Source: Mobula hypostoma
Lineage: Eukaryota
Reading direction: 5' to 3'
Assembly: GCF_963921235.1 (NCBI RefSeq)
Contig: NC_086107.1
Location: 113,338,001-113,402,000 of the forward strand
Length of the DNA: 64,000 bases
Made by a program: the position numbers and the translations under genes. Numbering within the stretch: the first letter of the stretch is position 1; each line of letters begins with the position of its first letter. Below the pieces are notes generated by a model. The model was not told where the DNA came from. It ran no database searches and saw only the letters and a list, made by a program, of their open reading frames with translations. Shown here in pieces: positions 1 through 64,000 of this stretch.

Positions 1-144
1 TCCTGTAGGTAGGTGACCAGAACTGTGTACAATACTCCAAATTATGGTGTATCATTGTCTTACACAACTTCAACATAACATCCCAACACCCATACTCTTC
101 ATCTCTCCACACTCTCTTAGTCTGGGTTCTTCGCCCTTCCTTTT

Positions 145-182
145 CAGTCCTGATGAAGGGTCTCTGCCCTGAAATGTCGACT
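145..182 (+). ncRNA. Minimal type I hammerhead ribozyme motif in a Penelope pLTR repeat
   Basis: CAGUC-CUGAUGA-AGGG-UCUCUG-CCCU-GAAA-UG-UC-GACU: helix I AGUC/GACU, intact core, 4-bp helix II. Confidence 0.65.
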
Positions 183-929
183 CTTTATTCACTTCCATAG
201 ATGCCGCCTGACGTACTGAGTTCGTCCAGCATTTTGTGTGTGTTACCTTTACTCAGCGCCCTGATTAATAAACTCCAACGTGCCAAAAGTTCTCTTTACA
301 ACCATGTCTCCTGTGATGCCACGTTGAAAACATTATTTCCTTCTCCGAAACTACTTCCCTTTCTCCCATTGTCCACTCTCCTCTCCAATCAGACTCCTTC
401 TTCTTCAGCCCTTTATCCTTTTTCCACCAATCACCTCCCAGTTTCTCATGTCATCCTCACTTCCCCTACCCTCCTGGCTTCTCCAGTGTGTACACCTCCT
501 CCTCCTCCCCCTCACCTCCTCCTTCCCCTCACCTCATCTCCTCCTCTGGCTTCTTCACCCTTCCTTTGAGGTCCCATTGGAGAGTCTCGGCCCACTCACC
601 CTTCATTCCTCTCCCTAGAGGCTGCCTGACCTGCTGAGCTCCTCCGGCATTTTGTGGGTGTTGCTCCGGATTTCCAGAGGAATTGCAGATCTGTTTCCCA
701 GATCCCTTTGTGGTACTACACATCCGTTGTCAGGGAGAAACGTGAAAACTCCACTGAGGCAGCATCAGAGGTCAGGACTGAACCTGGGTCACTGGTGCTG
801 TGGGGTGTCACCCTTACCAGCACCGCCCCGCCGTGATGCGTCAGCTGGCAGCTCTCTCTCTCTACATATGTTCACTCCTTCTCTCTTTCCCTCTTTCCCC
901 CTCTCTGTCTGGTAATCACACCTATGAGA

Positions 930-1375
930 GCAACACGCACAAAATGCTGGAGGAGCTCAGCAGGTCAGGCAGCACCAGTGGAAATGAATCAACAGTCAAC
1001 GGTTCAGGCTGGGCTCTTCATCAGGACTGAAAAGAAAGGGGGTAGGTGGCAGAATGAAAAGGTGGGGAGCGGGGAAGAAGACAGGTGAAGTCAGGTGGTT
1101 GTGAAAGGCAAAGGGCTGGAGAGGAAGGCATATAATAGGCGAGGAGGAGAAAGGGAAGGAGGATGGGGCACCTGGGGAGGTGATAGGCAGATGAGGAGAA
1201 GAAGTAAGAGGCCAGAGTGGGGAATAGAAGAAGAGGGGAGGTGAAGAAAAAATTCGGAAGGAGAAGTCAATGTTCATGCCATCAGGTTGGAGGCTGCCCA
1301 GACAGAATATAAGGTGTTGCTCCTCCACCCTGAGAGAGGCTTCATTGTTGGACTGGGAATTGGCCCACAGGAAAT
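930..1375 (-). mobile_element. Neptune-type Penelope-like element 3' fragment
   Basis: GIY-YIG C-terminal remnant [28 protein letters not shown], then a pyrimidine tract and pLTR repeat. Confidence 0.7.
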
Positions 1376-2991
1376 TCACAGGGCATGTTTCTGCACTGTA
1401 TGTTGCATGAAGGCCACTGAGTGTATGTTGGTCTTCTGCTGCCGTAGCCCATCCACTTTAAAATTCGACACGTTGTGTGTTAAAGGGCATCTCTAAGCAC
1501 ATGTCTGTTGTCACCTTCCTGTCATCTTCAACCAGTCTGGCCATTCTCCTCTGATCTCTCTCATTTACAAGGTGTTTCCACCCACAGAGCTGCCACTCAC
1601 TGGATGTTTTTTGCTTTTTTTGCACCATTCTCTGTAAACCCTATAGAGACTGTTGTGCATGAAAACCCCAGGAGATCAGCAGTTTCTGAGATACTCTGAC
1701 CACCCTATCTGGCACCAACAATCATTCCACGGTCAAAGCCACTTAAATCACATTTCTTCCCCATTCTGATGTTTGGCCTGAACAACAACTGAACCTCTTG
1801 ATCATGTCTGCATATTTTTTGAGCATTAAGCCGCTGCCATGTGATTGGCTGATTAGATATTTGCATTAAGAAGGAGTGCAGGTGTACCTAATAAAGTGGC
1901 CACTGACTGTACAGTACTGTGCAAAAGTCTTAAGCATGTATATAAATGATATCGTATCTGTTAAATAGGGGCAGTGGATATTTCTGATTTGATGGAGAAT
2001 AGACGAGAAAGCACAGAGGAACATCTGGAGAAATTTCTGAAACGCCTGTTCGCTGCTGTCGTTACTGTGTGGTTGGGAATCTTTCGGAGGGTAGGCCTCA
2101 AAATCCCCGGCCTTGCCTGCTATTGGCGACTGAGAAGGAGGTCGAATCGTTTGGACAGAGATGGCGTTCAGTATTCGGTGTCGGAGAGCTGATCAGAGCT
2201 CGAAGTTTTCGGATGACTCAGAGTCGGACTGTGGTCGGGTATGGCAGGGAGAGTTTTTCTTTCTTCTCCCGTCTGCGTCAGATGTGGGACATTTAAGAGA
2301 CTTTGAACTTTACTGCTCTCATGGACTTCTTCATCAAATTATGGTATTGTTGCACTGTTGTAACTATATATTATAATTATGTGGCTTTGTCAGTTTTTCC
2401 AGTCTTGGTCTGTCCTGTGTTTTGTGATATCACACCGGAGGAAATAATGTATAATTTCTTAATGCATGTACTACTAAATGACAATAAAAGAGGACTACGT
2501 GTCTTCATAATCTAAATATAGCTAGGAGCTAAGAGTTTTACACAGTCCTGTAGTAATTTTATGTATTGTACTGTACTACTGCCACAAAAAAACAAATTTC
2601 CTGACATGTGAGTGATGATAAACCTGATTCTGATATGGATCTCTATTGTGGACAGAGAGTGGGAAGGGGCAGGGAGAGGGGAATCATGGTTGGGAAAAGG
2701 GGAAGGGAGAGGGGAGGGAGCGGGAAGCACCAGAGAGACATTTTGTGTTGATCAATAAACCAATTATTTGGAATCAAATGACCTTGCCCGGTGTCTCAGG
2801 GCTGGGGGTGTCTGCACCCACGCCACCCCCTGCCCCTGGCTCTCCTCCTCTGCCATCTGTCCCACATCTTCCCCACAGGGCTCTACCCTCACCATTCCCA
2901 ACATCCTTTGCTCCCGCCAGATTAGCAAACTGGCTCTCCACCCTACGTTGACAAATACAGTAGTGTGCAAAGCTCGTAGACACTCTGGGAT

Positions 2992-3300
2992 TAAGGCATC
3001 TGTTAGTCTTGCGAGACCATGGATCTGCGCCTGGAAAGTCTTCACTCTCCAGGGCGCAGGCCTGGGCAAGGTTGTATGGAAGACCAGCAACTGCCCATGC
3101 TGCAAGTCTCCCCTCTCCACGACACCGATGTTGTCCAAGGGAAGGGCATTAGGACCCAGACAGCTTGGCACCGGTGTCGTCGCAGAGCAATGTGTGATTA
3201 AGTGCCTTGCTCAAGGACACAACACATTCCCTCGGCTGGGGCTCGAACTCATGATCTTCAGGTTGCTAGTCCAATGCCTTAACCACTTGGCCACGTGCCC
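2992..3300 (-). mobile_element. tRNA-derived SINE with a CORE-like centre and probable RTE-type tail
   Basis: Head gggcacgtggccaagtggttaagg (A box), gagttcgagccc (B box), then tgtgtccttgagcaaggcactt. Confidence 0.7.
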
Positions 3301-4318
3301 ACACGCTATATCTCTAAGACTTTTGCACTGTACTGTACATAGGGCTTTCAACATTGCAAAATGGCTGAAGGTGTTTGACAGGCAAGTTACCAAACAAAAG
3401 GTGGCACCAAGCTATAAAAACAAACGGGTCAAAGTTCGAAAAGAGGTGTGTGTCAACGAGGAGGGAGTAGGGATGGGTAGGGAGGTAGGAAACCTTGAGG
3501 GTGGGAGGACTGGAGGAGGAATTCTTGCTGAAGAGATATGCAGACGAGCATTTGAATCATCAAGGCACTGGGCACTGGACCAAGAACCGGTGGATGTGAC
3601 CATGTGGGCAGATACTTTGTGGTCTTAACGGATGTGCTGTTCCAAAGGGATTCTTCCCTAAACTCACTGGCTTTAGGAGCTTGTTGAGGAAATGTCAGAG
3701 ATTAGCAACTGGTCAGCAGAATGTCGACTGCTGGCAGATTACACTCAGAGGGACAAAATGACATGACGTTTGGTGGAGTGGGGCCAAGGAAGGACCGGGA
3801 GCCATTAAATGACGCTGTAATGGCGTTGCCAGTGGCTGTGTAGCATGGTGTCCGTGCTCGGGTTGGGGGCTAGCCACTCCTGGCAGTGCTGCTCTCCGCT
3901 GTTCGACCGGTGGAATGACAGGCTGGATTGCCGGGAGCTGTACCATCAACCTCATGTCGCTCAGGGTCTGGGATTGTACACGAGTTCTCTTGCGTAACAA
4001 TGTGTGTGCGCTTTTTTTAATCTCTCGCTGATGTGAATGTATGTTGTGCACCTTGGCCCCACAGGAACGCTGACTCATTTGACTGTATCCACGTATAGTC
4101 TGAATGATAACTAAACTTGACTTGGTTATGCTCGCCACTTGGCAAACGAGAAGGAAAATGGGGTAAACACGAGTGATAATCATGCCTCATCTCTGCAATC
4201 ATTTCACATCTCATCTTTCACTCTCTTCCTGTGACACTGGAGACGCCGGCGTGGCCAATTTCAACAGCGTGCCCAGCACGGCCCTGTGCCAGCATGGCAC
4301 GGGAACCACGTCACTCAC

Positions 4319-4590
4319 CTTTTTCCTCGGTCGCTCCCCAGCCCGTGACCCAGCACAGCTGGCCTGCTTCGAAGACGTGCGTCGTGGCAGGGAGGCAGAT
4401 CGGGCAGATGGTTGGCGCGAGGGGCACGGGCTGGTCTAACTTGAGGAGGGCCACGTCGTTGCTGGATGTTTCTCCATCATAGTAAGGGTGGACAATGATT
4501 CTCTGTACCTTGAAGCTGAGTTCGTTACTGCCCACGGTGCTTAACTTGAACTTGCCAAGATAGACCGTCCAAAACTCTGGTGGTGCATAA
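4319..4590 (-). CDS. TMPRSS6: TMPRSS6 exon (about exon 16), catalytic Asp
   Basis: 272 nt; WTVYLGK...[22 protein letters not shown]...PICLP...[12 protein letters not shown]; acceptor ccccttgcag, donor G|gtgagt. Confidence 0.94.
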
Positions 4591-7500
4591 CTGCAAGGGG
4601 AGGTGGAGGAGGAGTCTAGATCATAAAACACTTCAGCACAGTACAGGCCTTTGTTCCAATCACTTAATCTACTCCAAGATCAATCCAACTCTTTCTTCCA
4701 TGGTCTTCTACCATCTCCTATCAGATTCCCCCTTCTCCAGCCCTTTATCTCTGTCACCAATCAACTTCCCAGCTCTTTACCTCACCCCTGGTTCCACCTA
4801 TCACCTACCATCTCGTACTTCTTCCTCCCCCTCCTCCCATCTTCTTGCTCTGACTTCTCATCTTTGTTTTCCCAGCCCAGATGAAGGGCCTCAGCCCAAA
4901 ACATTGATTCTTTACTCTTTTCCATAGATGCTGCCTGGCTGCTGAGTTCCTCCAGCACTTTCTGTGTGTTGTTCGGATTTCTTGTGTCTGCAGATTTTCT
5001 CGTTTCGATGTAATCCTTCCCTCCTTCATTGCCCTCCATTTTTCTTCCATCCACGTGCCAATCTAAAAGTTTCTTAAGTGTCCCTAATGTATCTGCCTCT
5101 ACCACCACCCCTGGCAGTGCGTTCCACGCACTCACCATTCTCTGTGTAACAATACTACCTCTGACCTCCCCCCTATACTTTCCTGCAATCGTCTTATTAC
5201 TATGGCCTCCTTGTATTAGCTATTTCCACCCTGGAAACCGTCTCTGGTTGTCAACTCTCTCTATGCCTGTTATCATCTTATTCACCTCTATCAAGTCACT
5301 TCTCATTCTCCTTCATTCTACAGAGAAAACCTTGAGCTCCATCAACCAATCTTCAAAAGACTTGCAACACACATCAAAGTTGCTGGTGAATGCAGCAGGC
5401 CGGGCAGCATCTCTAGGAAGAGGTACAGTCGACGTTTCAGGCCGAGACCCTTCGTCAGGACTAGTAAGGGTCTCGGCCTGAAACGTCGACTGTACCTCTT
5501 CCTAGAGATGCTGCCTGGCCTGCTGCGTTCACCAGCAACTTTGATGTGTGTTGCTTGAATTTCCAGCATCTGCAGAATTCCTGTTGTTTGCGTTCAAAAG
5601 ACCTGTCTTCTAGTTCCGGCAGCATCCTGGTAAATCTCCTCTGCACCCTCTCTAAAGCTTCCACGTCCTTCCAATAATGAGATGACCAGAACTGAACACA
5701 ATGCTCCAAGTGTGGTCTAACAAGAGTCTTACAGTCACAACATTACCTCATGGCTCTCAAGCTCAATCCCCTGTGATGGCAATCACCATTTGCATTCTTA
5801 ATCCCTCTATCAACTTGCAAAGCATCTCTGAGGGATTAACGGATGTGGACCAGAAGACCCCCTGTTTCTGCTATGAATCCTTCCATTAACCCAGCACTTT
5901 GCCTTCAATCTTGACCTTTCAAATCCAATTGTAATCAGAGCCTGAAGATTCACTGGAATGATTCCGGGAATGAGAGGGTTAACATATGAGGAACGTTTGT
6001 CTGCTCTTGGACTGTATTCCTTGGAGTTTAGAAGAATGAGGGGAGACCTCATAGAAACATTTCGAATGTTGAAAGGCATGGACAGAGTGGATGTGGCAAA
6101 GTTGTTTCTCATGATGGGGGAGTCTAGTACGAGAGGGCATGACTTCAGGATTGAAGAGCGCCCATTCAGAACATAGATGCGAAGAAAATTTTTTTAGCCA
6201 GAGGGTGGTGAATCTATGGAATTTGTTGCCACGGGCGGCAGTGGAGGCCAAGTCATTGGGCGTATTTAAGGCAGAGATTAATAGGTATCTGAGTAGCCAG
6301 GGCATCAAAGGTTATGGTGAGAAGGCGGGGGAGTGGGACTAAATGGGAGAATGGATCAGCTCATGATAAAATGGCAGAGCAGACTCGATGGGCCGAATGG
6401 CTGACTTCTGCTCCTTTGTCTTATGGTCTTCATAGTGGTTTGATCCTGGACTGGACGCCAGGAGCCTCTGAGGGGGGAGCTGGAGGGTGTTGTAAGGGGG
6501 TAACACGAGGTGAGGTTGATAGAAGAGTTTGACGTTGATCAGTTCTGCACATCTATGCTCACATCAGTCTACTGATGCGCAGTAGAGAGTACCCTGACAG
6601 GTTGCATCACTGTATGGTATGGAAACTGCACGGCAGTGGACAGGAAGGTCCCACAGCAGGTAATGAAAACTGCCCAGTGTATCACTGGCACCAGCCTACC
6701 CCCAGTCAAGGACATATATACAGAAAGGTGCTGGAAAAGGGCCAGCAACGTCATGAAGGGTCCCACACACCCTGCTCACTGACTGTTTGTCCCACTCCCA
6801 TCAGGGACGATGCTACGTAGCACCCACAGCAAGACCACCAGACGCACAAGCCGTTCCTTTCCCCAAGCAGTAAGGCCGATCAACACCAAATGACATGAAA
6901 TAGTTTTGAATCTTGGATCTACCTGCCGGGGAAGCAGTGGGCTGCGGACAGCACCCAGTGTTCATTGATCAGCATCCCTCCGCAGACGTGCTGGCCGTAG
7001 ATCTGCAGGCTCGCTTGCCAAGGCCACTCCCCCTCCGTTGAATTGGTCCCGCCAACAATTCGGCTCTTGCTCATCTGAAGGCCGCATTCTGAAGAACGAG
7101 GAAGCCACTTGTTAATTGGGATCAGAATCGGGTTTTTTGTCACTGATGCATGTCGTGAGATTTGTTGTTTTGCTGAAGCAGTACAGTGCAATACAAAGCT
7201 TCAATAAGAACCTGTTAACCAAAATCGTGCCAGTAGAGATCAAAACAGCAAGGCAGTGTTCATGGACCATTCAGAAACCAGGGCGTGTCCTCTTCTCATC
7301 ACTACCATCAGGGAGAGAGTACAGCAGCCTAAAGACACACACTCAGGAACAGCTTCTGCCCCCCTGCCATCAGATTTGAATGGACAATGAACCCATGAAC
7401 ACTACCTCACTAATGTTTTATCCCTTTCTGTCAATACTAATTATTTAATTTCATTTTTATTTACATTGTTAGAGTGATTTTTGGGTTTACGACAGAAACT

Positions 7501-10500
7501 GACTTTGGTTACTGGTCTTCCCATCTGAAAGTGTATTGTGCATTTAATTTGGAGTGCAGCTCTGAACAACAGTTTGCTAAAAGCTGTGAATCCCGGTCCA
7601 GGCAATGCTGATTAAAATTCATTTGGATGTCTGTGGTGTGGCTGTGAAGGTTGTATGTAGTTTCAAAGAAAGCATTGTCCATACATTGTAAGTATGGAAT
7701 TGTCCTTTGATGTTTGGCACATAAAATATGGAGCCCCATGATGGGTTAGCAGACCTTTCCATCAAAAGTGTCTCCATATGATACCTGCTGTACTTTGTTT
7801 CGTTGATTGAAAATACGGCTTTGTATCTACCAGTGAGAAAGCCTACAGGTGCTGGAAATCCAAAACGGCAAACACAACAAAATGCTGGAGGAATGCAGCA
7901 GGCAACATCTATGGAAATGAATATAGTGCCTACAAAAAGTATTCGTCCCCTTTGGAAGTTTCCATGTTTTATTGTTTTACAACATTGAATCACAATTGGT
8001 TTAATTTGGTGTTTTAGACACTGATCAACAGAAAAATATTCTTTCGCGTCAAAGTGAAAACAGATCTCTACAAAGTGATCTAAATTAATTACAAATATAA
8101 AACACAAGATAATTGATTGCATAAATATTCACCCCCTTTAATCATAGCAAATAATCACTAGTGCAGTCAATTGGTTTTAGAAGTCACATAATTGGTTAAA
8201 TGGAGATCACCATGTGCAGTTAAGGTGTTTCAATTGATTGCAGTAAAAATACACCTATATTTGGAAGGCCCAGCTGCTGGTGAGTCAATATCCTACACCT
8301 CGAAGATAAAAGAACACTCCAAACAACACCGCGAAAAGGTTGTTGAAAAACACAAGTCAGGAGATGGATATAAGAAAATGTCCAAGTCACTGAATATCCC
8401 TTAGAGTACTGTTAAGTCAATCATCAAGAAATGGAAAGAATATGGCACAGCTGTAAATCTGCCCAGAGCAGGCCATCCTCAAAAACTGAGTGACCGTGCA
8501 AGAAGGGGACCGGTGAGGGAGGCCACCAAGAGACCTATGACACCTCTGGAGGAGTTACAAGCTTCAGTGGCTGACATGGGAGAGACTGCACATACAACTG
8601 TTGCCCGGGTGCTTCATCACTCGCAGCTTTATGGGGGAGAGTGACAAAGAGAAAGCCACTGTTGAAAAAGAACTCCTGTGAAATCTCAGCTAGAGTCTGC
8701 CAGAAGGCATGTGAGAGACTCTGAAGTCAGCTGGAAGAAGATTCCACGATCTGATGAAATCAAAATTGAGTTTTTTTGGCCATCAGATTAAACACTATAT
8801 CTGGCATAAACCAAAGACCACACATCATCAAAAACATAACATCCCCATTGTGAAGCACGGTGGTGACTGCATCATGCTGTGGGATGCTTCATTGCAGCAG
8901 GCCCTGGAAGGCTTGTGAATGCAGCAAAATACAGGGAAATCCTGGAGAAAATCACGATGCAGTCTGCAAGAGAACTGTGACTTGGGAGATTTGTTTTCCA
9001 GCAAGACATAAAGCATAGAGCCAAAGCTACACAGGAATGGCTTAAAAACAACAAATTAATGTCCTGGAATGGCCAAGTCAGAGTCCAGACCTCAATCCAC
9101 TTGAGATTTTTTGGCTGGATTGAAAAGGGTTGTTCACTCACGATCCCCATGCAATCTGACAGAGCTTGAGCAGTTTTGTAAAGAATGGGGAAAAGTTACA
9201 ACATCCGGATGTGCAAAGCTGATAGAGACCTATCCACACAGACTCAAGGCTGTAATTGCTGCCAAAGGTGCATCTACTAAATACTGACTTGAAGGGGGTG
9301 AGTAATTATGAACCTACTATTTTGAGTTTAATAATTGTACTACTTTCAGACCAATTGGTAGAAATTGTTTTCACTCTGACACAAAAGAGACTTTTCTGTT
9401 GATCAGTGTCAAAAAATGCAAAATTAAATTCGCTGCGATTCAATGTTATAAAACAATAAAACATGAAAACTTCCGGGAGTGGGGGGAGGGGTAGTGAAGA
9501 CTTTTTATAGGCACCATGGGTAGTCGATGTTTCAGTCGCTGGTCACTCTCCGCAGCCCACTGCTTCCCCAGCGGGTAGATCCAGGATTCAAGGCTCATGA
9601 TGAAAGGTCTCGGCCCCAAATACTGGCCATTTAGTCCCTCTCCGTAGTTGCTGAGATCCCTTCGCCACCCTGTGTGCGCTACTATGGACCTCCAGCATCT
9701 GCTGAGTCGCTCGTGTTGGTGAAATCTTTGGTTAGATTCAAAAGGGCATAATTTTCCAGTGAAACAATATGTATTCAGGATGTTCCAACCTTACTGCAGA
9801 TAAGCAAGTGCAGCAATCAATCAAATGTGTTCCCAAATTATATTTTCTATTTAAAGTCAGTATAGTCAAATTAGAAACAGGAGAATGCTGGAAATCCAGA
9901 GCACCACACACAGAAGGCTGGAGCAACTCAGCGGGTCAGACAGCATCTATGGAAATGAATAAACAGCTGACATTCCAGGCTAGGACTGGAAGACATCAAA
10001 ATAATAATGTTGTTGGGGGGGAGAGGGGAAGGAGGCCCGATAGAAGGTGAAAGGTGAAGTCAAGTGGGCGGGAAAGGTCAAGGGCTGGAGATAAGGAATC
10101 TGATAGGAGAGGAACGTGGAAGGAGGAGGGAATGCATGGGGAGGTAATAGGCAGATGAGAAGAGGTAAAAGGCCAGAGTGCAGAATACAGGAAGCGGGGC
10201 GGAATTAGTTTACTTTAGGTTTAGAAGATGATGAGGGACGTTGATCGTGTGGGTAGCCAGAGGCTTTTCCCCAGGGCTGAAATGGCTAACACGAAGGGGC
10301 ATAGTGTTAAGGTGCTTGGAAACAGGTACTGAGGGGATGTCAGGGGTATGTTTTTCAGAGGGTGGTGGGTGCGTGGAATATAGGGTTTTTTAAGAACCTC
10401 TAAGATAAGAAAATGGAGCTTAGAAAAATAGTGGGCTGTGCGCTAGGGAAATTCTAGGCAGTTTCTAGAGTAGGTCACATGGTTGGCACAACATTGTGGG

Positions 10501-11668
10501 CCGAAGGGCCTGTAATGTGCTGTAGATATATATGTTCTATGTTCTATGGATGGAGAAATCAATATTCATGCCATCAGGTTGGAGGCTACCGAGACGGAAT
10601 ATAAGGTGTTGCTCCTCCACCCTGAGGGTGGCCTCATCTTGGCACAAGAGGAGGCCGTGGATCGACATGTCGGAATGGGAATTAAAATGTTCGGCCACTG
10701 GGAAGTCCCTCTTGTGGCGGACGGTGCGGAGGTGCTCGATGAAGCGCCCCCCCCCCCGCAAATTTACGTGGGTCTTATCAATGTAGAAGAGGCCGGATTG
10801 GGAGCACTGAACACAATGGACGACCCCAGCAGATCCACAGGTGAAGTCTTGCCTCACCTGGAAGGGCTGCCTGGGGGTCTGAATGGAAGTGAGGGGGGAG
10901 GTGAATGGGCAGGTATAACTCTTCGGTTGCTTGCGGAGATAATTGCTGGGAGAAAAATTAGTGGGGGAAGGACTTACTGTAATTTATAGTTTTTATCATT
11001 ACAAATTGCAATGTACGGCCGCCACAAAACAATAAATTTCACGACATATGCCAGTGATACTAAATCTGATTCTGATTCAGAAATCGGAAGGCAGAGGGGA
11101 AAAAGCTGTTACTGAATTGTTGACTGAGTGTCTTCAGGCTCCTGTACCTCCTCCCTGATGGTAGCAATGAAAAGAGGGCACGTCCTGGGTGATGTATCAC
11201 CCCTCGCTGACACCCCCACCCACCCTGCCCAGACCTCAGAGGAACGGAGGGAAAAGGGAAACCTTGGACATGTCTGTTGCTGGCTTCATGGACCTAACCG
11301 GTATGGCTTTAGTTCGTGGGCTGTTTCCCTGCATCCGGTCTCTCTGTCTGTTTGTTCCCACGGCCGGTGGAGATTACTCACAGCACGGTCCTTACCACAG
11401 TTCCTCTCGTCACTGCCATCCTCACAGTCCCTCTCATAGTCACATTGAGGGTTTGCCTTCTTCACACAGGAGCCATCGTCGCACTTGTAGGTGAACAGGC
11501 TACATGGTACGGCTACAGGTGGAGCAGTCAATGACAATTTGTTAGATAGCACTCTCTCACACACACTCACACACTCACACACACACACACCTCTCACACA
11601 CACACATTCACTCACACGCTCATACACACACACTCACACACACACACTCACACACACACACACACACA

Positions 11669-11721
<53 letters not shown>

Positions 11722-12264
11722 TATATATACAGACATCCCACCCTGCAAAAACTCATTTCGGGGAGGTAGCAGCATCAATTTCCGGGAGAGGTGGGATGTC
11801 TGCAATAGAGTAGCTCCTGAGCAGTTAGCCAGCTAGTTTAAATAACGTTAGCTATGCTAATGAACGAATGACACCTGTTAAACTCACCTCAACACGTCTT
11901 TTACAGTCTTAACCCACCATGGGCAATAGAAAAGTCACTGTTGCAAACAGTGCAGCGAGCAACACTGTCATTATTTTTGACCCCTATTAGGCAGGGGTAC
12001 ACTTTAGTGTAGTCTGGGGTAACGTACATTTCATATTTTCTTTTTCTGAAACACTCTCGCTCTTGCTCTTGCTCTCACTCGCGCTTGCTTTCTTGCGCTT
12101 GCTCTCTCGCTCTTTCTCGTGCATTCTCTCACGCTCGCTCTCAAAAAATTCAATTGCCGGGACATTGTATATAATTTGCGGGCATCAGGGAACCACTATT
12201 AATATGCAGGAGACTCCCGGAACTTCCGGGAGAGGTGGGATGTCTGTGTGTGTGTGTATGTATG

Positions 12265-12296
<32 letters not shown>

Positions 12297-12321
12297 CAGA
12301 CACACACACACACAGGCACAG

Positions 12322-12365
<44 letters not shown>

Positions 12366-15300
12366 CATGTGCAAAAGAATATTTCAGCATAAAGTGAGCA
12401 AACAGTTTGAGTGAGAAAGATTCCTTGGAGAGAGATGTCAAAATGGACGGTACAGAACGGCGCCCCTGGCCTACCCTCATTACAACTCTCCTCGTCACTC
12501 CCTCCATCACAGTCCTTCACGTGGTTGCAGACCTTGTGAAGCGACAGGCAGGAGCTGCTCCCCCCGGTGCACAGATGCTGCGCAGGACAAACTAGGGAAA
12601 GACAGAGAGAGAGAGAAGCTGGATGAGCCATCGAACAACGAGCGTGAGAGGGAGGGGAGTGAAAGAGAGGAAGTGAGGCGGAGGGAGTGTGAGGAGGCAA
12701 GCTTGCGAGGTGGAAGGAATGGCAGAAGAATCACATTAAGGGAAGGTTTTACAACCTCAAAAAAATCCAACAGAATTTTCAAATATTATTTTCCCTGATA
12801 AAAATCAGTCATTGTTACCATTTTCTATGTAAACACTCAATGGCCACTTTATTAGGTACACCGATACACCTGCTTATTAATGCAAATATCTAATCAGCCA
12901 ATCATGTGGCAGGAACTCAATGCATAAAAGCATGCAGACACGGTCAAGAGGTTCAGTTGCTCTTTAGAGTAAACATCAGAACGGGGAAGAAATGTGATCC
13001 AAGTGACTTTGACTGTGGAATGATTGTTGGTGATTTGAGTATCTCAGAAGTTGCTGATCGCCTGGGATTTTCATGCACAGGAATGCATGGGTTTCCTCTG
13101 GGTGCTCCGGTTTCCAACCACAGTTCAAAGTTGGTTTGCACCTATTAGTAGGTTAATCGGTGATTGTAAATTCCTGGGTTAAATCGGTGAGTTGCTGGGT
13201 GGGGGGGTCTTTGGGCTGGAAAGGTTGGCACCACACTGTATCTCTACATGTGTATACAAGCAGTTCTGTGGGTGAAAATACCTGGTTAATGAGAAATGTC
13301 AGAGGAGACTGGTTCAAGCTGACGGGAGTAGCAGACACCAACAAAATCAACAAACTCATTCATAAGGCCAGTGATGTTGTGGGGATGGAACTGGACTCTC
13401 TCACAGTGGTGTCTGAAAAGAGGATGCTGTCCAAGTTGCATGCCATCTTGGACAATGTCTCCCATCCACTACATAATGTACTGGGTGGGCACAGGAGTAC
13501 ATTCAGCCAGAGACTCATTCCACTGAGATGCAGCACAGAGCGTCATAGGAAGTCATTCCTGCCTGTGGCCATCAAACTTTACAACTCCTCCCTTGGAGGG
13601 TCAGACACCCTGAGCCAATAGGCTGGTCCTGGACTTATTTCCTGGCATAATTTACATATTATTATTTAATTATTTATGGTTTTACATTGCTATATTTATA
13701 CTCTATTCTTGGTTAGTGCAACTGTAACGAAACCCAATTTCTCTCGGGATTAATAAAGTATGACTATGACTATGAGGGCGACAGTAACTCAAATAACCAC
13801 ACGTTACAACAGTGGTGTGCAGAAGAGCATCTCTGAATGCACAACGCATCGAACCTTGAAGTGGATGGGCTACAGCAGCAGAAGACCATGAACATACACT
13901 CAGTGCCCACTTTATTGAAGGAGGTACTGAATAAAGTGTCCACTGAATGTACATCCAACATTTTCCTTGATTGATTTGAACCTGAACAGTCTATAACTGT
14001 ATTTTCTCTTCTCCCTTTCTTCCTCAGTGAGGTTTTGATTGCTATGTTCCAAGCTTACCTTTCTGAATCTACAGAATTTTTAGATTACCATCAGTACAGT
14101 CGCTGTGTCCAAGATCAGAGATTAGTTTCATTTGTCACACCTACATCGAAACATGCAATGAAATGCATCATTTGCGTCGCATCAAATCAGTGAGGGTTGT
14201 GCTGGGGGCAGCCTGCAAGTGTCGTCGCACTTCCAGCTTCAACATGGCGTGCCCACACCTCACTGACCCTAACCTGTACGTCCCTGGAATGTGGGAAAAA
14301 GGCAGAGCACCCAGAGGAAACCCACGTGGTCACAGAGAGAACGTGCACACGCCGTTCCTACTATAGGAGGAGTTTATAGAGCACGGTAATATAGTGGTTA
14401 GTGCAACAGCTCAGGCTATCGGAGTTCAGAGTTTAACTCCCGTGCCGCCTGTGTCTTCCCTGTGGATGCGTGGGTTTCCTCACAATTCAAGGAAGTACTA
14501 ATTGGTAGGTTAATTGGTCATTGTAAATTGTTGGGTTAAATCGGTGTGTTGCTGGGCAGGGCGTCTCGGTGGGCTGGCAGGGCCTGTTCCACATTGCATC
14601 TCTAAATAAAAGGTCAAGGTTGTCAAGTGTAGTGGGCATCCGCATCGGACAGTGAGGCAAACGGTCCCGGGTTTGAATCCACATCAAAGTTGCTGGTGAA
14701 TGCAGCAGGCCAGGCAGCATCTATAGGAAGAGGCGCAGTCGACGTTTCAGGCCGAGACCCTTGCTGCCTGGCCTGCTACGTTCACCAGCAACTATGATGT
14801 GTGTTGCTTGAATTTCCAGCATCTGCAGAATTCCTGTTGTTGTCCGGGTTTGAATCCGGCCGCTTTCAGGCAGGAACAGGATACTGATAGTGGATGATCA
14901 GCCATGATCACAGTGAATGGCGGTGCTGGCTCGAAGGGCCGAATGGCCTACTCCTGCACCTATTGTCTATTGTCTTTCCATCTGTGAGCATCGAGCTAGT
15001 GACTCAGCCTCGTTTTTAAAAAAATGTTAAATGCTAGAGAAATGGCAAAAAGTGCCGCACGATCACACACGTTTGATGGGGAGAGGTGGGGTCTGAAGGA
15101 GAAGGGAGACGCTCTGAACTGGGGAATACAGACTACAAGGATCACACACGAAGTGGTGGAGGAACTCAGCAGGTCAGGCAGCATCCATGGAGCTGACGTC
15201 TTGGGTCCAAGCCCTTTCCCCCGGGATCAATAAAGTATGACTATGACTATCAGGACTGGAGAAGATGCCAAAATAGAAGGTGGGGTGAGGAGAAGGAAGA

Positions 15301-18300
15301 CGTAGCAGGTGATAGGTTAAGTCAGATGGGTAGGGTAGGGGTTAATGAAGTAAGAAGCTGGAAGGTGATAGGTGGAAAAGATAAAGGGCTGAAGAAGAAG
15401 GAATCTGATAGGAGAGGAGAGTGGACCATGGGAGAAAGGGAAGGAGGGTAGAGGCAGTGAGAGAGGGAGCATTCAACATGGGAAGATGAGGTCACCACAG
15501 ACACAATCCTGTAAGTATCACTGTCTTCACCAATAGAGGGTTATTACCATTCACTCCAATAATTTTAAAACTAGAAACATGATTGATTTATTTTACTCTT
15601 TCATAAGCACATACTTAAAACCGCTGTCAATATTTATGCTGAGAACTGAATGCAAACAGGAAAGGTGCTAACTTATAAAAACAGGAGATTATACAGATGC
15701 TGGAAATCCAGAGCAGCACACTTAGAATGCTGGAGAAACCCGGCAGGTCTGGCAGCATCTGTGGAGAGGAATAAACGGTCGATATTTCGGGTTGAGACCT
15801 TTCATCAGGACTGGAAAGGAAGGTGGAAGAAGGTAGGGGGAGGGGAAAGGAATTTATTGGGGGGGCAGGTGATGGGGCAAGCGGTTGTTGACCATTGCTG
15901 ATCAGGACTGACCCAGCCGGTTCTTTGGTATCAGAATTGGATTATTATTGTCCCAGCTACCGAGATACAGGGAAAACTAAGTTTTGCAAAAGTTGCTCCA
16001 TATTCAGATCATTTCAAACCATAAGTACTTTGAGGAAGTACATTGTGTGCATACATCTATTGACGCTTCCGGACACATCTTCAGTGATGTTTCTGGAATC
16101 ATCGGGTGTTTCGGGTCTTTCAACATCATACAACCTCCTCCAGGTGACCCAGCCGGGGCTGATCAGACCCCAGCTTGTGTCCAGATGGCTAGCTACTTAT
16201 GACTCCATGGCTCCCCTCTGTTGAGCCACAGCCATCTTGAGGCCCGCTCTGCCACATCGGTGGTACTGCGGATGGCTCTCCTCTTCCTCTCTCCCTTGAT
16301 GCCCAAAATGCTGAAGGCTCTAACTAAAGAACGGGCTACAAATCCCCTACAACCAGCCTCCACTGGGAGACACCTCGCTCTCCATCCAGCCTGCTGACAG
16401 TTGCTGACCAGTCCTGTGTACTTGGAGAGCTTCCTTTCAAAGGCCTCTTCCAAGCTATCTTCCCATGGGACTGTCAGCTCCAGCAGCACCACTTGCTTAG
16501 TCGACTCAGACACTAGGACAATGTCTGGTCGCAGGATGGTGGCTGCGATATGGTTGGGGAACTTCAGCTGCCCTTCGAGGTCCACCAACAGCTGCCAGTC
16601 CCTTGCAGAGGTCAGAATGCCTGCAGATGTTCTTTTGGCAGGTATTGGCTGCTCCCCAGCTCTGACAAAGGCAATGGTCTGTTTCCTTGTTTCCCTTAAA
16701 CATTTTAACTTTCACCCTTAACCCATGACCTTTAATTCTAGTCTCACACAATCTCAGTGGAAAAAGCCTGCTTGCATTTATCCTACCTATACCACTCATA
16801 ATTTTGTATTCGTCTGTCAGATCTCCTTCTTTCTCTTGTGCTCCAGGGCATAATGTCCTAAACTATTCAGCCTTTCCCTGTAACTCAGGCTATCATATCC
16901 TAGAAACGTCCTTGTACATTTTCTCTGTGGTCATTCAAGCTTATTGACATCTTTCCTGTAGGTAGGTGACCAGAAATGCACACAATCCTCCAAATTAGGC
17001 CTCACCACTTCAACACAACATCTCAACTCCTGTTCTTAATTCTTCGAATTATGAAGTTCAATGTGCTAAGACCACATCTAACTATGATACCACTTTCAAA
17101 GAATTACGGATTTCTATCGCCAGATCCCTCTGTTCTACCACAATCCTCAGGGCTCTACTGTTCACTGTTTAAAACCTACTCTGGTTGGTTATCCCAAAGT
17201 GCAACACCTCACATTTGTCTGTATTAAATTCCATCCGCCATTTTTCCAGCTGGTCCAGTTCCCATTACAAGTTTGAAAGCCCTCCTTGCTGTTCACTACA
17301 TCCCCAATCTTGGTGTCATCCACAAATCTGCTGATCCAGTTAAGCACAATATCATCCAGATCATTGATACAAATGACAAGTAACAAAGGACCCAGCTCCG
17401 ATCCCTGTGGTACCCGACTAGTCACGGGCCTCCAGTCAGAGAGGCAACCATCTACTTCCACTCTCTGTCTTCTCTTGCAAAGCCAGTGTCTAATCCAATT
17501 TACAACTTCATCCTGAATGCCAAAAGGCTGAACCCTCTTGACCAGCCTCCCATGTGGGACCTTGTCAAAGGCCTTGCTAATGTCCATGGAGACAACATGC
17601 ACTGCCTTGCCTTCATCAACTTTCCTGATAATTTCCTCGAAAAACTATAAGATTGGTTAGATATGACCTACCACGCACGAAGCCATGCTGACTACCCTTA
17701 ATGAGTCCCTGACTATCTAAATATTTATGTATCCAGTCCCTTTGACTTGGTAGCCTGAGTTATAGAGAAAGGCTGAATAGTTTAGGATGTTAATCTTTCT
17801 TTTCAAATCTTTTTATTGTATATAGGAAAAATAACATGAGTACATCGAAGTAACAACACTTACAATGCCTCAAAAAAACCCATCATCTTAAAGATTGAAA
17901 ACAAAATTTTGTGATAACAAAAAAAACCTACTGAGCAGAAAAGTGAGAGAAAAAAAAGAACCCATTAGGTGTACAACCCCGGAGCCATGCATCATACAAA
18001 AAGCTTCTAAAAATAAACATCAAACCGCCAGAAAGAAAAGAAAATATACTAAAAAAATTTACAATTAGATCGTGGAAAAATTATATCAATTAACTCAAAT
18101 GATAATAACGAGAAAATGAGCCCCATCTTTTCTCAAAATCAAATAAAGGTTCAAAGGTTTGACTTCTAATTTTCTCCAAACTAAGACATAGCATCACTTG
18201 AGAGAACCATTGTGACAAAGTGGGAGCTGATGTATCCTTCCACTTCAACAAAATGGCCCTCTTAGCTATCAATGTAACAAATGCAATAACATGTTGGTCA

Positions 18301-21300
18301 GACACAGAAATACCATGAATATTCTGAGGAACTATTCCAAAAAGCACAGTTAATTTATTAGGTTGTAAATTAATTTTAAGTGCTTTGGAAATTGTTGAGA
18401 AAACCGACTTCCAGAACTGTTCCAATATAGAACAAGACCAAAACATATGCGTCAGTATAGCTACCTCAGTTTTACATCTATCACAATGACTATCAACATT
18501 AGGAAAGATTTTAGAAAATCTCTCCTTTGTCAAATGATAACGATGTACAATTTTAAATTGACTCAATGAATGGCTAGCACAAATTGAAGAAGAGTTAACT
18601 AACTTCAATATCCGCAAGAGAAAGAGAAAGAGTTTAGGATGTTATGCCCTGGAGCACAAGAGAAAGAGGGAGATCTGACAGAAGTATACAAAATTATGAG
18701 TGCTGTAGATAGGATAAATTCAAAATCCAGTTATTTTGTAAATAACACTATTCTTTGCATTTCTGGTCAGATGCTAACTGCATTTCATTGGCTTTGTATC
18801 TGTACTCGGCACAATGACAATAAAGTTGAATCTAATCTAATTACAGTAACTTTCACACAACTGATATGAAGCTCATGTGTCTATAGTTTCCCAGCTCATT
18901 CTTAGAGCCTCTCAAACAACGGAACAACATTAGCTATCCTCCATTCCTCCAGCACCTCACCTGTTGCTAAGGACATGTTCAACATCTCTGCTAGGGCTCC
19001 TGCAATTTCTGTTCCCCCTCCCACGGGGTCCGAGGGAACACCTGGTCAGGCCCAGGGGATTTATCCACTCTAATTTGTCTCGAGGCAGCAAACACCTCCT
19101 CCTTTGTGACCTGTATATAAACAGGAATTAATGTACTCACACTTGAGGGACAACTTACTGCCGCCAGGTAACCCACCTTTGGGATGTGGGAGCACCAAGG
19201 GGAACCTACACTGTCACAGGGACCAGCACACACAGAATGCTGGGGGAACTCTGCAGGTCAGGCAGCATCTATGGAGGGAAATGAACAGTCAGCGTTTTGT
19301 GCCGAGACCCTCCAACAGCGGTCCATTACCCTCCATAGGTACTGCCTGGCCTGCTGAGTTCTTTAGAGTGTATTGGTCAAGATTTCCAGCATCCGTAGGA
19401 TTTTTCTGTGTCTCGGTCACAGGGGGAGTGTGCAAACTCCACGCAGACAGCACCCGACATCGGGACTGAATGCTGTGCAGCTGGAGAAGATTCCAGAGAT
19501 AGGGGTGGTGGATGTAGGGTGAACGCATTGAGGAGATTTAAACAGGAGAACAGTATTTACAAAATTAGAGCAACATGTCTTTCCATGGCCTCCTCTTCTG
19601 ACACCATTAGACCACTCTCAGGGAGGAGCAATGTCTAGGTAGCCTCCAACCCAATGAATATCAATTTCTCCTTCTGGTGATCTTCTTCTTCCTTTTCCTT
19701 TTCCCTTTCCTCTTCCCCAGTCTGGCCATTACCTCTTCCTATCACCTCTCCACAGTACTCCTTCTCTTCCCTGTCTCCCATGGTCCACTCTCCTCTCCTA
19801 TCAGATTCTTCCTTCTCCAGCCCTCTACCTTATCCATCCCCTTGGCTTCACCTGTCACCTTCCAGCTAGCCTCCTTCCCCTCCCCCACCTTTTCATCCCG
19901 GCTTCTTCCCCCTTCCTTTCCAGTCTTGATGAAGGGTCTCAGCCCGAAACGTCCATCGTTTATTCATTTCCACAGCTGCTGCCTGACCTGCTGAATTCCT
20001 CCAGTGCGTTACTCTGGATTTCCAGCACCTGCAGAATCTCGTGTTTAACATTGGACCTTGTCCGACAGCTGACCTCCCCCAACTCCCTCTGGGAAAGGTG
20101 CAAGGTGTTTTGTTTTACCACAGTTGTTCTCGTCCGCATTATTGCTGCAGTCTTTCAGGCCGTCGCACTCTGGGACGCACAGACCAGACACCGTGCAAAA
20201 GACACCATCAGGACAGGCTGCAACACAGACAGAGGAACAGTCAATGCAAAGCTGTAGTTTTGCAGATCCACTGTGAATGCCCACAAGAAAATGAATCTCA
20301 GGGTTGTGTATGGTGAGATATTTGTACAAATTTACTTTGAACCCTGTGGTATAAATGGGCACTTTTCCCATGGGGCTCTATTATCTGGCCTGATGCCTGT
20401 AACTAGATGAGTCACCCATAGGTGCTATCACATCCTACCAAATCCTGCCACAGCAGGTGTGGAATTTTACGTTTAATGAAAAGTGTTTGACAAAACCTGG
20501 CAATGATGATGGAAGATGAGAAAATGTGCAGAGACCTGTGATGAGGAAACCTGGAAATGGTGTGTGGTAATGGTGTTTGAAGTCATATTTTGCTCTCTAA
20601 TATCGACTCGCCACATCTGAGCAATTGGTCATTCTAGACCAAGAATCTGATTCTGAAAGTCTCTGGGATGACTCTATAAAACCCTGGTTAGACCACGCTT
20701 GGAATATTGCGTTCAGTTCTGGTAGGAAGGATGCAGAAGCTTCAGAGAGGTTGCAGAGGAGATTCCCCAGGGGTACTGCCTGGATTAGAGGGCATTTCTT
20801 GTGAAAATGGGCTGAGCGGGATAGGGCTTTTTTCTTTGTTGTGAAGGAGGATGAGAGGAGACTTGATAGAGGTGTACAAATGGATAAGAGGCACAGAAAG
20901 AGTGGATGGCCAGAGAATATTTCTCAGGGTGGAAGTGGTCAATACGAGGGGGCATAATTTTAAGGTGATTGGAGGAAAGCACAGGAAGGACCAATAAGGT
21001 TGTTATAGCCAGGGGTTGTTATGGGGACCAGTTCCCGCTACTTATTAAATGCTTCCAATGGCGTGCACCTCAAATAGCCTCTGACAACCGAGTCCAGCTC
21101 CTGGCCTTCATGTGTGGCTTAGTTACTAAGCCTGGTGGAACTATTTCTACTGACAGGAGAAGGGCAAAGGTGGGTTAATGGTGCTTTAAAGCCAATCATT
21201 TTGGGCAGATGGGGCTTGTCAGCCATGGTTGGCAGCTCATCCAGAAGGAAAACTCTAATCTCAACCCTCCGCTGCCTTGCGGCTACACCCACTCATGGGG

Positions 21301-24300
21301 AGGGCTTTGGGAGTAAACCCCAAGGGAGAAGGCCGCAGCTGGAGTCCCTAAGACAGTCCTACATCGAGCTCAATGCTGACTGGCAACTCCTGCGACACTG
21401 CTGGTACCAAACTGTATCGGTCCCTGCCGTTCCTTTGGATTCATCGGATACACGGAGAGGGGGAGCTTGTTACATGGTCAACAGCTTGCTCTCCATGTCG
21501 TACTGCCCAGGCTTGTGTATTCAGACAGCTAGGATCAACCCTGACTGACAGAGGCCTCAACATCAACATCAAATAGGAGGGATGACAGAGTTGAGTTCTT
21601 CACACAGAGAGTGGTGGGTGCGTGGAACGCCCTGCCTGAGGTGGTGGTAGAGGCAGATACATTAGGGACATTTAAGAAACTCATAGATAGGCACATGGAT
21701 GATAGAAAAATGGAGGGATATGCGGGGGTGGGAGGGAGGTTTAGATTGATCTTGCAGTAGGTTAGAAGTTTGGCATAGCATTGTGGGCAGAGTATCTGTA
21801 CTGTAATATTCTATGTTTTTTCTTTCATCTGAGAGTCCCTTAAATGTCCCTAATGTACCTTCCTCCATCACCATCCCTGACATGCGCTCTGCACCCTCTG
21901 TGTATAATAAAAAGCTACCTCTGGCAACCCCTCTCTATACTCCTCTCCAATCACCTTAAAGTCACACCCCCTCAAATTAGTCAGGGATGCCCCACCCCAG
22001 GGGAGGAGCCTCAGGCTGCCCAGCTCTTCCCCCCAGGGGAGGAGCCTGGGGCCGCCCCGCCCCCCCAGGGGAGGAGCCTGGGGCTTCCCCACCCCCAGGG
22101 AGGAGCCTCGGGCTGCCCCGCCCCCAGGGGAGGAGCCTGGGGCTGCCCCACCCCCAGGGAGGAGCCTCAGGCTGCCCCGCCCCAGGGAAAAGGAAGCTGG
22201 AGATGGATGGAACCAGCATCTCAGCGAGGCCCGACCGCTGCACCAGGCCCCCACCCCAAACACACGTACGGTTGGATTGGTTGAAGAGGCTGTACTGGAA
22301 CTGGATGCCCGGCCCCGTCAGCGTCACCTCGGAGCTGAAGGTCACTTTTGTGGTCAGTGCCACGGCGAAGATTCTCTCCGCGTACGGTTGCAGCAGTCTC
22401 TGTCCGCACAGCCTGGGGGGAAGAGGACGTGGCGTTAGACATGCTTCAGGTGACGGGGTAGGTGGGTGAGGGAAGTGGGAATGATGTGAGAGGTAGGGAG
22501 GTGATTCTACAACCTACAGTCTCCCTTTCAAGGACTCTTTGAAGATTATTTTGCAAAATGCCTCTGTTTTCTGTCAAAATCTGAATGAGCATCAGAATCA
22601 GGTTTTTGGTATTTATTGCATATGCCTGCAAAATCTTCCCGCTGCCGCCTGTAACGATTCTGTATGTTCTCCCCGTGACTGCGTGGGTTTCCTCCTGGAG
22701 CTCCGGTTTCCTCCCACAGTCCAAACCGGTTGGTAGGTTGATTGGTCATTGTAAATTTGCCTGTGATTAGGCTGAGGTTATATCGGGAATTGCTGGGCTC
22801 GTGGCTCAAAGGGCCAGAAGGCCTATTCCACACGGTGTCACAATCAATCAATAAATAAATAAACAATTGTGGACATACGGTAGTCCGTGAATTTTGTTCT
22901 GTGGCAGCAGTACGGTACAATACATGAAATTGACTAAATTACAAAATACATATTTCAAAAATGAAATAATTAGTGCTAAAATAGTCACTGACCAACACAG
23001 TCCAACAAAATGCTGGAGGAACTCAGCAGGCCAGGCAGCATCTATGGTAATGAGTAAACAGTCGACGTTTCGAGCCGAGACCCTTCATCGGGTTGAGCCC
23101 TTTTGTCTGAGAAGGAAGGGGGGAAAAATACCAGAAGAAAAAGGTGGGGGCGGGAGAAGGAGGCTGGCTGGCAGGTGGTGGGTGAAGCCTGGTGGGTGGG
23201 AAAGGTCAAGGGCTGGAGAGGAAGGAATCTGATAGGAGAGGAGAGTGGACAATATGAGAGACGGAAGGAGTAGGGGCACAAGCTGAGAGGGCAGCCCAAA
23301 AGAGTCGACAAAACAGCACGCCCACAACTTACCTGTATGTGCTCGGAATGCAGGAGGAAAGCGCAGCACCCGAGGGAATCCCACATAGATACGGGAGGAC
23401 ATACAAACTCCTTACAGTCAGTGACACCAGACTGGTGATCGCTGGCACCGTAAAGCGTTGTGTTAACCACCGCGCCCTGTTCTCAGCGTTACATCTCTCT
23501 TATTTGGACAATTTATCTTCTGTTGCACATAGTTTTTTTTAATGTATAGTTTTTTGTGTGATTTCTATTGTATTTCTTTACTTTCCTGTGAATGCTCGCC
23601 AAGAAAATGAACCTCAAAGTAGTGTGTGGTAACATGCATGTACTTTCATAATAAATTTACTTTTGAATTTGAACTTCGATAAGTGAAAGAGATAAGTTGT
23701 TGACGAATAAGGAATCTGATAGCAGAGGTCTGTTGGTCGAGGTTGACCATGGATGTTACATCCCAGCTGTCTACGTGATACACAAGCCAGGACAGTACAA
23801 TATGGAGAGCAAGCTGTTGCCCAGACAGCAGGCTCCGGCTCTCCATGTAGCCGATAAATCCAACGGAACTGCAGAAACCAATACAGTTTGGCATCAATGT
23901 CATTGCAGAACTCAATGCAGGACTGCCTTAGGGACTCTAGCCCTGGGTTTACTCCTGAAGCCTTCCCCATGAGTGGGTATGGCTGCAAGGCAGCAGAGGT
24001 TTGAGATCAGAGTTTTCTTGTCCTAGACGAGCTGCCAACTAGGGCTGACGAGCCCAATCTGCTCAAAGTGACAGTTTTAAGGCACCAGTAACCTGCCTTT
24101 GCCCCTTCTCCTCTCAGTGGAAATGGCTCCGCTGGGCTTAGTAGCTAAACCACATGTGAAGGTCAGGAGCTGGACTTGGTTGTCAGAAGCTATTTGAGAC
24201 ACACACCACTGGGAGCATTTAAAAAAAAAATTATTGAGATACAGTGTGGAATAGGCTCTTCGAGCTGTGCTAGCAACCCCCGATTTAACCCTGGCCTAAT

Positions 24301-27300
24301 CACTGGATATTTTTTACAATGACCAATTAACCTACCAACCGGTGTGAATTTGGACTGTGGGAGGAAACCAGAGCACCCAGAGGAAACCCATGCGGTCACG
24401 GTGAGAAGATGCAAACTTCTTACAGACAGTGGCAGGAACTCAATAGGTTGTGGGAGCTTATCGCCACTACAACCCCCGGCTGTAACAACCTTAAGGAGCG
24501 GACCAGAGGAAGGAGCGATACACATAAAACGCTGGAGGAACTCAGCAGGCCAGGCAGCGTCTAGGAAAAGAGTACAGTCATGTGTGCTGCCTGGCCTGCT
24601 GCGTTCCTCCAGCATTTTGTGTGTGTTGCTCGCATTTCCAGCATCTGCAGATTTTCTCTTGTTTGTGACCAGAGGACGGAGCTGGGCAAGTCATGAGGGC
24701 AAGGGGGAGGAAGAGAAGGAACTAATTTGAGGCTGATACCCTCCATGAGTGCCCTAAAAACCTCCTCTTAGTTTTCTTTTGGTTTAAATACCACCTGGAA
24801 GTTCCTTTGTGGAAGAGCTGAGAGAAATTCTGCTCCGGAATTCAGGATGGGGCCCACAGCACCTGCTGGAGGGTTGCTTGTGTAGGGAACGAGGCAGTTC
24901 AGTTGGACACAAGGGCTGTTCCGCAGCTGGGAAGAGGGAACTCTGAGCATTGCTCGGTCTGTGGTCAGCCTGATTCCCTCCCCAGCACACCAGGCTGGAA
25001 GCGATGCTCCCGTGTGGTACCAGGGGAGTGCAGCATCACCACGAGAAGTTCAGCCCTTCTCTGGTGGACTTCAAAGCACCCGCAAAGCAGCAGTGAACGG
25101 ACCCAGCCCGTGGGATCTTGCTGCACACAAACTGGCTTCTACAACACAACCACAATCGCAGGTACTCAACAGAACTCGGGGACATCACGAGGTGCTGGAA
25201 GGTGCTTTAATAGAGGATAAAGATTAGTTTTATTTGTCACACGTACCTTGAAACACACAGTTAAACGTGTCGTTTGTGTTAACGACCAACACAGTCCAAG
25301 GACGTGCTGGAGGCAGCCTGCAAGTGTTGCCGTGCTTCCTGTCCCGTAACTCAAGAGCCCTGACTGGTACGTGTTTGGAATGTGGGAGGAAACTGGAGCG
25401 CCCGGAGGAGACCCACACACTCACAGGGACAAAACATGTAAACCCCTTACAGTTTGTGGCAGGGACTGAATCTGGGATGGTGACCCCGGGGTCTGCAAAG
25501 CGTTACACTAACCACAATGCTACCGTGTCGCCCCGTTTTCTGTAAATGCCAGTAATATTTGTCAACTGCACATCACCAGGAGTGACCGGGGAAGAAGGCT
25601 TCCAGGTGGAAGGAGTCGGGAGGAGGAAAAGAACAAAAAAAAGACAAGTGAAGAAGAGGTTGAACTTACTTTCGGTTTTGCACCATCCACTGGCCTTGGG
25701 AGCAGGGATCTCTGAACAAGGGTGTGTTCAGTTCGTAGCCGTCAAACCACAAAGTGATTCCATAGTCAAGGGATGGGACCTGCGAGGTGAGACAGGACAC
25801 TGAGAGAAGATGAATCAGGTCCCTGGCCCTTCACTGTGACAACTGAGTAAAGTTCATCAAAGTAGATTTATTATCAGAGTACATATATATGTCACAATCC
25901 AAAGGTTGATACGTCAGCTGGACAGATGAAGTACCCCAGGGTTCTGAAAGAGGCGGCTGAAGAGATCGTGGGAGCATTAGTAATGATCTTTCATGAATCT
26001 CTAGATTCTGGCATGGCTCGAGAGGACTATAGAATTGCAAATGTCATTCCGCTCTTCAAGAAGGGAGAGAGGCATGAAGAAAGGAAATTATAGGCCAGCT
26101 AGTCTGACCTCAGTAGTTGGGAAGATGTTGGAATTGATTCATTTTGGGATACTTGGAGACACATGATAAAACAGGCCTCAGTCAGCCTGGTTTTTCTCAA
26201 AGGAAAATCTTGCCTGAGAGATCTGCTGGAATTACTTGAAGAAATAACAAGCAGGATAGACAAAGGAGAATTGGTTGATGTTGTGTACTTGGATTTTCAG
26301 AAGGCTTTTGGCAAGGTAGCTGCTAAACAAGCTACGAACCCATGGTATTACAGGAAAGATTCGAGCATGGATAAAATAGTGGCTGATTGGCGGAAGGCAA
26401 AGAGTGGGAATAAAGGGAGCACTTATTTACTTATTGACATACAGCATGGAATCATGCCATGCCACCCAGTACCCCACGATTTAATCCTACCCAATCACAG
26501 AACAATTTCCAAAGACCAATTAACCTACCAACCAGTATGTCTTCAGACCGTTGGAGGAAACTGTGGCGCCCGGAGGAGACCCACGCAGAACGTACAAACT
26601 CCTTACAGGCAGTGACAGGATTTGAACCTGGGTCGCTGGTACTGTAAAGCGCTGTGCCAACCACTACACTACCACGCCTGCTGGTGTCTAGTGGCGTTCC
26701 TCAGGGGTCTGTGTTAGGGTCACTTCTTTTTATAATACATGTCAATGATTTGGATGATGGAATTGATTACTTTGTTGCAAAGTTTTCAGGTGATATGAAA
26801 ATTGGTGGGGGGGCAGGTAGTTTTGAGGAAGTAGGAAGACCAGAGAAGGACTTAAACAGATTAGGAGAATGGGCAAAGAAGTGGCAGATGGAATACAGTG
26901 TCAGGAAGTGTATGGTCATGCACTTTGGTAGAAGAAATTAAAGGCTAGACTATTTTCTAAATGGAGAGAAAATTCAAAAATTTAAGGTGCAAAGGGACTT
27001 GGGAGTCCTAATGCAGGATTTCCAAAAGGTTAATTTGTAGGTTGAGTCAGTGGTGAGAAAGGTGAATGTTAGCATTCATTTCAAGAGGACGAGAATGTAA
27101 AAGCAAGGATGTAACGTTGAGGCTTTACAAAGTATTGATGAGGCCTCACGGAGTATTGTGAGCATTTTTGGGCTCTTTATCTAAGGAAGGATGTGCTGAC
27201 ATTGGACAGGGTTCAAAGGAGGTTCACAAAAAGCTTGTGATACAAGGAGAGGTTGATGGCACTGGGCCTCTGCTCACTGGAATTCAGAAGAGTAAGGTGT

Positions 27301-30300
27301 GACCTCATTGAAACCTATCGTATCTTGAAAGGCCTCGATAGAGTGGATGTGGAGAGGATGTTCCCTGTGGTGGGGGAGTCTAGGACCAGAGGGCACAAGG
27401 TGGGCATCCTTTAAGAACGGAGAGGAGGAGTAATTTCTTTAGCCAGAGTGGCATAAATCTATGGAATTTGTTGTCATAGGCGGCTGTGGAGGCCAAATGG
27501 TTGGGTATATCTAAGACAAAGGTTGATAAATTCTTGATTGATCAGGGCATGAAGAGATACAGGGAGAGGGCAGGAGATTGAGGCTGAGAGGGAAATGGAT
27601 CAGCCATAATGAAATGGCGGAGCAGACTCAATGGGCCGAATGGCCTAATTCTGCCCCTGTATCTTACAGTCTTATGATCTATATCCACCCATGAGATTTA
27701 TTTTCTTCATTTTCTTGTGGGCAATCACAGCAAATACAAGAAACACAATAGAATCAATAAAAGATCATACCCAGCAGGACGGACAAACAACCGAGGTGCA
27801 AAAGACAACAAATATTGCAAGTACAAAAGACAAAACAAATAATAATAATAAATAAACAATAAATATCAAGAACGAGATGAAGAGTCCTTGCATGTGAGTC
27901 CACTGGTTGTGGGAACAGTTCAGTGATGGGACGAGTGAAGTTATCCCCTCTGGTTCAAGAGCCTGATGGTTGAGGGGGAATAACTGATCCTGAAACCTGG
28001 TGGTGTGGGTCCTGAGGCTCCTGTACCTTCCTTTTGTTAGCAGCACCAAGAAGAGAGGATGACCTACGTGGTGGGGGTCCCGAATGGCAAAGCTCCGTGT
28101 AGATGTGCTCAGTGGTGGGGAGGGCTTTACCTGTGATTGACTGGGCCAGATCCACTACTTTATGTAGGATTTTCCATTCAAGGGCATTGGTGTTTCCATA
28201 TCAGGCTGTGATGCAGTAAGTCAATATACAACAGGCGTCAGAGAACATTTCAGGAGTGCAGGAATTTGGTTATGTGTTTCATTGGAACGGGGCTGCATGA
28301 GGACATACCCGATCAAAACTTCTCCATGGACGGCTTCCAGACCGCTCCGGCTGACCGGAAGTGCACTGAGAGCGGTGAGCATAAAGGAGTTGGGTGCTTA
28401 CTGTTCTGGTTAACAACAGATGGTGCAATCTGGGTCATATTACGATCGAGGAACATGTTTGCAGACTGGATATTGAATTTTTTACTGTTGGACTTCGGCC
28501 ACATTCCACCGAGATACGACACTGGGCGGCACAGGAGGTCATTCCCGCCTGTGGCCATCGAATGTGCAGCTCCTCCCGTGGAGGGTCAGACACCCTGAGC
28601 CAATAGACTGGTCTTGGACTTATTTTCCATCTGGCATAGTTTGCATTTTGTTGTTTGATTGTTTGTGGTTTTTGTATTGCTATATTTACGCTCTATTCTT
28701 GGTTGGTGCGGCTGTAACGAAACCCAATTTCCCTCGGGATTAATAAAGTATATCTAGCTATCTATCTATCTATACTCTCCACTACACATTTCTAAAGCAT
28801 AACATCTAAAACTTTGACGTGCCAAATCTTGTGTGAACTCCGAAGGAATTAGAGGCACTGCCATGCATTCTTTGTAATTGCACTTACGCGCTGGCCCCAG
28901 GAGGACAGGTTCTCCAAAATAATAACATCAAGGAATTTGAAATTTCTGATCCTCCAATGAGGACTGGCTCATGGACCTCTGGTTTCCTCATCTTGAAATC
29001 AATAATCATCTTTTTGGCCTTGCTGACATTGAGTGAGGGGTTGTTGTTATGGCACTACCCGGCTGGATTTTTAATCTCCCCCCTCAATGCTGATTCGCCA
29101 CCACTTTTAATTGGGCCTACGTCAGTGGTGTAATCAGCAAACTGGAATATGGCGTTGGAGCTGTGCTTACCCACACAGTCCTAAGTGTAGACCGAGTAGA
29201 GCAGGGGGCTAAGCACCCAGCCTTGTGCTGACGGAGATTGTGGAGGAGATGTTGCTGCCAATCCCAATTTACTGGGGCCTGCAGGTGAGGAAACTGAGGA
29301 TCCAATTGTACAAGGAGGTATTGAGGCCAAGGCCTTGAAGCCTATTGATTAGTTTTGAGGGGATGATAGTACTGAATGCCGAGCTGTAGTCAATAAAGAT
29401 GCATCTTTGCTGCCCAGATGTTCCAGGGTCGAACGAAGACCCAGTGAGACGGCATCTGCCGTGGACCTGTTGCTCCGGTAGGTAAATTGGAATGGCTTCA
29501 AGTTGCTTCTCATGCAGGAATTGATCTGTTTCTTTGTCAAAAGGCTTCATTACTGTGGATGTAAGTGCTGCAGTAATTACCCTCAACCATCAGGCTCTTG
29601 AACAAACTTTACTCAACTTCACTTATCCCATCACTGAACCTATGGACTATCTTTCTTTCTTTATTATCATCATTTCTTTAGTTTTGTATTTGCACAGTCT
29701 GTTGTCTCTGGCACATTGGTTGATCACCCAAGGTGCTGCAGTCTTTCATTGACTCTGTTATAGTTATTATTCCATGATGGATTTACTGGGTATGCTCACA
29801 AGAAAACGATCCTCAGGGTTGTACAAGAGGACACATGTGTACTTTGATGACAGATTTACTTTGAACTTTAGTGTGGGTGTGCAGATCACTTACAGTGAAG
29901 TACCAGGTACAGTGGGCATTGGGTGGGTAATAGCTCGGAAAGTACGGCGTGCTGCAGTTGCCTTGAATGCCCCATTCTTCTCTCAAGGTGATGTTAGCAA
30001 AGCATTCTGAAACAAAAAAGACAAAGCCATGAGGATTTAATTTACACATTTAAATTGGCCACCCAGCTACAGGAAGAATGGAATTAAGCTGGAGGAGATA
30101 CAGGAAGGATGTTGCCCAGACTGGGGTTATGGGGAGAGACTGAATAGGCTGGACATAAACACAAGACATTCTGAAGATGCTGGAAACCCAGAGCAACACA
30201 CGAAATGCTGGAGAAACTCAGCAGGTCAGGCAGCATCTATAGAGAGGAATAAACAGTCGACAGTTCAGGCCTCAGCCATTCATCAGGACTTTTATTCCAT

Positions 30301-33300
30301 GAAGTTTAAGAGCCTGAGAGCCCACACTCAATGATTTCGAAACAGCTTCTTCCCCTCCACCATCAGATTTCTGAACGGACAGTGAACCCATGAACACTAT
30401 CTCACTACTTCTGTTCTCTTTTTGCACAACTTCAGGGACCAATGGGCTCACTTTCAAGACTCTTCATCTCATGTTCTCGATGTTTAGTGCTTATTTATTT
30501 GTTATTATTATTATTATTTCTTTTTGTATTTGTATAGAATGTTGTCTTTTGTACATTGGCTGTTTGTCCTGTTGGGGGTGGTCTTTCATTGATTCCATGG
30601 TGCTTCTTGCATTCATTGTGAATGCCCGCAAGAAAATGAACTTCAGGGTTGTACATGCTGACATATAGTGGCTATAAAAAGCATTTGCCCCCCCCCCCCC
30701 GGGAAGTTTTCAGGTTTTATTGTTTTATAACAATGAATCACAGTGGATTTAATTTGGCTTTTTTTTACACTGATCAGCAGAAAGACTCTTTCATGCCAAA
30801 GTGAAAGCAGATCTCTACAAAATGATCTAAATTAATTACAAATATAGAACACAAAATAATTGATTGCATAAGTATTCACTCCTTTAATATCACACACCAA
30901 ATCATCACTGGTGCAGCCAATTGGTTTTAGAAAGTCACATAATTAGTTAAATGGAGTCAAGGTGTTTCAACTGATTGTAGTAAAAATACACCTGTATCTG
31001 GAAGGCCCAACTGCTGGTGAATCAGTATCCTGGCGAAAACTACATCATGAAGAACACTCCAAGCAACTCCACACAAAGGTCAAGTCAGGAGATGGATACA
31101 AGAACATTTCCAGGTCACTGAATATCCCTTGGAGTACAGTTAAGTCAATCATCAAGAAATGGAAAGAATATGGCACAGCTGTAGATCTGCCCAGAGCAGG
31201 CCGTCCTCAAAAACTGAGTGACCGTGCAGGAAGGGGACTAGTGAGGGAGGCCACCAAGAGACCTATGACGACTCTGGAGGAGTTACAAGCTTCAGTGGCT
31301 GAGATGGGAGAGACTGCGTATACAACTGTTGCCCGGGTGCTTCACCAGTCACAGCTTTATGGGGGAGAGGCCAAGAGAAAGCCTCTGTTCAAAAAAATCT
31401 CACATGAAAGCTCAGCTAGAGTTTGCCAGGTGGCATGAGGGATACTCTGAAGTCAGCTGGAATAAGGTTCTGTGGACTGATGAAACCAAAATTGAGCTTT
31501 TTGGCCATTAAACTAAATGCTATGTTTGGCATAAGCCAAACACCGCACATCATCGAAAACACACCATCCCTATTGTGAAGCATGGTGGGGATTACATCAT
31601 GCTGTGGGGATGCTTCACTGCAGCAGGCCCTGGAAGGCTTGTGAAGGTCAAGGGTAAAATGAATGCAGCAAAATACAGGGAAATCCTGGAGGAAAACCTG
31701 ATGCAGTCTGCACGAGAACTGCGACTTGGGAGAAGATTTGTTTTCCAGCAAGACACAAAGCATAAAGCCAAAACTACACAGGAATGGCTTAAAAACAACA
31801 AAGTTAATGAACTGGAATGGCCAAGTCAGCGTCCAGACTACATCCAACTGAGGATTTGTGGCTGGACTTGAAAAGGGCTGTTCACTCACGATCCCCATGC
31901 AATCTGACAGAGCTTGAGCAGTTTTGTAAAGAAGAATGGGAAAAATTGCAGTGTCTAGATGTGCAAAGCTGATAAAGACCTATCCAACCAGACTCAAGGC
32001 TGTAATTGCTGCCAAAGGTGCATCTACTAAATACTGATTTCAAGGGGTAGAATACTTAATGTAATAATTATTTTGTGTTTTTTATATTTGGATTTAACCT
32101 AGATCACTTTGTGGAGATCTGTTTGCAACTGTCACGAGTCTTTTTCTGTTGAACTGTGTCAAAAAAAACCAAATTAATTCCACTGTGATTCAATGTTGTA
32201 AAACAATAAAACATGAAAACTTCCAGTGGGGGTGGGGGGTGGGGGAGGTATACTTCTTACAGGCACTGTATATGTACCTTGATAATAAATTTACTTTGAA
32301 CTTATTTCATTATTTGTGTGAGTGAGTGTGTGTATTATAATTTATAGTGTATTTTATGTATATTGCAATGTATTGCTGCCACAAAACAATAAACTTCATG
32401 ACATATGCCATTGATATTATTGATAAATATTATCAATGTTATCACTGTTATTGATAACAGTGATAAGTGGCTTCGTTATAGACTAGATAAGTTGAAGGGC
32501 CTGTTTCTGTGCTGTACTCCGTGACTCCATTAAACATGATTCTGAATTCTGGTTAATAATTCTGAATGATGAGGACGACAAGTTTATAAAATCATGAGGG
32601 GCAGAGACAAAGTAGCTAGTCAGTCTTCCTCGCAAGGATGGAAAGGTTAAACATTAGAGGGCACAGTTTTGAGGTGAGCGGGGAAAATGTTAAAGGACAT
32701 CTGCGAGGCAGGTAAGCGAATGGAACGAGCTGTTATAGGAAGTGGTAGAGGCAGGAAAAATTACATTGAAAAAAATATTTGGATAGGTAATAGATAGGAA
32801 AGGGTTAGATGGGTACGGACCAATGGAAGACATAGATGGGCCAAAGGGCCGGTTTCCACGTTGTATCATCTTATAAAGTAAAGAACAGAGTTAAGTTTCT
32901 CTGAGGCTCGACAATGAGCGTTACTGACTGGAGGAGACTGTTCAGCAGGATTGGAGTGAAAGCTTCATCGACTGTACCGCTGCCTCTCCTCGGTGAGATC
33001 AGGGTGAGAGAGAGTGCGAGTGTGTTTATGCAGGCAGACGGCAGGCATTGGTTTCTCACCTGGCATTGGCAGAGCCTGTGCTGAGAATCTGAAGGTCTGA
33101 GAGCTGCTGTAACGTCCCTCCTTCCAGACAATGGACATGACGTTACTGGAAGAGAGGATTTCGACTGCCGGTTCGTGCCAGTTGCATTTGTACAGGCTGG
33201 ATGGAGAAAGGACAGAACCGTTTGAAAGTGGAAGAAGCAAGAAACCATCGGGAGGCCCCTCAGACCCACACAACCGTTCCGCAACTCAGTTAGTTCGAGA

Positions 33301-36300
33301 CTTCTGGATCTCCACTCCACCTACGTCTCCTAGGAATCATCCATCTCCGTCTCCAGTGCTCGCAGTCTGATCAGCCTGTGGAGGTTGGAGGGAGTTCCTC
33401 ACTGACTCCGTGAGGAGGTCCCCGGTGCTGCTGTGAAGGTCCCAGCTTTAGTTTGGATGTGAAGGCCCCCTCCTGTACACTATGGAGAATTCAGTGGTTC
33501 AAAGCTTCACTTATTATCAAAGGCTATAACTCTGAAATTGTTCTTCTCCATAATTCTTCCTCTCAACCCCCCATGAGGCATCTCAATCACATCACTTACT
33601 TTCAGTCATACTGAACAAACTGGTCTGAGTGAACTCTCCCCTTAATTTAACTCTTTCAGCAGGATCTGATTGACATAATCAGAGTCACAGGCCCTTCAGC
33701 CCAACTGTCCCCTGCTGACCAAGCCTAGTTAAGCTAGTCCCATTTTGCCTATATCCGACACTGAACTAGTATAGTGTAATAGTGTCACGCTAACTGTTAC
33801 GTTACCATGGCGCCCCTAGTACCCTTTAAATATTTCCCTGGTTTCAGATTCTTAGGACTTTACATACCGCTATAATCCTCCGACATTCTAGGAGAAAATG
33901 TCCCAGCTTATCCTTTCTCTCCTTGCATCTCAAGCCCTCCTGTCCTAACAACACACACAAAATGCTGGAGGAACTCGGCGTCTATGGAGGGGACTAAACA
34001 GTCGACATTTCCAGCTGAGACCCTTCATCAGGACCGGAGGGAAAGGGGGCAGAAGCCTGAATAAGAGATGGGAGGGGGAGGGGAGGCGTACAGGCTGGCA
34101 GGTGACAGGTGAGATCAGGTGAGGGGGGAGGTAGGTGGGCAGGGAGGGGGGATTGAAGTATGAAGCTGGGACGTGATGGGTGGAAGTAATAATGGTGGTG
34201 TATGGCATTGGGCTAAGGACAGCTCCACCACCATATTTGCTTGCTGATGACACGGCTGTCCTTTATCGGATCAAAGGGGATGATGAATTGACATATCGGC
34301 TGGAGCTTTAAAATCTGGCTGAATGATGCCACAATAACAACCTCTTATTTAACGTCAGCAAAGCTAAGATGACTATTGACTTCAAGAGGAAGAAACCGTA
34401 GGTTCATGAGCTAGTCCTCATGGTTGATTAGAGGTGAAGAGGGTCTTTAACTTTAAATTCCTTAAACTTAAATCAGTATTTAAGTGCTATTACAAAGAAG
34501 GAAGGCATGGCAGAATAGAAGAAATTTTATTCCTTAGCAGATGGCACAGATTCAGCATTCCATCTAAAACTCTGACAGACTTCTATAGATCCACAGTGGA
34601 GAGTATCCTGACTGGTTGCACCATGGCCTGGAATGGAAACATCCAATGCCCAGGAATGGAAAAGTCTACTGAAAGTGATGGATAAGGTCCAGTCCATCAC
34701 AGGAAAAATCTTCCTCACCCATTGAGCAAGTCTACAAGGAGCACTGCTACAGGAAAGCAGAATCCACCATCTAGGCCATGCTCTCTTCTTGCTGCTGCTC
34801 AGGGAAGGAGGGACGGGAGCCTCAGGTTCCACACCACCCGGTTCAGGAACAGTTATTACTCCTCAACCATCAGGCTCCTGAACCAGCGTGGACAACTCCA
34901 CTCACCTCAACAATGAACTGACTCCACAGCGAATGGACTCACTTTTAAGGACTTTACAACTCATGATCTCAGTACTATTTATTTATTTATTTTTAATAAC
35001 TTTGGTTTCTTTTTGGTATTTGCTCGGCTTGTTTTCTTTTGCCCATCGGGGTTTGTCAGTCTTTGCATAGTCTTTCATTGATTCTATTGTATTTCTTTGT
35101 TCTACTCTGCACACTTGCAAAAATTTAATCTTAGGGTAGTATCTGGTGACATACACGTAGCTTGATAATAAAGTTACTTTGAAGGATTGAAGAAGGAGGA
35201 ATCTGATAGGCGAGGACATTATTCCCCTTCGTGACTTGCTGAGTTCCTCCAGCTTTTTGTGTGCGTTGCTCAAGATTTTCAGTCCTATTCTGAGGAAAGA
35301 CATCCTTGCCATAGAAGGAGTACAAAGAAGGTTCACCAGATTGATTCCTGGGATGGCAGGACTTTCATATGAAGAAAGACTGGATGAACTGGGCTTGTAC
35401 TCGTTGGAATTTAGAAGATTGAGGGGGAATCTGATTGAAACGTATAAAATCCTAAAGGGATTGGACAGGCTAGATGCAGGAAGATTGTGGGGATTAATCA
35501 AACCTTCTGTGATTTTTACTCTTCCTTATATCAATCAGAGTCTCCTCGAGATTCTAAATATATGAATGATTTTTTTAGATAATTTAGACTTCCCTGAGAT
35601 TTCACAGGATATGTCTTCTATGTTAGATACTCCCATTACCACGGATGAGATTAAGAATGTTATTTTCTCTATGAATTTGGGGAAAGTTCCTGGCCCTGAT
35701 GGGTTTACTGTAGAATTTTATAAATGTTTTGCTCCTTCATTAATCCCTTGGTTCTGTAGGGTTTTTGAGGCTTCATTAAAACTTGGTAAACTTCCTGAAT
35801 CTTTCAATAGAGCGTCAATCTCTCCAATATTAAAGAAGGATAAAGATCCTGCTCAATGTGCATCTTATAGACCAATATCTTTATTAAATGTTGATTCTAA
35901 AGTTTTTTCTAAGTTATTAGCAAATAGATTAGAAAAAGTACTTCCTTCTATTATTTCGGAAGACCAAACGGGTTTTATTAAAGGTCGTTACTCTTTTTAT
36001 AATATTCGCACTGTTAAATATTGTTTATACTCCCTCACAAAATGTTCCTGAGTGTGTTATCTCTTTAGATGCTGAGAAAGCTTTTGATAGAGTAGAATGG
36101 CCTTATTTATTTAAGGTGCTTGAAATGTTTAATTTTAGCTCGAAATTTATATCCTGGATTAAACTGTTATATTATTCTCCTGTGGCCTCGGTCCGTACTA
36201 ACTCTTTAAGTTCACCTTTTTTCCCTCTTTTTTGAGGTACTCGACAAGGTTGTCCTCTTAGTCCCTTATTATTTGATATTGCATTAGAACCTCTTGCAAT

Positions 36301-39300
36301 TGCCATTCGAGAATCTCCAAATATTACTGGGATAACTCGGGGCTTAAAGTCCCATAAAATATCACACTATGCTGATGATTTACTTTTATATATTCCTAAT
36401 CCCCAAAAATCCATCCCGGCTGTTTTAGAGCTATTAGCACAATTTGGTCTTTTTTCAGGTTATAAATTAAATCTTAGTAAGAGTGAACTCTTTCCGATTA
36501 ATAAACAACTTCCTTTATATTATAAATTTCCATTTAAATTGATTAATAATTATTTTTCATATCTTGGGATTAAAATTACTTGTAAATACAAAGATTTATT
36601 TAAGACTAACTTTTTACCATTAATAGACCATATTATACAACTTTCATCTAAATGGTTTCCTTTATATTTAACTTTGATTGGTCGTATTAATGCAGTTAAG
36701 ATTTTTTTTGGCCAAAATTTTTATATATATTTCAGGCATTACCAATCTTTGTTCCAAAATCTTTTTTTGACAAAGTCGACTCTAAAATTTCTTCATTTAT
36801 TTGGCAGAATAAAAACCCGAGACTGGGTAAAATACATTTACAGAAAGCTAAGAGAGATGGAGGCTTAGCATTACCTAACTTTAGATTTTATTATTGGGCA
36901 ATTAATATTCGACATATGAAATTCTGGTTACTTGACCAGGATATACTATCCATTCCTAAATGGGTAGCATTGGAATTACAATCTGCTCAGGGTTTTACAC
37001 TTGGCTCTATTTTAGGTTCCTCTCTTCCTTTTGATTTGAAACGCCTTAAACAGGTGTCTAACCCGATAGTTAAATATACCTTACGTATTTGGTTTCAATT
37101 CAGAAAATTTTTTGATCTTAATCAATTTGGGTTAGCGATTCCTGTTTTAGGTAACATATTTTTTCCTCCCTCTTTTACGGATCGTGCTTTTCAAATTTGG
37201 AAGACTAAGGGTATTTCACGGTTTTTGGATTTATTTTTAGATGGTTCCCTTATGTCTTTTGAACAATTATCTAATAAATATAACTTATCAAGAATACATT
37301 TTTTTAGATATCTACAAGTTAGAAATTTCCTAAGTACTATACTTTCTTCCTTTCCAATGCTTCCTCCTACATACATTTTAGATACTATAATCAACCTTAA
37401 TCCATGTCAGAAAGGTGCATCGGCTATGATTTATAATATTATTATGAAACTTAGGAAAGCTCCATTTGATAAGATTAGGGTAGATTGGGAACAGGAATTG
37501 GGGTTTACCATTTCTGTGGATGACTGGGGGCAGATTTTACAATTAGTCAATACTTCCTCTATCTGTGCTAAACATTCCCTAATTCAATTTAAAGTTGTTC
37601 ATAGAGCACATATGTCCAAAGATAAGTTAGCGCGCTTTTATTCTCATATTAATCCTTTTTGTGATAGATGTCCGGGGCAAATAGCCTCTTTAACTCATAT
37701 GTTTTGGTCTTGTCCTACTCTGGAAACTTTTTGGAGAGACATTTTTAATATTATCTGAAAGGTGTTGAATATAGATATCTCTCCTCACCCTATTACTGCT
37801 ATCTTTGGACTACCTAAAATTTCCAGTAATCTTTCCCCTTCAGCCCGTAGAATGATTGCATTTCTTACTTTAATGGCGAAAAGATGTATCTTACAACATT
37901 GGAAAGAGCTCAATGCTCCAACCACCTTTTTTGGTTTTCTCAGACGATATTATGCTTGAATTTGGAGAAAATTAGAAGCAATCTTTATGACTCCTCATTT
38001 AAATTTGAACAGACTTGGAGATCTTTTATTCAATATTTTCATTTAATGTAATATATACCCTTCTTGTTTTTTTTACTGTTTTTAATGGAGGTCGGGATTG
38101 AGGACGTGATTTTAAGTTGAACTCTGTTTGGTTTCAAGTTAGCCCATTGCTTTGCTTTGCTTTTAGTTAGTTGCACGGTGGGTTTTTTTTGGGGTTTTTT
38201 TTTCCTTTTCTCTATTGATATATACATAAAAATTAGTATACTATTATGTTACCTTGGTACGTTATGCTTAAATTACATTGTTTGTAGTATTTTTTTTGTA
38301 TTAATATCTTCTGTAATTTTATTATATTCTAACAGTGTATTAGTGTCTATATGGCTTACCTTTTTGTATACTTATTCAATAAAAAGATTTAAAAAGAAAG
38401 AAAAAGAAAGAAAGATTGTTCCCGAAGTTGGGGAAGTCCAGAACGAGGGGTCACAGTTTGAGGATAAAGGGGAAGCCTTTTAGGACCGAGATTAGGAAAA
38501 ACTTCTTCACACAGAGAGTGGTGAATCTGTGGAATTCTCTGCCACAGGAAACAGTTGAGGCCAGTTCATTGGCTATATTTAAGAGGGAGTTAGATATAGC
38601 CCTTGTGGCTATGGGGGTCAGGGGGTATGGAGGGAAGGCTGGGGCGGGGTTCTGAGTTGGATGATCAGCCACGATCATAATAAATGGCGGTGCAGGCTCG
38701 AAGGGCCGAATGGCCTACTCCTGCACCTATTTTCTATGTTTCTATAACATCCTTGTGAATCTTTTCTGGACCCTTTCCAGCTTAATGACATTCTTCCTAT
38801 TGCTCGGTGACCAGAGCTGCATACAATAGTCCGTGTGTGGTCTCCTGTGCAGTTGTAACAGGATGTCCCAGCTCCTGTACTTTGTGCCCTGGCTAATGAA
38901 GGTAAGCATGCCAAATGCCTTCTTCACTACTGAATCTAGCTACACCAGCACTTTCAATGGACTACGAACATAATCCTTAGCCTCTCTGTTGCACAATATG
39001 CCCCAAGTCCTGCCACTTACATTTAATTCCTGCGCCAGCTTTTTAATCCCACACTTTGCACATGGCCGCCCTAGTTTGGGCTTGAAAGATGAGCTTTATT
39101 TGTCACAGATGCATCGAAACATACTGTGCAATGGGTCGCTTTGCGTCAACGACCAAGACAGTCGGAGGATAAGTGTCGGCACGCTTCCGATGCCAGTGTA
39201 ACATGCTGCAACTCCTTAACCCCAACTGGGAGGGAACTGGAGTGCTCAGCGGAAACCCAGTCACAGGGCAAACGTACAAACTTCTTACAGGCAGTGGAAG

Positions 39301-40575
39301 GAATTGAATCATGGTCAGTGATTGCTGGTGGAGAAAGGTGAGTTTGCTAACTGCCACTTCTTCAGTCCCACGAATCGCTGCCTTTGGGAACACAGGATAG
39401 AATTTCAGGATATCCAGGTAATGTCTCAGAGTTCCCCTGGAGACCCACTCCACAATTACAGACTGAAAATAAAAATGAGAAATGATAACTGCCAATGGGA
39501 CATTAGCTGTCTAGACTTTGTTTGACACTCCTCTCTCCTATTCCAACCATACTCCTTCCGAACGCTCGGCTCCCCACTCCCTCTGCTCCGATCCTAACCT
39601 CACCATCAAACTCGCAGATAAGGGAGGTGCTGTAGTAGTCTGTTGTACTGAGCTCTACCTTGCGCCAACTCACAGACACCTCCTCTTACTTAACCCTTGA
39701 ACAGGACCCCACTAAGAAACACCAGGACATTGTCTCCCACACCAACCTTATTGACTGTGGGGATCTCCCATCTACCACCACCAACCTCATAGCTCCCCAC
39801 ACCTCTCAGATCTACTCCTCAGCTTTTTCTCTCCAGTCCTGCCGAAGGGTCTCGGCCTGAAACATCAACTGCACTTTTTTTTCTACAGATGCTGCCTGGC
39901 CTGCTGAGTTCCTCCAGCATTTTGTGTGTGTTGCTTTGGATTTCCAGCATCTGCAGATTGTCTCTTGCTTGAGAAATGATAAGCCCGGGGAATGGGTGAC
40001 TGGTTTGATCTCTGGAAGTCAGTGACACGGAATTGGATCCTGCAAAATTTCATGGAATACAAATCAATAGCACAGGTTACTAGCCTGGATCATTCCCATC
40101 CTTCAGGGATCAAAATCACAGGGAACAAATTCAAAGCTCAAAGTAAATTTATTATCTATGTACATATCTGTCACCATATACAACCCTGGGATTCATTTTC
40201 CTGTGGATATTCACAATAAATACAAGAAACACAATAGAATCAATGAAAGACCATACCCAACAGGAAAATCATTTTTAAAGACTCTTCATCTTATGCTCTT
40301 GATATTTATTGCTTATTTATTTATTATTTATTATTTTGTATTTGTACAGTTTGTTGTCTTCTGCACTCTGGTTGAATCCTAATTGGGCAGTCTTTCATTG
40401 ATTCTGTTATAGTTACTCTTCTATAGATTTATTGAGTATGCCCGCAAAAAATGAATCTCAGGGTTGTATATGGTGACATATACAGTATATACTTTGATAA
40501 TAAAATTTACTTTGAACAGACCAAGAATGTGCAAAAGACAGCAAACTTTTTGCAAATACAAAAATAAAAACTAAC

Positions 40576-40607
<32 letters not shown>

Positions 40608-43600
40608 GAGCACTAAATCTTGAGAACATGAGGTAAAGATTCCTTAGAAGTGTGTCGACAGGCTGCGGGAGCAGTTCAGTGACGGGCAGGTGAAATTGAA
40701 CGAAGCTATCCCTTCTGATTCAAGAACTATTGGAAATCGGAGGTGGAAAGAAACCTGGGAGTCCTTGCGCAGGATTCCTTAAAGGTTAACTTGCAGGTTG
40801 AGTCAGTGGTGAGGAAGGCAAATGTGATGTTGGCATTCATTTCAAGAGGACTAGAATATAAAAGCAATCATGTAATGCTGAGGCTTTATAAGGCACTGGT
40901 CAGACTACACTTGGAATATTGTGAGCAGCTTCACACCCCATATCTAAAAAAATGTGTTAGCATTGGAAAAGGTCCAGAGGAGGCTCACAAGAATGATCCT
41001 AGGAATGAAACATATGAGGAGAGCTGATGGCTCTGGGCCTGTACTTGCTGGAGTTTCAAAGAATGAGGGTGGATCCATTGAATATTGAAAGGCCTAGATA
41101 GAGTGGACGTGGAGAAGCTGTTTCCGAAAGTGGGAGAGTCTAGGACCAGAGGGCATGGCCTCAGAATAGAAGATGTCGAAGTGGAATTTCCTTGGAGAGA
41201 AGATGATGAAACTGTGGAAATCATTGCTGTAGATGGCTGTGGAGGCCAAGTCATTGGGAAGTTGATAGGTTGCAAGGTTGTCAAACGTTACGGGGAAAAG
41301 ACAGGAGAATGGAGTTGAGAGGGGAAGTAAATCAGCTGTGATTGAATGGCAGAGCAAACTCGTTGAGCTGAATGGCCTGATTCAGCTCCTATGCCCCGGT
41401 CTTTATTCACTCTCACCTATACATGACGTCTGACCCACCAAATGTACTCCTGGTTACGGGGAAAGGGGGTGTGGTGGGGAGGAAGGCGTACTCAGATGAC
41501 GAGCAGTAATTGACAGTGTTTCCTGTGCCAGCCACACCCCATGACCGGAGAGATAACTGAACAGCGACTCACGAGGTGAGGAGGTTCATTTGGCTGACCG
41601 TGATCTCGTTGTACACCAAGATGCGGTCCCGGCAATAGTCCTTCACCCATTCCAGCCTCAGCTTCAGGAGGTGCCCGGCAGGACCTTGCAGGTGCCAGAA
41701 GCAGCTCTTGTACTTGCTGTCAGGACCGCTCAGCCTGACGCTGTTTGTGGTGCCGATGAAGTAATAACTGTGGCATTCTGCAGCCAAGGAAAGGAAGGAC
41801 AGGTGTGAGTCCGGAGAGAAGAAAAGGCAACTTTTAAAGCCAAAGGTTTCAAAGTTTCAAGTACATTTTATTATCCAAGTGCATATGTGTCACCATGTAC
41901 AACCCTGAGATTTATTTTCCTGTGGGCATTCACAGTAAATCTATAGAATAGTAATTATAACTTCAATGAAAGATCAAACAGAGTGCAGGAGACAACAAAC
42001 TGTGCAAATTCAAATATAAATAAATATCAAGGACATGAAATAAAGAGTCCTTAAAGTGAGATCATTGGTTACAGGAACATCTCAATGGATGGGCAAGTGA
42101 GTGTAGTTATCCCCTTTTGTTCAAGAGCCTGATGGTTGGGGAGTAGTAACCTCCATTGAATCTGGTAGTGCGAGCCCTTAGACTCCTGTATGTTCTACCT
42201 GACAGCAGCCGAGAGAAGAGAGCACGGCCTGGGTGGTGAGGGATCTCTGGTGAAAGATGCTGCTTTCCTACGACAGTGTTTCATGTAGATGTGCTCAACG
42301 GCTGGGAGGACTTTACCCGTGATGTTCTGGGCCAAGTCCACTACCTCTTGTAGGATTTTCCATTCAAAGGCTTTGCTGATATTAACCAGTCACATGGGTG
42401 TAGTTGACTGACGTGGGCTCAAAGGGCTGGAAAGGTCTGTTCCTGCGATGTAATCTCTAAATAAATAAACTGCCTATTGCGGTCATCGAGCAATCCAGTG
42501 GATATAATAACGATAGAAAACATACAGCCACCCTGAAATCTCTACCCCCAAACATGTGCCCTGGTGCTCAGGATCTGACCCCGTCTCTAGCTCCCTCTCT
42601 GCACATCTAACTGACTCACATTCTGAACCAATGAATAAGCCAGGTGCTGGACAGCCATGATTTCTGACCAATCAGGTGCTAGATTGTTGGAGTCATACTG
42701 TACTTGGCAAGGTATCTTCCTACCCTCAATGGGATGGGAAGTGATGCCAAATTTCTGATCCATGGAAAATGGAGACCATAGGTGTCTCTCTGTCATGGAG
42801 AACTTTTTTTGTGATCAAAGTTAAACTTAAAAGATTTATTTAGAACACGAGACATAGGCATAGCAGCAGCATTGAGTCTACTCGGCCATTCTATCATGGC
42901 TTATTTATTTTCCCTCTCAACCCCATTCTTGGCATGTGAACTGTTTGTCTTTCAGCCATCCGAGGCAGTGAGATGTTTTCACAGTCCACCTATTGACTCG
43001 TTAACAGGAGGACTGGAGCTGGGTACATCTGAACCTTTGTGGAAAGAGGAAAGAATAGAAATAAAAGTACAAAACCAGAAACCTCAAATCGCAGTGGGTT
43101 CTGGTTAATTGGGACAATTAACCAGATTGGAACCTCTACATTTTGGTCCAATTAAATGGCTGCCTCAATTAGCCAAAGTTTCATGCAAATAGGTAAAAAG
43201 GCATAAAAAAGACAAACTGAGTAACAAGTTATGTATTTAAATGTAATACAGAATACATTAGAACACTACCAATAGTTCTACAGCACTATAAAACTGTGTA
43301 TTAGTTCCTAATAGTTATCAACTGAGGACTTGATCCAGTGTATGCAATGAACAAAATCAGTGCCGATATCTAGTGTAGTTAATAGACTGCCTTTGTACAA
43401 CACTATTGATGGTTGCACACTCCAAATCTTCATTTTCATTGTAATATTGAAGATGATTTTTGATACATTCTGTAAGGGGGTTTTGTCTTTTATGTTACTG
43501 TGTAGGCCAATTAAAATAGCTTCTTTGTTATGTTATACTTGGGAATGCTTCTTTGTTATGTTAAACGCTGAGAAAGTTCTTGCGCTGGCAGTTTGTTTTG

Positions 43601-46600
43601 GATTATCTACTGATAAGAGGACAAATCAACCAATTGGGTTAGTTGTTATGCCTGTGGGGTGTCTGTAAGAGATTGTATGCGCGGGGTTTTGGGGGGAGAA
43701 GGTGGGAGGGAGAGACAGAGGATGGACCAGGTGCTGTGATGTCCACTAATGGGGTTGGACCCCGAGCAGGGCGTTCGGCGAAGAGATGAGACGGAAACAG
43801 ACTCGTGTGGAGCATCTGGTCGACCACCGTTGTTAGTCCCAGGCGGCCGGTTGAGGTGGTCCGAGGGGTCGCAGGGTGAAGAAGAAGGGTCCTAAGCTCC
43901 AACTGTTTGTGCACGAAGAGATTGAACTTTGCTAAGTGTGGCGCTGTTTATTTTCCTTTTGCATTTTATTCTCTATTAATTATATAGTTCCAGTAATATC
44001 TATAAACTGTAAATCATTTATTCGCATCTGGTGTATTGTCTGTTATTTGGGTGGGTTGGGGTACATCACACAGCATCCACACAAACTAATTACCCAGTTT
44101 GGTGGGCCGAGGGCTGTTTCCCTAGATGACAGTGAGCCGAGCGACCCTGAGGGTGGCCAGGGGGGCTACACTTCGAATTCTCCATATTTCCTAACTTGTT
44201 GAAGAAATGAAATCATTTCATTTTCCCTCCTGGCAGTTTCCAGCATCTCCAAGCCTGAATGCTTGAAACCACAGTGAGTAAAACAGTTCTGAATTGTCTC
44301 ACTGCTTATTTCTCACCAACCATCAGTGACAAAAATCACTGCTTTTTGAACACAAACACACACACATCTGACACTATTTAAAAACTGTTTACCCGAAGCA
44401 TGGTGTAGCATCTAACGACCACACAAGCGGAGGTGACTGACACTAGTTAGAACCTGTTTGGCAATAGTCTGCTGCCCCAATTAAGCAGTATGGTGTCTAA
44501 ATAAACAATTTTCTCAATTAGTTTTTGTTCTTTAAGACTTGTAAATGCTACCTGATTAACCGACGGCCCAATTAACCGGAATCGACTGCAAATTAGCATT
44601 TTGAAATGAACAATGTACACGTCTAAGTGATGTTAAGTTTGTAATACACTATGCTACTGCTGGGGTATGTATGCTTGTGACAACAATAAACTTACCTATA
44701 CATAGAACGTTACAACATAGTGCAGGCCCTTCAGCTTGTGATGCTGTGCTGACCTTTTAACCGACTTTACGATCAGTCGAACCCTTCCCTCCGACATAAT
44801 CCTCCATTTTTCTATCATCCATGTGCCTATCTAAAAGTTTCTTAAACGCCCCTAATGTATCTGCCTCTAACACCACCCAAGGCAGGATGCTCTATGCACC
44901 CATCACTCACTGTGTAAAGAACTTACTCCTGAAATTCCTCCCCATACTTTCCTCCACCCACCTTAAAATTATGCCCCCTTGTATTAGCCATCTGTGCCCT
45001 GGGGAAAAAAGTCTCTGGATATCTACTCCATCAATCCTCTTGTACATCTCTATAAAGTCACCTTTCACCCTCCTTCACTACAAAGAGAAAAGACCGAGCT
45101 CGCTCAGCCTATCCTCATAAGACACGCTCTCTAGTCCAGGCAGCATCCTGGTAAATCTCCTCTGCACCCTCTCCAAACTTCCCATTATCTTTGTATTAGC
45201 CATTGCTGTCCTAGCTGCCCACTCAAACTATGCGTCCTCAAACTTCAACTAATAAATACAATAGTCATACTTTATTGATCTCAGGGGAAATTGGTTTTCG
45301 TTACAGTTGCACCATAAATAATTAAATAGTAATATGTAAATTATGCCAGGAAATAAGTCCAGGACCAGCCTATTGGCTCAGGGTGTCTGACCCTCCAAGG
45401 GAGGAGTTGTAAAGTTTGATGGCCACAGGCAGGAATGACTTCCTATGACGCTCTGTGCTGCATCTTGGTGGAATGAGTTTCTGGCTGAATGTACTCCTGT
45501 GCCCAACCAGTACATTATGTAGTGGATGGGAGACATTGTCCAAGATGGCATGCAACTTGGACAGCATCCTCTTTTCAGACACCACCGTCAGAGAGTCCAG
45601 TTCCATCCCCACAACATCACTGGCCTTACGAATAATAGATATAGTGATTAGATCAAGGCAAAACAGAATGGTGCATAGACTGTAGTGTAATATAATGTAG
45701 AGCAAAATGGAATGCTTAAGTGACAATAATGGAATAAATGCCCATTATCAAGGACCCCACCACCCAGGCCGTGCTCTCTTCATGCTGCTGCCACACCACA
45801 ACAGAAGGTATCCCACACCACCAGGTTCAGGAAGTTATCACCCCTCAGTCATCAGGCTCTTGAACCAAAGGGGATAACTTCACTCAACTTCACTCACCCC
45901 ATCACCCAAATGTTCCTACAGCAAATGGATTCAGTTTCAAGGGCTCTTCAGCTCATGTCCTCGATATTTATTGCTTATTTGTTTATTTTTTCTCTTTATT
46001 TAGTATTTGCACAGTTTGTTTTCCTTTACACACTGGTTGTTTGTTTGTCCTGTTGGGTGTGGTCTTTCAGTGATTCTATTGTGTTTCTTGTACTTACTGT
46101 GAATACCCGCAAGAAATTTTATGTATTGCACTGTACTGCTGCCACAAAAAAAATTCATGACATATGTGAGCGATCATAAACCTGATTCTGATATGGGTCC
46201 GTATTGTGGACTGAGAGTGGGGAGGAGGCAGGGAGAGGGGAATCCTGGTTGGGAAAAGGGGAAGGGAGCAGGAAGCACCAGAGAGACATTCTGTAATGAT
46301 CAATAAACCAATTGTTTGGAATCAAATGAGCTTGCCTGGTGTCTCTGGGCTGGGTGTGTCTGTACCCTTACCACCTCCTGCCCCGCAACTCCTTCTCTGC
46401 CACCTGTCCCCATACCCCTCCCATGGCGCCCCACCCTCACCATTCCCAACATCCTTTGCTCCCGCCAGATTTACAAACCTACTCTCCGCTCCACATTGGC
46501 AAACACAGAACTGTGCGATAGCCTTGGGCACTCTAGCTATATAAATGTGCCTAAGACCTTGCACAGCACTGTATACGGTGACATATATGTACTTTGATAA

Positions 46601-49600
46601 TAAATTTATTTTGAACTTTGAACAGAGAGAAGAATCTGAGAATGTTTCACGCCACCAGGACAGGGATGAGAAAGCTGTGGTTCTGCTCACCACAGCCCTT
46701 ACCTGCTGCTGATATCAAGGTCTCAAGTTCATATTTCGATAGATCTGTCAAAGTAAAAAGAAATGCAATGTCACTGGGGTTTTATTTAATTTTTAATTTA
46801 TTCAGAGATACAGCGTGGAATAGGCCCTTCCGGCCCTTTGAGTCACACCGCCCAGCTACCCCCGACTTAACCCTAGCCTAATCACGGGGTGATTTACAGT
46901 GAGCAATTAACCACCAAGCAATACGTTAACACCTCACACTTGTCGGCTTTAAACTCCCACTGCCACTTTTCAGCTCATTTTTCCAGCTGGTCCAGATCCC
47001 TCTGCAAGCCAAAATAGTCTTCCTCCCTGCCCACTACAGCCCCAGGGTGCGGCCTGGACTGCAGAACATGCGCGGGAGGGCTGTGCAAGGAAGAGCTTTT
47101 CTCTTTGGAGGGAAAGCGGATAAGAGGTAGAAGGTTATGAAAGGCATTGATAGATTTGACAGACAGTCCTTTTTTTCTAGAGTGGTAATGGCTAATACCA
47201 GAGGATACTCATTTAAGGCGGGGTTCCCAGCCTGGGTCCACAGACCCCTTGCTTAATGGTATTGGTCCATGGCATAAAAAACGTTGGGAACCTCTGTTTT
47301 AAAGTGAGTGGACAAAAGTTTTGGGGAGATATCAGAGGTTGATTTTTTTTTAAACAAAGAGTGATAGCTGTCTGGAACAGGCTGCCGAGGGTGGTGGTAC
47401 AGGCAGATGTGTTAGGGGCGTTTAACAGATCCTTAGATAGGCAGATGTAAGAAAAATGGAGGGTTTTGAAGGAGGGAAGGGTTAGATCGATCGCTAAATG
47501 ATAGGCTAAACATAGTGGGCCGAAGGGCCTGTACTGTGCTGTAATGCTCTATGTCCTATAATTCACCCTACCCTGTTCCACCCTGTATGGTTATTATTTT
47601 TTATTGAGATACAGTGTGGAACAGGCCCTTCGAGTCACGCCGCCCAGCAACTTAACCCCAGCCTAATCACGGGACAATTTACAACGATCAATTAACCTAC
47701 CAACTAGTACGTCTTTGGACTGTGGGAAGAAACTGGAGCAGCCACACTTTCCATGGGGAAATGTACAAATTCCTTACAGGCGGTGATGAGAATTGAACCC
47801 GGTCACCTGTACTGTAAAGCGTTGTGCTAACCACTACGTAACCATGGTGCCCTCCGACCCTCTATTCCCTGCCTGCATGCGTGTCTGCCTAAACGCCCCG
47901 AACATTGCTTTCATATCCATTTCCACCAGCTCTCTTGGCAAAGAAAGGTTCTGACTTTCTACCTTATCTACCCCCCCCCGAATGTTTTTATAAACCCTAA
48001 CAGCCTCCGACCTTCAAGAGAAGACAACCCTAATCTGTGCGGCTTCCTTGTATATCTCATACCCTCTAATCCAAGCAGCATCCTGGTGACATAGACAAAA
48101 TGCTAGAGGAACTCCAGGAAAATGCTAGAGGAACTCCAGCATTTTGTGTGTATTGCTTGGATTTCCAGCATCTGCAGATTTTCTCTCATTTGTGATTGCA
48201 TCCTGGTGAACCTCTTTTGCACACTTTCTAAAGCGCCCACACCCTCCCTGTAATGGGGGGGGGGGTGCGATCAGAACCACACTCAATATCCCAATGGTAG
48301 CTTAGCTACAAATGTCTTAGAACTAAAACACGAGGCCATACATTTATGGCGAGAGGGTGTCCTGTTAGGGCATGGTTTATCCCGCTTGTCGAAAGTCACT
48401 TTATCATGATCGATTAGTTTAGAAACTGCAGCTGCTTTTCTCATTGGTTAGCTGCCTGGTGTCCAATTTCAAATATCCCAGGTATAAAATAACACGTGGA
48501 AGTGGCTTGCTCTCTCTTCCTTTGTTTAAGGCAAGCAGTGCACATGGCCATTGGGAAGGTATGCTCTGTGCGCACTTCTAGCTAAGTAGGTTTGTTGAAT
48601 ATTCAACTTTGTAATTCCATAACTTGGAGAGCATGAATGTTTGGTCGAGTTTTTACTGTTTGTAAATAGATAACTAATATACTTATTCACAGTGTTTTAT
48701 GTCACACTTGCCTGGCTCGCGAACCTGATTTAATGGTACCGGGGGGGGGGAAGTTTAAGGGAAATGGGAGGGTGTGCAAGCTTTTTATTAGGGCTCAGCA
48801 TTAGCAGCTCCACAGTGAAGAGAGAGTGGAAAACATCAAGTTCCTTGGGGTGCAGATCTCGGACAATCTCACCTGGTCCAGGAACACCACTGGGATTGTG
48901 AAACGGGCCCAGCAGAGATTGCACTTTCTGAGGAAGCTTAAACAAGCATCACTCCCCACTAACATCTTAACTACATTCTACAGAGGCATGGTTGAGAGTG
49001 TGCTGACCTTTTGCATCACAACCTGGTACTCCAGCTGCAGTGCTGTCGACAAAAAAGCCTTGCAGAGGGTGGTTAGGGGAGCAGAGAAGGATATTGGGGT
49101 CTCCCTACCTTCTGTCCAAGACCTCTTTCAGAGTTGATGCCTCCAGAAAACACAGTACATCATTAAAGACCCCTCACACCCTCTCCATGAACTGTTTGTT
49201 CTTCTGCTATCAGGCAAACATTACAGGAGCATCAAAACTAAAACCACAAGGCTACTAAACAGCTTCCTCCCACAGGCAGTCAGACTGCTAAATAGCTGCT
49301 CTACCTGACTCTGCTTGGACACTTTTAACTTGCACTGGACACTTACAACTTGATTTTAACTGACATGTGGTTGTTGTGTTTTACTATTTATTGTTATGTT
49401 TATTATTTAGTGTTGCGTTTGTTATACTATGATTGCACTGCTCCTGAGAAACGCTGTCTCATTCTGCCCTGCAGAGCTGATGTACAGTGAGAATGACAAT
49501 AAAGTTTTTTGAATCTTTGAATGGTAGATGCCTGGAATGGACTGCGAGGGGTAGTGGAGGGAACAGATGCAGTAGTGGCACTCAGTGGAAGAACAAAGAG

Positions 49601-52600
49601 GACCAGGGCACTTGGGCTATTATTATTAAAGCAACACACACAAAATGCTGGAGGAACTTAGCAGGCCAGGCAGCATCCATGGAAAAGAGTACAGTCGACG
49701 TTTTGGCTGAGTCCCTTGTTTGTGATTAGATTATTATTAATATCAGTTTTTCTCTTTTCACTGTTTATTTTTCTGAAATCATCACCATATGTTTATTTGT
49801 GCTGTGTGCTGGTGGTCATGTGTTTTGCACCTCAGCCCTGTTAGGCTATATTCATGTAGGGTTGAATGACAATTAATGTTTCAATTTGAACTTCAAACTT
49901 CTTTAAAAGTCCATCTGGAAGATAAGTGGAGGTGCAGGGAATGAAGGGGTACGGATCACGTACAGCCAGAAGAGATTTAGTCTAATCTTTCATCGCGCTC
50001 AGCACAGACGTCGTAGGTGCAGGGTCTATTTAGAGACACAGAGTGGTAACAGGCCCTTCCAGCCCAACGAGCCTGGGCTGCCCAATTACACCCATTTGAC
50101 CAATAAACCTACTAACCGGCACGTCTTTGGAATATGGATGGAAACGGCAGAGTCACGGGGAGAATGTACAAACTCCTTACAGGCAGCAGTGGGAATTGAA
50201 CCGGGGTCACTGGCGTGGCAATAGCATTACATTAACCACTGTGGGTCTGCTCCTGTGCTGCACTGCTTCATGTTCTGGAATAATCAGCAGCAGTCACGGT
50301 ACTACTGGTGTCCGAGGGACGGACTTGCAAAAGGTAAAACTGGCTTAGCCATTTACTTCCATTAAAAAAAGTCTTCCACAGCCGGCGTTAATCAAGTGCC
50401 GTGTATTGGCTGCAGGTTATACAATCTGTACTTCTGTCAGTGGATCTACTTGTGTGGGGGTTGGGTATATCAACAGGCAGGCAACACTCAATGTAAGACC
50501 AGACAAATTTCTCTTCCCCACCACCCCCCCACCCCCCAGCCCCAACAACTAATACTCAGGAGAACGCTCAGAGGAACTCACTGCTTATCTTAGTTGACTC
50601 CAGCTGGATCTGGTAATCTGTTGATTCTTGAGATTCAAAAAGGTTATTGATCGACGCCTTTACCAAGTCACTGTTGATTTCGTTTTCCTTGGTAGTTTTT
50701 ACTTGAAAGGCCACCCAGAAATATGTCAGTAGGCTGCCCTTCCTGGTGGAGGATGAGAGCTTCAAGTTCACATTCAAGTATCATTCAACCATAAATGCCT
50801 ACAGCCAAACAAAAAGCGTTTCTCTGGGGCCAAGGAGCAAAGTACATTACCAACAGCACACAGCACAATTTCAATAAACCATACAGTCACACAAAAAGAC
50901 ATACATAGACCAAGTCCCCAAGTTGTCCTGGTCCAGATTGTTCTCCCATTGGCGAACACTAGAGGGCCAGCCCCAATTTAGTACAGAATCGAGCTTAATG
51001 TGGATAGTGATATTAAAGATTAAAGGTTTCCTTTCCACATCCCATTGGCAATTCTCTGTCCATGACTGCAAGGAACCACAAATAATCATAAACAGAAGAG
51101 ATTCTGCAGATGCTGGAAATCCAGAGCACCAAACACAGAATGCCGGAGGAACACAGCAGGTCAAGCAGCGTCGACTGAAGTGAATAAACAGTCGATAATT
51201 TAGGCCGAGACCCTTCATCAGGAATGGAAAAGGAAGCGGGGGAGATGCCAGAATAAAAAGTTGGGGTTGGAGAAGATGATGGATGAAGCTAGGTGAGTGG
51301 GAAGGGTAAAGGGCTAGAGAAGAAGGAATCTAATAGGAGAGGAGAGTAGACCACGGGAGAAAGGGAAGAAGGAGGGGCACCAGGGGGAGGTGATAAGCAG
51401 GAGAGAAGAGGTAAAAGGTCCAAGCGGGGAATAGAAGAAGAGGGTAAAAAAAATTACCAGAAGGAGAAATCAATGTTCATGCCATCACCTTGGAAGCTAC
51501 CTAGAGAGAATATGAGGTGTTGCTCCTCCACCCTGAGAGTGGCCTTATCGTGAGGCCACAGACTAACATGTCAGACCAGGAACAGTTGGGAATTAAAATG
51601 GTTGGCCAACAGGAATTCCTGCTCTTGGTGGAGGGAGCAGAGGTGCTCAACAACGGGGTCCCCCAATTTACACTGAGTCTCATCAACATAGAGGAGGTCA
51701 CATTGGGAGCACCAGTCACAAAAGACGAGCCTAATAGATTAGCAGGTGAAGTGTTGCCTTACCTGGAAGGACTACTTGTGGCCTTGAATGGAGGTGAGGG
51801 AGGAGGTGAATGGGCAGGTGCGGCACTTAGGCTGCCTGCAGGGTAAGTGCCTGGAGGGAGATTAGTGGGGAAGGATGAAGGGAGAAGGGAACTGTGGAGG
51901 GAACAATCCTTGCAGAAACTGGGGTTGGGGGGTAGGGGAGAAAAAGATATGCTTGGTGGTAGGATCCCTTTGGAAATGGCGGACATTGTGGAGAATAACG
52001 TGTTGGATGTGGAGGCAAAATTGATGAAATTGACAAGCTCAACATGGGTGCAAGAAGCAGCTGTCAATGTGGCGCAGGAAGAGTCGGGGAGCATTTCTAT
52101 GGAAAGCTTGGAACATGGATTGTTCTACGTAGCCGAGGAAAAGGAAAGCATAGCTGGGGTCCATGCGTGTGCCTATGGCTACCCCTCGGGTCTGAAGAGA
52201 GGAGCTGAGGGTGAGGGCGAGGACCAGTCTGACAGATAGAGGAAGAAAGTGGTGGAGGGGAATGGTTGGGTCTTTTATTGACGAAGAAGTAGAGAGCTTT
52301 AAGGCCTTCTTCATGGGTAATTAGAAGTGTATAGGAACCGATTCTTGAATCTCATATTCCGTCTTGGTAGCCTTCAACCTGGAAATCCACTTCTCCTTCC
52401 CTCCTTCTTCCCTCTTTTTCTATTCCCTCTTACCTCTTCTCCTCACCTGCCTATCCCCTCCCCCTGGGTCTACTCCTTCTTCCCTTTCTCCTATGGTCCA
52501 CTCTCCTCTCCTATCAGTTTCCTTTTCCTTCCAGTCCTTTACCTTTCCCACCCACCTGTCTTCACCTATCATCTTCTAGCTAGCCACCCTTCCCTCTCCC

Positions 52601-55545
52601 CCCACCACCTTTTAATTATGGCATCTTCCTCCTTCCTTTCCAGTCCCGAAGAAGGGTCTCAGCCCGAAACGTCGACTGTTTATTCATTTTTATAGATGCT
52701 GCCTGACCTGCAGAGTTCCTCCAGCATTTTGTGTGTGTGCTGCTCTGGATTTCCAGCGTCTGCAGAATCTCCCGTGTTTATATTTGATGCATGTCACTGT
52801 ATGCTTTGATGCGTATGTGACAAATAAAGCAAATCGCATCGAAATCTGGAAGGACATCATTAAGGACGCAGAAGAGATATACAAGGACGTTACTGAAACC
52901 GGAGGGTTTGAATAATAAGGAAAGGCTGAGTAGGCTGGGACCATTTTTCCCCAGGATGAGGGTGGGTGAGGGGTGACCCAATGGAGGCTTGTAAAATCAG
53001 GAGAAAGGCAAGGAGGAGCAGATCCAGGGGGAGGGGTAGGCAGGTAAGGGAGGCCAAGCTTAGAGGGCGCAGGAACAGAAGGAAAGAAGCAGCACAAGTC
53101 AAAGTCAAATGTACGCATCACCATATACCATCTTCAGATTCATTTTCCTCCAGGTATTTACAGGGAAATAAAGAAATGCAATAACATTTATTAAAAAAAC
53201 GATACCTAAATAAAGACTGGCAAACAACCAATGTGAGAAAAATCTATGCAAATAAAAATTAAATAATACTGAGAACAGGAGTGGTGGAGTCCCTCGAAAG
53301 TGAGTCCATAGGCTGTGGAATCAGTTCATTGTTGGGGTGAGTGAAGTTATCCACGCTGGTTCAGGAGCCTGATGGTTGACGGGTAATAATTGTCCCTGAG
53401 CCTGGTGGTGTGGGACGCAAGGCATTTGTACCACCACCACCACCCCCCCCCCCCACCGCCTAGTGAGAAGACAGCATGGTCTGGATGGCGGGGGGGGCAG
53501 TCTTTGATAATGGATGCTGCTTTCTTGTATTGAGGGATAGAGTTTAAGAGTCGCGATGCAGTGATGCAGCTCTATAAAACTCTGGTTAGGCCACACTTGG
53601 AGTACTGTGTCCAGTTCTGGTCGCCTCACTATAGAAGGATGTGGAAGCATTGGAAAGGGTACAGAGGAGATTTACCAGGATGCTGCCTGGTGTAGAGAGT
53701 ATGCATTATGATCAGAGATTAAGGAAGCTAGGGCTTTACTCTTTGGAGAGAAGGAGGATGAGAGGAGATATGATAGAGGTGTACAAGATAATAGTGGATA
53801 ACCAGCGCCTCTTCCCCAGGGCATCACTGCTCAATACAAGAGGACATGGCTTTAAGGTAAGGGGTGGGAAGTTCAAGGGGGATATTAGAGGAAGGTTTTT
53901 TACTCAGAGAGTGGTTGGTGCGTGGAATGCACTGCCTGTGTCAGTGGTGGAGGCAGATACACTAGTGAAGTTTAAGAGACTACTAGACAGGTATATGGAG
54001 GAATTTAAGGTGGGGGCTTAATGGGAGGCAGGGTTTGAGGGTTGTCACAACATTGTGGGCCGAAGGGCCTGTACTGTGATGTACTATTCTATGTTCTATG
54101 TACGTAGATGTGGTGGGGAGGGCTTTGACTGTGATGGACTGGGCTGCCTCCACCACTCTCTGTAGAAGTGAAATCTCACCCAGTCCCTGTAAGATTGTAG
54201 GAAGATACCCCCGTTGACATACTCCAACACCACTGTGTGACTCCTCTGCAGAATCCCAGCCTGAAAGCTGTGGGACTGACCTATCCCCTTTCCCGTGGGA
54301 TATCCCTGACAACCAGACTGAGAGAGGTCCTGGGAGTTCACATCACAGATGACCTCACCTGGTCCCCCAAGAGCACCTCCTTGAATAAGAAGGCCCAGCA
54401 ACACCTCCGCTTCCTGAGGTGATTGAGGTGAGTGAGGCTTCCCCCACTCTACCCAGCTTGACTTAATTTTACAGGAGTGTCCTGACAAGCTGCCTCTCCA
54501 TCTGGTATGGGGGCAGCCGAGCAACGGACTGGAAGCCCCTACAAAGGACTGACAGAACAGCTGAGAGCATCATAGGGGTCTCCCTATCATCCATCTGGGA
54601 GGTTTATCAGGAGCGCTGGATACACAAGGGCCCTTAGTATTATCGAGGATCCCAACCATCCATCCAGCATCCTCTTTGACTTTCTACCCTCAGGCAGGAG
54701 ACTCCGATGCATAAAGACAAGAATGGTCAGGATGGGAAACAGCTTCTTCCCTCAGGCCATTTCGTCTTCTGAACTCCCTGCTGCATTGTACTTGAAGTCT
54801 CACTGGTTAATCAGTCATTACCCTACAATATCTAATTCATACACTTTATTTATTTCCTTACTTTCCTAGATTAATGTGTGTTATATGTGTGTTATGTGTA
54901 CTGCTGTGCTCTACACCCCTGTCCGGAAAAACATTGTCTTGTTTGACAGTGAACATGTACAGTACATAGTTAAATGACAATAAACTTAAGTTAAGGTTGG
55001 ATTTAGGGCCCACACCCCAGGCTCAGGAACAGTTATTACCCCTCAGCCATCAGGCTCCTGAACCAGTGTGGATAACTTCACTCACCCCAACTCTGAACTG
55101 ATTCCACAACCTACAGACTTACTTTCGAGAAGTCTACAATTTTGATTCTCAATGTGATTATTTATCTGTTTGATGAGTTACTAATTTATTATATTTATAT
55201 TTGCACAGTTTGTCTTCTTTTGGATCGTGTGTTTGTTAGTCTTTGTGTAGTTTTTCACTGATTCAATTGTATTTCTTTGCTTTACCATGAATGCCCACAT
55301 GAAAATGTATCTTACCTTAGTAGATGGTGACATATACAGACTTTGATAATAAATTTACTTTGAACTTTGAGCTACTGAGCCACTCCGTTGAGTTGGGGGA
55401 GGAAGGGTGCTCTTTTGGTTCAAGGCAGGAACTCTCCCCCCACCCACTGGAAAGACAGAAAGACAGAGCATTCTCACCCAAAAGTGTAGACTACTGATTT
55501 ATTGTAGTACGATCCAATGTCTGAAGACAACAATGCTTCCTTGAT
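4319..55545 (-). CDS. TMPRSS6: Matriptase-2 (transmembrane protease serine 6), partial multi-exon CDS of 13 exons, lacking the 5' exons and the last two protease exons
   Basis: Exons 55478-55545, 50582-50742, 46703-46744, 41573-41777, 33060-33196, 29894-30006, 25670-25779, 22270-22412, 20119-20217, 12475-12591, 11396-11512, 6923-7088 and 4319-4590 all have AG/GT ends and matching phases, totalling 1750 nt with no stop. Domain order SEA-CUB-CUB-3xLDLRa-protease. Peptides such as [31 protein letters not shown] and [10 protein letters not shown] match recalled human matriptase-2; ST14 has four LDLRa repeats. Confidence 0.93.
5364..5592. mobile_element. Young Penelope-pLTR fold-back insertion inside a CR1 fragment
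   Basis: 89-bp arms 5364-5452 and 5466-5554 with 2 mismatches; flanking direct repeat TTCAAAAGAC at 5352-5361 and 5593-5602. Confidence 0.8.
5426..5463 (-). ncRNA. Minimal type I hammerhead ribozyme motif, TMPRSS6 pre-mRNA sense
   Basis: UAGUC-CUGACGA-AGG(GUCUCGG)CCU-GAAA-CG-UC-GACUG; core intact, palindromic ACGU helix III, GUC triplet. Confidence 0.68.
5943..6430 (+). mobile_element. CR1/HER1-type LINE 3' end
   Basis: [26 protein letters not shown] and [11 protein letters not shown] motifs, CR1-type 3' UTR. Confidence 0.85.
6923..7088 (-). CDS. TMPRSS6: TMPRSS6 exon (about exon 15), activation site and catalytic His
   Basis: 166 nt; [28 protein letters not shown]...VCGG...[11 protein letters not shown]; donor AG|gtagat. 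Confidence 0.94.
7924..9516 (+). mobile_element. Tc1-family DNA transposon, degenerate, near full length
   Basis: Long TIRs (tagtgcctacaaaaagtattc ... ctttttataggcacca) after TA; transposase remnants [37 protein letters not shown]. Confidence 0.9.
9537..9591 (+). other. Inverted partial copy of the His-exon 3' end and its splice donor
   Basis: 47/55 identical to the reverse complement of 6906-6960 (40/43 in the core); reads [12 protein letters not shown] then GGgtagat. Confidence 0.88.
9880..10975 (-). mobile_element. Neptune-type Penelope-like fragment interrupted by a CR1 3' end (about 10217-10545)
   Basis: ORF 10537..10857: FTC.S.GVV.CVQCS...LFYI.KT...RFIEHLR...PVAEHFN...[19 protein letters not shown], a GIY-YIG endonuclease. 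Confidence 0.75.
11396..11512 (-). CDS. TMPRSS6: TMPRSS6 exon (about exon 14), LDLRa3
   Basis: 117 nt, phase 1-1; [38 protein letters not shown]. Confidence 0.93.
11557..11720. repeat. (CA)n microsatellite; compound TG/TA/CA tract at 12244-12362
   Basis: Directly visible; the two tracts flank the hAT MITE. Confidence 0.95.
11730..12245 (-). mobile_element. hAT-type MITE carrying a BED zinc-finger remnant
   Basis: Termini cagacatccca ... tgggatgtctg; minus strand reads [36 protein letters not shown]; second copy at 61444-61931. Confidence 0.7.
12475..12591 (-). CDS. TMPRSS6: TMPRSS6 exon (about exon 13), LDLRa2
   Basis: 117 nt, phase 1-1; [38 protein letters not shown]. Confidence 0.92.
12834..13950 (+). 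mobile_element. Non-autonomous Tc1/mariner-like element with nested V-SINE and Rex1 3' end; related pieces at about 1410-1910 (-) and 57400-57720
   Basis: TIR cactcaatggccactttattagg ... ataaagtgtccactgaatg. Confidence 0.65.
13325..13775 (+). mobile_element. Rex1/Babar-type LINE 3' end; near-identical inverted copy at about 45263-45630
   Basis: [18 protein letters not shown]...[13 protein letters not shown], tail aataaagtatgactatgactat. Confidence 0.75.
14681..14843. mobile_element. Second fold-back of the same Penelope-pLTR subfamily
   Basis: Near-identical arms to the 5364 element; flanking direct repeat CCGGGTTTGAATCC at 14667-14680 and 14844-14857. Confidence 0.78.
16052..16680 (-). mobile_element. 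HERO/R2-group non-LTR retrotransposon 3' end with restriction-like endonuclease
   Basis: ORF 16193..16588: LRPDIVL...[11 protein letters not shown]...ERKLSKY...PVEAGCRG...AERASRWLW, a PD-(D/E)xK domain, followed by a short 3' UTR. Confidence 0.82.
16690..17745 (-). mobile_element. CR1-type LINE RT fragment
   Basis: ORF 17189..17602: [11 protein letters not shown]...[11 protein letters not shown]...RFVDDTK. Confidence 0.85.
17793..18630 (-). mobile_element. Short L1-clade 3' end
   Basis: ORF 18090..18617 resembles the C-terminus of the 35.5-kb L1 (CDRC...THMFWSC); TSD AGTTTAGGATGTTA at 17779-17792 and 18631-18644. Confidence 0.87.
20119..20217 (-). CDS. TMPRSS6: TMPRSS6 exon (about exon 12), LDLRa1
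   Basis: 99 nt, phase 1-1; [32 protein letters not shown], six Cys. Confidence 0.93.
20990..21570 (+). mobile_element. Non-coding interspersed repeat, probably RTE-derived and non-autonomous
   Basis: Ends in a caacat repeat, inserted in a CR1 fragment; clear inverted homologue at 23710-24220. Confidence 0.55.
21989..22186. repeat. GC-rich minisatellite, about 30-bp unit, 6-7 copies
   Basis: Unit approximately ccccgccccccaggggaggagcctggggctg. Confidence 0.9.
22270..22412 (-). CDS. TMPRSS6: TMPRSS6 exon (about exon 11), CUB2 end: [47 protein letters not shown]
   Basis: 143 nt; acceptor cttccccccag, donor C|gtacgt. Confidence 0.92.
23710..24220 (-). mobile_element. Inverted copy of the 21-kb repeat
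   Basis: Reverse complement aligns by eye, e.g. ctcaaatagc(c/t)tctgacaacc(g/a)agtccagctcctg. Confidence 0.6.
25670..25779 (-). CDS. TMPRSS6: TMPRSS6 exon (about exon 10), CUB2 middle: [36 protein letters not shown](K)
   Basis: 110 nt, phase 0 to 2; acceptor ctcacctcgcag, donor AA|gtaagt; translated by hand, not in the ORF track. Confidence 0.92.
25900..27680 (+). mobile_element. CR1-type LINE (RT to 3' end) with a nested V-SINE at about 26420-26675
   Basis: KGKSCL.DLL...[20 protein letters not shown], followed by the CR1 3' region. Confidence 0.85.
29894..30006 (-). CDS. TMPRSS6: TMPRSS6 exon (about exon 9), CUB2 start
   Basis: 113 nt; [37 protein letters not shown]; acceptor tttttgtttcag, donor gtaagt. 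Confidence 0.92.
30666..32268 (+). mobile_element. Tc1-family DNA transposon, second copy of the same family
   Basis: TIRs tagtggctataaaaag ... cttcttacaggcactg flanked by TA; ORFs 30962..31438 (HTH) and 31575..31871 (DDE part); inserted into a Rex-type 3' tail. Confidence 0.9.
33060..33196 (-). CDS. TMPRSS6: TMPRSS6 exon (about exon 8), CUB1 C-half
   Basis: 137 nt; [27 protein letters not shown]...; acceptor ctttctccatccag, donor CAG|gtgaga. Confidence 0.9.
35489..38411 (+). mobile_element. 5'-truncated L1-clade LINE inserted into a CR1 3' fragment
   Basis: RT motifs [55 protein letters not shown]-terminal CDRC...HMFWSC; AATAAA and (AAAG)n tail; TSD AAGATTGT at 35481-35488 and 38412-38419. 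Confidence 0.92.
39520..39965 (+). mobile_element. Penelope-like fragment (RT N-terminal KxADKG motif joined to a pLTR)
   Basis: [17 protein letters not shown] followed by the pLTR repeat with a degenerate hammerhead at about 39834-39871. Confidence 0.6.
41573..41777 (-). CDS. TMPRSS6: TMPRSS6 exon (about exon 7), CUB1 N-half
   Basis: 205 nt; ECHSYYF...[20 protein letters not shown]...CRDRILVY...LLTS; donor TC|gtgagt. Confidence 0.92.
43092..44588. mobile_element. Tigger/pogo-like non-autonomous DNA transposon hosting a solo LTR
   Basis: TIRs cagtgggttctggttaattggg / cccaattaaccggaatcgactg. Confidence 0.6.
43471..44170 (+). mobile_element. Solo LTR
   Basis: TGTAAGGGG...GGGGCTACA termini (TG..CA), 700 bp, flanks attc/cttc; the host MITE sequence resumes on both sides. 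Confidence 0.65.
46703..46744 (-). CDS. TMPRSS6: TMPRSS6 micro-exon (about exon 6), SEA-CUB1 linker: (N)[13 protein letters not shown]
   Basis: 42 nt, phase 1-1; acceptor ttctttttactttgacag, donor CAG|gtaagg; fits the frame between neighbouring exons. Confidence 0.8.
48795..49520 (+). mobile_element. Rex1/Babar-type LINE 3' fragment; others at about 6545-6885, 27680-29560 (-), 34190-35185 and 54320-54990
   Basis: [13 protein letters not shown]...[13 protein letters not shown]...[15 protein letters not shown]. Confidence 0.75.
50582..50742 (-). CDS. TMPRSS6: TMPRSS6 exon (about exon 5), SEA C-terminal part: [14 protein letters not shown]...QLESTKIS
   Basis: 161 nt, phase 2 to 1; acceptor tcctccaccag, donor A|gtgagt; inside ORF 50568..50777. 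Confidence 0.87.
51090..52770 (-). mobile_element. Degraded Neptune-type Penelope-like element with an inverted 5' pLTR copy
   Basis: RT remnant [28 protein letters not shown]...RHID, GIY-YIG remnant, pLTR at 51090-51225 and an inverted copy at about 52350-52770. Confidence 0.72.
53527..54100 (+). mobile_element. CR1-type LINE 3' end; further CR1 pieces at about 5010-5880, 20660-21815, 40740-41400, 44700-45230, 55720-56500 and 57835-58555
   Basis: ORF 53641..54021: [14 protein letters not shown]...[14 protein letters not shown]. Confidence 0.83.
55478..55545 (-). CDS. TMPRSS6: TMPRSS6 exon (about exon 4), SEA domain: [23 protein letters not shown]
   Basis: 68 nt; acceptor ctttttttctttag, donor GG|gtgaga; resembles human [23 protein letters not shown]. 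Not in the ORF track. Confidence 0.88.
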
Positions 55546-58500
55546 CTAAAGAAAAAAAAGATTTGCATTAATTTAACCATCCTTTTTTATTACTGTGTGT
55601 TTCCATACGAGGGGGCTGAATAATTGGGGGGGGTGCAGATATTGAAGGGTTGGAGAAGGAATGGAGGGGCATATTTTCCCTCATGGAGGAATTCAATTTG
55701 TGCTGCTATCCAAAAGGTCACAGAGTCATAGAAAAGTACAGCACAGAAACCAACCCTTTGCCCCATTTAGTCCATGCCGAACCATTTAAACTGCAATCGA
55801 TCTGCACTATGTCCATCGCCCTCCGTACCCCTACCATCCATATACCTATCAGAACTTCTCTTAAACATTGAAACCAAGCTTGGATGCATCACCTGTGCCC
55901 GCAGCTCATTTCACACTCTCACAGCCCTCTGAGTGAAGAGGTTTCCCCTCATGTTCCCCTTAAACCTCTCACCTTTCACCCTTAACCTCGTTTTAGTCCC
56001 ATCCAACCTCAGTGGAAAAAGCCTGCTTGCATTTACCCTATCTATATCTCACATAATTTTGTATATCTCTATCAAATTTCCTTTGAAACTTCTCTGTTCC
56101 AAGGGATGAAGTCCTAATCTATTCAATCTTCAATCATAAAATTCTGTTGCATTTTGTTTTATTTTCCTACAAGAGGATGAATTGCAAGCTCAGGTCCTGT
56201 AGACCTGGCAACAGCCTTGTAAATTTTCTCTGTACTCTTTCAACCTTATTAACATCTTTCCTGTAGGTAGGTGACCAAAACTGCACACAATACTTCAAGT
56301 TAGACCTCATCAATGTCCTACACAACTTCAACATAACATCCCATCTCCTGTACTCAATACTTTGATTTATGAAGGCAACGAGCTAAAAAGCTTTCTTTAC
56401 GACCGATCTACCTGTGATGTCACGTGAATTATGAATGTGTATTCCATGGTCCCTTTGTTCTGGCACACACCTCAGTGCCCTACTGTTCACTGTGGAAGAC
56501 CTACCCTGTTTGATTGTACTCCCAGTGACCGTGTGTGTTTCCTCTGGGTGCTCCAGTTTCCTCCCATAGTCCAGACGTATGGGCTTGGGTTACTAAGTTG
56601 TGGGCATGCCATGCTGGAGGGTTAGAAGGATTACATACAAGTACAAGGAATTAGGTGTCTTTAGCTAATTAGTTTAGCGCGAGGTTGTTGACCGAAGGGG
56701 CTGTTCCTGTTCTACTGTATGTTCTATGTTTTACATTCCATGTTCTATTCATTGAGTTGGAGAGAATACATTTAGGCTGATTTAATATTGGAGAATGTAT
56801 ACAGTAAACAACCTGACATTCGTACTCTTCACAGACGTCCATGAAACAAGAAACCCTGGAGAATAAAGGATAGAACGTTGAAGGATTCTGAAGGAAGTAG
56901 CTGGAGAGATTGCAGCGGCATTAACGATGATCTTTCAAGAACCGATAGCATTGTACCGGGTGACTGGAAAATTGCAAGTGTTACTCCGCTATTTAAGGAC
57001 GGTGGGAGGCAGCAGAAAGGAAACTATAGACCTGTTAGCCTGACATCAGTGGTTGGGATGTTGTTGGAATCACAGGAGCAACAGCAAAAACATCATTACC
57101 CCCCCCCACCCGTGACAGCAAAAGCATCATTAACCCCCTCCCCCAACCACCCGTGCCAGTAGAAGCACTGAACTGCCACGTCCTTACCAAGCAAGTAACA
57201 GCACAGGCCCCCAGGGAGATTTTGATCCAGAGCATCAAAATGACAGCCCATAAACCAGCACTTTGGTATCTCAGACAGGTTCTCTCCGGGGGGGGAGGGG
57301 GGGAGAGGAGGGGACGGGGGGGAGAGGAGGGGAGAGGAGGGGAAAGGAGGGGAGAGGAGGGGAGGGGGGGAGAGGAGGGGAGAGGAGGGAAGAAGATTTG
57401 AGTATCTCAGAAACTACTGATCTCCTGGGAATTTCATGCACAACAGTCACTGGAGTCTGCAGAGAATGGTGTGAGAAACAAAAAACATCCAGCGAGCCGC
57501 AGTTCTGAGGGCAGAGATGCCTCGTTCATGAGAGAGGTCAGAGGAAAATGGTCAAGCTGACAGGAAGGCAACAATAACTCAAAAAAAAACCACACGTTAC
57601 AACAGTGGTGTGCTAGAGCGTCTTGGAATGCACAACACGTCAAACCTTGAACTGGATGGGCTACAGCAGCAGAAAGACATGAACATACGCTCAGAGGTCA
57701 CTTTGTTATGTGCAGGAGGTACGTGATAGAGTTGCCACAGTGTGTAGGCTAAAAGGAAATGTGGGCAAAGGGGTTGGTGTGATTGCTCAGAGTGCTGGAA
57801 TGGACTTAATGGGAAGAATGTCATTCTGTTGTAAAGGGTCCAGAGGAAGTTCATGAGGATGATTCTGGGAATGAAAGGGCTATGGTATGAGGAGCATTTG
57901 GTAGCACTGGGCATGTACCTGCTGGAATTTAGAAGAACGAGGGGTGACCTCATTGAAATCTATAGAGTATTGAAAGACTTAGATAGAGCAGATGTGGAGA
58001 GGACATTTCCTACAGTGGGAGAGCACAGCCTCAGGATTGAGGGACGTCCCTTTAGAACGGAGGCGATGAGGAATTTCTTTAGTCAGAGGGTGGTGAATCT
58101 GTGGAATTCATGGTCACAAATGAGGCCGAGTCATTGGGTTTATTTGAAGTGGAGGTTGATAGGTTCTCAATTGGTCAGGTTGTCAAATGTTACAGGGAGA
58201 AGGCAGGCGAATGGGGTGGAGTGGGATACTAAACCAGCCATGATGAAATGGCAGGGCAGACTCAATGGCTGACAAATGGCCGAATTCTGCTCCTGTCTCT
58301 TATGGTTATGCAGATGTTATTTTTATCAAGAGGGAGGATCTCCCAGAGATAAGGAGGAATTTCTTTCGCCAGCGGGTGGTGAATCTGTGGAATTCATTGC
58401 CACAGACAGCTGTGGAGGCCAAGTCATTGAGTACATTTAAAACAGTGGTTGATAGATTCTTGATTAGTCAGGGAGAAGGCAGGAGAATGGGGTTAAGAGG

Positions 58501-59773
58501 GAAAATGGATCAGCTATGAATGGTCTAATTGTGTTCCTATGTCTCATGGTCTTAAAAAAAATGACATGAATGTCTCAAAGTACTTTGCAGGTAGGCAGTA
58601 GAGACAAGTGGCGGCAGATGCAAGAATCTCAAGCAACAAATGATCTGCTGGAGGAACTCAGTGGGTCAAGTGGTGTCTGGAATTATTGACACTTCAGGTC
58701 AAAACTGGCCTCAGGACTGGGTTGGGTTGTCTGAGTGCTGAGGCGGGGTTTCGAACCAAAATGTCGACAGTTCCCTTTGCCCTGTGGATGCTGCCCTGGT
58801 AGATGTACGCCATGGTGGTGTGGCGGTTAGTGTGACGCTGTTTTACTGATTTAGCGACACAGCGTGCAGTCAGCCCTTCCGGCCGTACTGCCCCAGCAAC
58901 CCCCGCCAAACCTGATTAACCCTAACCTACTCACGGGACAATGCACCTACCCAGTAGTCTTTGGCCTGTTGGAGGAACCTGGAGGAACTGGCAAAAATCC
59001 ACACAGTCCATGGGGAGGACCTACAGGAACACCTTAGAGAACAGCACTGGAATTGAACTCTGAAACGCCCCATCGCGGTAACTGCTACACTACCGCGGCA
59101 CTAATACAGCTTGGAGTGTCAGAATCTTGAGTTCATCCCAATGTTATCTGTGAGGAGTCTGTCCTTCCTCCCTGTGATGTGCATGGGTTTTCTCTGGGTC
59201 CTCGGTTTTGTCCTAAGTCTAAAGATTTACCGATTAGGAGGTTGTTGTAAATTGTCCTGTGATTAGGCCAAGGTTAAATCAGGGGTTGATGGGTGCTGCA
59301 GATCGAAATGCCATAATGCTGTGTTGTATCACTAAATAAGTAAATTGTTTGTTGTCGTAGATACTCAAATTCACTAGCCATGTTGGTACCTTTATAATGT
59401 CTCCAAAGGCAGGGGGCAAGAATTTAAGTTCAGCTACTTTTGCAAGGACACGCCATGTACACTCACGCTACTGTTGACTAGAAAGAACGACAATGAGTGA
59501 TTAGGAATGGAGGCGGCCATTTTGTGAGACTGTCCTTGCAGCCGCCATTTTGTGAACTGTTTGATGCACTGATTCTTGCTCTGGGATAAGTTAATCAGAT
59601 CAATTGAGCAACCCACACGAAATGCTGGAGGAACTCAGCGGGTCAGGCAGCATTCACGGATACGAATAAACAGTCGACATTTCAGGCCGAGACTCTTCTA
59701 CAGGAATGTAGACACAAGGAGTTTCAGCTAATGACCTGCTAAACCCGAGACCATTCTCAGACAAGAATTATTA

Positions 59774-60491
59774 TGTAAGGTGCAAGCTTGCAAGAGGGGC
59801 GATCTGTAATCTCATAGACTCAGTGTCCCGGTCACCTGGTTTGAACCAATCAGAGTTGAAAAGAACAAAAGTACGAGGGGAGGCTGGGGGCATAGGGCAT
59901 AGGCCATAGAACAAGGCTGGTTGTAGCCCCGGACCAGAGCCAGTAAGAAGGTGACCCAGGTCGATCAAGTGACCTCAGGCTAATGAGAGGGAAATGTAAT
60001 ATTTGAATGATGCAAAGTGTTTTTTTTTAAATAAGGAACTTCAAATGCGAGGGAGTGACAACTCTCCAAAGTCCAAACATTGCGGATGTGGAGGACCCCA
60101 TGGACACTTGGAGGTTTGATTGGGACCACGAAGAATGCCTGACCAGCGTAGACTCCGTTTCAGGTAACATCTTTTCTCTTCATTGACTGTTCGTAGGAGG
60201 TCAATGAGTCCTGGTGGGTGTGCACACAGTTACTTACATTGTGAACCCACAAGTCTTTTAGTTGAGACAATAAAGGGCCTCTCTGATTCCCTCAGGGCCT
60301 CTCTGATCATAGATACTAAGGGAATTGGAGACTAACAGAGTTAGATAGTTAGTTAGTTGGATACTAACAGAGTTGGAGTCCTGGGTAGGATGCGGGGTGC
60401 ACACAGTTAGTTTGTGAACCCATGTGCTTTTCAGTTGAGATAGTGGAGGTATTTGACGAATAAACTCTTCTCAGGTTTCCAGCTGGTTACA
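59774..60491 (+). mobile_element. Possible solo LTR
   Basis: TGTAA...TTACA termini, flanks atta/gtta, CCAAT, AATAAA near the 3' end, internal duplication cacacagtta...gtgaaccca...agttgaga. Confidence 0.4.
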
Positions 60492-60499
60492 GTTATCGA

Positions 60500-62750
60500 T
60501 CATAACTGACGTTTTGATGACCAACTCTGCCATCTTTATCAGGCATGTCCAGTCTGGTGGTATTTATAGCCTGCAGTCCTTCCCTCCTGATTGGTTAGTC
60601 CTCATCCAATCATGTTCTTGCTCTTGCACCTTGTTTACATTCAAATTCCAGTTCTTACTTAGACTTGGACCTTTGTCTTTGTTAAAATTCTTTTCCTCTG
60701 GTTTTACTTCAATGACTTCCTTCACCAGGCAGTCCCAGCACCCATTGGTGCTGCACAGTAATTTTGTGCCATCGAGGTCAACCCTATGGCCATTGTGAAT
60801 ACAATGTTCTGCTACCGCAGATTTCTCTAGGTAACCCAAAAAGATACACCTCCTGTGGTCCTTGATGCGGGTTTCCACAGTGTGTCCCATCTGACCGATA
60901 TACACTGCTCTGAATTCACAGGGAATCTTGTAAATGCCAGCCATCCTGAGTCCCAGGTCATCTTTGACCTGCATAAGCTGTGATTTGAGCTTCCTTACGG
61001 ATTTGTGGATGGTATTAATCTGGTATTTCTTCAGAAACCATGGAAATATAGGGAAGACAGGCAGTAGGGCTCCCCTCATTGTTAAGTTTCCTGTTTTTTC
61101 CATCAGCCTTTTTGTGCGTAACAGTCTTATTTCCCCAGGAAGATTCTCCTGGTCTGAAAAAGTTTTTGCATGGATAAGCAAAGTCGAAAGAGCTGCTCTG
61201 CATTGGGAGACATGATGGTGACTGATATTGTTGAGGTACAAGTCCGTGTGAGTGTGTTTCTGACTGACACCATGTCCGAGGCTACTATCCAGTTTCTGTT
61301 GTATTAGAATGTCCAGGAATGGGAGGCAACCATTCTTCTCCATCAGCATCGTAAATCGAATGCTTGGATGTATACTGTTCAGATGGTCGTGAACCGTTGA
61401 AGTGCCTGGAGTCCATGAGGCCACACTGCGAAGGTGTCTTCGACAGACATCCCACCTCTCCCGGAAGTTATGGGAGTCTCCCACATATTGATAGCGGCTC
61501 CCTGATGCTCACAAATTATATACCATATCCTGGAAATCAATTTTTTTGAGAGCGAGCGAGAGAGAGAGCAAGAGAGTGCCACAGCGGAGTGTTCCAAAAA
61601 AAGAAAATATAAAACGTACGTCACCCCAGACTACACTAAAATGTACCCCTGCCTAATAGGGGTCAAAAATAATGACAGTGTTGCTCGCTGCACTGTTTGC
61701 AACAGTGACTTTTCTATTGCCCATGGTGGGTTAAGACTGTAAAAGACATGTTGAGGTGAGTTTAACAGTCATTCATTCGTTAGCATAGCTAACGTTATTT
61801 AAACTAGCTGGCTAGCTGCTCAGGAGCTACTCTATTGCAGACATCCCAACTCTCCCGGAAGTTCCGGGAGTCTCCCGCGAATTGATGGTGCTACCTCCCT
61901 GAAATGAGTTTTTGCAGGGTGGGATGCATCTGAAGCAGGATTTGGGGTGTAAGGGCGATGAACTCAGAGCCCTCTCCACAAAGTCCTCCGTGGAGAAATT
62001 ATCAATAATGGGTGACAAGGGCGTTCCCATGGCCTCTTGTTCATAGTAGTTCCCCTTACTGAGGAAGTTCATCGATGTAAGGATGTATTCAAAAAGGTCA
62101 GTGGTGGCCTTACGAAACCTTGACCGCAGGAGGGCCAAGCTGTCCTTAATGGGAACTCTCATGAACAGGGACACCACGTTGAAACTGACCACTATGTCCT
62201 CTGGGTTCAGCTGGATGTTGGTGAATTGTTTTAATGAAGACAGTTGAATTCGTGATGTGATGCTCAGAGTCCCTAACAAAGTCGTTAAATGCTTAGCAAG
62301 GTAGTAAGTTGGAGAATCTATTCCACTGACAAGGGGACTCGGGGGGGGGGAGTCCCTCCTTGTGTGTCTTAGGGAATCCGTAAAGTCTTGGTGGTACTGG
62401 TGCCTGAGGCTGTCCAGCCTTGCATATGTCTGCTGGCAGTCCAGATTTCTCCAGTAAAGCGGAGGTCAACGTCAGAATCAAATCTGTGAGATCCTGCTGT
62501 AGAACTTCATAGGTGGGATCATCCAGAACCTGTTGGACTTTCCTGTGGAATTCCTCCGAGGACATCAAGAGCGTTGCATTTGCTTTGTCCGCTGGTAAAA
62601 TCGTGATGGCTGGATTTCGCTGTAGTGCCTGGAAGGCCAGCTGCTCTCCTTTCATGAAGGTAATACAGATTCTCTCTGTGCCTCCCTGATCATTATTACT
62701 AAGGGGTACATCCATGTAATGCTACACATACGAGTGCACAGTCACACATC
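60500..62750 (-). mobile_element. Poseidon-type Penelope-like element, degraded RT plus GIY-YIG
   Basis: ILPADKANAT, PRLYGFPKTHK, VSFNVVSLF, AMGTPLSPII, LPFLD, GIYKIPC...VYIGQ.G..VETRIKDH...SAVAEH; split by a MITE at 61444-61931. Confidence 0.88.
61444..61931 (+). mobile_element. hAT-type MITE, inverted copy of the 11.7-kb element, inserted in the Penelope RT
   Basis: Near-identical reverse complement of 11730-12245. Confidence 0.72.
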
Positions 62751-63384
62751 CCCAATGGGCTTAATGATTACTTAGTGAGGAATGTCCTAACCGCCTCTTT
62801 CCCTGCGCAAGGGAAGAGCGAAATGTGATTCCTCCTTGGTAATACTTTTTTTTTAAATTTTATTTTTATTTGGATAAGGAGTTCACAATTATCATGTACT
62901 TTTTTCACACATATAACCTTTTCCATTTTTTTATATGTATAAAACTACAATTATTTATACATTCTTAAGTACACATTGAGATGATATAAAAGCAAAATAA
63001 ACATTTAAATAGATAATTATGTACTGTGGTAAATCTAACCTATTAGGCTAAGTAATACTAAGCTAAAATGGCAGTCTGCAAGACAGAATGGTGTTAGCTT
63101 AGAGTGGGACTGTTTTGAGAAAGTAAAAGCAGTACAAGACTACAGCCATGATAGTGGACACCACACCTGAGGAAGGTGAGACCATGCTGCAGGTGCAGGT
63201 ACCAAATGCATGGGAAAGTACGAGTGTAAAGGGGCTTGAAGGGTAGAACAACGGGCAATTCCTTTGCATGAGGGAGGGAAGGAGGGGGATAGAAAAAGGG
63301 GAGAATCCTCTCTCAGGACTAGTGGTAGCACTAGGAGGTGGAGAAGATAGGGATAAGTATGTCGAGATGGTGAGAGTACGTTGG

Positions 63385-64000
63385 GGGGGAGGGGAAGAGA
63401 GAGAGGGAAGGAAGGGGGGATAGGGGGGGTGAGAGGGAGGAGGTGGTGAGAGGTGGAGGTGGTGAGGGGGAGATGGTGAGGGGGAGGTGGTGAGAGGGGG
63501 TGAGGGAGGGGGAGAGGAGGAAGAAGGGGTGAGGGGGGTGAGGAGGGGGGCTAGAGGGAGGAAGGGGGTGAGAGGGGAGAGGGGTGTGAGGGAGAGAAGG
63601 GGGTGTGTGGGAGAGAGGGGGGTGTGAGGGAGAGAGGGGGGTGTGAGGGAGAGAAGGGGTGAGGGAGAAAGGGGTGTGTGGGAGAGAGGGGGGTGAGGGA
63701 GAGAGGGGGTGAGGGAGAGAGGGGTGAGGGAGAGAGGGGGGTGAGGGAGAGAGGGGGTGAGGGAGAGAGGGGGAGGGAGAGAGGGGGTGAGGGAGAGAGC
63801 GGGGTGAGGGAAAGAGGGGGGTGAGGGAGAGAGGGGGGTGTGAGGGAGAGAGGGGGGTGTGAGGGAGAGAAGGGGTTGTGTGGGAGAGAGGGGGGTGTGA
63901 GGGAGAGAGGGGTGTGAGGGAGAGAGGGGGGTGAGGGAGAGAGGGGTGAGGGAGAGAGGGGGGTGAGGGAGAGAGGGGGGTGTGAGGGAGAGAGGGGGTG
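63385..64000. repeat. G/A-rich tandem repeat (GAGGGAGAGAGGGGG(G)T(GT))n running off the window; shorter purine tract at about 57287-57395
   Basis: Directly visible, almost no C on the + strand. Confidence 0.95.

What the first reader, a model, noticed from the sequence alone, without database searches (positions are those of the whole stretch)
9537..9591. Antisense copy of the catalytic-His exon end plus 5' splice site in the preceding intron: candidate editing or splice-masking element
Seen: + strand 9537-9591 matches the sense sequence of 6960-6906 (38 exon nt encoding [11 protein letters not shown] plus 17 intron nt starting gtagat) at 47/55, and 40/43 in the core. It is inverted and about 2.6 kb away in the same transcription unit, so the pre-mRNA can form a duplex over the His codon and the donor. 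Of the three core differences, one becomes a G-U wobble and two become A-C mismatches; one of these A's is exon position -2 (6924), the first base of the split Ser codon AG|T. Established: ADARs favour A-C mismatches, and the GluA2 R/G site is an edited A at -2 of a donor paired to an intronic complementary sequence. Inference: this could recode Ser to Gly or weaken the already weak AG|gtagat donor, and skipping this 166-nt exon would frameshift the protease. It may equally be a neutral accident.
Basis: partly seen in the sequence, partly recalled or inferred. Interest (0 to 1): 0.72.

Follow-up and report, generated by a model that had tools for sequence, protein, structure and literature searches.

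The report
Backwards exon-end copy in TMPRSS6 intron
A ray's TMPRSS6 (matriptase-2) gene carries, in the intron before its catalytic-histidine exon, a single backwards 55-base copy of that exon's end and splice donor; it could pair with the original in the RNA, but the evidence so far fits an old, tolerated DNA-repair scar better than a regulatory switch.

Summary
The + strand at 9537-9591 matches the sense strand of 6960-6906 at 47 of 55 bases, and the core 9546-9591 matches at 42 of 46. BLAST gives E about 1e-8 against the whole 3.5-Gb genome, and these are the only two copies. The gene is TMPRSS6 on the - strand, and the copy lies in the 4.3-kb intron upstream of the His exon. The predicted duplex is strong (-97 kcal/mol) and appears in the minimum-energy fold of 2.85 kb of pre-mRNA.

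No function shows. In 2 of 2 transcript-bearing runs the dominant spliced form includes the exon, and the one listed mRNA contig (X10) shows no base change. The copy sits 3 nt from the truncated end of an interspersed repeat and 20 nt from a transposon end. It has no extended homology. It keeps the ancestral Ser codon that the exon has since changed. Two related species also carry it, and the window's lineage has lost pairing at its left end.

Best reading (about 0.6): a neutral relic of a short templated insertion. Low-level editing or splice modulation is not excluded, because only contigs were available, not reads.

The parts
9537..9591 (+). Inverted copy of the exon end plus donor (core 9546-9591). 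In the - strand pre-mRNA it is antisense to 6960-6906.
   Evidence: The + strand reads [12 protein letters not shown] in frame.
6906..6960 (-). Source segment: the last 38 nt of the His exon ([11 protein letters not shown] plus AG of the split Ser codon) and the first 17 nt of the next intron (GTAGAT...).
6923..7088 (-). TMPRSS6 protease-domain exon carrying the activation site (RIVGG) and the catalytic His (AAHC); 166 nt.
   Evidence: tblastn with P0001; PDB best hit is TMPRSS6 9nrc_A at E 1.2e-21; spliced contig piece 6923-7088.
7089..11396 (-). Intron of about 4.3 kb that holds the copy. The joint 7088->11396 is flanked CT..AC on +, which is GT..AG on -.
   Evidence: table 5: X5 depth 11527.8, X10 depth 323.2, and 0 contigs in the DNA runs X6 and X13.
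11397..11513 (-). Upstream exon (third LDL-receptor class A repeat).
4317..4590 (-). Next exon (S-YAPPEF...DVALL...WGATEEKG). Its first base T completes the AGT Ser codon.
9208..9516 (+). Transposon fragment 'A'. All copies end ...GGCAC(C/T)(A/G)-TA, which resembles a Tc1/mariner terminus by recall. It ends 20 nt left of the copy.
7954..8141 (-). Second member 'A-prime' of the same transposon family, inverted and of a different subfamily, with unrelated flanks. In the minimum-energy fold it pairs with A as a long imperfect hairpin nested inside the exon/copy duplex.
9595..9717 (+). Fragment 'B' of an abundant interspersed repeat that is at least 340 nt long. It has a natural terminus near 9717 and is truncated at 9595, 3 nt (GGC) from the right end of the copy.
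9871..10202 (+). Longer member 'C' of the same repeat family, in the opposite orientation to B.

Best explanation
This is a relic of a short templated insertion. About 55 nt spanning the exon-intron junction of the TMPRSS6 His exon were copied once, in inverted orientation, into the upstream intron 2.6 kb away. The copy was made at the DNA level, or from unspliced RNA. It arrived as filler at the broken or truncated end of an interspersed repeat, through template switching during break repair or repeat insertion. It has since drifted without detectable constraint. The pre-mRNA can form the duplex on paper, but in the tissue sampled the donor is used normally and the dominant mRNA is unedited. 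Shown: the copy is real, unique, short, abuts a truncated repeat, is shared by three species, and the dominant splicing is normal. Inferred: the repair mechanism and the neutrality.
For: (1) There are only two copies in the 3.48-Gb genome. Only 1 of 13 TMPRSS6 exons in the window has such a copy.

(2) Homology stops at about 55 nt. Smith-Waterman tests of the sequence beyond the flanking repeats against the rest of the exon and intron do not exceed the shuffles in 4 of 4 comparisons. It is therefore not a decayed large duplication or a paralogue exon.

(3) The copy includes 17 intron nt, so it was templated by DNA or pre-mRNA, not by mRNA.

(4) Its right end lies 3 nt from the point where repeat B breaks off from its family consensus, while B's other end is a natural terminus. 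Its left end lies 20 nt from a transposon terminus. This is a junction-filler position.

(5) The substitution pattern is ordinary. The copy reads AGC (Ser) where the exon now reads GGC (Gly). All 7 other elasmobranch TMPRSS6 sequences in alignment A2 have Ser there, so the G-U wobble comes from a later change in the exon. The C facing exon -2 comes from an A>G change in the copy, because AG is conserved at that split codon.

(6) Relatives: contigs of organism B (X6, 9453-9954, 13 differences, 0 gaps) and organism C (X13, 9400-9887, 52 differences, 5 gaps) span the site, so the copy predates their split. In C, positions 9538 and 9543-9545 read like the exon (CACTGGGTG). The window's lineage has therefore lost 4 pairing bases at the left end, at least the neutral expectation for 55 nt.

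(7) Splicing: in 2 of 2 transcript-bearing runs a spliced contig joins the exon to its upstream exon. The one listed mRNA contig (X10) runs on to the next exon with 0 other letters over the exon. The intron contigs over the copy (X5 9445-9963, X10 9474-9954) have 0 differences.

(8) In human genes, conserved complementary regions are depleted at actively used splice sites (PMC8052449, passages). A selected duplex over a constitutive donor would be atypical.

(9) Germline templated insertions with junction microhomology are documented (PMC8421209, passages).
Against: The duplex is very stable (-97.4 kcal/mol) and is kept in the minimum-energy fold. It covers a functional donor and the catalytic-His codon, and it carries A-C mismatches in ADAR-friendly contexts, one of them exactly at -2 as at GluA2 R/G.

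The copy has survived long enough to be shared by species about 10% apart at silent sites. That estimate rests on 5 synonymous changes among 8 exon differences and on 52 of 488 intron differences in X13.

No difference inside the 46-nt core was listed for either relative. If that listing were complete it would suggest constraint. The table hid 739 rows and is demonstrably incomplete for this contig, showing 5 of its 52 differences.

Templated insertions described in the passages I read use templates within about 100 bp, not 2.6 kb.

No target-site duplication or clear microhomology was found. One search found only a 7-mer, with a chance expectation of about 0.2.

Contigs cannot exclude minor editing or exon skipping.
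Confidence: 0.62

Rival explanations
1. Splice-site masking element. The intronic arm, transcribed first, pairs with the exon end and donor as they emerge. This hides the 5' splice site from U1 and diverts a fraction of transcripts to skipping of the 166-nt exon (a frameshift, so loss of protease) or to intron retention. It would act as a brake on matriptase-2 output.
For: The duplex covers -38 to +17 around the donor at -97.4 kcal/mol. It forms in the 2.85-kb minimum-energy fold, and a nested transposon hairpin brings the arms closer. The donor lacks +5G, being CAG|GTAGAT. The exon length of 166 is not a multiple of 3. The copy is shared by three species. Long-range structures generally obstruct the splice sites they cover (PMC8052449, passages).
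Against: The dominant spliced form includes the exon in 2 of 2 transcript-bearing runs, at high depth (11,528 in X5). No skipping joint was listed, although 8446 joints were not shown. Conserved complementary regions are depleted at active splice sites in human genes. The window's lineage has lost pairing at the left end. The copy's position looks like a repair scar.
Confidence: 0.13
2. ADAR editing-site complementary sequence of the GluA2 R/G type. The duplex recruits ADAR, which deaminates the A at exon -2 (6924; Ser AGT to Gly GGT) and/or the intronic A at +10 (6913). This would recode the residue two after Pro-Gly and weaken the donor.
For: There are A-C mismatches at 6924 and 6913, each with a 3' G neighbour. 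The duplex is 46 bp or longer. The R/G site has the same geometry: the edited A is one nucleotide from the 5' splice site, faces a C in the ECS, and editing lowers splicing (PMC1920255, passages). A long imperfect transposon hairpin lies 20 nt away and could act like the distant editing inducer described for Gabra-3 (PMC3479170, abstract only).
Against: The listed mRNA contig (X10) reads the genomic letter over the whole exon (0 other letters), and no other-letter row at 6924 or 6913 was listed for X5, X10 or either relative. The intron contigs over the copy are also unchanged. The C opposite 6924 is explained by a single ordinary transition in the copy. Known recoding ECSs are mostly local hairpins in neuronal genes and are deeply conserved, whereas this one is 2.6 kb upstream in a liver protease gene.
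Confidence: 0.1
3. A rival on origin only: chimeric retro-insertion. A reverse transcriptase copying repeat B's RNA stopped at the position now at 9595 and switched to nascent TMPRSS6 pre-mRNA. It copied 55 nt across the exon-intron junction before the cDNA was joined to the target.
For: On the + strand the order is [sense copy of the pre-mRNA] - GGC - [repeat B truncated at that end, natural terminus at the other]. This is the layout expected for a 5'-truncated retroelement with a template jump. The copy contains intron sequence, as pre-mRNA would.
Against: The class and polarity of repeat B are unknown. No poly-A or microsatellite tail and no target-site duplication were found. The model needs TMPRSS6 transcription in the germ line.
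Confidence: 0.2
4. Remnant of a paralogous serine-protease exon or pseudogene on the + strand, or a chance match.
For: The + strand reads [12 protein letters not shown] followed by GTAGAT.
Against: The ORF is only 26 codons. No other protease motif exon lies on the + strand in the window. Homology does not extend beyond the 55 nt. The intron part of the junction is copied too. The genome holds no third copy, and the genome-wide E-value is about 1e-8.
Confidence: 0.02

Closest known systems
Templated insertions / filler DNA from template switching in break repair or replication (MMBIR-type templated insertions, PMC8421209; short template-switch mutations, PMC5453318 and PMC8794818)
   Same: A short stretch copied from a nearby template in the same locus. 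The inverted orientation creates a perfect-stem potential at birth. It is a single copy and lies at a junction between unrelated sequences. Such events persist as germline variants when harmless.
   Different: The template is 2.6 kb away, whereas the passages and abstracts I read describe templates within about 100 bp or local hairpins. The event is too old for junction microhomology to be read. I saw passages of PMC8421209 and only the listing and abstracts of PMC5453318 and PMC8794818.
GluA2 (GluR-B) R/G editing site and its intronic ECS (PMC1920255)
   Same: An exonic A one nucleotide from the 5' splice site faces a C in an intronic complementary sequence. Editing there would give Gly and would weaken the donor.
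   Different: The R/G ECS is a local hairpin in the downstream intron, is conserved, and editing is observed. Here the arm lies 2.6 kb upstream, the dominant mRNA is unedited, and conservation beyond close relatives is unknown.
Conserved long-range complementary regions that modulate splicing (PCCRs, PMC8052449; Drosophila long-range structures, PMC2724269)
   Same: Kilobase-range intramolecular pairing within one pre-mRNA overlaps a splice site. The expected effect is obstruction of that site.
   Different: In the catalogue such pairs are depleted at active splice sites, and they are defined by conservation. Here the donor is constitutive and highly used, and conservation is shown only among three close species. 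PMC2724269 was seen as listing and abstract only.
Inverted exon-fragment copies in introns noted earlier in this scan (e1-7591644 tolloid CUB4; e1-7590277 slit LRR exons)
   Same: An antisense copy of the gene's own exon and donor in a nearby intron. Follow-up readers judged those to be tolerated relics.
   Different: Those copies are longer (289 nt or whole exons with flanks) and lie in other phyla. They are unchecked AI notes, not evidence.

Membership tests
ADAR editing-site complementary sequence (ECS) | An intronic sequence base-pairs with the exon around the target A to form dsRNA | tested here: met
   RNAduplex gives -97.4 kcal/mol against -34.1 +/- 4.4 for 300 shuffles. 49 of 55 positions pair in register in the minimum-energy fold of 2851 nt. 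These are predictions only.
ADAR editing-site complementary sequence (ECS) | A-to-I (read as G) in RNA at the paired A, absent from DNA | tested here: inconclusive
   Of the 2 transcript-bearing runs, only X10 has a listed mRNA contig over the exon, and it shows 0 other letters over 6923-7088. No row at 6924 or 6913 was listed for any run. Contigs drop minor variants and 739 rows were hidden.
ADAR editing-site complementary sequence (ECS) | The complementary arm and its pairing are conserved across species | tested here: inconclusive
   The arm is present in 2 of 2 related species laid (X6, X13). The left 9 nt lost pairing in the window's lineage. Core differences could not be read from the truncated table. 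No distant species was available.
Long-range RNA structure regulating splicing | Complementary arms within one pre-mRNA overlapping a splice signal | tested here: met
   Both arms lie within the TMPRSS6 transcription unit, and the duplex spans donor positions -38 to +17.
Long-range RNA structure regulating splicing | A measurable effect on exon inclusion or site usage | tested here: inconclusive
   Only the exon-included form was listed in X5 and X10. 8446 joints were not shown, and there were no read-level data or perturbation.
Templated insertion (template-switch / filler DNA) | The inserted stretch matches a nearby template and has no other source in the genome | tested here: met
   42 of 46 in the core and 47 of 55 overall against a template 2.6 kb away. 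The genome holds no third copy.
Templated insertion (template-switch / filler DNA) | The stretch is short and discrete, with abrupt ends at a junction of unrelated sequences | tested here: met
   No extension in 4 of 4 flank tests. The copy lies 3 nt from the truncation point of repeat B and 20 nt from a transposon terminus.
Templated insertion (template-switch / filler DNA) | Microhomology at the junctions | tested here: inconclusive
   There is only a weak resemblance (TTCAAG against the repeat consensus TTCCAG) at the right junction, seen by eye. The event is old and the junctions have mutated.
Templated insertion (template-switch / filler DNA) | An empty site in an outgroup | not testable with these tools
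   Only three closely related species could be laid, and all three carry the copy. No other elasmobranch genome is searchable here.
Chimeric retro-insertion by RT template switching | A 5'-truncated retroelement with foreign RNA sequence, in the same sense, fused at the truncation | tested here: inconclusive
   The layout fits. The class and polarity of repeat B are unknown, and no tail or target-site duplication was found.

The most novel reading that the evidence does not exclude
The accidental inverted insertion was co-opted. Brought close by the neighbouring transposon hairpin, the 46-bp duplex over the TMPRSS6 His-exon donor is a liver ADAR and splicing substrate. Through editing at -2 and +10, or through simple masking, it would set the fraction of productive matriptase-2 mRNA. 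That would be an R/G-like editing/splicing rheostat in an iron-regulatory protease of rays, born from a repair scar and young enough to show how such elements originate.
Probability: 0.12. Interest if true: 0.7.

Novelty: new member of a known kind. Interest (0 to 1): 0.3.

Why it matters
If the copy is neutral, it is a clean, datable example of a kilobase-range inverted templated insertion. It instantly created a 50-bp exon-intron duplex over an essential splice donor and was tolerated for a long time. That bears on how much long-range pairing a constitutive splice site can withstand. It also bears on how editing or splicing guide sequences might first arise. The copy also preserves the ancestral Ser codon of the exon, as a small molecular fossil. 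If the copy is functional, it would be a rare vertebrate case, outside neuronal genes, of an R/G-like site controlling a protease that governs iron balance.

Tried and rejected
- **Paralogue or pseudo-exon on the + strand.** Rejected. There are no other protease-motif ORFs on +, no extended homology, and no third genomic copy.
- **One large inverted duplication carrying both the transposon and the exon junction.** The mirrored order (exon - A' ... A - copy) suggested this. Rejected: A and A' belong to different subfamilies (A is 76.5% identical to the copy at 31900, but 62.8% to A'), and their flanks beyond the shared terminus are unrelated.
- **The copy as part of a repeat family.** Rejected. 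Only its flanks hit other chromosomes.
- **Rfam scan of 6000-12000.** It gave one sub-threshold chance hit (EBv-sisRNA-1, 21 bits against a gathering score of 58) and nothing at the copy.
- **Target-site duplication search.** It found only a 7-mer.
- **Sequencing runs.** No RNA holder is listed on record. X5 and X10 are labelled RNA only as a guess. I treat them as transcript-bearing because they alone hold the GT..AG joint 7088->11396.
- **Conservation of the 46-nt core in relatives.** This could not be judged. The other-letters table hid 739 rows and showed only 5 of the 52 differences of the X13 contig.
- **Exon-skipping joints.** These could not be judged, because 8446 joints were hidden.
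- **Earlier-findings look-ups by place and by sequence.** Both returned nothing.
Full report
**What is there.** The window's - strand carries TMPRSS6 (matriptase-2).
- A 122-codon ORF from 4314-4679 found TMPRSS6 proteins of rays and sharks. The best hit, P0001, is 93% identical over the ORF.
- tblastn of P0001 against the window gives mostly 93-100% identical exons from 55545 down to 4317.
- The 55-residue exon peptide hits the solved TMPRSS6 chain 9nrc_A at E 1.2e-21.
- The exon of interest is 7088-6923 ([14 protein letters not shown]...[11 protein letters not shown], then AG of a split codon). The donor is CAG|GTAGAT.
- The next exon starts with T at 4590, so the split codon is AGT, Ser.
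- The upstream exon is 11513-11397.
- A 2950-nt contig in run X10 joins 11513-11396 | 7088-6923 | 4590-4317. The joint 7088->11396 (GT..AG on the - strand) is present in X5 (depth 11,528) and X10 (depth 323). It is absent from the two DNA runs.

**Is the match real.** Yes.
- Ungapped, 47 of 55 bases agree. BLAST reports 42 of 46 for 9546-9591 against 6951-6906, with E 4.4e-13 in the window.
- Searched against the whole 3.48-Gb assembly, each segment finds only itself and the other, at E 3e-9 to 9e-9.
- Among 13 TMPRSS6 exons with 60-nt flanks, this is the only one with a second copy in the window.
- The pairing details are as described: A-C at 6913/9584 and 6924/9573, and G-U at 6927/9570. There is also a G-G at 6949/9548, and pairing is poor in the leftmost 9 nt.

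**Could the RNA pair.** On paper, easily.
- RNAduplex gives -97.4 kcal/mol for the two 55-mers. For 300 shuffles of the intron arm the mean is -34.1 +/- 4.4, and the best shuffle reaches -47.6.
- In the minimum-energy fold of the 2851-nt pre-mRNA stretch 9700->6850, 49 of 55 positions pair in the expected register.
- The duplex encloses a long imperfect hairpin made by two inverted members of one transposon family (9517-9219 with 7923-8482). That hairpin would shorten the effective distance between the arms.
- These are thermodynamic predictions. They take no account of co-transcriptional kinetics, proteins or helicases.

**What surrounds the copy.** The copy is an island between repeats.
- To its left, 9208-9516 belongs to a transposon family with other members at 31958-32266, 30665-30885 and 7954-8141, and on other chromosomes (L004, L007).
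- All members end at the same terminus...GGCAC(C/T)(A/G) followed by TA, and then diverge. From memory this resembles a Tc1/mariner end. No tool gave that label.
- To its right, after three bases (GGC), 9595-9717 is a fragment of an abundant interspersed repeat that is at least 340 nt long.
- That fragment has the family's natural terminus near 9717. It breaks off from the consensus exactly at 9595, where the other copies continue.
- A longer member of the same family lies inverted at 9871-10202.
- Beyond these repeats there is no further similarity to the exon or its intron. In 4 of 4 Smith-Waterman comparisons the score was within the shuffle range.
- The mirrored order (exon, transposon A', transposon A, copy) suggested a single large inverted duplication. 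This fails. A and A' belong to different subfamilies, and their flanks are unrelated.

**How the differences arose.**
- The copy reads ...TTC CCC AGC GG|GTAGAT, where the exon reads ...TTC CCC GGC AG|GTAGAT.
- In the alignment of nine TMPRSS6 proteins, the Gly of CFPGS occurs only in P0001, which shares it with the window. All seven other elasmobranch sequences have Ser there.
- The copy therefore preserves the ancestral Ser codon, and the G-U wobble is a later exon substitution.
- The split codon begins with AG in the window and encodes Ser or Arg in the orthologues. The C that faces exon position -2 therefore comes from an A>G transition in the copy.
- All core differences are single transitions, apart from one G/C transversion.

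**Relatives.**
- One search for public runs listed runs of the window's species (organism A). It also listed relatives holding 41% (organism B) and 21% (organisms C to F) of the sampled 31-mers.
- I laid X5 and X10 (organism A), X6 (B) and X13 (C) on 4200-11600 at 85% likeness or better.
- Single contigs span the site in both relatives: X6 over 9453-9954 with 13 differences and no gaps, and X13 over 9400-9887 with 52 differences and 5 gaps. The copy therefore predates the split of the three species.
- Organism C is about 10% diverged at silent positions. Its exon shows 8 differences, of which 5 are synonymous third positions.
- In C, positions 9538 and 9543-9545 read A and GTG, which makes the copy's left end CACTGGGTG, identical to the exon there. 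B shares only the A at 9538.
- The original copy was therefore at least 55 nt long and closer to the exon. The window's lineage has since lost four pairing bases in two or three events.
- That is at least the neutral expectation for 55 nt on one lineage.
- No difference inside 9546-9591 or 6906-6960 was listed for any run. The table kept only the best-supported rows, hid 739 others, and showed only 5 of the 52 differences of the X13 contig. I draw no conclusion about conservation of the core.

**Editing and splicing.**
- X5 and X10 are labelled RNA only as a guess. They alone carry the spliced joint, so they hold processed transcripts.
- The X10 mRNA contig has 0 other letters over 6923-7088. 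In X5 the exon is covered at depth 12,234, and no other-letter row at 6924 was listed.
- Intron contigs covering the copy show 0 differences: X5 9445-9963 at depth 17.9, and X10 9474-9954 at depth 5.8. Their depth is similar to that of other intron contigs (5 to 23).
- The region is therefore represented like ordinary pre-mRNA or residual DNA.
- The dominant product is thus the normal, unedited, exon-included mRNA.
- Contigs drop minor variants and 8446 joints were not shown. Partial editing or minor skipping remains open.

**Interpretation.** The position is a junction, 3 nt from a truncated repeat end. The copy is short with abrupt ends, contains intron sequence, is unique, changes by ordinary transitions and has decayed at the left end. 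All of this points to a one-off templated insertion that was tolerated.
- Two origins fit. One is DNA-templated filler during repair or end joining. Germline templated insertions with microhomology are documented (PMC8421209, passages). Short template switches that create hairpins are also documented (PMC5453318 and PMC8794818, listing and abstracts).
- The other is a reverse-transcriptase jump from the repeat's RNA to nascent TMPRSS6 pre-mRNA. I cannot decide between the two, because the class and polarity of the repeat are unknown and no target-site duplication survives.
- The 2.6-kb template distance is longer than in the cases I read about.

**Against a purely neutral view.**
- The duplex is unusually strong and sits on a constitutive donor.
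- In human genes, conserved complementary regions are depleted at active splice sites (PMC8052449, passages). That can be read either way: such a duplex is either harmless in vivo or under some use.
- The geometry copies the GluA2 R/G site closely. There, the edited A lies one nucleotide from the 5' splice site, faces a C in the ECS, and inosine lowers splicing (PMC1920255, passages).
- The adjacent long hairpin recalls distant editing inducers (PMC3479170, abstract only).
- I give the neutral relic 0.62, splice masking 0.13 and ADAR editing 0.10. The last two may overlap.

**Earlier notes of this scan.** They describe similar inverted exon copies in a tolloid gene and a slit gene, both judged to be relics. 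They also describe an insect nicotinic-receptor case judged to be a true editing guide. These are unchecked leads and were not used as evidence.

**Verdict.** The most likely reading is an old repair scar, which is of modest interest.

Noticed in passing
window 9219-9517 (+) and 7923-8482 (-): Two inverted members of one transposon family lie in the same intron. In the minimum-energy fold they form a long imperfect hairpin (stacks of 21, 42, 76, 46, 13 and 32 pairs). This is an ordinary kind of intronic dsRNA, but it sits 20 nt from the copy.
   Followed up: partly
window 9595-9717 (+) and 9871-10202 (+): A truncated member and a longer member of one abundant interspersed repeat lie in opposite orientation about 150 nt apart. 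Many more members occur across the window, for example at 927-1241, 15694-15810, 19784-20027, 30177-30270, 51110-51444 and 52426-52757. The repeat's class was not identified.
   Followed up: partly
window 7121-7195 (-): A 72-75-nt repeat lies just upstream of the His exon's acceptor. It has copies at 2562-2634, 11005-11076 and 46122-46192, plus a 44-nt partial match at 32361-32404, at 75-80% identity.
   Followed up: no
window 6925-6927 versus 9568-9570: The exon codon GGC (Gly) is unique to this lineage. Seven other elasmobranch TMPRSS6 proteins have Ser there. The intronic copy still reads AGC, so it fossilises the ancestral state two residues after the catalytic-His motif.
   Followed up: yes
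window 9543-9545: Three adjacent bases read TCA in the window, where organism C's contig, like the exon, reads GTG. No difference was listed here for organism B. This looks like a single multinucleotide mutation in the copy.
   Followed up: partly
window 6991-6993 and 7073: In organism C's contig the exon differs by Gln to Gly (two changes in one codon) and Met to Thr, besides 5 synonymous changes. The Thr matches the consensus of other elasmobranchs.
   Followed up: partly
window 1-4316 and 55546-64000: Residues 699-795 (including the GDSGGP exon) and residues 1-114 of the P0001 TMPRSS6 protein found no match in the window. The gene therefore seems to run off the window at its 3' end, and perhaps at its 5' end too.
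   Followed up: no
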